A stretch of DNA of 53,976 nt, taken from IMG/VR virus record IMGVR_UViG_3300030333_005911, positions 1 through 53,976 of that record; one strand, given 5' to 3'. Origin of the DNA: a virus (taxonomy: Duplodnaviria > Caudoviricetes). A program made the translations under genes and the position numbers. Every line of letters begins with the position of its first letter. Position 1 is the first letter of the stretch. Positions 1 through 53,976 of this stretch are shown here, one piece after another. The notes beneath the pieces are model-generated. The model saw nothing but the letters and a program-made list of their open reading frames with translations. It ran no database searches and was not told the DNA's origin.

Positions 1-98
1 TTCTTGCATCAGTTATGCATGGCAAAGAAATGTTTCCTGTTTATTCGCAAAGTGATGATGGCACAGTTCAAAATGTCGGAAAAATTGGAGCAGATCCT
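1..98. repeat. Terminal direct repeat, copy 1 (circular assembly overlap)
   Basis: Bases 1-98 are identical to 53878-53975 and the repeat lies inside an ORF that reads through the junction. Confidence 0.95.
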
Positions 99-335
99 GA
101 GTTAAGAGTGATGGCTGCGAAAACTTTATTGGGCAAATGTGTGCCTGATTTAAAGGCAGTTGAAGTAAAAGCACAGATAGAAGAGAAAAAAGTTTTAGAC
201 ATAAGTAGATTGACAGACAATGACCTCAACACAATTGAACGAGTTCTTGAACACGCTGTCGTTGAAGGAGATCAAATCGGAGAAGATGAAGAGATCCTTC
301 AAGGAGTTTATCAAGAACAGTTGGCAGACGATTGA
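1..335 (+). CDS. terS: Terminase small subunit, 3' part (gene starts at 53673 and crosses the junction, ~179 aa in total)
   Basis: In frame with GTG at 53673 once circularised; lies directly upstream of and overlaps terL. Confidence 0.7.
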   Translation, partial: LASVMHGKEMFPVYSQSDDGTVQNVGKIGADPELRVMAAKTLLGKCVPDLKAVEVKAQIEEKKVLDISRLTDNDLNTIERVLEHAVVEGDQIGEDEEILQGVYQEQLADD

Positions 336-1725
336 ACCTGGAAGAGATTTTCATGACAACTGGCATATAGATGCAATTTCTGAACATCTGCAAGCTGTCG
401 TTGAAGGAGATATTAAAAGATTAATTATTAATATTCCTCCTAGACATATGAAATCTATTTCTGTTGCTGTTGCCTTACCAGCTTGGACTTGGTCTAAATG
501 CCCAGAGAAGCGTTTCTTATTTGCATCTTATGCAGGATCTTTGTCAATTCGTGACTCTGTAAAGTGTAGAAGATTAATTGACAGTAGATGGTATAAAGAA
601 TATTTTGGTGATTCTTTTGAGCTGACAACTGATCAAAATCAAAAACAACGCTTTGAGAATAATAAAACTGGGTATAGAATAGCAACATCTGTCGATGGTG
701 CATTAACTGGTGAAGGTGGTGACATTATTGTTATTGACGATCCGCACAATGTAAGAGAAGCTGAATCGTCAACTGTCAGGGAAGGAGTTCTTGATTGGTG
801 GGATCAAGCCATGCAAACCAGACTTAATGATCCGAAGACAGGTGCTTTTATAATTATAATGCAAAGAGTTCATGAAAACGATTTAACAGGACACATATTA
901 GCGAACGAAAACGATGAATGGGATCATTTATGCTTACCTGCTCGATATGAAATCGGGCATCCGTCACCAACCAAGTCAAAATTGTACTTCACCGACCCAA
1001 GAACAAAAGAAGGTGAGTTGCTGTGGCCAGAGAGGATTGACGAGAAAACTTTACAGAATTTGGAAAAGAGCTTGGGGTCATACGCTTCCGCAGGTCAGCT
1101 GCAACAAAGACCAATGCCCAAAGGTGGTGGTATTTTAAAAGCAGAATGGTGGGTGCCATGGGAAAAAAATTATTTACCAGAGATCGAATATGTATTACAA
1201 TCTTATGATACAGCTTTTAGTACGAAAGAAAAAACTTCGTATTCAGCTAGGACAACTTGGGGAGCTTTTAGACATAATGGTCAAGTCAATTTGTTGGTTT
1301 TAGAAATGTGGTATGACAGAGTGACATATCCAGAATTAAGAAGGCTTGCAAAAGAAGCATATGAAGATTATGAACCTGATGCTGTATTAATAGAAAAGAA
1401 AGCTTCTGGCCAAAGTTTACTACAAGATTTGCGTATTTCTGGCATCCCAGTTATCGAGTATATGCCTGACAGAGACAAAGAAGCTCGTGCTCATGCATCA
1501 TCTGCTTTATTAGAAGATGGAAGAATTTACTTTCCTTATGACAAAAAATGGAGTAAAGATTTAATTGACATCTGTGCAGCATTCCCAGCAGGTGATAATG
1601 ATGATATAGTTGATACATGTACGCAAGCATGGTTAAGATTGCGAAAAGGATTCTTTGTAACACACTCGCAAGACGATTATGAAGAAGATCATGAAACTAA
1701 AAGAAAGGTGACAATGTATGGTTGA
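220..1725 (+). CDS. terL: Terminase large subunit
   Basis: Walker A-like INIPPRHMKS, Walker B IIVIDD, coupling motif IMQR, C-terminal RNase H-like nuclease (SYDTA, IEKKASG, DDIVD). Confidence 0.97.
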   Translation: MTSTQLNEFLNTLSLKEIKSEKMKRSFKEFIKNSWQTIEPGRDFHDNWHIDAISEHLQAVVEGDIKRLIINIPPRHMKSISVAVALPAWTWSKCPEKRFLFASYAGSLSIRDSVKCRRLIDSRWYKEYFGDSFELTTDQNQKQRFENNKTGYRIATSVDGALTGEGGDIIVIDDPHNVREAESSTVREGVLDWWDQAMQTRLNDPKTGAFIIIMQRVHENDLTGHILANENDEWDHLCLPARYEIGHPSPTKSKLYFTDPRTKEGELLWPERIDEKTLQNLEKSLGSYASAGQLQQRPMPKGGGILKAEWWVPWEKNYLPEIEYVLQSYDTAFSTKEKTSYSARTTWGAFRHNGQVNLLVLEMWYDRVTYPELRRLAKEAYEDYEPDAVLIEKKASGQSLLQDLRISGIPVIEYMPDRDKEARAHASSALLEDGRIYFPYDKKWSKDLIDICAAFPAGDNDDIVDTCTQAWLRLRKGFFVTHSQDDYEEDHETKRKVTMYG

Positions 1726-4129
1726 AATACCTTTTGCCGAAGGATCGCCACCAGATGATTTGCAAGTAGAATCAGATGGCGATGATGTATTGATAGGTGA
1801 TCCTGAACTTGATAACAAATTGGAAAATGAAGAAAGTTCATTTGACAAAAATTTAGCTGAAGATATGGAAGAAAGTGAGTTGCTTAAAAAAGCATCTGAA
1901 CTTGTTAATTATTATGAAATAGACAGAGAAGCCAGATCAGAATGGGAAGAAAAATACAAACAAGGTTTAGAAACATTAGATCCTGATGGTGGTCTTGATG
2001 AAGGTGAAGATGAAAGAGCAAGCAGAGGTTTAAGTGTTGTTGTTCATCCTTTAATAGCAGAAGCTGCAACTCAATTTAATGCTAGAGCTATTGCTGAATT
2101 GTATCCTTCAGGTGGACCAGTGAAAACTGTCATTATTGGTGAGCCAAATGAAGAATCAGAGGATCAAGCTCGCAGAGTAAAAGATTTTATGAATTATCAG
2201 ATTACTCAGGAAATGCCAGAATATTTTCCTGAACTTGATCAAATGTTATTTCATCTGCCACTTGTTGGTCATACATTTAAAAAAGTTTGGTGGGATGTTA
2301 ATTTGGGAAGACAATGTTCCCAGTTTGTAAAAGCAGAAGACTTTGTTGTCTCGCCAGAGAGTAAAGACTTACATACATCAATTAGATATACTCATGTCAT
2401 TCGCATGCCGAAAAATGATTATGAGAGATATGTTGAAGCTGGCTATTATTTACCGACATCTGACAAAGGTGGTGATATGGATCCATCAGGTGATGTTGTT
2501 GGTCAGATAGAAGGTGTAGATCAATACATGGAAGATTCTGAAGATAAAGTAATTACTTTATTAGAAATGCATCTTTACGAATATTTCGATGATGAAGAAT
2601 CAGAAGTCGGTTTGCCATATGTCGTGACGATTGATTATGATAATCAGAATGTCGTTAGCATTCGCAGAAACTGGAATGAAGCAGATGAAAAGAAACTTAA
2701 AAGAGAATGGTTTGTCAGCTATAAGTTTCTTCCAGGATTAGGATTTTATGGTTTCGGTCTTTACCATGTTATCGGTGGATTAGGCAAAGCTGCAACTGGT
2801 TCATTAAGAGCATTGTTAGATTCTGCTGCATTTAGCAATATGCAAGGTGGATTTAAATTAAGAGGAAGAGTCTCTGGTGGCGAGATGCAAGTCAATCCTG
2901 GAGAGTTTGTTGATTTAGATGCGACAGTTGACGATGTTAATAAAGCTATTATGCCTTTGCCATTTAAAGAACCTAGTGGCTCTTTGTTTAATTTATTAGG
3001 ATTTATTGTTGATGCAGGTAAAAGATTTGCGAATACTGCTGATTTAAATGTTGGTGACGTTAATCCGAATGCACCAGTCGGCTCTACAGTTGCCTTGATT
3101 GAACAAGGCTCAAAAGCGTTTTCTGCAATTCATAAAAGATTACATTATTCACAAGGTCAAGAATTTAAATTAATTGCCAAATTGAATGCTGAAAATTTAG
3201 AAGAAAGCTTTACGTTTGCTTTGGCAGGTGCCAGCTCTCAAATATTCGCAGCTGATTTTAATGAAAGAGTTGACATTGTCCCAGTTAGTGATCCAAACAT
3301 CTTTTCTAGCACGCAACGTATTGCTCAGGCACAATCTATTCTACAGATGGCAAGATCAGCACCTCAGTTGCATGATTTATATGAAGCCTATAAAAGAATG
3401 TATGAAGCTATAAGAATTCCTAACATTGATGAAATATTAAAAACACCACAAGAAGCTAACAGAATGGATCCGATAGATGAAAATATGTCGGTATTATATG
3501 GCAAACCAATAAAAGCATTTATAGAACAAGATCATGATTCTCATATTGCTGTTCATGTGCAGTTTTTACAAGATCCATCATTAGGAGGTAATCCTGCAAT
3601 GAAAGGTGCAACACCATTAATTATGGCACATATCGCAGAGCATGTTGCGTTGTTGTATCGTACAAGAATGGAAGCTAGTATTGGCATTCCGATGCCAGAA
3701 CTGCCAGATTTCAAAGATCCTAAATACAAAGGCAAAGATATTAATCCAGAACTTGACAACTTAATTAGCCAGAGAGCAGCACAAGTTGTACAACAAGCAC
3801 CTCAAATGCAACAAATAACAGCATTTAGAGATGCCCAACAAAGACAACAGCAACAAAATCCTTTACAATATGCCCAACAACTTGCACAACTCGAAGCTCA
3901 AGCACTTAAAGCCAGAACACAATCTGAAATACAAGCAGATCAAGCAAAAGCTGCATCAGATATCAAAATTAAACAAGCTGAAGCAAGACAAGATATGCAA
4001 ATCGATGCAGCCAAAGCACAAGCAGATCTTCAAGCTAAAATTGCAAAGTTAGAAGCTGATCTAAAATTAGAAAGAGAAAAGACAGCAGCAAAGATACAAA
4101 TGGAAGCTATGAAAAATGCGAATAAGTGA
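1718..4129 (+). CDS. Portal protein (P22-like, long Q/A-rich coiled-coil C-terminus)
   Basis: 803 aa following terL; motifs VHPLIAEA, PGLGFYGFGL, GTTVAL-like GSTVALIEQ and C-terminal helical barrel region. Confidence 0.9.
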   Translation: MVEIPFAEGSPPDDLQVESDGDDVLIGDPELDNKLENEESSFDKNLAEDMEESELLKKASELVNYYEIDREARSEWEEKYKQGLETLDPDGGLDEGEDERASRGLSVVVHPLIAEAATQFNARAIAELYPSGGPVKTVIIGEPNEESEDQARRVKDFMNYQITQEMPEYFPELDQMLFHLPLVGHTFKKVWWDVNLGRQCSQFVKAEDFVVSPESKDLHTSIRYTHVIRMPKNDYERYVEAGYYLPTSDKGGDMDPSGDVVGQIEGVDQYMEDSEDKVITLLEMHLYEYFDDEESEVGLPYVVTIDYDNQNVVSIRRNWNEADEKKLKREWFVSYKFLPGLGFYGFGLYHVIGGLGKAATGSLRALLDSAAFSNMQGGFKLRGRVSGGEMQVNPGEFVDLDATVDDVNKAIMPLPFKEPSGSLFNLLGFIVDAGKRFANTADLNVGDVNPNAPVGSTVALIEQGSKAFSAIHKRLHYSQGQEFKLIAKLNAENLEESFTFALAGASSQIFAADFNERVDIVPVSDPNIFSSTQRIAQAQSILQMARSAPQLHDLYEAYKRMYEAIRIPNIDEILKTPQEANRMDPIDENMSVLYGKPIKAFIEQDHDSHIAVHVQFLQDPSLGGNPAMKGATPLIMAHIAEHVALLYRTRMEASIGIPMPELPDFKDPKYKGKDINPELDNLISQRAAQVVQQAPQMQQITAFRDAQQRQQQQNPLQYAQQLAQLEAQALKARTQSEIQADQAKAASDIKIKQAEARQDMQIDAAKAQADLQAKIAKLEADLKLEREKTAAKIQMEAMKNANK

Positions 4130-4319
4130 TGTATTAGCTTTAAGACCAGTTGACCCAAGTCAATTTGGAGGTATTCAACCACCTATGCAACAAGGAGCAG
4201 ATCCTAGAATGCAACAGATGATGATGCAAAAAATGATGCAAGACAAGCAAGCTAAAGATAGAAACTTTGGTGCTTTAGGTAATTTACTTGCATTTCTTCA
4301 ACAAACAGGGAGAAGATAA
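4116..4319 (+). CDS. Hypothetical M/Q-rich protein
   Basis: Coupled to portal and to the next gene (TAATG); low-complexity sequence. Confidence 0.7.
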   Translation: MRISDVLALRPVDPSQFGGIQPPMQQGADPRMQQMMMQKMMQDKQAKDRNFGALGNLLAFLQQTGRR

Positions 4320-6103
4320 TGGCTATACCTAACATCGATTCTATGACACCAGAACAAGCCAGAGCTTACATTTCATCTCTTGCACCAACAACTAGAGGAA
4401 CTTCAGGAGATTACTCTGATATAGATTCATTTAGATCATATACTTTTTCTGATCCTAATTATCAATTTGAAGATTTTAGACAATTAGCAGAAATCGCAGG
4501 ATATGGTAAAGAAGATGAATTAGCTTCTGCTATGAACATTAGTTCTGGAGCTGGACCTGACACATTTAGAATTGCTGATCCATTAGACATGGGAACTGAT
4601 ACAGGTGCATTAAGTAATTTAGATGATGGTGTTCAATTAAGTCCTTTAAATACTACTTTTGAAGAAGATGTTCTTCCTGCTAATAATGTTGCTGCAACAG
4701 CAAATTTACCAGTTGCTCAAGATTTAGGTGAAGATGGAAGTCCACAACCAACACCTACAACTTTATATGGTAGTGATTACAGTTTAGAAAATCTTGTTGG
4801 TGGTCAGGTGGAAAGATTATATTTAAAAGATCCATCAACTGGTAAAATTTACGATTATAATTATTCAGAAAATGAATTTGCAAATAATATTGCACCACCT
4901 CCTGACTTACAATTTGATGATTTACAATTAGTAAAAGCCATAGGAAGAAATAGGAATGACAATACTTTTGGTGTTGATATAGATCCAACAAAATATGCTT
5001 TTGGTGGTCGCAACACTCCAGAAAGATCTGCACAGCTTACAGCAGAAGCAAATAGAGAACCAGGATATGAAAAAGGTGGTGGTGGTTTATTTTATGAATA
5101 TAATAACAGAACATATTATACACCAGATAATACTGGCACAAGCATACCAGTCGGATCAACAAATATAGGAAGAACTACTGATAGTGATCTTCAATTAGAT
5201 AAAACATTTGAAGGATATGTAGCTTCTGGAGATGTTAGAGATGGTGTTACATATACTAGTAAAGGACCACCTTCAGCTTCTGGTAAAACGATGCCACCTG
5301 CGACAGACAGTTTTTTAGAATCAATCGGAACTAACACACCATACAATATTGGTAAGGCTCTGGGTTTAGGTGATTTTATTTTATCAAGTCCACCATCTAA
5401 TCGTTTTAATTTAGAACCATTTTTTAATCAGGCAGAGTCACAAGGTTTAGATCCTTTTTTAAAATCTCAACAAAGAGACACATTGCAAATGATTAAAGAT
5501 GGTAATTTTTTCACAGCATTAGCAGGTGGTGTACAAGCAGATCCAAATTTCCAAAATATAATTAATGGTTTCACTAGTATTGATGAGTTATATCCTACTT
5601 TAACAGGTCAAGAAGGTTTAAACGAAGTTTTAAGTCAATTGCAAGGATTAGATGACAATGATCCAACAACAGGAATAGATCCTTCATTTGAAGTAGATCC
5701 TTTTGATACTGATTCAAGTTCACAAGTGGCATCTATTTCTGGTGATGATGAAGGTACAGATCCTGACGAAGATCCAGATGCAGATCCTGAAACACCAGAA
5801 GCAACAGACCCATTTACAGTCAGAGCTTTTAAAGGTGGTGGTCTTGGACCATATGCAACTAATTATATATTCCAAAGATTCGGGTATAGACCACAACAAA
5901 CTATTGATTTAAATTTAACTTATGATCCAGTAGAAAAATTATATTTCTTTGAAGATGGTAGTCCAGTAGATCCTAAATTTTTAGAAAACATGCAACTTAC
6001 TAGACTTGACGAAGATGGCAATGTTGTTTATGATGAAGAAAACAATCCAGTTACAATGCCCAGAGTAGTTGTAAACGAAGATGAAACAACCAGCGAGGAA
6101 TAA
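4319..6103 (+). CDS. Large acidic hypothetical protein, possibly internal head protein
   Basis: 594-aa ORF, D/E-rich, in the head module. Confidence 0.6.
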   Translation: MAIPNIDSMTPEQARAYISSLAPTTRGTSGDYSDIDSFRSYTFSDPNYQFEDFRQLAEIAGYGKEDELASAMNISSGAGPDTFRIADPLDMGTDTGALSNLDDGVQLSPLNTTFEEDVLPANNVAATANLPVAQDLGEDGSPQPTPTTLYGSDYSLENLVGGQVERLYLKDPSTGKIYDYNYSENEFANNIAPPPDLQFDDLQLVKAIGRNRNDNTFGVDIDPTKYAFGGRNTPERSAQLTAEANREPGYEKGGGGLFYEYNNRTYYTPDNTGTSIPVGSTNIGRTTDSDLQLDKTFEGYVASGDVRDGVTYTSKGPPSASGKTMPPATDSFLESIGTNTPYNIGKALGLGDFILSSPPSNRFNLEPFFNQAESQGLDPFLKSQQRDTLQMIKDGNFFTALAGGVQADPNFQNIINGFTSIDELYPTLTGQEGLNEVLSQLQGLDDNDPTTGIDPSFEVDPFDTDSSSQVASISGDDEGTDPDEDPDADPETPEATDPFTVRAFKGGGLGPYATNYIFQRFGYRPQQTIDLNLTYDPVEKLYFFEDGSPVDPKFLENMQLTRLDEDGNVVYDEENNPVTMPRVVVNEDETTSEE

Positions 6104-6107
6104 TAAA

Positions 6108-6536
6108 ATGCCAAATAATGATAAAATGGACATGATGAATAAACTTTTAAGAAATGAATCTGGTTCTGCTATTACTTCAGAGGAACAAGATATTATGAGT
6201 TCTATAATTAAATTAATAGAACAAAGAACAGGAGAAAAATTAACACCTGAATATTATGAAAAAATTAGAGAGATGATAATGGGAACATCTATGCAACCAA
6301 CAGAAAATATGAGAGATACTGGTGCTGTTATGTCTCCAAATGAAATGATGAAAATGCAAACTGGTGCTGCTGCACCAATCGAAACAGCTAGAATGGAATC
6401 TGGTTCTGCTTTATCGCCAGATGAAATTGAAAATATGATGACTCCAGCAGTTGATCAAGGAGTGATGGAGATGATAAAGGCTTCAAGACAATATGGCAGT
6501 TTGCCAAACCCAATGCGAAGAATGAAAGGAGAGTAA
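6108..6536 (+). CDS. Met-rich hypothetical protein with internal ESGSA repeats
   Basis: ATG 6108 follows GAGGA; repeats ESGSAITSEE / DTGAVMSPNEM / ESGSALSPDEI. Confidence 0.65.
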   Translation: MPNNDKMDMMNKLLRNESGSAITSEEQDIMSSIIKLIEQRTGEKLTPEYYEKIREMIMGTSMQPTENMRDTGAVMSPNEMMKMQTGAAAPIETARMESGSALSPDEIENMMTPAVDQGVMEMIKASRQYGSLPNPMRRMKGE

Positions 6537-6537
6537 A

Positions 6538-6807
6538 ATGGCTGAAGTTAATGTAGAAAATATGGAAGAAAATGCAGATCTTTTTGTTGAAAAAATGGGT
6601 TTTGCACATGACCACGAAGGTTTAGAAATGACCGACGAACAACTTGTAAACTTTTTATTATTATGCCATCAAATGCAATATGGCGTTGGTGAAGAGGAAG
6701 AAGAGACAGTCGAAGAAGAGCATGAGGATGGTGTTAAAATAAAAGTCATGAAAGTTGGCTCAGGTGACGATGTTCATCATATGATGAATGAATTGTTAGG
6801 AGGATAA
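6538..6807 (+). CDS. Small acidic hypothetical protein
   Basis: 89 aa, Glu-rich, AGGAG RBS upstream. Confidence 0.75.
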   Translation: MAEVNVENMEENADLFVEKMGFAHDHEGLEMTDEQLVNFLLLCHQMQYGVGEEEEETVEEEHEDGVKIKVMKVGSGDDVHHMMNELLGG

Positions 6808-6808
6808 T

Positions 6809-6928
6809 ATGCCATTTAGCAAATACTCACCTAAACAAAAGAAGTTGGCAAGAGTCGCAAAGCCTAGAACAAAGATAACTGGTGCTGATTTTAAAAAACT
6901 GAAAAAGAATAAAAAAAGGAAAACATAA
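6809..6928 (+). CDS. 39-aa Lys-rich protein (not in ORF track)
   Basis: MPFSKYSPKQKKLARVAKPRTKITGADFKKLKKNKKRKT; AGGAGG RBS; stop overlaps next ATG. Confidence 0.8.
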   Translation: MPFSKYSPKQKKLARVAKPRTKITGADFKKLKKNKKRKT

Positions 6929-7080
6929 TGGCTGGTAGAAAAGGACTATATGCCAACATAAATGCTAAGAAAAAGCGAATAAAAGCTGGATCTGGTGAGA
7001 GAATGCGTAAACCAGGAACAAAAGGTGCTCCTAAAAAATCTGACTTTAAAAATGCGAGGAAAAGTGCCAAGAAAGTTTAA
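6928..7080 (+). CDS. 50-aa Lys/Arg-rich protein (GLYANI family; not in ORF track)
   Basis: MAGRKGLYANINAKKKRIKAGSGERMRKPGTKGAP...; TAATG coupling; resembles small basic proteins common in marine phages. Confidence 0.8.
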   Translation: MAGRKGLYANINAKKKRIKAGSGERMRKPGTKGAPKKSDFKNARKSAKKV

Positions 7081-7246
7081 AAAAGTTGCTAAAACCAAAA
7101 AAGGTGTTCCTAAAAAATACCTGCAAGGTGCAAAAAATCCTAAAGCAAGAGAAAAAGAAATAAAAAGAACAGCAAAACTTTATAAAGCTGGTAAATTAAC
7201 TCCTGCTATGATGGATAGAATCAGTAAAAAAAGGAGCAAAAGTTAA
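7052..7246 (+). CDS. 64-aa Lys-rich protein
   Basis: Internal ATG of track ORF 6995-7246 (MRGKVPRKFKKVAKTKKGVPKKYL...); stop coupled to the next gene. Confidence 0.7.
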   Translation: MRGKVPRKFKKVAKTKKGVPKKYLQGAKNPKAREKEIKRTAKLYKAGKLTPAMMDRISKKRSKS

Positions 7247-7503
7247 TGGCAGAGAAAAAGAAAAAACCAAAAGGAAAATATTCTTCAATTCCTGGAGCTG
7301 GAAGATACTCTAAATCTAAACTTGATCAGGTTTACAAAAGAGGATTAGGAGCTTATTATTCTTCTGGAAGCAGACCAAAAACATCAGCTCATCAATGGGC
7401 AATGGGTAGAGTGAAATCCTTTGTCACAGGAAAAGGTGGTGCAAGAAAAGCAGATTCTGATTTAATAAAAGGGAAAAAGAAAAGTGGCAAAAAAAGCAGT
7501 TGA
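7246..7503 (+). CDS. 85-aa basic hypothetical protein
   Basis: Motif YKRGLGAYYSSGSRP..HQWAMGRV; TAATG coupling. Confidence 0.8.
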   Translation: MAEKKKKPKGKYSSIPGAGRYSKSKLDQVYKRGLGAYYSSGSRPKTSAHQWAMGRVKSFVTGKGGARKADSDLIKGKKKSGKKSS

Positions 7504-7639
7504 AGCACCTAAAGGATTTCATTGGATGAAGTCTGGTAATGGATTTAAATTAATGAAAAATCCTGTTGGTGGTTATAAACCACACAAAGGAGCAAGTAAA
7601 AAAGCTAGTTTTGAAATCCAAAAGGTTCATAAAAAATAA
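7484..7639 (+). CDS. 51-aa Lys-rich protein (GTG start; not in ORF track)
   Basis: MAKKAVEAPKGFHWMKSGNGFKLMKNPVGGYKPHKGAS...; fills the gap exactly, stop overlaps ATG 7639. Confidence 0.75.
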   Translation: MAKKAVEAPKGFHWMKSGNGFKLMKNPVGGYKPHKGASKKASFEIQKVHKK

Positions 7640-7941
7640 TGGCGAAAGATTCTAGATTAGAAAGAGCAGGTGTATCTGGTTATAACAAACCTAAAAGAAC
7701 ACCTAATCATCCTACAAAATCTCATATTGTTGTTGCTAAAGAAGGCGACAAAATAAAAACAATAAGATTTGGTCAACAAGGAAAAAAAGTAGGATCTTTA
7801 AAAGGAACTGCAGGTAAACCGAAAAAAGGAGAATCCAGCAGGATGAAAGCTAAAAGAAAATCATTTAAGGCAAGACATGCAAAAAATATAAAAAGAGGTA
7901 AAATGTCTGGTGCTTATTGGGCAGATAAGGTTAAGTGGTAA
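7639..7941 (+). CDS. 100-aa basic hypothetical protein
   Basis: Motifs IRFGQQG and RKSFKARH...YWADKVKW, which I recognise from marine phage small basic proteins. Confidence 0.85.
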   Translation: MAKDSRLERAGVSGYNKPKRTPNHPTKSHIVVAKEGDKIKTIRFGQQGKKVGSLKGTAGKPKKGESSRMKAKRKSFKARHAKNIKRGKMSGAYWADKVKW

Positions 7942-8132
7942 TGGCGAAAGCAGCAATTAAAAGAGTCGCAGCAGCAGAGATAAGAGCTGCCAAAAGTTTT
8001 TTAAAACGCAGAGGAATAGATTCCGACGAAGTGTCCCCTCGTAAATTTGCCAAAGCAGCAAAAGAACTTGACAAAAGTTTTAATGAGACTTTAAAAATAT
8101 TAGCAAGAGAGCTGTCTGGAGGTCAAGTTTAA
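7941..8132 (+). CDS. Small basic helical hypothetical protein
   Basis: ATG 7941 overlaps the preceding stop (TAATG). Confidence 0.75.
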   Translation: MAKAAIKRVAAAEIRAAKSFLKRRGIDSDEVSPRKFAKAAKELDKSFNETLKILARELSGGQV

Positions 8133-8497
8133 TGGAAGATCCTAACTTAGGAAAAGACAGACCTTTAAGAGAACAATCTATAGATAAAGTTGCAGGTGCT
8201 TTGCAAAATATTGGTTTTGATCAATACTCTTCTTACAAGACAGCTCGTCAATTATTAGGAAATCCAACAGCACAAAATATTTCAGAATCAATAGGTGTTT
8301 TAGATTTTACTCCCCTTCAGATACCTTTTGCTATACAAGAAGCAAAAAGAGCATTTGACAAAGGCGATTATGTAGAAAGTGCTTTGACTGGTGGTTTTTC
8401 TGCATTAGAAACTTTGCCTTTTATGAAATTAGTATCACCACCAGTTAAAAGTTTTTTCAAAAATTTAGGAAGTAAAATTAATGTCAGCGAAAAGTAA
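8132..8497 (+). CDS. Hypothetical protein
   Basis: 121 aa, GGAGG RBS, coupled start. Confidence 0.75.
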   Translation: MEDPNLGKDRPLREQSIDKVAGALQNIGFDQYSSYKTARQLLGNPTAQNISESIGVLDFTPLQIPFAIQEAKRAFDKGDYVESALTGGFSALETLPFMKLVSPPVKSFFKNLGSKINVSEK

Positions 8498-9173
8498 AGC
8501 AATTTTACAACTTGGTGGTGAGGCAGTTAGATGGTTACAATCTTTGGCCAGTAAATTAGGTTATGAAAAAGGATCACAACCTTTAGAATCTCTTGCTGAG
8601 CAAACTGGTGATAAATTAAAAAATTTATCAGAACAATATCCCGAAGCTTTTAGAATGTATTCACCTGAGGCATTATTTGAAGTTTTAAGAGAAGCTCAAA
8701 AAGGAGATTCTGATTTAGCAATAATGGATCCTGAAATATTTAGAAAATTAGCTGCAACGATAGATATAAATAATCCAATTACAGCAGATATGGTTAGAGA
8801 AACTGTTGATCAATACATAGATGACATAAGATTTAATGTTCCTTTAAGTAATACAATAGGAAATATTCCTTATTTACAATATACAATGCCAACTGATAGA
8901 ATAGCACAAGTTATTGCTCATGATGGTAGACATAGAAATAGAGCTTTAGAAGAACTAGGATCGGAATCATTAGTAAGGATTGCTCCATTTTTTGATTCTA
9001 AAACACCATCTTTAAGCAAAATTGGTGAGCCAGTCGATTTATATTCTGAAGTAAGTCCAATGCAAAAAGGTGATGAAGGTGGCAAAAAAATAGGAAGTTC
9101 TAAAGATTTATTGAAGCTTTTGTCTGTTTTCGGTGCTTTACCATTTATAACAGGAGAACAAACAGATGAATAG
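8481..9173 (+). CDS. ParB/Srx-like domain protein
   Basis: IAHDGRHRNRAL matches the ParB/Srx DGxHR motif, preceded by IPYL. Confidence 0.5.
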   Translation: MSAKSKAILQLGGEAVRWLQSLASKLGYEKGSQPLESLAEQTGDKLKNLSEQYPEAFRMYSPEALFEVLREAQKGDSDLAIMDPEIFRKLAATIDINNPITADMVRETVDQYIDDIRFNVPLSNTIGNIPYLQYTMPTDRIAQVIAHDGRHRNRALEELGSESLVRIAPFFDSKTPSLSKIGEPVDLYSEVSPMQKGDEGGKKIGSSKDLLKLLSVFGALPFITGEQTDE

Positions 9174-9306
9174 AAGTCAATTTAGTAAATTATTAAAAGG
9201 AGGTGATTCTAAAATGATGCATGGTAAAAAGAAAATGGCCAAAGGTAAAAAGAAAATGATGGCTAAAAAGAAAAAAATGACTAAAGGTAAAAAGAAAGGA
9301 TATTAA
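9166..9306 (+). CDS. 46-aa protamine/histone-tail-like Lys/Met-rich protein (not in ORF track)
   Basis: MNRSQFSKLLKGGDSKMMHGKKKMAKGKKKMMAKKKKMTKGKKKGY; AGGAG RBS; second strong in-frame RBS AAGGAGGT before MMHG. Confidence 0.8.
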   Translation: MNRSQFSKLLKGGDSKMMHGKKKMAKGKKKMMAKKKKMTKGKKKGY

Positions 9307-9426
9307 ATGTCGGAAAAAGATGTTGTTATACATGTAACTGGCGTATCTATGTCAGGAGGTGTAAAAAATGACAGTAACAGATCTGCTCCAGAAAATAAAA
9401 GCAAACCTGAAGCAAAGAAAGACTGA
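9307..9426 (+). CDS. Possible 39-aa protein (not in ORF track)
   Basis: ATG immediately after the previous stop with AAAGGA upstream; overlaps the next ORF by 59 bp. Confidence 0.4.
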   Translation: MSEKDVVIHVTGVSMSGGVKNDSNRSAPENKSKPEAKKD

Positions 9427-9565
9427 AATCGGAATGAGTATGGTTGAAGGTCGAATGGCTGACCTTCAATCGTATCATAAACACGTCGGTGTCGCTGAAG
9501 GATTACAACAATCCATTGAGATTATCGATGAAACATTAAAAAAATTAAATGAAGAGGATGAATAA
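9368..9565 (+). CDS. Small helical protein typically found upstream of phage GroES
   Basis: AGGAGGT RBS; Y..VG..EGL motif. Confidence 0.75.
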   Translation: MTVTDLLQKIKANLKQRKTEIGMSMVEGRMADLQSYHKHVGVAEGLQQSIEIIDETLKKLNEEDE

Positions 9566-9566
9566 C

Positions 9567-9965
9567 ATGTCTCATCAACATGAATATAAGGATGAAGATA
9601 CAGAAGCCACGATAACTTCTGATCTTTTGCCAGTGCCTTTAAACTGGAAAGTTCTAATAAAACCTAATCAAGCAAAAACAAAAACAGAAGGTGGTTTAAT
9701 TTTAACTGCACAATCTAAAGACAATGAAGATTATTTGATTGCTTCTGGAAAAGTTGCTGCAATGGGTGATTTAGCTTATCGTGATCGTGACACAGGTATT
9801 TCTTGGAAAACTAATGCTATTCCTAGAGTAGGAGACAGAGTTACATATGGAAAATATGCTGGTCAAAAAATAACAGTTAATGGTGTTAAGTTTTTATTGC
9901 TTAATGATGATGAAATCACATCTATTTTGCAAGAGGGAACTGATATCATGGCTTATGTAACGTAA
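9567..9965 (+). CDS. groES: GroES/Cpn10-like co-chaperonin
   Basis: PLNWKVLI, KTEGGLIL mobile loop, VGDRVTYGKYAG and LLNDDEI motifs of the Cpn10 family. Confidence 0.9.
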   Translation: MSHQHEYKDEDTEATITSDLLPVPLNWKVLIKPNQAKTKTEGGLILTAQSKDNEDYLIASGKVAAMGDLAYRDRDTGISWKTNAIPRVGDRVTYGKYAGQKITVNGVKFLLLNDDEITSILQEGTDIMAYVT

Positions 9966-9980
9966 ACTTGGAGTCGTACC

Positions 9981-10886
9981 ATGGAAAAAGAAGAAGTAGA
10001 AAAAGAAATAGAAGCTGAAATTAAAAAAGCTAAAGGTGAACCAGAAGATTTCCAAATAGAAATAACTGATGATCCTGTTGAAGAAGCGAAAGATGTCGCT
10101 GAAGAGAAAAAAGTTAAAGAAGATCAGAAACCTCAAGAAGATCCTGAGTATGGTCAAAAAGTGCAAAAAAGGATTGCTAAATTAGTTGAGCAAAGAAGAG
10201 CTGCAGAATTACAAGCTAAAGAAATGCAAGAGCAGAACAATCAACTTAATGCTAGATTGTCTCGTCTTGAACAAGGTTCAGAAAAAAGTGCAGCAGATCA
10301 ATTTAAAGCAAGATACAATCAAACTAGACTTGCACTTAAAAAAGCAGTTGAAGAAGGTGATACTGAAGCTCAAATTAATTTTCAAGAACAATTAGCTGAT
10401 ATGAGAGCAACAATAAGAATTGCTGAAATTCAAAGACAACAAAAAGCACAACAGAATACTTCTCCAACAGTAGGCAAAGCACAACAAACTGTTCAAAATC
10501 CTGCACCACCTAAAGCTATTGATTGGTGGCAGAAAAATAATTGGTTTAATTCACCAGGATTTGAACGAGAAACTGCTGCTGCAAGAGCAATAGATGTTCA
10601 ACTTGATGTAGAGGGATATGATAAAAATTCAGACGAATATTACGAAAATTTAAATTCTCGTTTACTTTCTGTCTTTCCCGAGTTAAACTCATCTGCAAGT
10701 CCGAGTAAACCGAAGGTGAAAAGTAGACCACCTGTCGCTCCAACTACTGGCGCACCTCAAAAATACAAGGGCAATAGAGTGCGTATGTCTCAAGATCAAT
10801 TGAGAATGGCTAGAGAACTTGGAATAACAGATGAAAGTAGTCTTAAAAAATATGAAGCTGAAATCAGAAAACAAGAGAGGAACTAG
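9981..10886 (+). CDS. Putative head scaffolding protein
   Basis: Acidic N-terminus, long coiled coil, C-terminal ARELGI motif; upstream of capsid genes. Confidence 0.7.
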   Translation: MEKEEVEKEIEAEIKKAKGEPEDFQIEITDDPVEEAKDVAEEKKVKEDQKPQEDPEYGQKVQKRIAKLVEQRRAAELQAKEMQEQNNQLNARLSRLEQGSEKSAADQFKARYNQTRLALKKAVEEGDTEAQINFQEQLADMRATIRIAEIQRQQKAQQNTSPTVGKAQQTVQNPAPPKAIDWWQKNNWFNSPGFERETAAARAIDVQLDVEGYDKNSDEYYENLNSRLLSVFPELNSSASPSKPKVKSRPPVAPTTGAPQKYKGNRVRMSQDQLRMARELGITDESSLKKYEAEIRKQERN

Positions 10887-10888
10887 TT

Positions 10889-11368
10889 ATGGTTGAGAAA
10901 AGAAATGTGCGTGCAAACGAAATAAGAGATTCTATAAGACAGCAAAAGCCTGCTGTTTCATGGAAACCTCCGTCATTGTTGGATGCTCCAGAATGTCGTC
11001 CAGGATATGTTCAACGATGGATAACTACCTCGATTCAGGGTAAAGAAACTCCAGATAATGTATACAAACGTATGCGTGAAGGCTGGAATCCACGCTCTGC
11101 TGACTCAGTGAAAGATAAGCGATACCCAACTATCAATCACGGTGAGTGGAAAGGCTGTATAGGAATTGAAGGAATGTTGCTTTGCGAAATGCCAGAAGAA
11201 ACCCATAGGTCTATGAAGGCATATTACAATCAAAGAAACTCAGAGCAAAATGAAGCAGTTGCTACAGACCTTGATGCGTTAGGACGAAAAACAGGACAAC
11301 CTATTTATCAAACTAGGGAGTCTACTTCGAGTCGTGGTAGAGATTTATCTATCATGGATGATAAATGA
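10889..11368 (+). CDS. Conserved head-module hypothetical protein
   Basis: WKPPSLLDAP...REGW..GMLLC pattern; between scaffold and capsid genes. Confidence 0.7.
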   Translation: MVEKRNVRANEIRDSIRQQKPAVSWKPPSLLDAPECRPGYVQRWITTSIQGKETPDNVYKRMREGWNPRSADSVKDKRYPTINHGEWKGCIGIEGMLLCEMPEETHRSMKAYYNQRNSEQNEAVATDLDALGRKTGQPIYQTRESTSSRGRDLSIMDDK

Positions 11369-11392
11369 AACTTAATTTTGTAGGAGCAAAAA

Positions 11393-11944
11393 ATGGCTAA
11401 TGTAAATGCAGCCTTTGGGCTGGTCCCAATCCGCCATATGAGTGGTAATGCTCCTCGTGCAAATAAATACACAATTACAAGTGGTTTGGCAGAGAACATC
11501 TTTACAGGTGATCTTTGCATTCTTACAGCAGATGGTGTAATTACACCTCATACTGCTACAGAAACAAACAACATTGGTGTATTTGCAGGAGTGAGTTATA
11601 CTGCATCAGATGGTTCTTATGTCTATAGCGAGTATTGGCCAAGTGGCACAACAGCTACAGAGATAATCGCTTATGTTTATGATGATCCTTATATCGTCTA
11701 TAAAATACAATCAGCTGGTACTCCAACTCAAGCAAGCATTGGCGAGTGTGCTGATGTTGTTGCAGGAGCAGGATCTACAACAACTGGTCGTTCAGGTTTT
11801 AGTTTAAATGGTACTATGAGTAATGGTACAGCTACATGTAAAATATTAGCTTTACATGATACACCTGATAATTCAATGGCGCAGTATGCTGTCTTAGAGG
11901 TGCTTATTAATGAGCATCTTCTAAAAGCAACTGCTGGTATATAG
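11393..11944 (+). CDS. Putative capsid decoration/auxiliary protein
   Basis: MANVNAAFGLVP start, T/A/G-rich beta composition, directly upstream of MCP. Confidence 0.65.
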   Translation: MANVNAAFGLVPIRHMSGNAPRANKYTITSGLAENIFTGDLCILTADGVITPHTATETNNIGVFAGVSYTASDGSYVYSEYWPSGTTATEIIAYVYDDPYIVYKIQSAGTPTQASIGECADVVAGAGSTTTGRSGFSLNGTMSNGTATCKILALHDTPDNSMAQYAVLEVLINEHLLKATAGI

Positions 11945-11957
11945 GAGGGCATGAATA

Positions 11958-12869
11958 ATGGCAATGAATAGAGCACAATTTGCTAAAATGCTCGAACCAG
12001 GATTGAATACTCTTTTCGGTCTTGAGTATGATAGCTATCCTCCTGAATACACAGCAGTATTTTCTTCAAATACTTCAAGTAAAGCTTTTGAAGAAGATGT
12101 GTTATTGGAAGGCTTCGGAAATGCACCAACAAAAGCTGAAGGTGCAGCAATATCTTATGATAGTGCGAGTCAACAATGGACTGCACGCTATCAGCATGAA
12201 ACTATCGCTTTAGCGTTCTCAATTACTGAGGAAGCAGAAGAAGATGGTCAGTATGGGTCAATTGCTTCAAGATATACTAAAGCACTTGCACGCTCAATGG
12301 CTGCGACCAAAGAGCTAAAAGCTGCAGATATTTTGAATAATGCGACAACTGCTGGTACTTATGCTGGTGGTGATGGAGTTGCTTTGTTAAGCACATCACA
12401 CCCAACAAGAAGTGGAAATCAAAGTAATACTTTGGCAACAGCTGCAGATCTTTCTGAAACTTCATTAGAGTCTATGCTAATACAAATAGCAGACATGAAG
12501 GATGATAGAGGTCTAAGAGTTGCTGCACAAGGTACAACTCTTGTTATTCCAACTGCATATACCTTTACAGCTGAGAGACTTTTAGAATCTCAGTTAAGGA
12601 CTGGAACAGCAGACAATGATATCAATGCTATCCGATCAGGTGGTTATTTACCTAAAGGATATCATGTAATGCGTCGTCTATCTGATTCAGATGCATTTTT
12701 CATTTTGACTGATGTTCCTGATGGAATGAAAATGTTCCAAAGGACTCCTATGAAAAAAGGTATGGAAGGTGACTTTGAAACAGGAAATGTTCGTTATAAA
12801 GTAAGAGAAAGATATTCTTTCGGTTTTACTGATTGGCGTGGCATATTCGGTTCTGAAGGAGCTGCATAA
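11958..12869 (+). CDS. Major capsid protein (HK97 fold, Mu gpT-like)
   Basis: 303 aa; LEPGLN, YQHETIALAF, C-terminal RERYSFGFTDWRG; followed by a strong terminator. Confidence 0.88.
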   Translation: MAMNRAQFAKMLEPGLNTLFGLEYDSYPPEYTAVFSSNTSSKAFEEDVLLEGFGNAPTKAEGAAISYDSASQQWTARYQHETIALAFSITEEAEEDGQYGSIASRYTKALARSMAATKELKAADILNNATTAGTYAGGDGVALLSTSHPTRSGNQSNTLATAADLSETSLESMLIQIADMKDDRGLRVAAQGTTLVIPTAYTFTAERLLESQLRTGTADNDINAIRSGGYLPKGYHVMRRLSDSDAFFILTDVPDGMKMFQRTPMKKGMEGDFETGNVRYKVRERYSFGFTDWRGIFGSEGAA

Positions 12870-12876
12870 AAACTAG

Positions 12877-12901
12877 AGGGAGAGTGAAAGCTCTCCCTTT
12901 T
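12877..12901 (+). terminator. Rho-independent terminator after MCP
   Basis: AGGGAGAGT-GAAA-GCTCTCCCT followed by T-run. Confidence 0.85.
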
Positions 12902-12903
12902 AA

Positions 12904-12944
12904 TCTTACTGACAGCGAAAGCTGACATTTGCCAAGACAGGAGA
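12904..12944 (+). promoter_or_regulatory. Candidate structured mRNA leader
   Basis: CAGC-GAAA-GCTG hairpin enclosed by TCTTACTG / CAGGAGA pairing that covers the RBS. Confidence 0.4.
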
Positions 12945-12950
12945 TATAAA

Positions 12951-13418
12951 ATGGCTAAATCGACTTTTTCTGGTCCAGTTGTATCAAACAATGGGTTCAT
13001 ACAAGCTGGGTCAAATAATATTGTAGAAATTACAGCAGACACAACATTAACATTTAATGATCATGCAGGTCGCATTATTGAAGTTAATGATGCAGATGGT
13101 GTTATTACACTACCATCAATTAAATCAGGTGAATTAGGTGCTAAATATACTTTTTTCATTGGAACTGCTATAACAGGAAAAATCAAAACAGATGGAACTG
13201 ATAAATATGTTGGTTCAATAATGGTAGGTGTTGATGATGGTTCGAAAAAAGCATTTGTTCCAGGAGCAACAAACGATGTTATCGATATGAATGATGGCAC
13301 TAAAGGTGGTAAAGTTGGTTCTTTTATAGAGATAACTGCATTAGCAACTGCGGAATATATGGTACAAGGTCTTTTGATAGGCTCTGGTTCAGTAGCAACA
13401 CCATTCGCAGATAGTTAA
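12951..13418 (+). CDS. Virion structural protein
   Basis: N-terminal STFSGPV motif; position after MCP. Confidence 0.6.
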   Translation: MAKSTFSGPVVSNNGFIQAGSNNIVEITADTTLTFNDHAGRIIEVNDADGVITLPSIKSGELGAKYTFFIGTAITGKIKTDGTDKYVGSIMVGVDDGSKKAFVPGATNDVIDMNDGTKGGKVGSFIEITALATAEYMVQGLLIGSGSVATPFADS

Positions 13419-13430
13419 TAGGAGAAACTA

Positions 13431-13844
13431 ATGGCTGATATTACATCTTCAACAAAGATATCAGAAAGCACTAATGAAGTTGTTTATGCTTTCCAATATC
13501 AATATGTTGATACAGGAAATGAAAGTGCAGTTTCTAAAATAGATGTTTCTGCACTTGCTGCAAATGCAGATGGTAATGCTTGCACAGGCATTAGAATTGT
13601 AGAGTGTTGGTGGGTAATATCAGCTATGACAGTTGAAATATTAGCTGCAGCAGATACTGATGTTATTATTATGCATTTAACTGAAGGACAATCTGGTTAT
13701 CAAGATTTTTCTAAATTTGGTGGATTACCTAATAGCAAGTCTTTTGGCACTAATGGAACTGGTGATATTAAATTTACAACCACTGGTGCAGGTGCAACAG
13801 GAGATGCATATCAAATTGTAATTAGAGGGATTAAACAGTACTAA
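13431..13844 (+). CDS. Virion structural protein
   Basis: 137 aa beta-rich, AGGAG RBS, structural operon. Confidence 0.6.
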   Translation: MADITSSTKISESTNEVVYAFQYQYVDTGNESAVSKIDVSALAANADGNACTGIRIVECWWVISAMTVEILAAADTDVIIMHLTEGQSGYQDFSKFGGLPNSKSFGTNGTGDIKFTTTGAGATGDAYQIVIRGIKQY

Positions 13845-14509
13845 TGGCAACTTCTGGAACAGTAGCATTTAGACCGAATATTGAAGAAATAATATCAGAG
13901 TCTTTTGAACGATGTGGCATTGATACTCAAACTAGGACTGGGTATTTTGCAAAATCTGCAAGAAGGAGTTTAAATCTACTGTTTTCAGAATGGGCAAATA
14001 GAGGAATCAATTATTGGGCAGTTAGCAACAACACACTATCTTTAACAAGTGGAACATCTAATTATGCATTACCTCCAGGAACAATAGATATTATAGATGC
14101 TGTAATTAGAGAAAATGATACAGATCAAATGATTAATAGAGTTTCCATAGCAGAATATAATCAAATTCCTAATAAAACGGAAACAGGAAAACCAAATCAA
14201 TATATGATCGATAGGCAATACACTCCGCAAATTTATTTTTGGCAAGTTCCAGACGCTTCATACAGCATGGTTTATTGGGCAGTAAATCAACTTGATGATG
14301 TGACTTTATCTAATCAAGATGCAGATGTTCCTTATCGTTGGACAGATTGTATTTGTGCAGGATTGGCTGCGAAATTATCTTTAAAATATGCTTCTGATAG
14401 ATATCAACTTTTAAATGACGTTTATGAAAAATCTTTTAGTTTTGCTTCTTCAGCAGATAATGATGGTGTTAATTTGAGGGTTCAACCGACAGCGTTGAAT
14501 TTAATTTAA
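13844..14509 (+). CDS. Head-tail adaptor protein
   Basis: ARRSLNLLFSEWANRGIN and GKPNQY motifs typical of podovirus adaptor proteins. Confidence 0.7.
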   Translation: MATSGTVAFRPNIEEIISESFERCGIDTQTRTGYFAKSARRSLNLLFSEWANRGINYWAVSNNTLSLTSGTSNYALPPGTIDIIDAVIRENDTDQMINRVSIAEYNQIPNKTETGKPNQYMIDRQYTPQIYFWQVPDASYSMVYWAVNQLDDVTLSNQDADVPYRWTDCICAGLAAKLSLKYASDRYQLLNDVYEKSFSFASSADNDGVNLRVQPTALNLI

Positions 14510-15183
14510 TGGCTAGAAATGCAAAAGGTAAAAAATCTTATGCAATAAGCGATAGAAGTGGTTTTAAAGTTAGATACACTCAACTTAAAACTACATGGGA
14601 TAATTTACGTGTCGAGCCTGAAGAGTTCGAACCAAAGCATCCACAATTAACTCCTGCTAAAAATATAATAGATGCAACTAGTTTATTTAATCCAAGACCA
14701 GATAACGATCCTGAAAATTCAACTATTTTCATAAAATATAATTATGATTGGTCTGTAGATCCAAAGACTATAAATAAATCTCCAAGCTGTATAGGTGGTG
14801 TAGGAAAAGCTTACATAATAAAATTTGAGGGAAATGGTGGTACAGGTGGCGTAGGAAATTCAACTTTATTTCTTACTGAAAATGCTACAAGCACTGGTGG
14901 CACAGGTGCTGTAGGAAATGCAACTCCATTTCCTGCTCCAAGTGGTGTATCTGGTACAGGTGGTTTAGGTTCAATTGGAATTTCTATGACTAAAACTGGT
15001 CAGACAAGTTCTGGTGGTACAGGAGCTGTAGGAAATCATGGACAATCGAATGATGAAGAGATACATTTAAGTATTAATGAAACTGGATTAGGTGGCACTG
15101 GTGGTGTAGGTTCAGGTTATGAAGTGCAAACTGATTTCGGTTGGGGTCATGCAGGTTGGGATACAGGAAGTTGGGGTAAATAA
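14509..15183 (+). CDS. Virion protein with GGTGxVG repeats
   Basis: AISDRSGF N-terminus; about five GGTG(G/A)(V/L)G repeats; C-terminal WGxxGWxxGSWG. Confidence 0.6.
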   Translation: MARNAKGKKSYAISDRSGFKVRYTQLKTTWDNLRVEPEEFEPKHPQLTPAKNIIDATSLFNPRPDNDPENSTIFIKYNYDWSVDPKTINKSPSCIGGVGKAYIIKFEGNGGTGGVGNSTLFLTENATSTGGTGAVGNATPFPAPSGVSGTGGLGSIGISMTKTGQTSSGGTGAVGNHGQSNDEEIHLSINETGLGGTGGVGSGYEVQTDFGWGHAGWDTGSWGK

Positions 15184-15809
15184 TGAATTACACTTCTTTA
15201 AAGAATCAATTACAAAATTTTTTAGAAAATGATAGTGCTGAATTTGTTGCATCTATTGATGACATTATAATACAAGCTCAACATTTAATTTTTCAAAGGT
15301 TGCCAAATTTACCTTGTTTTCGGTTTAAAGCAACTGGCACTACAGTAGTAGGAACTTCAGATTATTTAATTGCAGATGCTAGATTAATTCGTAATGTTTT
15401 TTATATAAATAACAGCTCCGAAACTGTATATTTAAACCATAGAGTAGATTCTTATTTACGAGATTATTGGCCAAATAGCAGTTTAACTGGTGAACCAATT
15501 ATGTATTCCACTATAGAAGCAGGAACAGGTGGAACAGGAATTACGTTAGCACCAACTCCTAATTCTACTTATAATTATGGAGTTGACTATATTAGACCAT
15601 TAGCAGATCTTAATAGTAGCAATACAACTAATTGGTTAACTAATAATGCAAAAAATTTATTGTTGTCTGCTGCTCTTTATGAAAGTTCTGCTTTCCTTAA
15701 GGATGAAAATACGTTAAAAGTATACAAAGGACAATTTGACGAGTCTGTACAATTAGCAGCACAAGAAATGAACAGAGATTATGCATCAGAATATGACGGA
15801 GGTATCTAA
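15183..15809 (+). CDS. Second adaptor-like virion protein
   Basis: MNYTSL start, GEPIMY, LAPTP, NWL...LLLSAAL pattern of phage adaptor proteins. Confidence 0.65.
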   Translation: MNYTSLKNQLQNFLENDSAEFVASIDDIIIQAQHLIFQRLPNLPCFRFKATGTTVVGTSDYLIADARLIRNVFYINNSSETVYLNHRVDSYLRDYWPNSSLTGEPIMYSTIEAGTGGTGITLAPTPNSTYNYGVDYIRPLADLNSSNTTNWLTNNAKNLLLSAALYESSAFLKDENTLKVYKGQFDESVQLAAQEMNRDYASEYDGGI

Positions 15810-16256
15810 ATGGCTATAACTCAAGCAATGTGTACATTATTTAAAAAAGATTTGTTACTAGGTGATCATCATCTAGATACAGATGATATCTATATTGCAC
15901 TATATACTAGTTCTGCATCTTTAGATGCTACAACAGATGGTTACACTACATCTAATGAAATAACTAATACTTCTGGTACTGCATATACAGCAGGTGGTAA
16001 AGCTTTATCTAGTAAAGCAGTAACAGAAAATAGCACAAGTGGTATATTCGATGCAGCTGATCCAGAGTGGACTGATGCAACTTTTACAGCTAGAGGTGCA
16101 TTGATTTATAATAAAACTTTAGGAGATGCTTCATCAAACTCTAGAGGTGCAATAGCAGTTTTAAATTTTGGTGGAGATTTCACAGTTTCAGGTGGTACTT
16201 TTAAAATAGTTTTTCCTGCTGCGACTGCTAATAATGCAATAGTTAGGATAGATTAA
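15810..16256 (+). CDS. Conserved tail-associated structural protein
   Basis: MAITQAMC..FK, ALYTSSA, YTAGG, ARGALIYN motifs. Confidence 0.7.
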   Translation: MAITQAMCTLFKKDLLLGDHHLDTDDIYIALYTSSASLDATTDGYTTSNEITNTSGTAYTAGGKALSSKAVTENSTSGIFDAADPEWTDATFTARGALIYNKTLGDASSNSRGAIAVLNFGGDFTVSGGTFKIVFPAATANNAIVRID

Positions 16257-16744
16257 TGGCTACATATGTAAATAATTTAAGATTAAAAGAAATTGCGACT
16301 GGAGATGAATCTGGTACTTGGGGTACATCTACAAATACCAATCTTGAATTAATTGGTCAGGCAGTTGGTTTTGGAACAGAAGCCATAACAACAAATGCAG
16401 ATACTCACACTAGCACAGTTGCAGATGGTTCAGCAGATGAAGCTAGAGCTATGTATATTAAATATACTGGTGCATTAGATTCAGATTGTACAATTACAAT
16501 TGGACCGAACACTAATAAAAGAGTTCATATAATCGAAAATGCTACTACGGATTCTGGTTCATCTGGACCTTACAATATAATTATAAGTCAAGGAAGTGGT
16601 GGTAATGTTACAATACCAAATGGTGTTAAAAAACTTCTTTATTTAGATGGAGCAGGCTCTGGTGCAGCTGTATTAGATACAGGTATTTCATCAGCTGCAG
16701 CTTCAACTGGAAAAGCAATCGCAATGGCAATGGTATTTGGATAA
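16256..16744 (+). CDS. Tail/appendage anchor-like structural protein
   Basis: GDESGTWG..TNTNL N-terminus; C-terminal GKAIAMAMVFG. Confidence 0.6.
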   Translation: MATYVNNLRLKEIATGDESGTWGTSTNTNLELIGQAVGFGTEAITTNADTHTSTVADGSADEARAMYIKYTGALDSDCTITIGPNTNKRVHIIENATTDSGSSGPYNIIISQGSGGNVTIPNGVKKLLYLDGAGSGAAVLDTGISSAAASTGKAIAMAMVFG

Positions 16745-16758
16745 TAAGGAGATAAAAA

Positions 16759-17133
16759 ATGGCAGCACCAAATATAGTAAATGTTGCAACAATTACAGCA
16801 AAAACAGATACACTTAAACTGACAGGTACAAGTGCAGTTGCATTGTTGAGTAATGCAGCTTCATCTGGCAAAGTACTAAAAGTAAATTCTCTTGTGGTAG
16901 CGAATATAGACGGAACAAGTGCAGCTACAATTACTGTAGGTATATATCCTCAAGATGATATTGGTGGTACTCCAGTTTTATTAGCTTCTACAATTTCAGT
17001 ACCTGCTGATGCTTCTTTAGTTGTAATAGATAAAAATATGGGTTTATATTTAGAGGAAGATACTTCTATCGGAGTTACAGCAAGTGCAGCTGATGATCTA
17101 GCTTGTACAATAACATATGAGGAATTAAGCTAG
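16759..17133 (+). CDS. Small beta-rich virion structural protein
   Basis: MAAPNIVNV start, VANIDG, ISVPADASL, YLEE; apparently paralogous to 28235-28558. Confidence 0.65.
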   Translation: MAAPNIVNVATITAKTDTLKLTGTSAVALLSNAASSGKVLKVNSLVVANIDGTSAATITVGIYPQDDIGGTPVLLASTISVPADASLVVIDKNMGLYLEEDTSIGVTASAADDLACTITYEELS

Positions 17134-17143
17134 AGGATTTTAA

Positions 17144-18667
17144 ATGGGTACTCGTAATAAAGGTGGATTAGTCGGTGGATTCGACCAATTAAGAGCACCT
17201 GATGCACCTACAATAACTTCTACTTCAGCAGGGGATGCAAGTTTAGAAATTGCTTTTACAGCACCAAGTGATGTTGGTGGTGGAACAATTACAGGTTATA
17301 TTGCTTTTGCAACAAATGTACCACAAGAACCAGTTTTATACACAGTTACAGTTCAAGATGTTAGTGGTAACAAATATTTTATAGATTCATCTCAACAAGC
17401 AACTTTAACTTTAGTTAAAGGTCATACTTATACATTTGATTGGTCAGCTGCTACCTCTCATCCTTTAAGACTTTCTACCACTTCTGATGGTACACATAAT
17501 AGTGGTAGTGAATATACAACTGGTGTTGTCAAAGATGATAGTGCTTACACTACAAAAATTACTGTAGATGCAGGAGCACCTTCTACTTTATATTATTATT
17601 GTCAAAATCATTCTGGCATGGGTGGAAGTGCAAATGTTCAAGCTTATGTACATTCTTCTGCAACTGGCACTTCTAGTCCTATAACTGTTGGATCTTTATC
17701 TAATGATATTAGTGCAACTAGTTATTTAGCTGCACAGAATGTATTTGGTGTTAGTCCAAATGCTGTAGGATCTTCTGGCACACCTACAGGTTCATTAGCT
17801 ATGTTTTTTGGTGGTTATAGTACAGCTAGTTCTGCAAATGTAAATCATATTCAACAATTAGATATGACTTCTTCAAGTAACGCTACAGATTTTGGAGATA
17901 TAGCATCAGCTAGAAGCTATAAATCTGCTGTTGGCACACCTACTAGATGTGTTGCAGGTGGTTTTGATAGCACTTCTGGGGAAGTGCAATTAGAATATGT
18001 AAATCCAGCTTCAGCAGGTAATTCTCAAGATTTTGGATTGTTATCTCTAGCTAATAACAATGCAGGTGCATTTGGTAACTCAACTTATGGAGTTTTTGCT
18101 CCAAATAACAATGGAGCAAAACGTGATTTTATGCGTATAACTATTGCATCTGGAGGAAATTCTAGTGATGTAGGTGATTTAAATTTAGAAATATATAATT
18201 TTGGTGGTGGTATTAGTAATGGTACAATTGGTTTAGTTTTTGGTGGGTATGATAGTCAAGCAGGTGGTGTTACAAATGCAATCTCACAAAAAAATATAAC
18301 TTCAAGTGGTATATCCACTGATTTTGGTAATTTGACACAAGCTAGACAAATGTTACAAGGTTCTTCTAATTCAACTAGAGGTGTTATGGGTGGTGGTGGT
18401 TCTACGGATATTATTGATTATGTCACCATAGCTAGTGCAGGAAACGCCACCGATTTTGGAAATTTGACTGCTGTTAGAGAAAGAGTTGCTAGTGCAGCAA
18501 GCTCTACTAAAGCTGTTTTTGCAGGTGGACAAGAATCTTCTGCATCTGTAGATAAAATAGATGTTATAACTATAGCAACAACTTCAAATGCCACCGATTA
18601 TGGTGATTTAATAGCTGCATTGGATGGTGTTGCAGGAACTGGTACTAGACATGGGGGTATTTCATAA
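17144..18667 (+). CDS. Appendage protein: FN3-like + cupredoxin-like + DFGxL repeats
   Basis: APDAPT...FTAPSDVGG..ITGY (FN3-like), HPLRL...YYYCQNHSGMG, then ~43-aa ATDFG(N/D)L repeats. Confidence 0.65.
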   Translation: MGTRNKGGLVGGFDQLRAPDAPTITSTSAGDASLEIAFTAPSDVGGGTITGYIAFATNVPQEPVLYTVTVQDVSGNKYFIDSSQQATLTLVKGHTYTFDWSAATSHPLRLSTTSDGTHNSGSEYTTGVVKDDSAYTTKITVDAGAPSTLYYYCQNHSGMGGSANVQAYVHSSATGTSSPITVGSLSNDISATSYLAAQNVFGVSPNAVGSSGTPTGSLAMFFGGYSTASSANVNHIQQLDMTSSSNATDFGDIASARSYKSAVGTPTRCVAGGFDSTSGEVQLEYVNPASAGNSQDFGLLSLANNNAGAFGNSTYGVFAPNNNGAKRDFMRITIASGGNSSDVGDLNLEIYNFGGGISNGTIGLVFGGYDSQAGGVTNAISQKNITSSGISTDFGNLTQARQMLQGSSNSTRGVMGGGGSTDIIDYVTIASAGNATDFGNLTAVRERVASAASSTKAVFAGGQESSASVDKIDVITIATTSNATDYGDLIAALDGVAGTGTRHGGIS

Positions 18668-19638
18668 TGCCTAATTACTCTGGGGTGTGGGATTTAAGAC
18701 AACAAGGTGTGGCTGTTAAAGGTGATAGATGGGAATCAGCACCTGAAAATGTTTTTATTTCTGGTGTTACAAGTAGAAGAGCAAATGAAAAAATTAATTT
18801 GTTGTCAAGTGGTGGAGCAACAGATTTTGGAGAAATAAGATCTGGAGCAGGTCAAGCAGATGGAGATTTTTCAGCTAGGGCAGGTTTTGGTAATGGAGTA
18901 AGAGGTATTTATACTGCTATTGCCAATAATTATGGTGGAACGACTGATATAGAATATTTTACATTTGCATCAACAGGTGCTTCTCAAGACTTTGGAAATT
19001 TAACAGTTGCAAATTCTGTTGGATCTGGATTAAGTAATAATACTAGGGGAGTTATAACCAGTCATAATTCTACTGATACTATGGATTACATCACTATAAA
19101 TTCACTAGGGGATGCAACAGATTTTGGAAATTTAGCTACAGCTTCTGCTTATGGTGCAGCTTGTTCTTCTACAACTAGAGGTCTTATCGCAATAGGTTAT
19201 AATGGTAGCACTTATAATAATGATACTGTTAATTATATTACTATAGCATCAGAAGCAAACGCTACTGATTTTGGAAATTTAAGTCAAGCTAGAAGTTTTT
19301 TAGCTTCTTCATCTAGCACTACCAGAGGTGTATTTGGAGGTGGTAATGATGGTGGCACTTCTTATAACATAATCGATTATTTTACAATAGCATCAGAATC
19401 AAACGCTACTGATTTTGGAGATTTAACTATAACAAATAGAGTTAATGCTTCAGGCTCTGGTTCGACTAAAGCTATTTTTGCAAGTTCTAATGCAGGTACA
19501 TCTGATGCTGAAAGAAGTTTTATAAATAGAATAACTATAGCAACAACTGCAAATGCTAGTGATTTTGGAAATTTAAGTTATAAAAATGCAGTTTTAAGAA
19601 CAGCAGCAGGTGATTCTACACCATCACAAAAAGGATAA
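18667..19638 (+). CDS. DFGxL-repeat (probable beta-propeller) virion protein
   Basis: Six I.Y.TIAS..NATDFG(N/D)L-type repeats. Confidence 0.65.
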   Translation: MPNYSGVWDLRQQGVAVKGDRWESAPENVFISGVTSRRANEKINLLSSGGATDFGEIRSGAGQADGDFSARAGFGNGVRGIYTAIANNYGGTTDIEYFTFASTGASQDFGNLTVANSVGSGLSNNTRGVITSHNSTDTMDYITINSLGDATDFGNLATASAYGAACSSTTRGLIAIGYNGSTYNNDTVNYITIASEANATDFGNLSQARSFLASSSSTTRGVFGGGNDGGTSYNIIDYFTIASESNATDFGDLTITNRVNASGSGSTKAIFASSNAGTSDAERSFINRITIATTANASDFGNLSYKNAVLRTAAGDSTPSQKG

Positions 19639-19641
19639 ATT

Positions 19642-21705
19642 ATGACAAGATATTTAGGTGGATTAATTACAGCAGACGAAACACAATCACTTCCTTCTAA
19701 TAACTTTGAAGATACATCAGCTCCAGGAATATGGACATTAAGTGAAGCTGAAATGTTAAATAAACAAGGTCTTTGGCCAACAGCAGGAGTTGCGAATCCT
19801 TCAACACAAATAGAAAATATATTTAGTACTGATACTTTTTTTGATTCAAATAACGCAGCTGATGATGCAGGTAGAACGATTACTAATGGAATTAATTTGT
19901 CAGGAGAAGGTGGATTAGTATGGGTAAAAAGCAGAACTTCTGCACAAGATCATTCTTTAACTGATACTGTAAGAGGTGCATCTGTAAGGTTAAGCACAAA
20001 TACTACAGGTGCAAATGCAACAGGATCAAAATATGACAGAGTTGATCAATTTAATAGTAATGGTTTTAGATATCCAAATGGATTTGCAGCAGCTCAAGAT
20101 TACGTTGCTTGGACATTTAGAAAAGCACCAAACTTTTTTGATATTGTAAGTTGGTCTGGAAATGCAACAGCAGGTAGACAAATTAGTCATTCTTTAGGTT
20201 CTTTACCTGGAATGATAATAGTAAAAAATTTAACTGTTGCAGGAAATGGTTGGTATATTTATCACAGATCAACAGGAAAAGCTAAATATTTACTTTTTAC
20301 TACTGATGGTGAATTAAGTTCAACAACTGAATGGAACAATACTGATCCAACAACTACACATTTTACAGTTGGTAGTGGTGGTGGAGTTAATGGAAATGGA
20401 TCAAATTATGTAGCCTATCTTTTTGGACATGACACTTCATCTGATGGGATGATACAATGTGGCACTTATAGTGGTAATGGTTCTACTACTGGTCCAACAG
20501 TTAATTTGGGATTTGAACCACAATGGGTTATGGTGAAACAGACTAATGCTATTGGTCAATGGTGGAATATAATTGATTTTATTCGTGGGTTTACTACTTT
20601 TAGTGGTTCACAGACACTAGGAGCAAACGATGATGATGCTGAGTATGTAAATGCTAATCTTGGTTCTAGTACACCTATATTATCGCCAACACCTACAGGA
20701 TTTCAGGTAAGAAGTGCTCAGGCAGCTACAAATCAAGGTGGTGGTGGAACTTATATTTATGTAGCTATTCGCAGAGCACCAATGGCAACACAAACTGTTG
20801 CTTCAAATGTTTTTGAAGTATCAAGTTCTGGATCAAGCTCTCCACCACCAAGATTTAATGCTAGTTTCCCAGTTGGCATGGCATTACACAAAATAATAGA
20901 TCAAACAACTAATTGGAATTTATTTGCTAGAGAATTTGCAACTGATATGTTAGAAGTTGACACTACAAATTCTTTAAATACATCTTATCCAAATGATACA
21001 TTTGATTTTACTAATGGATATAATGATCAAACAACAGTTGATGTAGATGACATTTCATGGATGTGGAGAAAAGCAAAAGGTTATTTTGACGTAAGAGTTT
21101 ATGATGGCACAGGAAGTGTTACAACTCATGCTCACAATTTAGGTGTAGTTCCAGATATGATTTGGTTTAAATTACTTGATTCTACAGGTGGATTTACAAG
21201 AGGTTGGGTTGTAACTTCACTTCATTTACCGAATGCAACTGCAACAAATGACACAACACTTTATTTAAATACAAATGCAGCTGAAGTTGATGAAGCAATT
21301 ATGAACGATACTGGTCCTACATCAAGTGTATTTTCTGTAAGTGCAGATGCTCATGTCAATAATAGCACTAGCAGATATGTAGCTTTCCTATTTGCAAATC
21401 TGGATGGAGTAAGTAAAATTGGTACTGTTTCTCATACAAATGGGTCAGCAACTGCTGTTGATTGTGGATTTACAACTGGTACACAATTTTTATTATTAAA
21501 AAGAACTGATTCGGTAGGAGATTGGGAAATTTTTGATCCAGAATCAAATTTATTAAATGGTAATTATAAACAGGTATTAAATTCAACTGCAGCTCAAACT
21601 ACACAAAATACTATTGATACAGGTGGTTCATCTCCTGCTAATGGATTTCAAATTGCTAGTGGAGCTACAACAGGAACATATTTTTATTATGCAATAGCAA
21701 TATAG
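19642..21705 (+). CDS. Repeat-domain virion appendage protein (DUF7483-like)
   Basis: Repeated F.IV.(W/Y).G.G, H.LG..P.MI..K and GFEPQWVMVK units. Confidence 0.6.
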   Translation: MTRYLGGLITADETQSLPSNNFEDTSAPGIWTLSEAEMLNKQGLWPTAGVANPSTQIENIFSTDTFFDSNNAADDAGRTITNGINLSGEGGLVWVKSRTSAQDHSLTDTVRGASVRLSTNTTGANATGSKYDRVDQFNSNGFRYPNGFAAAQDYVAWTFRKAPNFFDIVSWSGNATAGRQISHSLGSLPGMIIVKNLTVAGNGWYIYHRSTGKAKYLLFTTDGELSSTTEWNNTDPTTTHFTVGSGGGVNGNGSNYVAYLFGHDTSSDGMIQCGTYSGNGSTTGPTVNLGFEPQWVMVKQTNAIGQWWNIIDFIRGFTTFSGSQTLGANDDDAEYVNANLGSSTPILSPTPTGFQVRSAQAATNQGGGGTYIYVAIRRAPMATQTVASNVFEVSSSGSSSPPPRFNASFPVGMALHKIIDQTTNWNLFAREFATDMLEVDTTNSLNTSYPNDTFDFTNGYNDQTTVDVDDISWMWRKAKGYFDVRVYDGTGSVTTHAHNLGVVPDMIWFKLLDSTGGFTRGWVVTSLHLPNATATNDTTLYLNTNAAEVDEAIMNDTGPTSSVFSVSADAHVNNSTSRYVAFLFANLDGVSKIGTVSHTNGSATAVDCGFTTGTQFLLLKRTDSVGDWEIFDPESNLLNGNYKQVLNSTAAQTTQNTIDTGGSSPANGFQIASGATTGTYFYYAIAI

Positions 21706-21712
21706 GTTTAAA

Positions 21713-22537
21713 ATGAATTTAACTTTAAAAAACATACAAACAGCTTTATCTGAAGTAAAACCAGAATATAAAACTATGTTAAAAAACATAGATAAGAATA
21801 TGCCTATGGTGCAACAGGCATCTAGTAATTTTTATAAATCACATTCTCAATTTATGGGTGTTACTTTAGATGTTACTGCTATTACACCAATAAGGTCTAT
21901 CAAGCACACTTTAGCAGAAGTTGATAAAACAAAAAGTGCTTTACAAGAAGCACAAATACGGATGAAGAAAAAATCTGTAGAATTAAAAATGAAACAACGT
22001 GAATTATTAGAGTGTCAAGATGATTTGCAAAGAGAAATGTTAGAAATAGAAATACTTGAATTACAAACACATTCTGTAAATTCACAAAATTATGTACAAG
22101 GTGCTATTAGAAAACTAAACTTTTTTATTAATCAATATAACTCTTTACTGAAACATTTAGGTGTAGATGAAATAACAGAGGAAATGTATGAAAGAGAAGA
22201 AACCAGATATCATATAATGACAGCTATGAAACAAGCTTTGACTAGTGCTAGACCAAGAGGTGGAGTTATAGATGAAGGTAATATGATTTATATTTTTGAT
22301 TTAGGTATTAGTGGTGCTCAAGCACAAGCTGAAGTCTTTGCCTATTTGCAAACAGAAAATGAATTGATGAAAAATGGTAAAGCACCTACTCATGAGATGA
22401 CAATGCGTTGGTTAGAAAAATGTGCAGATAAATGGGAAAAAGATCCAGAAATATTTGCAAATCGCAGAGGTTTTACATTATTAGACAAACAATCATTAAC
22501 AAACACAAAAAAATTAGAAAATAGAAAGAAACATTAA
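21713..22537 (+). CDS. Coiled-coil hypothetical protein
   Basis: 274-aa ORF with helical heptad region; no family recognised. Confidence 0.65.
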   Translation: MNLTLKNIQTALSEVKPEYKTMLKNIDKNMPMVQQASSNFYKSHSQFMGVTLDVTAITPIRSIKHTLAEVDKTKSALQEAQIRMKKKSVELKMKQRELLECQDDLQREMLEIEILELQTHSVNSQNYVQGAIRKLNFFINQYNSLLKHLGVDEITEEMYEREETRYHIMTAMKQALTSARPRGGVIDEGNMIYIFDLGISGAQAQAEVFAYLQTENELMKNGKAPTHEMTMRWLEKCADKWEKDPEIFANRRGFTLLDKQSLTNTKKLENRKKH

Positions 22538-22538
22538 A

Positions 22539-22940
22539 ATGAGTTTATTAACATCCTTAGTTGGTCCAGCAACAGACTTATTAGATAAATTTATAGAAGA
22601 TAAAGATCAAAAAGCAAAATTAGCACATGAATTGGCAACGATGGCAGATAAACATGCACAAGAAATCGCACTTGCACAAATCGCAGTTAATAAAGAAGAA
22701 GCTTCTTCTGGAAGCTTTTTTAAAGGTGGCTGGCGTCCTTTCATTGGTTGGGTCTGTGGGATTGCTTTTTTCTATCATTTTATTTGCCAGCCTGTTATTA
22801 TTTTTATAGTTGCTATAATAGGTTTGCAAATGCCTAGTTTGCCAGAGTTTGAAATGGGAACATTACTTACAGTGTTAGGTGGTATGCTAGGAATAGGTGG
22901 TTTAAGAACATATGAGAAACAGAAAGGATTAACGAAATAA
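22539..22940 (+). CDS. Holin (3TM, GTA-holin-like)
   Basis: GWRPFIGWVC motif, hydrophobic segments, GMLG.GG.RTYEK C-terminus; adjacent to endolysin. Confidence 0.85.
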   Translation: MSLLTSLVGPATDLLDKFIEDKDQKAKLAHELATMADKHAQEIALAQIAVNKEEASSGSFFKGGWRPFIGWVCGIAFFYHFICQPVIIFIVAIIGLQMPSLPEFEMGTLLTVLGGMLGIGGLRTYEKQKGLTK

Positions 22941-22941
22941 A

Positions 22942-23412
22942 ATGGCTTTTTCATTATCAAATAGATCTAAAAGTAAATTAGAAGGTGTCCATCCAGACAT
23001 GGTAAGTGTTGTTGAGACAGCAATCACTCTAACTAAAGTTGATTTTGGTGTAACCTATGGTGTAAGAACTTTAGAAGAACAGAAAAAATTGTATAATTCA
23101 GGAAGATCTCAAACTATGAATTCAAAACACCTTAAACAAGATTCGACTGGCTATTCACATGCTGTTGATGTTGTTGCTTATGATGGATCAGATGTTGTCT
23201 GGGAGCTAAATGTTTATGATGATATTTGCGATGCATTTAAAAAAGCAGCAGAGATGCATGGTGTTGCAATAAAATGGGGTGCAGCATGGTCAGAAGGTGA
23301 TATACGATCTTATCCTGGAACAGCAGAAGATGCAATGATGAAATATGTAGATTTAAGACGTAGTGAAGGAAAAAGACCATTTATAGATGGTCCACATTTT
23401 GAATTAATATGA
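22942..23412 (+). CDS. Endolysin, M15 family L-Ala-D-Glu peptidase
   Basis: G.RT.EEQ, S.H..., AVD and DGPHFEL Zn-peptidase motifs. Confidence 0.9.
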   Translation: MAFSLSNRSKSKLEGVHPDMVSVVETAITLTKVDFGVTYGVRTLEEQKKLYNSGRSQTMNSKHLKQDSTGYSHAVDVVAYDGSDVVWELNVYDDICDAFKKAAEMHGVAIKWGAAWSEGDIRSYPGTAEDAMMKYVDLRRSEGKRPFIDGPHFELI

Positions 23413-25826
23413 CATTACAACTACTACAATTTAATGCAGGTATCGTAAAAGATATTTCAGAATACACAGCAGGAAAAAATGGACCTTTCTGGGTAGATGG
23501 TAATCTTGTACGATTTGAAGATGGTTATCCTGCAAAAATTGGTGGTTGGGAAAAGAATGATTTAGTTGGAAGAAAAGTAGATGGAACACCAAGTGATATT
23601 GCAGAAAATCCAAAAGGTATTGGAAGAAAAATGCTTTTTTGGAGAGCTTTGTCAGATAGTAAAGACAGAATTGTTTTAGGCACAAGCAGTCATCTTTACA
23701 TAATACAAGATAGTGCAATTTATGATATTACACCATTAAGAAAAACTACAAATAATTTAACTAATCCACTAGCTACAACTGATGGCAGTACAACTGTAAC
23801 TATTACAGATAGTTCGCATGGTGCAAAAACTGGTGATTTTGTTGTAATAGAAAGTGCTACTGCAACAGGTGGTATTGCAGCTGATGATTTAAATAGAATG
23901 TCAGGATATCAAATTACACTTGTTGATGCTAATTCGTATACAATTACAGTAGATAGTGCAGCTACTAGTACAGTAACTTCTGGTGGTGGTACATCTCTAG
24001 ATGTGAAATATTTAATAGGTAAAGATGCAGGTTTAGGTACTGCAAGTGCAGCTCCTGCATTGGGTTGGGGTATTGATGGTTGGGGTAATGATGGTTGGGG
24101 AGATCCTGCTCCTGTAAGCACAACAAGTGTTGTTTTAGAAAATTCAAGTTGGCATATTAATCTTTGGGGTGAAGATGTATTGGCAGGAGTTCGTAATTAT
24201 GCTTTATATTATTGGGATACATCTGTTGGTCCTGCAACAAGAGCTGCATTAATTTCATCTTTAGGTGGTGCTGATGGTGTACCTGCAAAAGCAAGAGTTA
24301 CAACTGTATCGTTTCCAGATAGGCATTATGTTTGTGGTGGTGCAACTCCATTAGCAGGTGGTGCAACTGATGAAATGTTAGTTAGATGGTCAAACCAAGA
24401 AGATTATGCTGTATGGACACCAACTGCTACTAACACAGCAGGTGATCAAAGATTACAAATTGGTTCTAAAATTATATCTATGATTAGCACTAGAGAAGAA
24501 ACTTTAATATCAACAGATGAAGCTATTTATGGCATGACTTTTGTCGGTGGTGATTTTGTATTTAGTTTTAGGTTATTATCTGTAGGATCTGCTTCAGCAG
24601 GTTTAAATGCCATGATAAATGTTGATGGTAGTGTGTATTGGATGGGTGAGCAAAATTTTTACATATATGATGGTGCAGTTAAAGAAATCCCTTGCCCAGT
24701 CCAACAATATGTTTTTAATAGGATATATTCTCAATATAAAGATAAAGTTGTAGCAGGACATAATAAAAAATACAAAGAAGTTTCTTGGTATTATCCAAGT
24801 AAAAATAGAAAATTTTCTATTACTTTAGGTGGTTCGCAATTTATAGATCCAAATGCATCAGGCAATGTAAATTTATTAGAGAAAAAAGATTGTGGTATTG
24901 TTTGGCCATTTCCAGGAACTGATAGCTTTCAAGTTGGTGACCAAGTTTGGATTTCTACAGATAATATTGGTACAAGTATTTTTTCTTCTTTTTCTACAAA
25001 TACAGTTGGTGCAAGAGCAATTGTTACAAAAACTGAATATAAATTAACTGGTAATGCAGCTTATACTTTACTAACACAAGTAATAGAAGTGGAAATAGAT
25101 CCAATGGACTATAACACTCAAACAGAAAATATAATTCAATCAACAACAAACTGGAAATTTATTTGGAAACAAGCTTACAGTGATTTTATGAAAACTGTTT
25201 TAACTGATTTTCTTGAACAATCGACAACAGGTTGGTTTCAAATAAAAACTCCTATTACTGCTGTTACTGAACTTACAGATGTAGCGAATCCAGAAAATAA
25301 TAATTATGTTACTTATAACTATGAACAAAATGTTTGGACATTAGGCAACATGGGAAGAAGTTGTTGGCTAGATAGTTTTGGTGCAAGAGATAAACCTTTT
25401 GCTTTTGAGTCAGATGGAGTATTATATAATCATGAAACTGGCACTACTGACAATGGTGATCCTATGAATTGTTATATAGAAAGCTCTCCACAAGAGCTTA
25501 CTGCTAATGGTAATGAGATGCAATTAATAGATCGTATTATTCCTGATGTTCGTATAAGTGAAAACACATCTTTAGATTTATATTTAAAAGCAAGTAAATA
25601 TCCTTTTTCTTTACCTACTCCAAATGGAGTTAAAACAGGTGATATATCTTTAAAAGGTCCACTAAATGTAAGCTACAGCAATACAAGTGATTTTACATCT
25701 ATTGATAAAGTAAGCACTAGGATTAGAGGTAGACAGGTTTCATTGAAAATACAAAGTAATGGTTCTGAAGATCAATGGGCTACAGGAACTTTTAGAATTA
25801 ACACTAAACAGGATGGTATTAGATGA
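23409..25826 (+). CDS. Tail nozzle / DNA stabilisation protein (P22 gp10-like)
   Basis: VRF..G.P.KIGGW, VRWSNQED, TNTAG, YWMG, C-terminal R.RGRQ...DG.R motifs. Confidence 0.75.
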   Translation: MTLQLLQFNAGIVKDISEYTAGKNGPFWVDGNLVRFEDGYPAKIGGWEKNDLVGRKVDGTPSDIAENPKGIGRKMLFWRALSDSKDRIVLGTSSHLYIIQDSAIYDITPLRKTTNNLTNPLATTDGSTTVTITDSSHGAKTGDFVVIESATATGGIAADDLNRMSGYQITLVDANSYTITVDSAATSTVTSGGGTSLDVKYLIGKDAGLGTASAAPALGWGIDGWGNDGWGDPAPVSTTSVVLENSSWHINLWGEDVLAGVRNYALYYWDTSVGPATRAALISSLGGADGVPAKARVTTVSFPDRHYVCGGATPLAGGATDEMLVRWSNQEDYAVWTPTATNTAGDQRLQIGSKIISMISTREETLISTDEAIYGMTFVGGDFVFSFRLLSVGSASAGLNAMINVDGSVYWMGEQNFYIYDGAVKEIPCPVQQYVFNRIYSQYKDKVVAGHNKKYKEVSWYYPSKNRKFSITLGGSQFIDPNASGNVNLLEKKDCGIVWPFPGTDSFQVGDQVWISTDNIGTSIFSSFSTNTVGARAIVTKTEYKLTGNAAYTLLTQVIEVEIDPMDYNTQTENIIQSTTNWKFIWKQAYSDFMKTVLTDFLEQSTTGWFQIKTPITAVTELTDVANPENNNYVTYNYEQNVWTLGNMGRSCWLDSFGARDKPFAFESDGVLYNHETGTTDNGDPMNCYIESSPQELTANGNEMQLIDRIIPDVRISENTSLDLYLKASKYPFSLPTPNGVKTGDISLKGPLNVSYSNTSDFTSIDKVSTRIRGRQVSLKIQSNGSEDQWATGTFRINTKQDGIR

Positions 25827-27940
25827 CCGAAGGTGCTCCACTATCATTACCTAGATTACCTGATCCATCAGGTGACTTTTCATCTTCACAAAAAAGTTAT
25901 TTAAGAAGATTAAACAATATTAATGAATTAAATAATAGAGCACAATATTTTGCACAAAGTAATATATTACAAGTTGCAACAGAACAATCCGAAGCTGTAA
26001 GTTGGTTTTTAACTCCTAACATACAGGAAGCTACTTCTGGTGGAGGAGGAGGTGGTGGTGGTGATTTATTAGCATCTAATAATTTAAGTGATGTTGCATC
26101 AGCTTCTACATCTAGAGGTAATTTAGGTTTAGGAGATGCAGCCACAAAAACTGTAGGCATATCTAACACTAATGTTCCAGTGTTTACCTCTGGTGTTGCA
26201 GATAATGATTTTTTAAAGATAGATGGTACATCTGTAGAAGGTCGAGATGCAAGCCAAGTTCTTTCTGACATAGGTGCTCAAGCATCACTCACTTTTGGCA
26301 TATCTAATACTAATGCTGTAAAAATAGATAGTTCATCTGTTGCTGATGATGAGTATGCTAGGTTTACAGCAAATGGATTAGAATCTAGATCAACAGCAGA
26401 AGTGTTATCAGATATAGGTGCGATAGGTTCAGGTGCTGTTACAGTTATTACATCTTTATTAAATACAAGTTTAGTTGTTGGTAGAGATGCTGACAATGAT
26501 ATTGATTTTGCAACTGATAATGAAATTATTTTTAGAGCATCAGGTGCAGATCAATTAAAGATTATTGATGGTGGCATTATTCCTATTGCTGATGATGATA
26601 TTGATTTAGGTTCTGCTTCTTATCAATTTAAAGATGGTTACTTTCATGGTACATTAGAAGCTGATTCAATAACTGTTGATGGAACTGCTCTTAATACTGT
26701 AATTGCAGGAGTTACTGTTACTAATGCAACTAATTCCTCTCATGTTTTAGTTACTGATAATGAAAATACAAATGAAGAAAATTTAATTACTTTTGTAGAA
26801 GATGCCACTTCTACTACAGGAAATGTTGGCTTAGAAATGGATGGTAATCTGACTTACAATCCAAGCACAGGCACAGTAACTGCTACTGGATTTTCTGGTA
26901 ATTTAACAGGAACTTTACAAACAGCAGCCCAAACAAATGTAACCTCTTTAGGAACTTTAACTGCTCTTAGTGTTGATAATGTTAATATAGATGGTAACAC
27001 CATTATTTCTACTGACACTAATGGAGATATAAATTTAACTCCTAATGGAACAGGTAAAGTTAATGTAACCTCTACAAGCACTGCTAATATACTTCAATTA
27101 ACTTCAGAAAATACTGGAACTGGTCAATCACCAACACTTAGGCTCAACAGGAATAGTTCATCTCCTGTTTCTCAAGATTATCTGGGTGGTATAGATTTTT
27201 ATGGGAAAAATAGTGCTGATGAAGATTTTAAATATGCAGCTCTTGTTGGTCAAGCTCATGATGTAACTGATGGCACTGAAGATGGTAAAATAGCTATGTA
27301 TTCAGCTACAAATGGAACTTTTTACAAATGTGCAGAAATAGATAAATTTAGATTAAAAGCACAATATACTGGACAATATCGAAACCATCTTGCATCTATT
27401 TCAGCAAGCAATCAATCGAGTTTAAGCCTTAATGGTTATATGTCAACTTCTTATAAAATTTATGAAATTTTTTTAGAAAACATTGTTCCTGTAACTAATG
27501 GTGTAGATTTGTTATTAAACTGTGGTAATGGTGGCTCTGAAATTACGCAATATTATGGGTATTATAATAGTTTTTCAGGATCTAGTGGTAGTGATGCGTC
27601 ACAAACTGATTATCAAGTGCTTGCTTCTGGAACAGGTGGAATTTCTTCTCAAGGTAGATGGAAAATTAGTGGCAAAGATGAATTTGATGTAGGAAATACT
27701 AGTGCTGAAGGATATACAGGATTAGTTCGTCTTTATCATACGCAAGATTCAAGTAGATATGTGAATGGTCATATAGACCATTGTGCTTATCAATCTGATG
27801 ATGGTTATTCAGTAAACAGGTATATAAGTAGTTTTCGTGGAAATTTTGGATCAACGCTAGTCACAGATATAAATATAGCTTTTGATAGTGGAAATATTTC
27901 ATCAGGCACAATGTATCTTTATGGCATTTATGTAGGATAA
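25823..27940 (+). CDS. Tail fibre protein
   Basis: 705 aa T/S/G-rich, poly-Gly linker, NNLSD..R.NLGLG, PNGTG and C-terminal SGT..LYG motifs; followed by a chaperone. Confidence 0.8.
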   Translation: MTEGAPLSLPRLPDPSGDFSSSQKSYLRRLNNINELNNRAQYFAQSNILQVATEQSEAVSWFLTPNIQEATSGGGGGGGGDLLASNNLSDVASASTSRGNLGLGDAATKTVGISNTNVPVFTSGVADNDFLKIDGTSVEGRDASQVLSDIGAQASLTFGISNTNAVKIDSSSVADDEYARFTANGLESRSTAEVLSDIGAIGSGAVTVITSLLNTSLVVGRDADNDIDFATDNEIIFRASGADQLKIIDGGIIPIADDDIDLGSASYQFKDGYFHGTLEADSITVDGTALNTVIAGVTVTNATNSSHVLVTDNENTNEENLITFVEDATSTTGNVGLEMDGNLTYNPSTGTVTATGFSGNLTGTLQTAAQTNVTSLGTLTALSVDNVNIDGNTIISTDTNGDINLTPNGTGKVNVTSTSTANILQLTSENTGTGQSPTLRLNRNSSSPVSQDYLGGIDFYGKNSADEDFKYAALVGQAHDVTDGTEDGKIAMYSATNGTFYKCAEIDKFRLKAQYTGQYRNHLASISASNQSSLSLNGYMSTSYKIYEIFLENIVPVTNGVDLLLNCGNGGSEITQYYGYYNSFSGSSGSDASQTDYQVLASGTGGISSQGRWKISGKDEFDVGNTSAEGYTGLVRLYHTQDSSRYVNGHIDHCAYQSDDGYSVNRYISSFRGNFGSTLVTDINIAFDSGNISSGTMYLYGIYVG

Positions 27941-27942
27941 AA

Positions 27943-28230
27943 ATGGTTGATATATATAAAAATGTAAATGGTGAAAGTATAAAATTAGAAGGTGCTGAAC
28001 TTGATGCTTATAATAAGATGATTGAAGCAAAAATTGCTGATGCACCAGAAAAGAAAAAAAGAAAATTACGAAATCAAAGAAAAGAACTTTTAGAAGAAGC
28101 CGACTGGCAAATTAATAAAAAAATAGATAATAATCAAGATGCAACAAGTTGGAGAACATATAGACAAGCCTTGAGGGATATAACATCTGGTGATGTAGAT
28201 AACCCAACTTGGCCAACAAAACCTAGTTAA
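27943..28230 (+). CDS. Tail fibre assembly chaperone
   Basis: R..R..LL...DW, W..YRQALRDI, WPTKP. Confidence 0.85.
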   Translation: MVDIYKNVNGESIKLEGAELDAYNKMIEAKIADAPEKKKRKLRNQRKELLEEADWQINKKIDNNQDATSWRTYRQALRDITSGDVDNPTWPTKPS

Positions 28231-28234
28231 AAAT

Positions 28235-28558
28235 ATGCCAAATAATTATAAAAATGCAAAATTAGATTTAACAACTACAGACGTAACAACTCTTTATACT
28301 TGTCCTGCAGCTACAATTAGTATAATAAAGTCTATAATAGTAAGTGAGGATTCAAATGCTTCATCTACAATAACTTTAACTTTGACAAACGCATCGTCTG
28401 CTGTATTTAGTTTATTTAAGGACAAATCGATATCAGCAAAAGAAACAAAAGAATTATTAACAGCACCATTAATTTTGGAAGCTTCAGAAATTTTAAAAGT
28501 TACAGCAGGTAATGCGAATAGGTTGCATGTTGTAGCAAGCTTATTGGAGGTAAGTTAA
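28235..28558 (+). CDS. Small virion structural protein
   Basis: TLYTCP, IKSIIV, PLILE...LKV, S.LE pattern. Confidence 0.65.
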   Translation: MPNNYKNAKLDLTTTDVTTLYTCPAATISIIKSIIVSEDSNASSTITLTLTNASSAVFSLFKDKSISAKETKELLTAPLILEASEILKVTAGNANRLHVVASLLEVS

Positions 28559-28559
28559 A

Positions 28560-29681
28560 ATGCCAGATCATGATCAAACAACTGACGACCAGAAAACTGA
28601 AGAAGAGGAAGAGCAAGAAACTTTTCCTATATATAGTTTAGAAAGTCAAACACCAGACTTTGATATGAAAAATTTACAATTTTCATATGGCACTTATGTT
28701 CTGCCAATGTTTGAGTGGGTTAAAAAAGTACAAACTGGTGAAAAAGCATATGATAAAAAAGATCCTATGGATGAAGAAATGATGGATAGATACGAAAAGT
28801 ATATCGATCAATATGGTCAGCCAGAAGGCATGATGTCACCTAGTGAACTAATATCAGCAAATGCTAGTTTTTTAGGTGGGTCAATAGGTGCTCCAGTTGG
28901 TGCTGCAATTGGTGCAAGTATGTTTGGTGAAGGTGTTACAGGAACAGATGCATTTAGATCCATTTTACCTTTCGGAAAAAAAGGTGCTTTAAATTTTGCA
29001 CCAGATCAAATGTTTGATCCAAAAACTGGTAAAGAAGTTTTTGCTAAAGGTGGTGTATTCCCAGAAGGAGCAAGACCAGGAGCAAATATTTTACAACAAG
29101 AAGGTGTAGGAGTGGGAGATATTTTTACTGACAAAACACAAATAGCTAGGGCAGGTGGTGCAGCTGTAGGCAACTTTGCTTTACAATTAGTTGCAGGTGA
29201 AGATCCTGCCAGTGCTGCAAGAAAAGCAGGAGCAAGTGCTCTCGCATCTCATACTGCCAGAGCTATTTTTACACCAGTTTTAGGTCCAGTTGGTGGAGCA
29301 ATTGCAGGATTTGTTGGTGGAGCATTAGGTGGCAGAGTTATATGTAACGAATTGCATAAACAAGGATTATTGACCAAAGAACAAGTTCTTATGGATTATA
29401 AATTTACAAGAGATTATTTAACACCAACACATGTTAATGGATATCATCTCTGGGCAGTTTGGGTTGTTAAACAAATGCGCAAAGGTAGGATGGTAAAATT
29501 TTGGAAACATATTGCAACACATAGAGCAAATGAAATCGCTTATATATATGGTAAAAGAGAAAAGCCAGATTATTTAGGCAAAATATATCGTCGTATCGGA
29601 GAGCCTGTCTGTTGGCTTTTAGGTACTTTTAAGAAATCAACAGACTGGTCTGTACTTTATAAGGAGAAAAATAATGGCTGA
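28560..29681 (+). CDS. Putative internal virion protein with Gly-zipper and C-terminal VIC..L/GYH.W domain
   Basis: GGAIAGFVGGALGG then VICNELHKQG...GYHLWA. Confidence 0.55.
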   Translation: MPDHDQTTDDQKTEEEEEQETFPIYSLESQTPDFDMKNLQFSYGTYVLPMFEWVKKVQTGEKAYDKKDPMDEEMMDRYEKYIDQYGQPEGMMSPSELISANASFLGGSIGAPVGAAIGASMFGEGVTGTDAFRSILPFGKKGALNFAPDQMFDPKTGKEVFAKGGVFPEGARPGANILQQEGVGVGDIFTDKTQIARAGGAAVGNFALQLVAGEDPASAARKAGASALASHTARAIFTPVLGPVGGAIAGFVGGALGGRVICNELHKQGLLTKEQVLMDYKFTRDYLTPTHVNGYHLWAVWVVKQMRKGRMVKFWKHIATHRANEIAYIYGKREKPDYLGKIYRRIGEPVCWLLGTFKKSTDWSVLYKEKNNG

Positions 29682-29997
29682 AATGATGGAAAAAGGTGCT
29701 ATGGCTAATATGCCAGATAGACAAATGCCTGAAAGAGAAATGCAAGCTAATAATATGCCTGAAGAAGCAAAAGCAAGATTAATGCAACCTTCAGACGAAA
29801 TATCTGCAGTTTTAATGTCTAGACTTACAAACATGTCACCTGAAGAATTAAGGTCGCTAGATTCTGCAATTACTCCAGAAGTTGCTAGAGTATTAATGAA
29901 ATTACTTCCTGAATTAAGAAGGTTAATAGAGCAAGTTGCAGGTCAAAGTCAACAAATGCCTAGAGAGCAAATGGGTGCATTAGGTGGAATGAGGTAA
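29674..29997 (+). CDS. Met-rich hypothetical protein
   Basis: AAGGAG RBS; 107 aa helical. Confidence 0.7.
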   Translation: MAEMMEKGAMANMPDRQMPEREMQANNMPEEAKARLMQPSDEISAVLMSRLTNMSPEELRSLDSAITPEVARVLMKLLPELRRLIEQVAGQSQQMPREQMGALGGMR

Positions 29998-30000
29998 GAA

Positions 30001-31107
30001 ATGTCAATATTCGATCCACAATTTACAACTTTACCGAGTTATAATGAAACTGTAACTGGAACAGAGATACCATCATGGATGTCTGATGCTGGTCAACAGA
30101 TTGTTGAACAAGGCATGAATCTTATAGAAAGCGATTTGAAGCCAGAAGCTGCTCCTCCTAGAAATATAGCTTATGATGTAATTGAAGGTGGTTCAGGAGC
30201 AGCAAGAATAGTTGATCCTGTTACTGGCAATATAATCGGTTCTAAAATGTCACCTGCTGAACAAGAAGCTTATAAAATCTTGATGGACACTAAAGGTGAT
30301 TATTCAACTTTGATGGGTCAAATTACTGATGCTGATGGTTTGTTAACTGGTTTAGGTAAAGGATATGCACCAGGAATGGAAGCTGATGCATTAGAAGCAG
30401 GTATGACAACTGATGCGTTTTTAAGAGATTATTTAGAAGGTGATGCTTTTAGTGAAGCTGATTTAACACCTTATCTAGACACTTATACAGCTGCAATGGA
30501 TCCAGCAATAAGACAAATACAAGAACAGACTGCATTAGGTCAGCAAGCAGCAAGAGATAAAGCAGCAAGGGCAGGTGCATTCGGTGGATCAAGATTAGGT
30601 TTAATGGAAGCAACTTTAGGTTCAGAAGGAATACAATCAGAAGCTGATTTATTAGCTAAAGCAGGTGCTGATGCATTAGGTTTTGCTGCAGGCAGATTTG
30701 ATAAAGACAGGCAAGCAAGATTTGATGCAGATGCTGCATTAAGATCAGCATATGAAACTGACGAAGCATCTAGATTAAAAAGAATACAAGCTATACAAGA
30801 TGCAGCAACAACTCAAGAAAATTTAAAAAATGCAGTTGCACAAGGTTTAATAACAGTAGGTGAAGCAGAAAGAGCATTAGACCAAAGAGGTGTGGATCAA
30901 GCATATCAAGACTATTTAGACCAAAGAGCACAGCCTATGGAAGATTTAAATTATATTTTAGGTCTGTTGCAAGGAGTCCCTTATGACACAAGAGGTTTTA
31001 CTCAAGGTTATTCAACAACTCAAACACCTGTTCCTAGTGTTTATGCACAAACTTTATCTGCTTTAGGAGGTCTAGGAAGTGCCTATGCATTATCTCAAAG
31101 AAGGTAA
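30001..31107 (+). CDS. Putative DNA ejection/pilot protein
   Basis: GAFGGSR motif, A/Q-rich helices, C-terminal Gly-rich hydrophobic tail. Confidence 0.65.
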   Translation: MSIFDPQFTTLPSYNETVTGTEIPSWMSDAGQQIVEQGMNLIESDLKPEAAPPRNIAYDVIEGGSGAARIVDPVTGNIIGSKMSPAEQEAYKILMDTKGDYSTLMGQITDADGLLTGLGKGYAPGMEADALEAGMTTDAFLRDYLEGDAFSEADLTPYLDTYTAAMDPAIRQIQEQTALGQQAARDKAARAGAFGGSRLGLMEATLGSEGIQSEADLLAKAGADALGFAAGRFDKDRQARFDADAALRSAYETDEASRLKRIQAIQDAATTQENLKNAVAQGLITVGEAERALDQRGVDQAYQDYLDQRAQPMEDLNYILGLLQGVPYDTRGFTQGYSTTQTPVPSVYAQTLSALGGLGSAYALSQRR

Positions 31108-31110
31108 TAA

Positions 31111-32793
31111 ATGAAAAATGAAAATACAGATGCTATATTTTCTATCCTTGATAGCCAGCCATGGACTGATCAGGCTAAAGCTGCAATTATGGGAACTATT
31201 TTTGCAGAGTCTGGATTTAATCCTGGAATTGAAAATGAAGAAGAAGGTGCTTGGGGATTATTTCAATATAGGAATGTTCCTCAGGGGAGAGGAATGTCTG
31301 CTCCTGATCCTAGAAAAAATAAATTATTTAGTTTTTTGGATTCGGAAGGTTTAGGAAGAAATTCAGCAGATGGTCAATTAGCATATTTTTTAAAAGATGT
31401 AAAAGAAAATTATCCTGAGGTTTATGAGGTTTTAACAGATAGAGATGCAACAATAGATGAAGCAACAGCAGCAATTACAAATAATTATATTTTCCCAGCA
31501 CAAAGTGTTAGAAGTCAAAGATATGGTCATGCTAGAAGATATGCAAGCTTATATGGTTTAGATTTTGGACCAGATTCGAATGTTGAGATACAAGGAGATA
31601 ATAATATGGTAGAAACTAATTTTGATAATTTACCTAAAGTAGATGATCCAACTTTAGATCCTATCGCATCACAAGCAATAAGAATAGCTGACCAGCTTAC
31701 TCCAGAATTTGACCCTGCTTTAGCAAGTCTTTTGTTTTTTACAGGAATGGGAAGAGCTGCAAACCAACCAGGATCTACACTTATAGGTTCTATCTCAGAA
31801 GGTTTAATGGATCCAGTCAAATATTTATTAGAGAATAAAAGAGCAAAACAAAATGCTGCAATAGATTGGGCAAAAGCTTTAAAAACATCTAAAGCAGGAG
31901 GATCACAAACAGAAAGGCTTATGAGTTATTTAACAGAGATAAGTCCAAAAATTAAAGCTGGCACTGCAAGTCCAGGAGAAATAGCTACATATTCTGCTTA
32001 TTGGCAAAAACTTACTGCTACAAAAACAGTTCCTATCAGCGGACCAGATGGTGTTATTAGAAATACTAAAATTCCTGGAATTAATTTATTTGAAACAGGA
32101 TTAGAAATTCCATCTAATGTTACTGAGAATGAAATTATAGATGAAAATAAAAAAGAGTATAAACCAGCACAAACAAAAGCTGCAGGTTTTTTCAATAGAA
32201 TGATGATTAATGAAGGAATTTTAAGAAATTTAGAAGCTGATGGTTATAGATTAAATTTAAGAGATTTGGCTGCTGATAAAGTTGGTTTTGGAAATATTGG
32301 TGTTACTTCAGAAGGTCAACAATTTTATTCTGCATCTAGAAATTGGATTGCTGCAATTTTAAGATTAGAATCTGGTGCTGCAATTAGCTCACAAGAATAT
32401 GCTGATGGTTTAGATCAATATTTTCCAAAAATAGGAGATAGTGAGCAAACTATAAAAAACAAAAGAATTTTAAGAGCACAAGTTATGGAAGACATGCTAA
32501 GAGGTGCAGGAGAAGCATATCCTGGACTTTTTGGTTCTAACTTACCTTATGTTTATGAAGATGGAGATGTAAATAAAGGATTAAAATTAGATGCTCAAGG
32601 TTTTTATAATTTCAAAAGAGGACAAAATGATATAGGTGATATTACTTTCGAAGAATTTAAAGAAAATTTAACATCTTATACTGTGAACGATTTAAAGTCT
32701 TTATTATCTAATCCTAATGCTTCTAATTTATACTCGATAGACCAATTAAAAGCTATAGGTGAAGAGTTGAAAAGAAGAGGTGCTGAGCAATGA
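31111..32793 (+). CDS. Ejection protein with N-terminal phage tail lysozyme domain
   Basis: AAIMG.I..ESGFNP, GAWGLFQY, R...A motifs; C-terminal ESGAAIS motif. Confidence 0.7.
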   Translation: MKNENTDAIFSILDSQPWTDQAKAAIMGTIFAESGFNPGIENEEEGAWGLFQYRNVPQGRGMSAPDPRKNKLFSFLDSEGLGRNSADGQLAYFLKDVKENYPEVYEVLTDRDATIDEATAAITNNYIFPAQSVRSQRYGHARRYASLYGLDFGPDSNVEIQGDNNMVETNFDNLPKVDDPTLDPIASQAIRIADQLTPEFDPALASLLFFTGMGRAANQPGSTLIGSISEGLMDPVKYLLENKRAKQNAAIDWAKALKTSKAGGSQTERLMSYLTEISPKIKAGTASPGEIATYSAYWQKLTATKTVPISGPDGVIRNTKIPGINLFETGLEIPSNVTENEIIDENKKEYKPAQTKAAGFFNRMMINEGILRNLEADGYRLNLRDLAADKVGFGNIGVTSEGQQFYSASRNWIAAILRLESGAAISSQEYADGLDQYFPKIGDSEQTIKNKRILRAQVMEDMLRGAGEAYPGLFGSNLPYVYEDGDVNKGLKLDAQGFYNFKRGQNDIGDITFEEFKENLTSYTVNDLKSLLSNPNASNLYSIDQLKAIGEELKRRGAEQ

Positions 32794-34802
32794 GCGAAGA
32801 AGAAGAAAAACAAAAATTATTAGACCAATTACGAAAAGATAATAACATTGCAATAAATGAAGATGTTGATCCAGAATCAGGATTAACAATGGCTGATAGA
32901 GGTCGTTTATCAGCACAAGGTTTATTGTTTAATTTTTCTGATGAAATTATTGCAGGAATAAAAGCATTAAGTCCTAATGTAACTTATGAAGAAGCAATAA
33001 AAGATGAAAGAAAAGAACTAGAAGAAGCCAGAGCAAAAAAGGGAAGTTTAAAATATGAATTAGGTGGTGCTGCACTTCCAGCAGTTGCATCAGTTGCTCT
33101 TGCTCCTTTTACTGGAGGTGCAAGTTTAGTTGGTTTAAAACCGACTGTGGGAAGATTAGCTGGGCAAGGTGCTGTTATGAGTGGTCTTTATGCTGCAGGT
33201 GGTGCTGAAGGAGATGTAGGAGAAAGATTAAAACAAACCCCAGTTGCAGCTATAACTGGTGCTATTACTAATCCTTTATTTAATAAACTTGGTCAGGCTG
33301 GTGCTGCATTAATTTCACCATATTTTGATAAAGCAAGAAGATTATTTACTGGAAAAACTGCAGCAAAAGTAGAAGATGAAATTTTAAGGATGATTGATGA
33401 TTCTGGTTTAACTGTGGATGAATTTTTAGAACAAGCTTCTAAAGGCAAAATTTTTCCTGAAATGTCTCCAGAAGCAGCAAAAGTAGTTGGTCAATTTTCA
33501 GTAAAAGGTGGTCCAGGAACTCCAATTATAAGAGAAACTTTAGATGAAAGAAGAGCAAATTTTATTAAAAATGTTTACAGCAGTTTACAAGAAGATCTTG
33601 CACCATCTTCACAAGGTGGAAATATTTTTGCAACTTTTAGTAATAACTCAGCTAAATTAAAAAAGGCTGAAAGTGATGCTTATAAAGAAATATTTGATGC
33701 TACAAAAGACAAATTCCATCCTGAAATAGATAATATAGTTTTAAGTATAGCACAAAAAAGCAGAAATCAAAGAGCAAGAATAAATAATTATATGCAAGAA
33801 AATGGTTTCGATACAATTTTTAAAGTTAATAAAAAAGGTGAATTAGAGTTAAAAAGATCTCTTACTTTGGAAGAAGGTGAAATTGTTAAAAGAGCTTTTA
33901 TGGATGCAAAAAATGCAGCAGACAGATCAGGCAAAGGAAATTTAAAAAACACACTAGGTGGTTATGAAAGTGAAATAAAAAAAGTTTTAGATGATATTTC
34001 ACCTGAATTACAAAATACAAGGAAAAACTGGGCAACTATTTCAAATTCTATAGAAAAATTCAAAGAAGGTCAGAAAATTTTAAGTAAAGATCCAGAAGAA
34101 GTTGCTGTTATGTTTAATGACTTATTAGAATCTGGTGATGAAATGGCAATAGAAGCATTGCGTGCAGGTTTATCAAAAGCATTTAAATTTAAAGGTGCTG
34201 GTAGATCTTCAGCAGGAATGATAAATAAATTAGGTGATTCTGCTAAAGAGGGATTTAATAAAAATGAAAGAGAGATATTAGAAATTCTTTATCCAGGAGA
34301 AAAATTAGATGATATTTTAGAAAAAATAAATCAAGCCAAAAGCACTATATTTGCAGAAAGTAAAATTTTTCAAGGTCCAAAAACTGCTGAAATGTTAGCA
34401 GGATCTGGAAGAGTAGGAACAGTTGGTCAAGATGCAGCAAATATTGCAAGAGTAATTTCTTCAGGTGGAACTGATTTAGGTGCAACTAAAAGTCTTTTGC
34501 AAAGAATGTTTGGAAGTGATGATATACCATTTACAAATGATCAACTGAAAAAAATAGGAGAGTTTGTTGTAGAAACAGATCCTGAAGTTTTAAGAAGAGC
34601 TTTAACAAATGAAACAAATGTTGATGCAGTCTATAGATTATTTTCTAATGCAATACAAATAATTTCATCTACTCAGCCTAGAAGTTTGTTAACAGAAAGA
34701 GCAGTAGAGCCATATTCTGATGCAGGTGCAGGTGCTCTAGATGCAATAATACAAACAATTACTCCCAATACAAAAGAAAAAATCATAAGTTCAGCTAAAT
34801 GA
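32790..34802 (+). CDS. Large internal virion / ejection protein
   Basis: QG.LFNFSDEI motif, Gly/Ala-rich segment, long helical remainder. Confidence 0.6.
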   Translation: MSEEEEKQKLLDQLRKDNNIAINEDVDPESGLTMADRGRLSAQGLLFNFSDEIIAGIKALSPNVTYEEAIKDERKELEEARAKKGSLKYELGGAALPAVASVALAPFTGGASLVGLKPTVGRLAGQGAVMSGLYAAGGAEGDVGERLKQTPVAAITGAITNPLFNKLGQAGAALISPYFDKARRLFTGKTAAKVEDEILRMIDDSGLTVDEFLEQASKGKIFPEMSPEAAKVVGQFSVKGGPGTPIIRETLDERRANFIKNVYSSLQEDLAPSSQGGNIFATFSNNSAKLKKAESDAYKEIFDATKDKFHPEIDNIVLSIAQKSRNQRARINNYMQENGFDTIFKVNKKGELELKRSLTLEEGEIVKRAFMDAKNAADRSGKGNLKNTLGGYESEIKKVLDDISPELQNTRKNWATISNSIEKFKEGQKILSKDPEEVAVMFNDLLESGDEMAIEALRAGLSKAFKFKGAGRSSAGMINKLGDSAKEGFNKNEREILEILYPGEKLDDILEKINQAKSTIFAESKIFQGPKTAEMLAGSGRVGTVGQDAANIARVISSGGTDLGATKSLLQRMFGSDDIPFTNDQLKKIGEFVVETDPEVLRRALTNETNVDAVYRLFSNAIQIISSTQPRSLLTERAVEPYSDAGAGALDAIIQTITPNTKEKIISSAK

Positions 34803-34803
34803 T

Positions 34804-35316
34804 ATGTTTGCAGAAGTTCTTACAGGGATTGCTCTTTTTCAAAAGAGCGTAGATTTTATAAAATCTAATATTAATACTTGTAAAGATATTCGAGAAATAT
34901 CTGCAGAGATTGAAAATTTATTTGAAGCTCAAAGTCAAATAAACAAAAAAAGAAGTAAAAAAGACGGCATGAGCATTGCTGAGCAGTTTGGTGTTAAATC
35001 AGTTGCTTCAGAAGTCATCGATGCAAAATTGGCAGCTGAAAGATTGTATGAAGTTTCTGTTATGGTTGATCAAAGATTTGGTCATGGAACTTGGGCAGGA
35101 ATATTAGCTGAAAGAAAAAAGAGAATAGACGAAGCAAAAGCAGCAGAGAAAAAACGAAGATTAGAAAAAAAGAAGCAGCAAGAAGAAATTATGGAAGTTG
35201 CAGGATATTTCGCTTTAGGTATTTGTATTTTAATTTTAATTTTTAGTGTTTTATTTGCTGTTGTTTCTTTTGCACAAATAGCACAAGCAGGTACAGAATG
35301 GAAGTTAAAGATTTAA
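34804..35316 (+). CDS. Hypothetical membrane protein
   Basis: Coiled coil followed by a C-terminal hydrophobic helix. Confidence 0.65.
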   Translation: MFAEVLTGIALFQKSVDFIKSNINTCKDIREISAEIENLFEAQSQINKKRSKKDGMSIAEQFGVKSVASEVIDAKLAAERLYEVSVMVDQRFGHGTWAGILAERKKRIDEAKAAEKKRRLEKKKQQEEIMEVAGYFALGICILILIFSVLFAVVSFAQIAQAGTEWKLKI

Positions 35317-35390
35317 TATTTATTTTTATGGTTCTTATGGCTTATTATTGGGCTGTTGCATTTCCACCAAAGTGGTTATTTATTAAATAG
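35298..35390 (+). CDS. 30-aa hydrophobic peptide (not in ORF track)
   Basis: MEVKDLIFIFMVLMAYYWAVAFPPKWLFIK fills the gap between two ORFs. Confidence 0.5.
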   Translation: MEVKDLIFIFMVLMAYYWAVAFPPKWLFIK

Positions 35391-35398
35391 GAGGTAAA

Positions 35399-35758
35399 AT
35401 GGTACAGAAAAAATTACAAAAAGGATCTACTTGGGAGGTCGCTGATTTAGATGGGGATGGTGTTATAACTGATGGTGAAATGGCTATGGCTAAAAAGATG
35501 GAAGAACTTGAACATCAAAGAGCTATGCACGAAAATTTAGATAGACAGATGGATCAACAAAGAATGATGGCATGGGTGTCTATGTTATCTTCTATTGTTA
35601 TTATTTTCATTTTACTTACTGACTTTGTTAGCATTATAAGAATGGCACCGATAAGTGGATTTTTAAATACATTTTTAGTCGCTCAAGCAACTATTGTTGT
35701 TGGGTTTATGGGATCTACTGCTTATGTAAAATCAAGGAATGGTAAGAATGGAAGCTAA
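35399..35758 (+). CDS. Two-TM membrane protein with EF-hand-like loop
   Basis: DLDGDGVITDGE plus two hydrophobic helices; AGGAGG RBS. Confidence 0.7.
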   Translation: MVQKKLQKGSTWEVADLDGDGVITDGEMAMAKKMEELEHQRAMHENLDRQMDQQRMMAWVSMLSSIVIIFILLTDFVSIIRMAPISGFLNTFLVAQATIVVGFMGSTAYVKSRNGKNGS

Positions 35759-36142
35759 CTCATCCCAATCTTTGTCCTCCATATTTCCTATTTTATACCA
35801 AGAAGAAATATGAAGTATTTCTTTTAAATTAGGTCTTTTGTAAATAAAATTAGAATGCTCACCTTTTACTAATATTGTATGTGACCTTTGTATTCTTATC
35901 ATTATCCAACTTTTACCACCTCTAGAAACATAGTCTTTTGCCCAGAGAGATTGATTTAGTTTTAGTCCTGTAGAAACACGTTTCTTTGGTAAATAATGAA
36001 TGTATTTTAGTTCTATCCATCCTGTTTTACCATCTTTTATATAAACTATGTCTGGCATGCCTTTCATTACTTTATTTTCTACTCGATACATTTTTATTGG
36101 GAGTTTATTTCTTAACAATATCCAAAAATTTTTTTCACTCAT
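35732..36142 (-). CDS. PD-(D/E)xK nuclease (VRR-NUC / resolvase-like)
   Basis: E..F, GMPDI, WIELK and Q..W motifs; next to SNF2 helicase. Confidence 0.8.
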   Translation of the reverse strand: MSEKNFWILLRNKLPIKMYRVENKVMKGMPDIVYIKDGKTGWIELKYIHYLPKKRVSTGLKLNQSLWAKDYVSRGGKSWIMIRIQRSHTILVKGEHSNFIYKRPNLKEILHISSWYKIGNMEDKDWDELASILTIP

Positions 36143-37832
36143 TATTACTCTCCTGTATAAATAAAGACATTGGATCTTTTGTTATTACATCTGCGATATT
36201 TTTCTTTTCTCTAAGAGCTTGTATAATTTTACTGTCGACAGTTTTTCTAGCTTCTATGTCGATATAAGTAATATTATTTTTTGTTCCTATTCTATGGCAA
36301 CGATCTTCGGATTGCATTCTTTGTTCTAAATCAAAACTATTAGAATAATAAATAGCATAATCAGCAGCAGTTAAAGTTAAACCTGTGCCACCAGATTGTG
36401 GATTACCGATAAAATATTTAATTTTAGGATCATTTTGAAATGCACTTACTGCAGCTTCTCTGTCGTCTGCATTTACTTCTCCATGGTAACTTACAGCTAA
36501 ACTGCCAAGTTCGCTCTCTATGGCTTTTAAATCAGCTTTGAAACGTGCCCATATAATTACTTTAGCATCTATATCACTCAGAATGTCTTTTAAAGCTTGC
36601 ATTCTAGGATTTTTAGCATCAATTGGTTTTATACCTTCTTCACTAGGAAACCAGCCACAAAGTATTTGTTGCATTCTTAATAACCTTGTAACTGCTTCTG
36701 GTGCAGACAATTCTTGACCTTCGAATTCAGCTATAAAAGATTTTTTAATATTATTGTATAATTTTATTTGATTAGCAGTCATCTCAACATAGTATCTTTG
36801 ATAAATTTTATCAGGAAGATCTAAACAATCTTTCTTTAAAACTCTAAAACTGTGACCTTCTATATTTCTTGTTAATTCTTCTAGGTTATTGTAAGAAATT
36901 ACTTGTCTATTTTCAAAACCACCCATAATACAATATCTGGCTCTAAAAGAATAAAAACTGTCATAACCTAGTATTTGAGGATTTAAAAATTTAAATTGTG
37001 CATAAACATCTTCAGCACCTTTAGTGACTGGAGTTCCTGTAAGAATTCTTTTATACTCTGCTGATTTACCAAACTTTGTTATCATTTTAGTTCTTTTTGC
37101 TCCTGGACGTTTAATCCTAGAACTTTCATCTACAACAAGCATAACTCTGCCACTTACTAATATTCTATTGATAAGTTTTACTGCATTAGGACTTACAAAT
37201 GCTTCTACATTGAATGTAAATATTCTTAAATCCATAGAAGCAATAAGAGTATCTTCAAAATTGTCTTTTCTTTTTTGATTCATTCCAGCTGTGTAATAAA
37301 AAGATTTATAAGGACACCAATCTGGTAAATGTGCTTCTATTTCTTTTATCCAGTTTCTATGCACACCATTAGGAGCAATAACAATTAAAGATGTTATTTC
37401 ACCATTTGCATATAAGTATGCAGCATTATCTATAATGACTTTTGTTTTCCCAGTTCCTTGCTCCATTAATAAAGCAAATTCTTTTTTATCTCTACTCATG
37501 TAGAAAGCTTTTCTTTGATGTTCGAAAGGTTTTGTTTTAAATGCATAGTCATCATTAGTTGGCAAAGGTTTTTCTTTAAACTTACGAGTTTCTTCTAAAG
37601 CTTTTAAATTTTCTATGTATTTATTAAGAGCAGGTAATGCATCATCATTCCATTTAGCATTAGGAAAAAATTTATGTATTCTTTCTATATTAGCACCTGT
37701 TGGGTCAAAAAGCAGATCCCGACCAATCCATCTTTTAAATCCTGGAAGAGAGGATAATTTTTCGAAAGTGTCCCCTTCAAGTCTGGATTCAATAATGCAA
37801 TATTTACCGAAATCTGCTCTTCTAATAATCAT
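36135..37832 (-). CDS. SNF2-family helicase
   Basis: MEQGTGKT, VDES, LTGTP, GLTLT, QSEDRCHRIG. Confidence 0.93.
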   Translation of the reverse strand: MIIRRADFGKYCIIESRLEGDTFEKLSSLPGFKRWIGRDLLFDPTGANIERIHKFFPNAKWNDDALPALNKYIENLKALEETRKFKEKPLPTNDDYAFKTKPFEHQRKAFYMSRDKKEFALLMEQGTGKTKVIIDNAAYLYANGEITSLIVIAPNGVHRNWIKEIEAHLPDWCPYKSFYYTAGMNQKRKDNFEDTLIASMDLRIFTFNVEAFVSPNAVKLINRILVSGRVMLVVDESSRIKRPGAKRTKMITKFGKSAEYKRILTGTPVTKGAEDVYAQFKFLNPQILGYDSFYSFRARYCIMGGFENRQVISYNNLEELTRNIEGHSFRVLKKDCLDLPDKIYQRYYVEMTANQIKLYNNIKKSFIAEFEGQELSAPEAVTRLLRMQQILCGWFPSEEGIKPIDAKNPRMQALKDILSDIDAKVIIWARFKADLKAIESELGSLAVSYHGEVNADDREAAVSAFQNDPKIKYFIGNPQSGGTGLTLTAADYAIYYSNSFDLEQRMQSEDRCHRIGTKNNITYIDIEARKTVDSKIIQALREKKNIADVITKDPMSLFIQESNNE

Positions 37833-37834
37833 TT

Positions 37835-38023
37835 TTAATCATCTATAATAAAATCTGCGTTCTTTACGAATGAAGTTTCTTTCCACTTTTGCCAATTTAT
37901 AAAGCTTTTCCAATTTGCATATTCTACAGCATTATTAAACATATATTCAAAGATTGATTCTTTACTTGCTGTATTTTTATTTATGAATCCTCTTGCTAAT
38001 AATTCTTGTGTTATCTTTTTCAT
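37835..38023 (-). CDS. Hypothetical protein
   Basis: 62 aa with AGAAAGGA RBS. Confidence 0.65.
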   Translation of the reverse strand: MKKITQELLARGFINKNTASKESIFEYMFNNAVEYANWKSFINWQKWKETSFVKNADFIIDD

Positions 38024-38025
38024 AA

Positions 38026-38229
38026 TTAATTCCTTTCTAAATTTGTAATCATTTCATCAAAATTACTTGGTCTTTTTAATGGTGGTTTTTCTAAATAAAA
38101 CTCCTCATACTTATATGTTTTAAAACATTTATATCCTTCACCATATATTTTATCAGACCACATCTGACACTCCTGAGGAGTGTCAAAGTGCATAACAGTT
38201 AATAAACTATATAATATAATTTTATTCAT
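38026..38229 (-). CDS. Hypothetical protein with N-terminal hydrophobic segment
   Basis: 67 aa, tightly packed, two Cys. Confidence 0.6.
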   Translation of the reverse strand: MNKIILYSLLTVMHFDTPQECQMWSDKIYGEGYKCFKTYKYEEFYLEKPPLKRPSNFDEMITNLERN

Positions 38230-38724
38230 TTAAGCTACCAACTCAAAATCAAATGTTAATTGCTCATCACATTTACTTGTGAATTGTGGGTTTTCTACTT
38301 CATAAAAATTATGAACTAATCTTTTGCTCCAATGATGAGATGCATCCATTGCTCTCCACTCAGGAACTTGGTTGTCGATTGTTGTCCAATCTCTAGTGTC
38401 CATAACAAGAACATGTCTAGTTATTTGTATAATATAAACTTTTCCTTGCTCTAAATTTTCAGTAACAAATTTGCTAAGTTTTCTTTTCTTATCAAGTTTT
38501 GTCCACTTGCCTTTTACTCCCAACTTTTTACAAGCTGTATGTATATTAGAATTGCTAACACCTTTGCAGTGTCTTTTTCCTCTAATTTTTCTTAGAGTTT
38601 GGTAAGCTGGCTCATATTCTATGCCAGCAACTGTAGCAACTGCGAAAGGTCCACACCATGTAACTCTAGGTATTCCTGTGTCGCAGTATATTATTTGTCT
38701 TGTTTTTGGGTTATGCTTTTCCAT
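38230..38724 (-). CDS. Hypothetical protein, possible C39/papain-like fold
   Basis: WCGPFAVA helix start and later HVLV.D; GGAG RBS. Confidence 0.5.
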   Translation of the reverse strand: MEKHNPKTRQIIYCDTGIPRVTWCGPFAVATVAGIEYEPAYQTLRKIRGKRHCKGVSNSNIHTACKKLGVKGKWTKLDKKRKLSKFVTENLEQGKVYIIQITRHVLVMDTRDWTTIDNQVPEWRAMDASHHWSKRLVHNFYEVENPQFTSKCDEQLTFDFELVA

Positions 38725-38726
38725 AA

Positions 38727-38990
38727 TTATTCTCCCTTACCTATAACAATTTCAAAAGCCTTATCTAATATATTGCTTGGTTCATCATCAGTTTTAAAAC
38801 CAGACTCTTCACCAAAATCGAAACTTGAAGAGAAAGATAATCTTTCTTCATAGCCATATCTTTTTAAAGCTTTTGCTATTATTTTTGGATCTGAAGATAT
38901 AACTGCTATTTTACCAAAACATCTGCTATTTTTTAAATGCCATAGTTCTAACTTACCTTCGTCTGCTGATATGTGTTCAATTTTTCCCAT
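38727..38990 (-). CDS. Hypothetical early protein
   Basis: First gene behind promoter copy A; GAGAAAGGA RBS. Confidence 0.7.
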   Translation of the reverse strand: MGKIEHISADEGKLELWHLKNSRCFGKIAVISSDPKIIAKALKRYGYEERLSFSSSFDFGEESGFKTDDEPSNILDKAFEIVIGKGE

Positions 38991-39097
38991 TTTTTTCCTT
39001 TCTCAACTTTATATAACTAATATAAGCATTTCTGGGCAAATGTAAACCCCAAAATTAAAAATAATTAAAAAAAGATCTGTTTAAAAACAATGATTTA
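38991..39097 (-). promoter_or_regulatory. Repeated sigma70-like promoter module, copy A
   Basis: TAAATCATTGTTTTTAAACAGA box, T-rich tract, GGGG-TTTACA-16 nt-TATATT, RBS GAGAAAGGA. Confidence 0.8.
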
Positions 39098-41908
39098 TGT
39101 GAGCTTACGCCATTTATCTATTTGGAGTTTTCTGAAACCTTTATTTATTCGACCTTTTAATAGATACCAATCTCCTATTCTGCCTTCTTCTACAATAGGT
39201 TTTCCCAGCTTAGGATATTTCCATCGATCTATTCCAGCAAGGATTGGACCAGTATCATCTTCGAATTTCATATTAAGCCACAAGTTGTGTGTCTCTGCTC
39301 TTCTGCCACCTCTTTTAACTAAGTTTACAGCTTCATTTAAATCTCTAAGGTTTTTCTCCATCATTTTTCCGAATACAACAAATTCACCAGGATTATCAGC
39401 TTCTAAGTCTTGTATGTCAGTAATAGGTGTTTTTATTTTATGTGCAGCTGGATCTTTTTTAATATGACCAAATCTTCTCTCGCATTCGAAAATATCATCG
39501 AATGGAGTTTCTCCCTGATCTAAAAGTTTGTCTTGACGAGGTGTTAAAGGTTGTTTAAGTTTTCTTCTTTCTATGATGTCTTCTGCCATTTTTGGACCAA
39601 CACCTTTGATACCTATAAGTCCTCCGATCAACTCACCATCTTGCACAGACCAATTTAATTCTGATCTATATTTATCATAAGGCTTATATCCTAATCCCTC
39701 TCTAACAACTTCTCTTAATAGTTTTACACCTTGATCATCATCTTTAACATTTCTAAGACATGCTGCAGCAAATTCTAAAGGAAATTTACTTTTTAAAACA
39801 CAACACCAATAACTAACAATAGCATAAGCAATTGCATGACTTCTGTTAAATGCCATCGATCCCATTGTGTTAATGTTATCCCAAATTTCTCTTGCTTTCT
39901 TTTCTTCTAAATTATTTTCTAAAGCACCAACTTTAAATCTTTGCCAATACTGATCAAAAAATTCTTCTCCTAAAGATTTGCTCATTGCTCTTCTTAATTG
40001 GTTTACTTCTTCCCATGTTAATTTACCAACTTCTCTAGCAATTGTCATAACTTGTTCTTGATAAACAACTATGCCATATGTAACTTTTGTCACTTCTTTT
40101 ACCATATCATGAATATAATAAACTGGTTCAGCTCCTGTCCTTTTTTTAATAAATTGTGTTGTTCCACCTGATGTTAATGGTCCAGGACGAGCAAGAGCTG
40201 TTATAGAAGCAATATCCTCAAAATTACTTATTTTCATTTGGCGTGTTAAAGATTGCAATGCATAACCTTCAAATTGAAAAATGCCTGCATATCTTTCTTT
40301 ATTTAAAACATCAAAAGCTTCTGGATCTTCTAATGGATAATTTACAAGTTTATCTCTTTCCCATCCTACTTGTTCTAAAACATCATTTAATACAGAAAGT
40401 GTTCTTAATCCTAAAGCATCTATTTTTAATAAATTTAAACTTTCAGCATCTTTTTTATCTATTTGTGCTGCACCAGTTTGTGCACTCACGGAACAATATT
40501 TACTTACTGGATCTTCAGTAACGATAATGCCAGCTGCATGAACACCATTATGCCTAGCGTGATTTTCCATATGCTCTGCTATTCTTATTTGTGGATATTT
40601 TTCTAAAACTTTTTTACCTATTTCTAAATCATTAAATGTATCCATTATGCACATTGCAGCACGAGCATCACCAGAACTTCTTTCTATGATAGCACCTTTT
40701 AGATCATTAACTTCCCATGCAGGTATTCCTAGTTCTTTAGAAACTTCAGTTATTGTGCTTTTAGCTTTATATCTACTCACTGTTCCTAAATGTGCTACTT
40801 TTTCTGCACCATATTTTTGTCTTAAATATTCGAAAACCATTTCTCTTTTGTCGTCTTGAAAATCTATATCTATATCTGGAAGATCAGCACGAGTAACATC
40901 TATAAATCTTTCGAATAATAAATCAAATTTTATAGGATCTATGTCAGTTATTCCTGTTAAATAACAAACTAGAGAGCCAGCACTAGATCCTCTTGCTGGA
41001 CCAACTAACATATGTTGTTTAGCATAATTAATCATATCAGCTATGACGTAAAAATAATCTTCGAAATTTTTACTAGCGATCATATCTATTTCTCTTCTTA
41101 AACGATCACCATAAACTTTATCTTTTAAATCTATTTTTCTCTCTGGTGCACCATCTATACACATTTGTTCTAAAGTTTTTACAGGATCAAAAGAAATCAT
41201 TTGAGCTTGTGGTAATTCAGCATTACATTCATCAGCAATTTGGTAAGTCATTTGTATTGCTTCATCTGGTATCCAAGGAATACAATCAACCAATTCATAT
41301 TCATTTAATAAATGCATTGGCTGAGTTCTTTCTGTTCTATTCATACCAACTAAAACTTCATAAGCTTTTCTGTCTGTAACTTTTGGATAGTAATTGTCTG
41401 AAGTTGCTACAAATTGAAAACGCTTTTCTTTTGCCCAAAGAAAACTCTTTTTACTTGTCATTGGGTTTATCTCAAAATAAATATGCTTCTTTCTAGTTAA
41501 AGGTATTAATCCAAGATTAGGATTAGTTCCTGTTAAAATAATTACATTTTCAGATATTTCAAAAAGATCATAGTAGCTTATTCTCGGTATATAATAAAAA
41601 TTTTCTTTAGATGTGCTTTTAGTTACGAGCTGATAGATCTCTGTTAGACCTGAATTATTTTTTGCTAAGAAAGCCATGTAATTTATTGGCTGTCTTGCTC
41701 TTTCAGTTGCATCTTCTACTACACCTATTTCAACTCCGAATATTGGTTTTTTCTTTTGTTTAATACATTCTTTGTTAAAATTAACATGACCCCAAGTTCC
41801 TGCATCTGCTATTCCTATTGCTTCGCTTGCACAATTTACTACATTTGGAATAGAACCAAAAGCTTTTCTAAAAGAATACTCTGTTCTTGTTCTTAAATGC
41901 AGCATCAT
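39095..41908 (-). CDS. dnaE: DNA polymerase III alpha subunit-like (family C)
   Basis: PHP domain start, GPARGSSAGSLV, catalytic PDIDIDF, HAAG, KIDALGL, YQEQVM, FNRSHA, HhH GIKGVG. Confidence 0.97.
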   Translation of the reverse strand: MMLHLRTRTEYSFRKAFGSIPNVVNCASEAIGIADAGTWGHVNFNKECIKQKKKPIFGVEIGVVEDATERARQPINYMAFLAKNNSGLTEIYQLVTKSTSKENFYYIPRISYYDLFEISENVIILTGTNPNLGLIPLTRKKHIYFEINPMTSKKSFLWAKEKRFQFVATSDNYYPKVTDRKAYEVLVGMNRTERTQPMHLLNEYELVDCIPWIPDEAIQMTYQIADECNAELPQAQMISFDPVKTLEQMCIDGAPERKIDLKDKVYGDRLRREIDMIASKNFEDYFYVIADMINYAKQHMLVGPARGSSAGSLVCYLTGITDIDPIKFDLLFERFIDVTRADLPDIDIDFQDDKREMVFEYLRQKYGAEKVAHLGTVSRYKAKSTITEVSKELGIPAWEVNDLKGAIIERSSGDARAAMCIMDTFNDLEIGKKVLEKYPQIRIAEHMENHARHNGVHAAGIIVTEDPVSKYCSVSAQTGAAQIDKKDAESLNLLKIDALGLRTLSVLNDVLEQVGWERDKLVNYPLEDPEAFDVLNKERYAGIFQFEGYALQSLTRQMKISNFEDIASITALARPGPLTSGGTTQFIKKRTGAEPVYYIHDMVKEVTKVTYGIVVYQEQVMTIAREVGKLTWEEVNQLRRAMSKSLGEEFFDQYWQRFKVGALENNLEEKKAREIWDNINTMGSMAFNRSHAIAYAIVSYWCCVLKSKFPLEFAAACLRNVKDDDQGVKLLREVVREGLGYKPYDKYRSELNWSVQDGELIGGLIGIKGVGPKMAEDIIERRKLKQPLTPRQDKLLDQGETPFDDIFECERRFGHIKKDPAAHKIKTPITDIQDLEADNPGEFVVFGKMMEKNLRDLNEAVNLVKRGGRRAETHNLWLNMKFEDDTGPILAGIDRWKYPKLGKPIVEEGRIGDWYLLKGRINKGFRKLQIDKWRKLT

Positions 41909-42441
41909 ATGTGTCCTTCTTTTTTATACCACTTTAATATCTCCACTGTTGCTTCTACATCAACTAAAGATCTGTGAGCACCTTTATGTTCTTTCCCAGT
42001 TATCTCTTTATATATTTCACTTAATTTACGCATTTTACCCCAAACACTTTGACCAACTTCAACTGAGCAAATATGGTTCATTGGCCAAGGAAATTTTGTA
42101 AGTTTGTCTATTCTCTCTAATTCGAATCTTAAAATCTTCCTATCAAAAGGCAAATTGTGTGCAGCCATCGATGTTTCACCAAGAAAAAATTTACATAAAT
42201 CTTTATAATGATAAATAAAAGGTTTTTTCTCTTTTAAGTCTTCATCTTTTATTCCAGTTATTTTACTAATTTTAGGATCTAGATCGTGTCCAGGATTACA
42301 CATAAATTCTAACCTATCATATTCTTCAAAATTGCCATCGGTAAATCTTATTGCACCGAACTCAATTATTCTAGGTTGTAAATCTAAGTCTGAACCTTCA
42401 GCTTTAGGCAATCCTGTTGTTTCTAAATCAAATACGATCAT
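41905..42441 (-). CDS. DEDDh 3'-5' exonuclease (DnaQ/epsilon-like)
   Basis: DLETTG, AHNLPFD, AHRSLVD; overlaps the dnaE start. Confidence 0.92.
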   Translation of the reverse strand: MIVFDLETTGLPKAEGSDLDLQPRIIEFGAIRFTDGNFEEYDRLEFMCNPGHDLDPKISKITGIKDEDLKEKKPFIYHYKDLCKFFLGETSMAAHNLPFDRKILRFELERIDKLTKFPWPMNHICSVEVGQSVWGKMRKLSEIYKEITGKEHKGAHRSLVDVEATVEILKWYKKEGHI

Positions 42442-42718
42442 CGTCTAAAGACTCCAACATAAAAGCATAAACACCTAAATCATGAATTGAATCTTGATGA
42501 GCTTTTGGCCAGCCTTGACAATATCTTGTTAATTTAGCAACTAACATGTTAATAATACCAAATCTGTTATAATCTTCTACTGTTTTAAGATCAACTCCTT
42601 TGGGGAATAAAGCCATCATTACTCTACCATGATTTAAATAGTTGTCTCCATAATCTTTGTTTCTAGCTTTAAAAGTTTTAAAAGCTTCTTCCATGCAATC
42701 AACTGGGGATCTTTTCAT
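42428..42718 (-). CDS. DUF6378 / nucleotide-modification-associated-like helical protein
   Basis: RNKDYG...KLTRY...HQDSIHDLGVYA pattern. Confidence 0.65.
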   Translation of the reverse strand: MKRSPVDCMEEAFKTFKARNKDYGDNYLNHGRVMMALFPKGVDLKTVEDYNRFGIINMLVAKLTRYCQGWPKAHQDSIHDLGVYAFMLESLDDDRI

Positions 42719-42872
42719 GCTTATGCTCCTTTAGTTTATTTATATCTTCATCATAGTTATTCGCTTTATCAATAAGCTCTCTAAGTTCTTGCATATCTAT
42801 AGCTGTTATATCGAATAATCTAGCTATTTTTTTATCATGCAATTCTATGTCATTTCCTCTTATTCTAAGCAT
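42699..42872 (-). CDS. Hypothetical protein
   Basis: GAGGAG RBS before ATG 42872. Confidence 0.6.
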   Translation of the reverse strand: MLRIRGNDIELHDKKIARLFDITAIDMQELRELIDKANNYDEDINKLKEHKHEKIPS

Positions 42873-42873
42873 G

Positions 42874-43122
42874 TTAATCTCCTCTTGGAGCACAAGTTAC
42901 ATTAATAACAATAGGCACTCTTCCAGAATTGGTTTTAATCATTGTTTTATTTATAATAGATCTTAAACCATTATTTCTACAATCATTTATTGCATTAATA
43001 ACTTCTTCTCTGTCCATCTGATAAATTTCTTTATGATGAACTATTTCTACTTTTTCTTTGCTTGAGCAACCTATTAACATAAAAAGTGCGAATAGCAAAA
43101 GTAATGCTACAGTGTATTTCAT
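42874..43122 (-). CDS. Putative lipoprotein
   Basis: Signal peptide MKYTVALLLLFALFMLIG-C with lipobox. Confidence 0.7.
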   Translation of the reverse strand: MKYTVALLLLFALFMLIGCSSKEKVEIVHHKEIYQMDREEVINAINDCRNNGLRSIINKTMIKTNSGRVPIVINVTCAPRGD

Positions 43123-43145
43123 TTTGTTCCTTTCTCATTTAAAAT

Positions 43146-43439
43146 TTATTTCTTTTTGTAAAATATTCCTAAAATTTTCTTTATTCTTTGCCAGATAGTT
43201 AATTTAATGTCTTGTTCATGAAAGCTTTCTACAACAGCATCTGGTTGTAAAAATTTATCAACTTTTGACGCAAGCTTCGCACCAGATATTTTTGATGGTT
43301 TTCTTTTATTAATTATATATCTAACAGTTCTTCTTTTAACACCCATTTCTTCTGCTATTTGATCTCTGTCACCTTTATATTTTTTATTTAAATGGTGTAC
43401 AACGTCAACAAAATCTTGGTCATATTTTTTTCTAAACAT
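43146..43439 (-). CDS. HTH DNA-binding protein
   Basis: RDQIAEEMGVKRRTVRYII helix-turn-helix. Confidence 0.7.
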   Translation of the reverse strand: MFRKKYDQDFVDVVHHLNKKYKGDRDQIAEEMGVKRRTVRYIINKRKPSKISGAKLASKVDKFLQPDAVVESFHEQDIKLTIWQRIKKILGIFYKKK

Positions 43440-43448
43440 ATTCTGCTC

Positions 43449-44108
43449 CTAATTAAAAGGTTTTAAAGTTCCAATGATTGGTTGATCCAATTCTGTTATC
43501 TCTTCACACACTTCTCTTAATTGTATCATTAATATTCTTAATTTATTTCTCCAAATATTATGCACAATTTCTTCATCTAGTGCAACTTTTACCATAGTAC
43601 TATCTATGTACTCTATAACTTCTTTGGCTTGTTGTAAAAGTTTTTTATTTCCAAGTAAAATTGTTTCATCCCAAAGTTTATAAACAACAGATGCAAGATC
43701 TGATATTTTTACAATAATACCTTCTTTGTCTTTTTTAGCATCAGTCCAATTTTTTAGAATTATATTCGGATCCATTCCTAGTTCGTTTATTACATTATTA
43801 ATACCAGCAGTTGATATCTTATCGAATACTTCTTTTGACTCTTTATTATAGTATTTAGTTGGTCTCGGAATATCTCCTGTAATTATTTCATCTATATCGT
43901 GTACAACAGACTTTTGCAAAACTTTACAAACATCTATTTTTTCACCATCTTCTATCAAACTATTTAAATATTCACTTAATAAAAAACCAAAGAAACAAAC
44001 GAAACCTGTGTGTTCCATAACTGATTCATCTTTTACCAAATGAAGTTGCGAGTATCTCCTAACAGAACAAAGTCTTTGAGACATATTAAAAACTTTTATA
44101 ACATCCAT
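43449..44108 (-). CDS. HD-domain deoxynucleotide phosphohydrolase (YfbR/DatZ/Dmp-like)
   Basis: RRY...ESVMEH, HDIDEIITGDIPRPTK, KISD motifs. Confidence 0.88.
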   Translation of the reverse strand: MDVIKVFNMSQRLCSVRRYSQLHLVKDESVMEHTGFVCFFGFLLSEYLNSLIEDGEKIDVCKVLQKSVVHDIDEIITGDIPRPTKYYNKESKEVFDKISTAGINNVINELGMDPNIILKNWTDAKKDKEGIIVKISDLASVVYKLWDETILLGNKKLLQQAKEVIEYIDSTMVKVALDEEIVHNIWRNKLRILMIQLREVCEEITELDQPIIGTLKPFN

Positions 44109-44296
44109 TATATTTCCTTTCCTTCCTTTCTCAAACTGTCAACATAATTTACCAATTCTTTTCTAGCCCTATTGTAATCATTTTGAATATCGTTATGATT
44201 AGGACTATCATATAAGTCTTTTTGTAAATAGTCTAATCTTTTTCTTAAATAATTAAGAAAATATTCTTGAAATGGTGTTAATTTATTATTCGACAT
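44108..44296 (-). CDS. Hypothetical protein
   Basis: 62 aa helical hairpin, coupled to neighbours. Confidence 0.65.
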   Translation of the reverse strand: MSNNKLTPFQEYFLNYLRKRLDYLQKDLYDSPNHNDIQNDYNRARKELVNYVDSLRKEGKEI

Positions 44297-44852
44297 CAGG
44301 ATTAAAATTTTGAAATTGCTCTAGAATTTTTTGCCTGCGACCCATATGATCCTGCCAATCTATTCCATCTTTAACAGCAGGTGGTAAATCACCAGTTTTT
44401 TCCCAATAAGATGAGATTAATCCAGCAAACTTAATAAGATCACCTACTCCTACAACATGAGCATCAACACTTTCTTTAAGCATAATATTAAGACCAAAAT
44501 TTTCATTTGTATAAGTAATAGAATATCTTTTGTGTTCAGCTGCACTCTTTTCGTTTTTATATTTAAAATGATCAGCTAATGCTTTAAAATATCCCATTTC
44601 ATAAACAGTCCCAGTATCTCTACCATCTACAACTGCAAATAAAATATTAGCATTAATCATTTCTTCTACATTTTTATCGTATATCCTTTTAGACTCTTTG
44701 AGCCTATCCTCTGGGGAAAGATGAGCAATTACACCTCCACTTTTTCTAGGTGAGAAATAATTTAAATTATGTTTATCAAATTCATCCTCTATCCTAGATA
44801 TAGTTTCATTTTGCTTATCATTAAAAAATGGTCCAGCTAAATATATTCTCAT
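44286..44852 (-). CDS. Nucleoside 2-deoxyribosyltransferase / N-glycosidase-fold protein
   Basis: IYLAGPFF, FSP, DTGTVYEMGY (catalytic Glu), NIML; GGAGGT RBS and ATGA overlap with the upstream gene. Confidence 0.88.
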   Translation of the reverse strand: MRIYLAGPFFNDKQNETISRIEDEFDKHNLNYFSPRKSGGVIAHLSPEDRLKESKRIYDKNVEEMINANILFAVVDGRDTGTVYEMGYFKALADHFKYKNEKSAAEHKRYSITYTNENFGLNIMLKESVDAHVVGVGDLIKFAGLISSYWEKTGDLPPAVKDGIDWQDHMGRRQKILEQFQNFNPDVE

Positions 44853-45925
44853 TGTATTACCTCCACATTGTTTATATGTTTTTTCCAAAAATTAGGTCTA
44901 TAGCTTGCTTCTATATTTACCATAGGCATATATTTTTTGTCTATAGGCATTGATGCTAAATTGCTATGAATTGGGCAAGGTGCTCCAGGATCATTGTCGG
45001 TGTGTCTTAATTCAGCATCTCTTGTATAAGGACAAAAGCCTTTATTACATGGTAAATCTTTTTCACTAATATCAATGTATTTTTGTGCAGCAACAATAAT
45101 CTCTTTCCAGATGCCATATTGTGCAATCCAACATTGTCTTTTGTTAATAACAGTTTTCCAAAATTCTGTTTCTGCTGCAATGTTAATATTTATTTTATGA
45201 CCTAAAGTTGTAAACCAATTTCTCTTTTTTATTATGGACATTAGATTATCTTTAATTGTAAAGTTTCTATGCCTTACAACTTGTGCTCTTAATGCAATTG
45301 TCATATTTAAAAATACATTTATGATTGGTCCAATTCTTCCAGTTTGCATCTCGTTTGTTCTAACTTCAGGAATAGGATTAACAAAGCTATAATTCTTAGC
45401 ATATTTTTCTAGCTGAAATTTATTATTAAGTTCATTTTTACCAATAATAAAATATTCATCTATTTGTGATAAGTATTCGTAAAGTTTATATATTTTTATT
45501 AAACCTCTCCAGGACAATCTGGTTGTAAAAGATGTTAAAGAACAAACAGGCATATGCATTCTGTACTCATCTTGTATAATATTATTACTTATGTCCTTTT
45601 TAATTTTATCTTTAAGAAAATTTTTAGCATCTACATGATCAGGAATATTATTAAAATACTTCGGTATTTCAAAATTCTCAGGAGCATCAACTCTAGATGT
45701 TCTTGCCCACATTACATGATCTCTAAAAGATGCAAATATTTCTCTTTCTAATATTGTACATTCAATAGATAAAACAACTGATGGTATTTCATTAACAGGA
45801 GCATCTATCGATAAAATAGTGTCTAAAGGTGTAGTGTCATCAGGAGTTCTAGAAAGTTCCCAAGCAATCCTAGACAAATTCTTTTTACCAACATTGGTAT
45901 TGCTACTGATTATTGTTATTTTCAT
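44849..45925 (-). CDS. Divergent two-domain ThyX-like flavin-dependent protein
   Basis: N-half FRDHVMWARTSR and YRMHMP...T...SWR.L; C-half AQVVRHR, RQCWIAQ and PC..G.CP, all resembling ThyX motifs. Confidence 0.6.
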   Translation of the reverse strand: MKITIISSNTNVGKKNLSRIAWELSRTPDDTTPLDTILSIDAPVNEIPSVVLSIECTILEREIFASFRDHVMWARTSRVDAPENFEIPKYFNNIPDHVDAKNFLKDKIKKDISNNIIQDEYRMHMPVCSLTSFTTRLSWRGLIKIYKLYEYLSQIDEYFIIGKNELNNKFQLEKYAKNYSFVNPIPEVRTNEMQTGRIGPIINVFLNMTIALRAQVVRHRNFTIKDNLMSIIKKRNWFTTLGHKININIAAETEFWKTVINKRQCWIAQYGIWKEIIVAAQKYIDISEKDLPCNKGFCPYTRDAELRHTDNDPGAPCPIHSNLASMPIDKKYMPMVNIEASYRPNFWKKHINNVEVIQ

Positions 45926-46208
45926 TTTTAGATTTCCAATATTTATCTAGTTTCCAAACTCTTACATCAGGTGTCGCTTTACCATCTACATCTCTTATTG
46001 CTCTAGATTTACATTCGAAACCCAGCTTTTTACAAGTAGATCTAAAGGAGCATACATCTCCTGAAGTTTTTAAAACTGTACTATCACCTACTTCCATAGC
46101 ATTAACAAGTCTAAACCATCTGTCTTTAGATTTTGCAGGATCAAGCATCACGGGTATGCCACTTTCAATGACATACCCATCAAATTGTCTTTTAACAATT
46201 TTAGACAT
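45903..46208 (-). CDS. Hypothetical protein, possible small DNA-binding fold
   Basis: IESGIP, MEVGDS and VRVW pattern. Confidence 0.6.
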   Translation of the reverse strand: MSKIVKRQFDGYVIESGIPVMLDPAKSKDRWFRLVNAMEVGDSTVLKTSGDVCSFRSTCKKLGFECKSRAIRDVDGKATPDVRVWKLDKYWKSKNENNNNQ

Positions 46209-46764
46209 CGTAAACCTCTGCCCATCCTTTTTTGATATCCCACTTAAGATCTTCTAAACGACCACCAGATTTAATATAAAGTTCATAAGGCATATCAGCA
46301 CCATGCTTTAAAAGTAAATTGAAAGAAGCATAACCACAAACTTCTTTATTATTCTCTTTACGAGGATTTTTGTCAACAAGAATTCTAATCATCTTGCCAG
46401 CAAACTGACCACGTGGTTTAGAAACTTTTTGTCCAGATGTAGGAACTTTTTCTTTGTATAGTTCCATTTCATCAGTTGTCATACCTCTTGAATCCCAAAT
46501 AGTTTTTGTAAGTGGTGTTAAAAGATTAATAAGAGTAAATAATCTTTTAACACCAGTTTTTCTATCAGCAAATCTTTTAACTTTCTTTTTAGATACTTTG
46601 TTGAAAGCATCTAAAACTTTATTAGTTGTCATATTAGGATTTTCTAAAAGCTCATCAGCATTTTCAAATACTGCCATGCCATTGCCTGTTTGTCTAGCAG
46701 CAAATCTGCTAACATAAGCATTAACATTAAGACTTTTCAAATCAATTGTAAAAACTTTATTCAT
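46201..46764 (-). CDS. Basic early protein
   Basis: First gene behind promoter copy B; KRFADRKTG and NPR...GG...DLKWD..KG motifs. Confidence 0.7.
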   Translation of the reverse strand: MNKVFTIDLKSLNVNAYVSRFAARQTGNGMAVFENADELLENPNMTTNKVLDAFNKVSKKKVKRFADRKTGVKRLFTLINLLTPLTKTIWDSRGMTTDEMELYKEKVPTSGQKVSKPRGQFAGKMIRILVDKNPRKENNKEVCGYASFNLLLKHGADMPYELYIKSGGRLEDLKWDIKKGWAEVYDV

Positions 46765-46874
46765 ATTAAATTTCCTTTCTCAGTTATAAATAAGATTATA
46801 ATCATTTTTTCACAAATGTAAACCCCAAAATTAAAAATAATCATATTTTCTTCTCCTTTGAAAACAATAACTTA
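46765..46874 (-). promoter_or_regulatory. Repeated promoter module, copy B
   Basis: TAAGTTATTGTTTTCAAA box; GGGG-TTTACA-16 nt-TATAAT; RBS GAGAAAGGA; 46813-46841 identical to 39037-39065. Confidence 0.82.
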
Positions 46875-46878
46875 TAAA

Positions 46879-48345
46879 TTATATAGAAAAAAACTTTAAT
46901 CCTCTTGGTCTAACAAGGTACAAATTTTGCTTTGCACGAGTCAATGCAACATACCAAACTCTATTTTCTTCATCCTTTCCTAAACTCTCCCAACTTAGTC
47001 TTCCCATATCTGTTAATAATACAACATTATCAGCTTCACCACCTTTACTTTGATGAATTGTAGAGATGTTAATTCTAGGTTTAGAATTAAATTTTTCTCC
47101 GTTCCTCATGCAAGACCTTAAATATTCTCTTTCGTCTGGTGCTATTTTTTTTAAAATCTGCATCCAGTCTCTATGAATAGCTTCTCTGGGGAGAGAAAGA
47201 TGTTCTATATTGTAACTTTCTCGTTTATCCAACTTCACTTTAAAAGTAAAGAAATTTATTAAGTTTTTTGCATCAGGCATTGATATTGGCTGATCTTTTC
47301 TAATTTTTTCCCAAGATGTTATTGCTTTAGTTTCATCACTTTCTAAAGAGCTTTTACCATTATAATTATATGCATATCCTTGTTGCCTTACAGATCTTTT
47401 TAATCTGTTCAATAAATATTTACTTCTAGACATGCAAAGCCAGCTTTCATCTCCTTTAAAATTAACTTGCTGCTCATCAGCAATATATTCTACATTTCCT
47501 TTTTCAGTTCTAGGACTCCAAGGTTTTATATATCTATTTTTTATTCTTTTAACAACATCACTTGCTAGTTGATGAACTTTCATAGGTATTCTGAAAGATT
47601 GTGGAAGTATTTTTTTGTCACCTTTTAAATTTAAAAATTTATTCACATCAGCTCCTGCCCAGCCAAAAATAGCTTGATCATCGTCACCTGCTATATAAAC
47701 TTCAGAAGCTTCAGCTGATGCCTTTATTGCCATTCGATATTGCAAAGAACTTAAATCTTGTGCTTCATCAATTATGCATATTTCTACTGGCAAAGGAGAA
47801 GTGTATTTTTCCAGCATGTCTGTAAAATCTAAAAGACCATTTTGTTTTTTGTAAATTCTAAGACTTTCAGCATATTGTTTTGCTGCATGTAAAGTCAAGT
47901 CCATTTGATTACTTAAATAATATTGTTTATCTATTGAACGAAGACCAACTCTCGCCAAAGACTCTAGTCTTGAACATTTATCACCCAGACCATCTCCAAT
48001 ATGTATTCCCAAATCTTCATCATAAATACCTCTAAATTCTATTCCTAAAGCTTTGCCAATATTTCTGTAATGCATATTGGTCATAACTTCATCTCTTTGC
48101 AAACCTAGTCTTTTAAATGCAAGAGAATGTAAAGTTCTAAAAAAAGGAAAACGATCAGCATCAAAACCAAATTGAACCATAGCTCTTTCCTGAGCTTCAT
48201 TTGCAGCTTTTCTTGTAAAAGCAAGGTAAGCAATTTTTTCTGGTTGCACACCTCTTTTAAGACTAGCTTCAACAATATTAAGTAAAGTTGTCGTCTTCCC
48301 TGTTCCTGGAGGACCCAAAATTATTTGCACATGTCTCAAAATCAT
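46879..48345 (-). CDS. UvrD/Rep-like SF1 helicase
   Basis: GPPGTGKT, DEAQD, GDDDQAIF, QSFR, TIHQSKGGE, YVALTRA. Confidence 0.95.
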   Translation of the reverse strand: MILRHVQIILGPPGTGKTTTLLNIVEASLKRGVQPEKIAYLAFTRKAANEAQERAMVQFGFDADRFPFFRTLHSLAFKRLGLQRDEVMTNMHYRNIGKALGIEFRGIYDEDLGIHIGDGLGDKCSRLESLARVGLRSIDKQYYLSNQMDLTLHAAKQYAESLRIYKKQNGLLDFTDMLEKYTSPLPVEICIIDEAQDLSSLQYRMAIKASAEASEVYIAGDDDQAIFGWAGADVNKFLNLKGDKKILPQSFRIPMKVHQLASDVVKRIKNRYIKPWSPRTEKGNVEYIADEQQVNFKGDESWLCMSRSKYLLNRLKRSVRQQGYAYNYNGKSSLESDETKAITSWEKIRKDQPISMPDAKNLINFFTFKVKLDKRESYNIEHLSLPREAIHRDWMQILKKIAPDEREYLRSCMRNGEKFNSKPRINISTIHQSKGGEADNVVLLTDMGRLSWESLGKDEENRVWYVALTRAKQNLYLVRPRGLKFFSI

Positions 48346-48457
48346 TCCTTTCTAAATCTTCTTTAAATCTTCTTTTTATGTAATCATAATAAGATTCATA
48401 GCAATAATGATCTTCACCTTCGATTATTTCTTTAAAACATTTAGGGCATATTATCAT
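48278..48457 (-). CDS. Possible 59-aa Zn-finger-like protein (not in ORF track)
   Basis: MIICPKC...HYC; ATGA overlap with upstream ORF; 3' end overlaps the UvrD start. Confidence 0.5.
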   Translation of the reverse strand: MIICPKCFKEIIEGEDHYCYESYYDYIKRRFKEDLERNDFETCANNFGSSRNREDDNFT

Positions 48458-48615
48458 TTGTACTCACCTTTAAATTCTTTTGCTTTTTGGTAAACTAACA
48501 CAAAAGCATTACAATTATTACAAGATAAATTTGTTACAATATCGTATTCCTCATTTTCTTCTTCAACATGATCACCACCCCAAATTAATTTCTCTTTACA
48601 TACATAACATTTCAT
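48454..48615 (-). CDS. 53-aa zinc-ribbon protein (not in ORF track)
   Basis: MKCYVC..LIWGGDH...NLSCNNC; TAATG coupling to the primase gene. Confidence 0.75.
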   Translation of the reverse strand: MKCYVCKEKLIWGGDHVEEENEEYDIVTNLSCNNCNAFVLVYQKAKEFKGEYK

Positions 48616-50144
48616 TAAAAGTCCTCCGTAACTTCACTAGGTATATCAAGTGCATCCTCTTCATCAAAAAATTCAGGCTCAGGCACTGACCATACTTTAA
48701 CTGGTTTGCTTTTAATTCTAAAGGTTTTTCTATCACCACCTAAAGATCTAAGCCAAGACCAAACTTGATGTTGACTTGGATATTTAAATCTTCTAGCATC
48801 TAAATATATAAATAAATCTTCTGATCTAAAATAAACTCTGCCTTCCTCAGAATCATGCCATGGTTTACTATTCATTATTTCATCTCTTTGTCTAGCTTGT
48901 ACTTTTCCAGTTAAAAAGCTGTCTAAAACTTTTTCAAATTGTCCCTGAGGAGAAGCATCATCTGGATCTATTACAACTTCAACACTTTGCAAAAGCTCAT
49001 TAATTCTTTTCTCCCATCTTTGAGCTGGCATGGTGCTAGGGCATTTGTTAAGTTTTTCTACACATATTTTTTGTAATTGTCTCTGGTCAAGTAATTGAGG
49101 TGTTGTTACCTCTATTCTTTCACCTTGCATTTCTATGTACCAGCGAACTGATTGTCTATTTTCAGTTTCGTACTTTGTAATGGCATCAACTTCTAAAGCT
49201 AAACCACCACCAAAACCTCCAACTCCATAACTTCTTTTCATACATTTAGATTTCTCACAATAATTACATATTGGTGCTTGTTTACAAGTATAAGCATAAT
49301 CTTTTCTACTTACAGATTTTATAAGTCCATTTACTTCAGAAGATGGCAAAGGTTCATCAAGATTTTCATAATTGAATTTCATAAGATCTTCTTGCCAATC
49401 GTCTGGGTTCTTTTTTCTATAATAAACACCGACATTAAAAAGAGAACTATTTCTGCTTCCTTCTGGGAAACCCATTGTCATAATATGCTGAAGGCAAGGT
49501 GGACCATCACTAAAATTATCAACTAAATTAAATTCTAGTTTTTCTAATTTTTCATAAGTTGTTCTTTTCTTTTCTGCTAATTTTATAAAATCTTCTACAT
49601 TTAATTTTTTGCCTTTATGTATTGCATATCTTTCTGTTTTATCACCATTGTGATAACATATATTAATCCAGTTTCCACGATCTCTGTCGTTTGCTCTAGA
49701 TATTTGTTTAGGAAATATTTCTGAACCACCATAACCTAGTTGTGCAGCAAATTCATTCAGCTTAGATACCATATCAATTGCAGGAATGCTAGGATTGCAA
49801 AACATGTACAAATGAGCACCACCACTTTTAGAGCGACAAAGAACCAATGGCAGTTCTCTAATTTTCTTTTCAAGACTTTCCAATGTTTCATTTAATTTCG
49901 CTTCACCTCTAATATCAACATCTATAACTCCAAAATAACAACTGTTGTCCATAAGTAAAGGAATGATTCCTAGTATGTATTCACCACCATTTAAATGTTC
50001 TTTAAAATTTTTCTCTGTAACAGGTTCACTAACTGTTACTGCTCGCCCTGACATTTTTCCGTCAGCTTCTTTTTTATTTACTCTGTATTGACCATGTGCA
50101 AGTTCATAACCTTGAAAAAGCTCCATGAATTTATTGACTGCCAT
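48615..50144 (-). CDS. Archaeo-eukaryotic-type primase with PriCT-like domain
   Basis: IDVD, SKSGGAH, INI motifs; PPC..G.RN PriCT-like segment; Cys cluster. Confidence 0.8.
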   Translation of the reverse strand: MAVNKFMELFQGYELAHGQYRVNKKEADGKMSGRAVTVSEPVTEKNFKEHLNGGEYILGIIPLLMDNSCYFGVIDVDIRGEAKLNETLESLEKKIRELPLVLCRSKSGGAHLYMFCNPSIPAIDMVSKLNEFAAQLGYGGSEIFPKQISRANDRDRGNWINICYHNGDKTERYAIHKGKKLNVEDFIKLAEKKRTTYEKLEKLEFNLVDNFSDGPPCLQHIMTMGFPEGSRNSSLFNVGVYYRKKNPDDWQEDLMKFNYENLDEPLPSSEVNGLIKSVSRKDYAYTCKQAPICNYCEKSKCMKRSYGVGGFGGGLALEVDAITKYETENRQSVRWYIEMQGERIEVTTPQLLDQRQLQKICVEKLNKCPSTMPAQRWEKRINELLQSVEVVIDPDDASPQGQFEKVLDSFLTGKVQARQRDEIMNSKPWHDSEEGRVYFRSEDLFIYLDARRFKYPSQHQVWSWLRSLGGDRKTFRIKSKPVKVWSVPEPEFFDEEDALDIPSEVTEDF

Positions 50145-50163
50145 ATTAAATCCTTTCTAAAGT

Positions 50164-50197
50164 GAGCCACCAGAAACAGGCCAGAAACTGATGGCTC
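50164..50197 (-). promoter_or_regulatory. Stem-loop upstream of primase RBS
   Basis: GAGCCATCAG / CTGGTGGCTC 10-bp stem (one G-U) with 14-nt loop on the - strand. Confidence 0.55.
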
Positions 50198-50224
50198 TCC
50201 TCTACGTTGTAGCCATGGAGTAAA

Positions 50225-51010
50225 CTACATCGTATCTTCATCTGGGCTGTCAGGTTTTACGTCTATCTCTCCAGATTTAACTTTCTTACTGAAAGATCTA
50301 GCTTCTAAATACAAAGCCTGACCATTAGAAAGTTGCTTTAATATACCACCACTTTTGGCATCATATTTAATTTCAACTTCCCAATTAAACCAAGACCCAA
50401 AATCATTTTGCTCAGGGACAGTTTTTAAAGTGTAAGCTGTCCAAAACATAGCAGGATTAATTGTACCTTTTCCAGTTGGGTGTGGAATTTGCAATCTGTT
50501 AATCATAGAATTCCATTTCCTGGATTTCTTTAAACCTGAAGAACTCATAGAAACAATAGCTGGACTAAACATACCATCTTCGCTCACAACTTGAACATAA
50601 TATTCAGCAGTTAAAGATAAGCTATGACCATTACTATTGTTTATTAATGCACCTTTATCATTTTGAATAAAGTCATCTCTGTTTGTAGGTTCAAGTCCAT
50701 GGTCAGCTATCAACTTTCTTTTATCAGACCATTCGATAAAAGTTTTTTTATAACTTACAGGAACAACTGTAATACCTTTAGAACCATCAAAAACTTTACC
50801 AGCAACATTATCTAAAATGTGTCCAGCTTCAGCTCCTTTAATATAAGAGCCATCTGCTTTATTGACTTCAGGTGATTGAGTTTGTAGAATTTTAAGACGT
50901 GGGATAAGTAAATCATCCTGCGTCATATTTTTAAGTGCTGCATCTGAATCTTCTACTAACATAGATGCATCGAATGGGACTATGTCCCCTTGAGTTTGAG
51001 TTGTCGCCAT
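50225..51010 (-). CDS. Putative single-stranded DNA-binding/annealing protein
   Basis: IPRLKILQ..SP, M.SS..K.S.KWN, GSWF motifs and acidic C-terminal tail; replication context. Confidence 0.55.
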   Translation of the reverse strand: MATTQTQGDIVPFDASMLVEDSDAALKNMTQDDLLIPRLKILQTQSPEVNKADGSYIKGAEAGHILDNVAGKVFDGSKGITVVPVSYKKTFIEWSDKRKLIADHGLEPTNRDDFIQNDKGALINNSNGHSLSLTAEYYVQVVSEDGMFSPAIVSMSSSGLKKSRKWNSMINRLQIPHPTGKGTINPAMFWTAYTLKTVPEQNDFGSWFNWEVEIKYDAKSGGILKQLSNGQALYLEARSFSKKVKSGEIDVKPDSPDEDTM

Positions 51011-51011
51011 T

Positions 51012-51602
51012 TTATTCTCCTTTCACAAAAATAGCTTTTCTTCCAGTGTAGACTTTAAAGAGATCATATGGAATTTCTTTTCCGTCTTTAACTCTTTCGT
51101 TAAGGACACCATTTAATTGACCATGATGAACTCCAACTGCTCGACTATAAAAAAGATCTTTTTTGCGTAATTCATCTACAAAATCATTACACTTTTGATC
51201 CTCTTCTTTGCCAAACTGCACATTAACATTGCTTTTAATTATGTCGCCAAGATTATTATCTCGCAACCAATCTAAACATTGTTGTTGCCTTAATTCAAGT
51301 TCAAATTTATCATCGCCTTTTGCTTTTGCTATGGCTGTATTTGAAGGAATTGAACCTGAAAGGATTTCTTTGATCTTACATTTAGTTCCATTATCTAAAG
51401 TAAAATCTCTACAGTTTAGCTCTTGCATTAAGTCAGGCAAGTCCTGTTCAGCTAATCTTGTGAAATCCAACTTCTTTTTCTTCAACAGATCTTCGAGCTG
51501 TTTAATCTCTTCCTGGAGATCATACATCCTTTGACCCATATCAGTAATTGCACCTAAAGAGTTTGATGCAGGTGCTACATCATCGAGTGGATTTATTGTC
51601 AT
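51012..51602 (-). CDS. Conserved replication-module protein
   Basis: Coiled coil + LP.LM, WLRDN..GDIIK, VH pattern. Confidence 0.65.
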   Translation of the reverse strand: MTINPLDDVAPASNSLGAITDMGQRMYDLQEEIKQLEDLLKKKKLDFTRLAEQDLPDLMQELNCRDFTLDNGTKCKIKEILSGSIPSNTAIAKAKGDDKFELELRQQQCLDWLRDNNLGDIIKSNVNVQFGKEEDQKCNDFVDELRKKDLFYSRAVGVHHGQLNGVLNERVKDGKEIPYDLFKVYTGRKAIFVKGE

Positions 51603-51966
51603 TATTTTCCTTTCTCATTTCTAAGGCAACAGGCATATACCAACCTTTACGTCGATCTCTGTCACCTTCTTCTATATTTCGCTCCCATCTTAAAATGCGA
51701 ACTATTGGAGAATTTTCAGCTGCAATCATACATACTATCATAACTGCAATTGGATCTCCACCTCCTGGCCAAAGAAGATAATCCTCTGGACCAAAATCTT
51801 TTAATATCCTTCTGGCTTTTTGTATAGAAGGATTAGGTAAAAATTGTGGCTTTTCATTTGCTTCGAAAACAACCTCGATAGAACCATATCTGGAAGCATC
51901 AGATAAATCTGGTGTCCAACCAAACTTATTTACTTTGGGTCTATTTACTAAATATACTTTTGCCAT
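51580..51966 (-). CDS. Conserved hypothetical protein
   Basis: A.RYG, DYLL..GDP, L.W.R motifs; GAGAAAGGA RBS. Confidence 0.7.
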   Translation of the reverse strand: MAKVYLVNRPKVNKFGWTPDLSDASRYGSIEVVFEANEKPQFLPNPSIQKARRILKDFGPEDYLLWPGGGDPIAVMIVCMIAAENSPIVRILRWERNIEEGDRDRRKGWYMPVALEMRKENNDNKSTR

Positions 51967-51994
51967 TTACCATCCTTTCTCAGCTTGGGAATTA

Positions 51995-52023
51995 ATTCTA
52001 ATTTGCAAAAAATAAAAAGTAAA
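51995..52023 (-). promoter_or_regulatory. Second-class sigma70-like promoter
   Basis: TTTACT-17 nt-TAGAAT upstream of 51966. Confidence 0.6.
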
Positions 52024-52024
52024 G

Positions 52025-52243
52025 TTATTTTTTACCAAAAACTTCTTCATATTTTTTTGTTCTCTTTTCAATTAATTCTTTTCTTTTCTCTTCTCTTTTT
52101 AAAAACTTTTCTAACTTTTGTTTAACATTTAACTTTTTAACTTTAACTTTTTTCTGTAAAGCCTTATGCATATTTTTCATAAAATTTTTGCCACCTCTAT
52201 TATACTTGGCTTTAGGTATAGGTTTTAAAGCAAACTCATCCAT
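52025..52243 (-). CDS. Lys-rich hypothetical protein
   Basis: AGAAAGGA RBS; 72 aa. Confidence 0.65.
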   Translation of the reverse strand: MDEFALKPIPKAKYNRGGKNFMKNMHKALQKKVKVKKLNVKQKLEKFLKREEKRKELIEKRTKKYEEVFGKK

Positions 52244-52267
52244 TTTTGTTCCTTTCTAATTAATTTT

Positions 52268-52296
52268 ATGTTAATTTACAAAAATAAAAAAGTAAA
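52268..52296 (-). promoter_or_regulatory. Second-class sigma70-like promoter
   Basis: TTTACT-17 nt-TAACAT; spacer nearly identical to that at 51995-52023. Confidence 0.55.
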
Positions 52297-52316
52297 ATAT
52301 TTTTTTGCGATCCCCA

Positions 52317-52513
52317 GTTACCGACGTTACCGATCGATGTTTGTTTTTGGGTACGTTCTAGAAAAAATGCTGCATTATATAAGGAGATATTTTATGAAAA
52401 AATTTGTGAAAAAAATCTTACTTTTGTCGGTAACTCGGTAACGCAAAGCATCTTTGTTTACTGTTTACAGTGTGTTATAAATGTTACCTAATGTAAAATA
52501 AATCGGTAACCGA
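52317..52513. repeat. Iteron-like GTTACCGA/TCGGTAAC array, candidate replication origin
   Basis: GTTACCGA at 52317 and 52326; TCGGTAAC at 52427, 52435 and 52503; GTTACC at 52483; lies between divergent promoters. Confidence 0.6.
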
Positions 52514-52528
52514 AACCGACGACTGGGT

Positions 52529-52637
52529 TAAGTCATTGTTTTTAAACAGATCTTTTTTTAAAAAAATTACTTTTTGGGGTTTACATTTCTGAAAAAATGC
52601 TTATATTAATAGTATAACGATTTGAGAAAGGAAACAA
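52529..52637 (+). promoter_or_regulatory. Repeated promoter module, copy C
   Basis: TAAGTCATTGTTTTTAAACAGA box; GGGG-TTTACA (52580)-16 nt-TATATT (52602); RBS GAGAAAGGA; 52533-52561 is the reverse complement of 39065-39093. Confidence 0.82.
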
Positions 52638-52955
52638 ATGACAAAATTTACAAAAGATAATTTACAAATAAAAAAGGGAGATAACTGTAATTATATATTT
52701 TATGGTGAAAAGTTTGTAGCCAGATTGAAATATGGTGCGAAAACATCTGCTCCTAGTTTTAGAAAATTTTTAATCGATAATTTTACAGTTGAAGAATATT
52801 TTGAACGTATTATTAATGGTGAGATGCCATTAGATATTTTAAAGTCAAAAGGATATTTATTGTTACACATTAGACAATGGTTAAAAAGAGACGGCTTTCC
52901 TCAAACATTAGAAGGCTATAAATTATTTAAAGAAAAAGCTTTTAGTAGAGTATAA
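52638..52955 (+). CDS. Hypothetical early protein
   Basis: First gene behind promoter copy C. Confidence 0.75.
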   Translation: MTKFTKDNLQIKKGDNCNYIFYGEKFVARLKYGAKTSAPSFRKFLIDNFTVEEYFERIINGEMPLDILKSKGYLLLHIRQWLKRDGFPQTLEGYKLFKEKAFSRV

Positions 52956-52958
52956 GAT

Positions 52959-52976
52959 TGGGGGAGAAATCCCCCA
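52959..52976 (+). other. GAAA-tetraloop hairpin without U-tract
   Basis: TGGGGGA-GAAA-TCCCCCA between two early genes. Confidence 0.65.
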
Positions 52977-52998
52977 GCCAAATTTAGAAAGGAGAAAA

Positions 52999-53196
52999 AT
53001 GATTAACCCATTAGATAAAAAAGTTCAAGCAGTTTTTCTTAAAGGACATCTTAAATTGTTGTCTGTCGGATTGAAAAACTCTAAAATGTCTGGTAAAGAC
53101 ATTCTTAATGCAGCTACAAGAATAACAGGAAATACATATAAAAGAGGTCAATACACTTTGGCTCTAAAAGATTTAGAAAGGTTTACAAATGCGTAA
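52999..53196 (+). CDS. Hypothetical early protein
   Basis: AAAGGAG RBS; YKRGQY motif. Confidence 0.75.
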   Translation: MINPLDKKVQAVFLKGHLKLLSVGLKNSKMSGKDILNAATRITGNTYKRGQYTLALKDLERFTNA

Positions 53197-53383
53197 TATA
53201 GATATTTATAAAAAATTGATAAAAGGTTTTCAAGAAAGCGAGCCTGAAAGATTAAAATTTATTCTTGAGAATAAAACTAAATTGCAATATCTTAATGAAT
53301 TAAAAGATAATATGTACACTGACATATGTGATTGGCAAAGATGGTATTCAAAATTAAATACATTGATTGATAAAGAAAAATGA
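53189..53383 (+). CDS. Hypothetical protein
   Basis: Overlapping start, AGAAAGG RBS. Confidence 0.65.
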   Translation: MRNIDIYKKLIKGFQESEPERLKFILENKTKLQYLNELKDNMYTDICDWQRWYSKLNTLIDKEK

Positions 53384-53547
53384 TTGATATATTGTCAAAA
53401 ATTTTTTTAGCAACTTTTATAAGTTTTTTGTTTACTTTCATGATAATTAATTTAATACTAGGTTGTGAGACATGGAATCAAGAACTTTGGACTGATACAA
53501 ATTCTTGCATGTCTTTTGAATTCATGTTCAAATCCATAATACAATAA
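53380..53547 (+). CDS. 55-aa single-TM protein (not in ORF track)
   Basis: ATGA overlap; MIDILSKIFLATFISFLFTFMIINLILGCETW...NSC. Confidence 0.65.
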   Translation: MIDILSKIFLATFISFLFTFMIINLILGCETWNQELWTDTNSCMSFEFMFKSIIQ

Positions 53548-53571
53548 TAATTTCCTCCCTTTTTCTCCCTG

Positions 53572-53603
53572 ACCCCAAGCCTAAAAATTTGGGGTTTCTT
53601 TTT
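53572..53603 (+). terminator. Probable terminator overlapping degenerate promoter copy D
   Basis: ACCCCAAG...TTTGGGGT stem followed by TTCTTTTT. Confidence 0.55.
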
Positions 53604-53672
53604 GCCCAGAAATGCGTTACAGTTAATTTTCAGTTGACCACTGCAAACAAGGTTTAGGAGAGATAAAGCATC

Positions 53673-53877
53673 GTGTCAGACAAAAACAAAAAAATTCAGG
53701 TGCAAAGACCAATTAATAATGGCAATAGAGTCAAGCCTGAGAAGTGGGATGGCAGGTTTAAATCTGTCGAACCTCTTAAAAATCAAAAAGCTGCACAGCC
53801 CAGACAAAAAAGATATCAAAAGTGGAATCATCCTGCAACAATCAACTGGATTATGGGACAAGCAGATCCCGTAGGAT
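53673..53877 (+). CDS. terS: Terminase small subunit, 5' part
   Basis: AGGAG RBS, GTG start, open frame MSDKNKKIQVQRP...DPVGFLASVMHG continuing into position 1. Confidence 0.7.
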
Positions 53878-53975
53878 TTCTTGCATCAGTTATGCATGGC
53901 AAAGAAATGTTTCCTGTTTATTCGCAAAGTGATGATGGCACAGTTCAAAATGTCGGAAAAATTGGAGCAGATCCT
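53878..53975. repeat. Terminal direct repeat, copy 2
   Basis: Identical to 1-98; the last base 53976 differs from position 99. Confidence 0.95.
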
Positions 53976-53976
53976 T

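Follow-up and report, generated by a model that had tools for sequence, protein, structure and literature searches.

The block at positions 43440–46398 of the window, the whole 53,976-nucleotide stretch of marine phage DNA analyzed here, is probably a mobile thymidylate-replacement cassette (we put this at roughly 0.55), which would make a small C5-modified dUMP while draining dTMP, so that the DNA of the window phage may hold a thymine substitute. The six ORFs named in the first-pass annotation all lie on the minus strand, at the coordinates given here together with the block and two minor ORFs.

43440–46398, no strand: swapped block, from blastn of sister contig L148 against the window
45903–46208, minus strand: 101-aa ORF within the swapped block (tblastn, closer relatives only)
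44849–45925, minus strand: ThyXL, a divergent ThyX-fold protein of 358 aa (AF2 model, Foldseek, relatives' Thy1 matches)
44286–44852, minus strand: NDT-like protein of 188 aa, nucleoside 2'-deoxyribosyltransferase fold (PF05014, 3e-15)
44108–44296, minus strand: 62-aa ORF between NDT and HD, without conservation
43449–44108, minus strand: HD-domain YfbR-type 5'-deoxynucleotidase of 219 aa (PF12917, 5.8e-22)
42428–42718, minus strand: DUF6378-like protein of 96 aa, replisome side (sub-cut-off Pfam match and relatives)
41905–42441, minus strand: DEDDh exonuclease (PF00929, RNase_T, 1.6e-23)
39095–41908, minus strand: DnaE-type DNA polymerase III alpha (Pfam DNA_pol3_alpha, finger and PHP)

The phage record is 99% complete, and the genome is AT-rich (33% GC; 29–38% across the window). 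A six-frame search of the record found no PurZ/PurA, ThyA, canonical Thy1, thymidylate kinase, dNK or dUTPase, in agreement with the earlier description of the region as PurZ-less and lacking a nucleotide kinase, and no glycosyltransferase or sugar genes were found in the window phage. PADLOC models searched against ten of its proteins at E ≤ 0.01 gave nothing beyond two trivial HTH-level matches, both on a 97-aa ORF.

Within the replication arm, the block alone shows no DNA homology to the sister contig L148, as seen by blastn. The flanks align at 82–95% identity (L148 36–4065 to window 50199–46399, and L148 6288–7275 to window 43439–42465), with no alignment between them, and in place of the window block L148 carries genes for a HAD phosphatase, a 310-aa protein and canonical ThyX, as assigned by Pfam. 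Canonical ThyX was found in all 26 of the trio-less loci anchored on DnaE (Thy1, 131–134 bits), together with the 310-aa protein, a putative FAD/NAD(P) protein. The phosphatase of this canonical cassette matches HAD_PNKP, indicating that dTMP destruction cannot be deduced simply from a phosphatase beside a thymidylate synthase. Among 140 loci and the window, 78 had ThyXL but no canonical ThyX (in 75 cases, NDT and HD as well), 41 canonical ThyX but no ThyXL, 22 neither and none both, a count that includes eight ThyXL-positive loci repeating contigs already counted. These results indicate that the ThyXL trio and canonical ThyX are mutually exclusive within the lineage of the window phage.

The ThyXL, NDT and HD genes lay within 3.3 kb or less in 65 of the 68 IMG/VR loci found via ThyXL, and the other three loci were truncated by contig ends. 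The gene orders were ThyXL-NDT-HD (37 loci), HD-ThyXL-NDT (25) and ThyXL-HD-NDT (3). Of the DnaE-anchored loci, 34 extended 6.9 kb or more upstream; eight of these had the whole trio and 26 had none of the three genes. The grouping of the trio is far beyond chance, whereas that of DnaE, the exonuclease and DUF6378 is not. The three genes are thus an all-or-none trio, forming one functional unit, and the co-occurrence proposed at first pass holds for this part, since ThyXL, NDT and HD are co-inherited. The cassette is accessory and mobile, occurring in three gene orders and in phages with unrelated polymerases. With tblastn, the 62-aa ORF had no counterpart among 71 loci, even where ThyXL is 90% identical, and it had no family match in Pfam, PHROG or PADLOC; it is possibly no gene at all. 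The 101-aa ORF gave tblastn matches of 59–70% in many loci with ThyXL at least 60% identical, and none in distant loci or in Pfam, NCBIfam or PADLOC.

The flanking replisome genes lie outside the cassette. The identities of DnaE (DNA_pol3_alpha 5.6e-69, finger 3.2e-41, PHP 1.7e-12) and of the DEDDh exonuclease were confirmed, but the polymerase had been described as private, whereas DnaE is 73–86% identical in 20 sister loci bearing canonical ThyX instead of the trio, and the exonuclease is 94% identical in the trio-less L148. The DUF6378-like ORF scored 16.2 bits, below the cut-off of 27.1, and 13 of 23 relatives matched DUF6378 at E ≤ 1 (best, 6.2e-6). It had been counted as a cassette member, but the gene is also present in canonical-ThyX sister contigs, is annotated as gp09 in roseophage CRP-901, and its profile had no match in any of five phage records, those of four trio-bearing isolates and of Vibrio phage VA-RY-3. 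Since all three genes are shared with trio-less sisters, the polymerase is not private to the cassette, and the occurrence of such similar DnaE proteins beside either cassette argues against any modification dependent on a specialized polymerase. The Z-genome frame of synthase, dNTPase, MazG and selective polymerase is therefore unsupported.

For ThyXL, the sequence of the window protein itself had no match in Pfam, PHROG, NCBIfam or the PDB. All 30 of the 30 Foldseek matches listed for its AF2 model (pLDDT 94.3) were ThyX/FDTS or the ThyX-like methylase PolB (best matches, E 3.5e-4, TMt 0.61–0.67), and 31 of 41 relatives matched Thy1 at E ≤ 1, which bears out the original ThyX-like call for the 358-aa ORF. 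Its description as a two-domain protein also holds, since the Thy1-like pieces occur in the wrong order; this non-collinearity indicates two ThyX-like half-units, at about residues 45–155 and 196–285, with a C-terminal extension. Four cysteines of the extension (C265, C293, C298 and C317) are shared by the proteins of the window, phiXF1 and Carin-5, and are missing in YerA41 and the Vibrio phages. The invariant ThyX-like Arg, Thr and Ser are preserved even in the SP-15, Carin-5 and Vibrio phage homologues. The RHR motif, at residues 218–220, and the S/T-x-R element lie in different half-units, and the ThyXL arginines align to residues that we take to be R147 and R165 of T. maritima ThyX. The homodimer model scored 0.87, compared to 0.01 for the best control; in the calibration on solved structures, 20 of 30 proteins known as pairs of one chain passed the threshold, as did 1 of 23 known as single chains. 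At least 92% of the contacts agreed between runs, with a partner pLDDT of at least 86, and the predicted interface takes in residues 68–76 and 218–225, which are the conserved motifs. This prediction may echo memorized solved ThyX tetramers. The family profile retrieved only 551 representative clusters at E ≤ 1e-3 among 1.84 billion.

For the NDT-like protein, the annotated fold is supported by the match to Nuc_deoxyrib_tr (56.8 bits, compared to a cut-off of 28.8), and its ATGA coupling by the true start, the ATG at 44852, which overlaps the ThyXL stop and has GGAGG upstream. Y4, D79, G81, T82 and E85 are invariant in the family, N122 is present in 90% or more, and the glutamate of the DxGTxxExG motif is retained. 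The best Foldseek matches of the AF2 model (pLDDT 86.8) were the nucleoside NDTs 7o62 and 6evs (TMt 0.75–0.78); nucleoside transferases came first (7.1e-7), and DNPH1 and MilB followed at about 1e-4.

For the HD protein, the single sequence matched E. coli YfbR at 1.1e-8 and DatZ at E 0.79, and the family profile at 7.7e-21 and 6.6e-5, respectively. R18, H33, H70, D71, E74, D79 and D137 are invariant in the family, and every position aligned with a metal or substrate residue of YfbR is preserved. Thus, of the YfbR/DatZ-like hydrolase seen at first pass, the YfbR-type part (a dNMP nucleotidase) stands and the DatZ-type part, with marginal similarity, does not. For the same reason, the PHROG label "dATP triphosphohydrolase" was set aside. 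The protein is not a YfbR equivalog, because its 53.2 bits fall under the NCBIfam cut-off of 122. Its similarity to anti-Pycsar Apyc1 was sub-threshold (E 0.0065, 16.4 bits, compared to a cut-off of 50). At the level of sequence, the conserved catalytic residues of ThyXL, HD and NDT support the probable catalytic competence of all three.

Four isolates, Bacillus phage SP-15, Yersinia phage YerA41, Cobetia phage Carin-5 and Xanthomonas phage phiXF1, also have all of the trio families; in three large Vibrio phages, ThyXL and NDT were found. The ThyXL profile matched phiXF1 at 4.8e-122, YerA41 at 4.6e-82, Carin-5 at 3.6e-35 and SP-15 gp130 at 4e-30; the HD profile matched the same phages at 1.7e-60, 9e-37, 3.8e-36 and 6e-49, respectively, and the NDT profile at 72–104 bits. 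None of the three profiles matched Vibrio phage VA-RY-3, which has the isolate DnaE closest to that of the window and encodes canonical Thy1. SP-15, YerA41 and Carin-5 are reported to have C5-linked thymidine hypermodifications (PMC13697223, PMC12686479, PMC5977210); the trio is present in all three sequenced phages for which SP-15-type thymidine hypermodification is proven. SP-15, in which about half of T is replaced, has canonical ThyX (gp9) and the ThyXL homologue gp130, YerA41, in which most T is replaced, has the ThyXL homologue alone, and Carin-5 has a ThyA-type thymidylate synthase (231 bits) besides ThyXL. The canonical synthases of SP-15 and Carin-5 indicate that ThyXL is not redundant there. 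The 2018 report proposed gp130 as a hydroxymethyl-dUMP synthase, untested there and said to be without homologues (PMC5977210).

We infer the substrates, the product and the DNA modification of the window phage as follows. ThyXL would act on C5 of dUMP as a dimer, each of its ThyX-like chains being internally duplicated, and would yield a thymidylate substitute, most simply 5-hydroxymethyl-dUMP or one with another small C5 group, which host kinases and the ordinary phage DnaE would put into DNA. The YfbR-type enzyme would convert dTMP to thymidine, and the NDT-like enzyme would cleave the thymidine or swap its base, so that canonical thymidine is not recycled. Phage-induced dTMP nucleotidases are classical in hmU and hypermodified-T phages, and hmU phages usually bring their own dNMP kinase. 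In SP-15, YerA41, Carin-5 and some Vibrio phages, sugar, acyl-carrier and reductase genes join the core and would build a bulky hypermodification on its product. The non-canonical base suggested at first pass is thus a serious possibility for a pyrimidine, given the trio in SP-15, YerA41 and Carin-5 and the ThyX slot, but a Z-genome-style route is not supported, since the HD protein is YfbR-type and the polymerase is shared. Because the phage DNA was assembled from shotgun metagenome runs of 13 studies, any modification cannot be of the polymerase-blocking kind reported for YerA41, RP13 and Carin-5.

As the main alternative, it is possible, though we consider it doubtful, that ThyXL is a very divergent but normal flavin-dependent dTMP synthase, with HD and NDT serving salvage or rebalancing of nucleotides and the DNA being canonical; in an equally tentative salvage branch, dNMP would be converted to dN, followed by base exchange towards dT and dA for the AT-rich genome. 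The trio fills the exact slot of canonical ThyX and never accompanies it in the lineage, as expected of functional equivalents, and the clean swap fits plain dTMP synthesis equally well; however, SP-15 and Carin-5 have a canonical synthase besides ThyXL, and the trio occurs in all three phages with SP-15-type hypermodification. Both cassettes are served by nearly identical replisome genes, the window phage DNA sequences normally, and the failure to find a kinase, dUTPase or glycosyltransferase, or other transferase genes for a new nucleotide, in the phage counts against replacement. The low GC and the nearest structures of the NDT model, true nucleoside transferases of salvage, are also consistent with canonical DNA, whereas the ThyXL family is small and has diverged from ThyX to the point that the window protein gives no Thy1 match, and for plain dTMP supply it would seem self-defeating to inherit a dTMP synthase strictly together with a dNMP nucleotidase.

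It is improbable that the trio manipulates host pools or signaling or defense nucleotides, leaving the DNA unchanged, with ThyXL in a non-synthase role; equally improbable examples would be countering dNTP-depleting or nucleotide-based defenses, or starving host replication. Although the weak Apyc1 similarity of the HD protein and the accessory, mobile nature of the cassette would fit such a role, the PADLOC search gave only the trivial matches, a role in thymidylate metabolism is indicated by the mutually exclusive exchange with canonical ThyX, and ThyXL retains the ThyX-like substrate-binding arginines, as the HD protein does the dNMP-binding residues of YfbR.

ThyXL resembles canonical ThyX (T. 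maritima, PBCV-1 and M. tuberculosis) in its fold, RHR motif and aligned arginines, in the active-site motifs at the predicted subunit interface, and in occupying the same genomic slot in sisters. It differs in its length (358 aa, compared to about 215 aa), extra C-terminal domain, non-collinear Thy1-like pieces and lack of a Thy1 HMM match, and its gene always accompanies those of HD and NDT, whereas the sister canonical ThyX is linked to the 310-aa protein. The HD protein shares its fold with E. coli YfbR, whose R18, H33, H68/D69, E72, D77 and D137 align to the phage-family invariants.

DmtZ, an NDT-family enzyme of PurZ0 Z-genome phages, is reported to break down dAMP and also, by exchanging the base, to produce dZMP (PMC12884076), and is a direct precedent for the base exchange first suggested for NDT. 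Both are phage NDT-superfamily enzymes with conserved catalytic Tyr and Glu, and the pathway of each eliminates a canonical nucleotide and provides a substitute for it, as would be the case for the window phage. The structures reported nearest to DmtZ are the dNMP hydrolases DNPH1 and MilB, whereas these follow the nucleoside transferases for the window NDT; the partners of DmtZ are PurZ0 and DutZ, whereas those of NDT are a ThyX-like protein and a YfbR-like nucleotidase, with no PurZ.

The hmU and hypermodified-T phages SPO1, ViI, M6 and PhiW-14, which use ThyA-derived dUMP hydroxymethylase pathways (PMC8989533, PMC5889632), follow the same principle, in that a relative of thymidylate synthase alters C5 of dUMP before replication. 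Their enzyme has the ThyA fold, usually with a dNMP kinase and a 5-hmdU DNA kinase, whereas the window fold is ThyX and no ThyA or kinase was found.

SP-15, YerA41 and Carin-5 have genomes of 145–222 kb and PolA-UDG, the polymerase type of the known hypermodified phages (PMC13697223), whereas the window phage has 54 kb and DnaE. They also have dCMP or dCTP deaminase, dUTPase and sugar/glycosyltransferase clusters, whereas no sugar genes were found in the window. The DNA of YerA41 and Carin-5 reportedly blocks standard sequencing (PMC12686479, PMC13697223), whereas that of the window phage assembles normally. The trio genes, scattered in SP-15 and Carin-5, are contiguous in the window phage, but SP-15 (gp130, the NDT gp127 and HD), YerA41 (gp081 and gp086) and Carin-5 have the same three protein families as the window.

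A divergent ThyX-fold protein (ThyXL, 358 aa), a protein of the nucleoside 2-deoxyribosyltransferase (NDT) family and a YfbR-type HD protein are encoded by a trio of neighboring genes in the window. The window is the entire virus record, 53,976 bp long (99% complete by CheckV), with a GC content of about 33%, and no tRNA genes were found over the 53,976 bp. The features discussed here are as follows.

About 0.2 to 35.3 kb, plus strand: structural arm, including terminase, capsid protein and a Cpn10-like ORF
About 35.7 to 52.2 kb, minus strand: replication arm
39095-41908, minus strand: DnaE
41905-42441, minus strand: RNase_T exonuclease
42428-42718, minus strand: DUF6378-like protein
43449-44108, minus strand: HD protein
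44286-44852, minus strand: NDT-like protein
44849-45925, minus strand: ThyXL

The first-pass annotation had combined the last six of these ORFs into a nucleotide-remodeling cassette resembling that of Z-genome phages. All of them lie on the minus strand where it had placed them, and its identities for DnaE, the exonuclease, the YfbR-like HD protein and the NDT fold each pass the Pfam cut-off. The window's large terminase shares 75.7% identity with its counterparts in the Roseobacter phages CRP-901 and CRP-902. The replication module of CRP-901 is of another type, with a primase-polymerase, a DUF6378 protein and a methyltransferase and without DnaE, and neither phage was among the matches for ThyXL, DnaE or NDT. 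Judged from its genes, the genome is a mosaic of a roseophage-like structural arm (1-35300) and a replication arm (35700-52250) different in type. The structural arm holds a Cpn10/GroES-like co-chaperonin ORF (9549-9965, plus strand, 5.1e-14) directly upstream of the capsid region. In the replication arm, three successive ORFs (50225-51966, minus strand) belong to the Pfam families of cyanophage Pam3 gp34, gp33 and gp32 (4.4e-54, 2.6e-23 and 5.1e-17), and a gp34-like gene also adjoins the trio in several distant loci. An 82-aa ORF in the same arm (42874-43122, minus strand) has a lipoprotein-like N-terminus and a weak match to Rz-like spanins (E 0.0043), and is 93% conserved in L148, a sister contig with a canonical ThyX.

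Searched by itself, ThyXL of the window matched nothing in Pfam, PHROGs, NCBIfam or the PDB sequences. Thy1 (PF02511) did not match it at E<=0.1, short of the gathering threshold, nor any of the six frames of the record at E<=1. Thy1 was touched by 31 of 41 ThyXL relatives at E<=1 (best 1.8e-8), and the ThyXL profile reached PDB sequences marginally (E 0.03-0.15). For the AlphaFold2 model built on the alignment of the 41 relatives (pLDDT 94.3), all 30 PDB matches listed by Foldseek were ThyX/FDTS or the ThyX-like methylase PolB, the best being 4fzb (E 3.5e-4, probability 1.00; TMt 0.61-0.67 over about 200 of the 358 residues). Foldseek on the predicted model thus places ThyXL in the ThyX fold, and the ThyX-like identity proposed in the first-pass annotation held. 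The family comprises 551 representative clusters at E<=1e-3, 329 at 1e-10 and 197 at 1e-30; a scan of 185,579 species genomes, which is limited to its search pattern and is no proof of absence, returned no relatives.

The canonical ThyX motif, RHR-x7-S, is contiguous. In ThyXL the contiguous motif is not present: RHR occupies residues 218-220 with Leu at position +8, and the first half of the protein contains a T76-S77-R78 element plus R68, suggesting that the motif may be split across two half-units. In the PDB profile search the Thy1-like pieces of ThyXL appear out of order, with residues ~88-149 aligned to the C-terminal half of Thermotoga maritima ThyX and the RHR piece at ~197-226; in the YerA41 homologue, likewise, Thy1 model positions 125-188 precede positions 52-82. 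The predicted secondary structure shows a beta-alpha-beta ... beta-alpha pattern twice. Because the pieces are out of order in both proteins and the secondary structure is repeated, we read ThyXL as a probable internal duplication, with two ThyX-like half-units followed by a C-terminal extension; the repeat was not significant when the N- and C-terminal halves of the alignment were compared by hhalign (E 0.43).

For the mapping of these half-units to the T. maritima ThyX numbering, the offset is deduced from the PDB profile alignment. On this assumption, R68 and T76-S77-R78 of the first unit correspond to R80 and S88-G89-R90, D119 and R122 to E144 and R147, and R140 to R165, and the second unit contributes R218-H219-R220 and R263, which presumably corresponds to R174. 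By this mapping the two half-units are predicted to hold different parts of the ThyX active site. R61, R68, R78, Q118, D119, T131, R140, R218 and R263 are conserved as far as the homologues in SP-15, Carin-5 and the Vibrio phages, and across the isolate homologues T76 is replaced only by Ser and R122 only by Lys. Four Cys residues (C265, C293, C298 and C317) are invariant in the marine set and occur in the phiXF1 and Carin-5 homologues. Since the YerA41 and Vibrio phage homologues are without them, the four Cys suggest a lineage-specific structural metal site, and an essential Fe-S center was rejected.

The two-copy model of ThyXL, with FAD included, passed the mark for a dimer (median score 0.87 versus 0.01 for the best control). 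In calibration, 20 of the 30 proteins whose solved structures are pairs of one chain reached this mark, as did 1 of the 23 with single-chain structures. Contact agreement between runs was at least 92% and partner pLDDT at least 86, and the predicted interface takes in residues 68-76 and 218-225. Since ThyX tetramers have already been solved, this result may reflect memory of a like complex.

For the HD protein, the YfbR-like family PF12917 was matched at 78.7 bits (cut-off 25.9), and the protein aligned to Escherichia coli YfbR at 1.1e-8; it scored 53.2 bits against the YfbR equivalog model NF003009 of NCBIfam, below the cut-off of 122. The first-pass annotation had called it YfbR/DatZ-like, DatZ being the dATP triphosphohydrolase of Z-genome phages. 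The family profile is closer to YfbR (7.7e-21, 77.7 bits) than to DatZ (6zpa; 6.6e-5, 25.6 bits), the window sequence alone gave E 0.79 against the latter, and the DatZ assignment was rejected. Across 30 sequences R18, H33, H70/D71, E74, D79 and D137 do not vary, and they align to residues of YfbR that we take to be its metal and dNMP ligands. Because YfbR outscores DatZ and these positions are invariant, the HD protein is best called a putative 5'-deoxynucleotidase rather than a dNTP triphosphohydrolase. The other part of the comparison with Z-genome phages, that PurZ is lacking, was borne out: six frames contained no PF00709 match at E<=1, and the control search was positive in 14 of 14 genomes.

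The NDT-like protein matched PF05014 at 56.8 bits (cut-off 28.8) and contains the catalytic motif DxGTxxExG, with its nucleophilic glutamate, and the N-terminal Tyr. Y4, D79, G81, T82 and E85 occur in 25 of 25 sequences and N122 in at least 90%; their correspondence to the Lactobacillus leichmannii numbering is our assumption. The model (pLDDT 86.8) was closest in Foldseek to nucleoside NDTs (7o62, 7.1e-7; 6evs, 1.7e-6; TMt 0.75-0.78), with the dNMP hydrolases DNPH1 and MilB ranking after them at ~1e-4, a rank that is not specificity. The ThyXL stop codon and the NDT start codon share the sequence ATGA, with an upstream GGAGG, confirming the coupling noted in the first-pass annotation. A nucleotidase giving deoxynucleosides and a nucleoside transferase would form a natural pair.

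A scan of IMG/VR with the ThyXL alignment yielded 68 loci with ThyXL identities of 31-90%. The HD, ThyXL and NDT genes lay within 3.3 kb or less in 65 of them, in the orders ThyXL-NDT-HD (37), HD-ThyXL-NDT (25) and ThyXL-HD-NDT (3), and in the remaining three the contig ended at or beside ThyXL. Extra genes beside the trio, such as a ligase or an HNH endonuclease, are inconstant. One 53.6 kb contig carries a HAD hydrolase and a CMP-sugar cytidylyltransferase (CTP_transf_3, 1.2e-43) between ThyXL and NDT (L055:11119-12473), which hints that sugar chemistry may have become attached to the trio in this lineage.

A second scan, anchored on DnaE, yielded 79 loci, 34 of which extend at least 6.9 kb upstream of DnaE. 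The trio was complete in 8 of these 34 and wholly absent in 26, and all 26 carried a canonical ThyX and a 310-aa protein in its slot; three of these sister ThyX examples, scanned with Thy1, scored 131-134 bits. When only the 28 loci with a DnaE at least 70% identical to that of the window were considered, 8 had the trio and 20 did not. Over 140 loci plus the window, in which eight ThyXL-positive loci are second fetches of the same contigs and L149 and L167 are one contig, ThyXL without canonical ThyX was seen in 78, canonical ThyX without ThyXL in 41, neither in 22 (mostly short contigs) and both in none. The NDT and HD profiles also matched in 75 of the 78 ThyXL-positive loci, the other three being contig-end cases. 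These results indicate that the three-gene cassette is tight, mobile and all-or-none, and that it is exchanged one-for-one with a canonical ThyX.

The sister contig L148 delimits the exchanged block. Its DNA is 82-95% identical to the window on both flanks and has no homology over window positions 43440-46398, in place of which it encodes a HAD_PNKP protein, the 310-aa protein and ThyX. Because the flanks are homologous and the block between them is exchanged, the unit is this 3 kb block, and DnaE, the exonuclease, the DUF6378-like gene and the small ORFs between are ordinary shared genes of the replisome arm. The 310-aa protein (L148:4699-5631) has no Pfam match, occurs as homologues in 38 of 41 canonical-ThyX loci (the other three are short) and never stands alongside the trio; language-model neighbors and one weak NAD_binding_8 match suggest an FAD/NAD(P) oxidoreductase, which may be a dedicated redox partner of the phage ThyX. 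Sister contigs also have two ORFs that the window lacks at the corresponding place (42443-42464), where the DUF6378-like gene meets the exonuclease: a short-chain dehydrogenase (adh_short, 4.3e-32) and one of 175 aa (L148:7276-8466). The same pair occurs in several distant trio-bearing loci.

These comparisons divide the six-gene proposal. The swappable three-gene cassette, plus one or two small ORFs, stands, as does the linkage of its members (65 of 68), whereas the remaining genes are unrelated conserved replisome genes, DnaE and the DUF6378-like gene being shared with trio-less sisters. A selective polymerase is contradicted by the 20 loci in which a DnaE at least 70% identical accompanies canonical ThyX and no trio. 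The DUF6378-like label is partly supported: 13 of 23 relatives match DUF6378 at E<=1 (best 6.2e-6), but the window protein itself reaches 16.2 bits against a PF19905 cut-off of 27.1. Its proposed part as a MazG analogue of the cassette fails, as the DUF6378-like profile matched 0 of 5 phage records, the gene is present in canonical-ThyX sisters, and CRP-901 has a DUF6378 protein.

Among cultured phages, tblastn and profile searches found the ThyXL, NDT and HD families all in Xanthomonas phage phiXF1, Yersinia phage YerA41, Bacillus phage SP-15 and Cobetia phage Carin-5 (ThyXL, 4e-30 to 4.8e-122; HD, 3.8e-36 to 1.7e-60; NDT, 72-104 bits); in the YerA41 relative vB_Yru_GN1, only ThyXL and NDT were seen. 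In phiXF1, ThyXL and NDT adjoin and HD lies 8 kb upstream; the phiXF1 literature consulted is silent on whether its DNA is modified. Among large Vibrio phages, three (150E35-1, 1.031.O and Va2; L091, L092 and L093) share an arrangement in which the ThyXL homologue (81-87 bits) is followed directly by the NDT homologue (122-126 bits). HD stands directly upstream of ThyXL in 150E35-1 and 1.031.O (193-208 bits), and the ORF in that position in Va2 had no HD profile match at E<=10. Downstream, 150E35-1 and 1.031.O encode a MazG pyrophosphohydrolase, a cytidylyltransferase-like protein and a DXD glycosyltransferase, 1.031.O also an annotated acyl-carrier-like protein, and Va2 a dUTPase, a TPP-binding protein and a ribonucleotide reductase. 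The control, Vibrio phage VA-RY-3, has the closest DnaE of an isolate (45%); it encodes a canonical Thy1 (131.9 bits), and no ThyXL, NDT or HD homologue was found in it. Its thymidylate synthase (L072:6318-7028) reaches this score though RNR replaces RHR.

SP-15, YerA41 and Carin-5 are reported to carry on thymidine a C5-linked pentyl-type linker with sugars (PMC13697223, PMC12686479, PMC5977210). SP-15, in which about half of T is replaced, encodes the canonical ThyX gp9 as well as gp130; besides ThyXL, Carin-5 possesses a gene of ThyA type (231 bits); and in YerA41 the ThyXL homologue is the sole thymidylate-type gene. Thus, all three sequenced phages with proven SP-15-type hypermodification hold all three families, and two of them also have an ordinary thymidylate synthase. 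SP-15 gene 127 (L003:4917-5867) contains two tandem NDT-like domains, the second without the DxGTxxExG glutamate context in the alignment.

We consider it somewhat probable (roughly 55%) that the T-position nucleotide comes from ThyXL in a form other than dTMP, and that the HD and NDT enzymes would drain canonical dTMP and dT. This reading is the most economical because the cassette is all-or-none and exchanged one-for-one with ThyX, and because the trio occurs in hypermodified phages, two of which have an ordinary synthase. A tested precedent is DmtZ of Z-genome phages, an NDT-family enzyme that breaks down the canonical nucleotide and also puts the new base in place (PMC12884076). The main alternative, ordinary thymidylate supply and salvage in which ThyXL simply makes dTMP, is unlikely but deserves weight: the swap with canonical ThyX would be equally expected, and no nucleotide kinase was found in six frames of the record, as the first-pass annotation had also observed. 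That the enzymes manipulate the pools with no change to the DNA seems improbable. Comparison among genomes lends independent support to the non-canonical base suggested in the first-pass annotation, which is plausible.

Under the modified-base reading, any modification would be small and polymerase-friendly, since no sugar or reductase genes are present in the scanned ORFs, the DNA assembles from shotgun runs of 13 studies, and a nearly identical DnaE serves the canonical-ThyX sisters; 5-hydroxymethyl-dU would be the simplest guess. The window stretch is present in contigs of runs from these 13 studies, and all 20 holders are contigs, with no native long reads found among them. More tentatively, at somewhat below even odds, the trio could be a self-sufficient minimal thymidine-replacing pathway, in which a ThyX-derived flavoenzyme would make a non-methyl C5-substituted dUMP and the nucleotidase and deoxyribosyltransferase would take the dTMP pool down to thymine, perhaps with transfer of the new base to the deoxyribose that is released.

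If correct, no earlier route to a modified DNA pyrimidine would have been flavin-dependent, and the ThyXL step would be the missing first step of hypermodification in SP-15, YerA41 and Carin-5. A recurrent marine phage lineage would have T-modified DNA that appears as plain T in short-read metagenomes, and would coexist with sister phages set apart solely by a canonical ThyX cassette. Some marine viral DNA would then be chemically unlike its sequence data, with consequences for restriction and defense evasion and for thymidine-based assays. If the product is plain dTMP, the exchange would be a clear non-orthologous cassette displacement of thymidylate synthesis. In either case the trio offers a three-gene target for biochemistry, and trio phages and their near-isogenic sisters form a ready-made control pair when marine viromes are sequenced as native DNA. 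In main texts of open papers, no description was found of the trio, its minimal marine form or the swap with canonical ThyX, nor of ThyX-type DNA modification enzymes, and PADLOC returned nothing relevant.

For the starting enzymes of SP-15-type thymidine hypermodification, the sole proposal in the sources consulted is that of the 2018 SP-15 paper, in which gp130 was guessed to be a hydroxymethyl-dUMP synthase and described as without homologues (PMC5977210). The present analysis assigns gp130 to a family that counts at least 197 representative clusters (E<=1e-30) and is invariably accompanied by one HD nucleotidase and one NDT-like enzyme. The small marine phages carry a stripped-down form of the trio, and their near-isogenic sisters have a canonical ThyX in its place. 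The SP-15-type system features a PolA polymerase with a fused UDG, a dUTPase and a dCMP or dCTP deaminase (PMC13697223), whereas the window phage has DnaE instead of PolA-UDG and no dUTPase was found. The SP-15-type system also has sugar-activating and glycosyltransferase genes and DNA refractory to standard sequencing; in the window phage no sugar or glycosyltransferase genes were found among the 40 ORFs scanned with Pfam, and its DNA assembles from shotgun runs. What the two have in common is the ThyXL, NDT and HD families.
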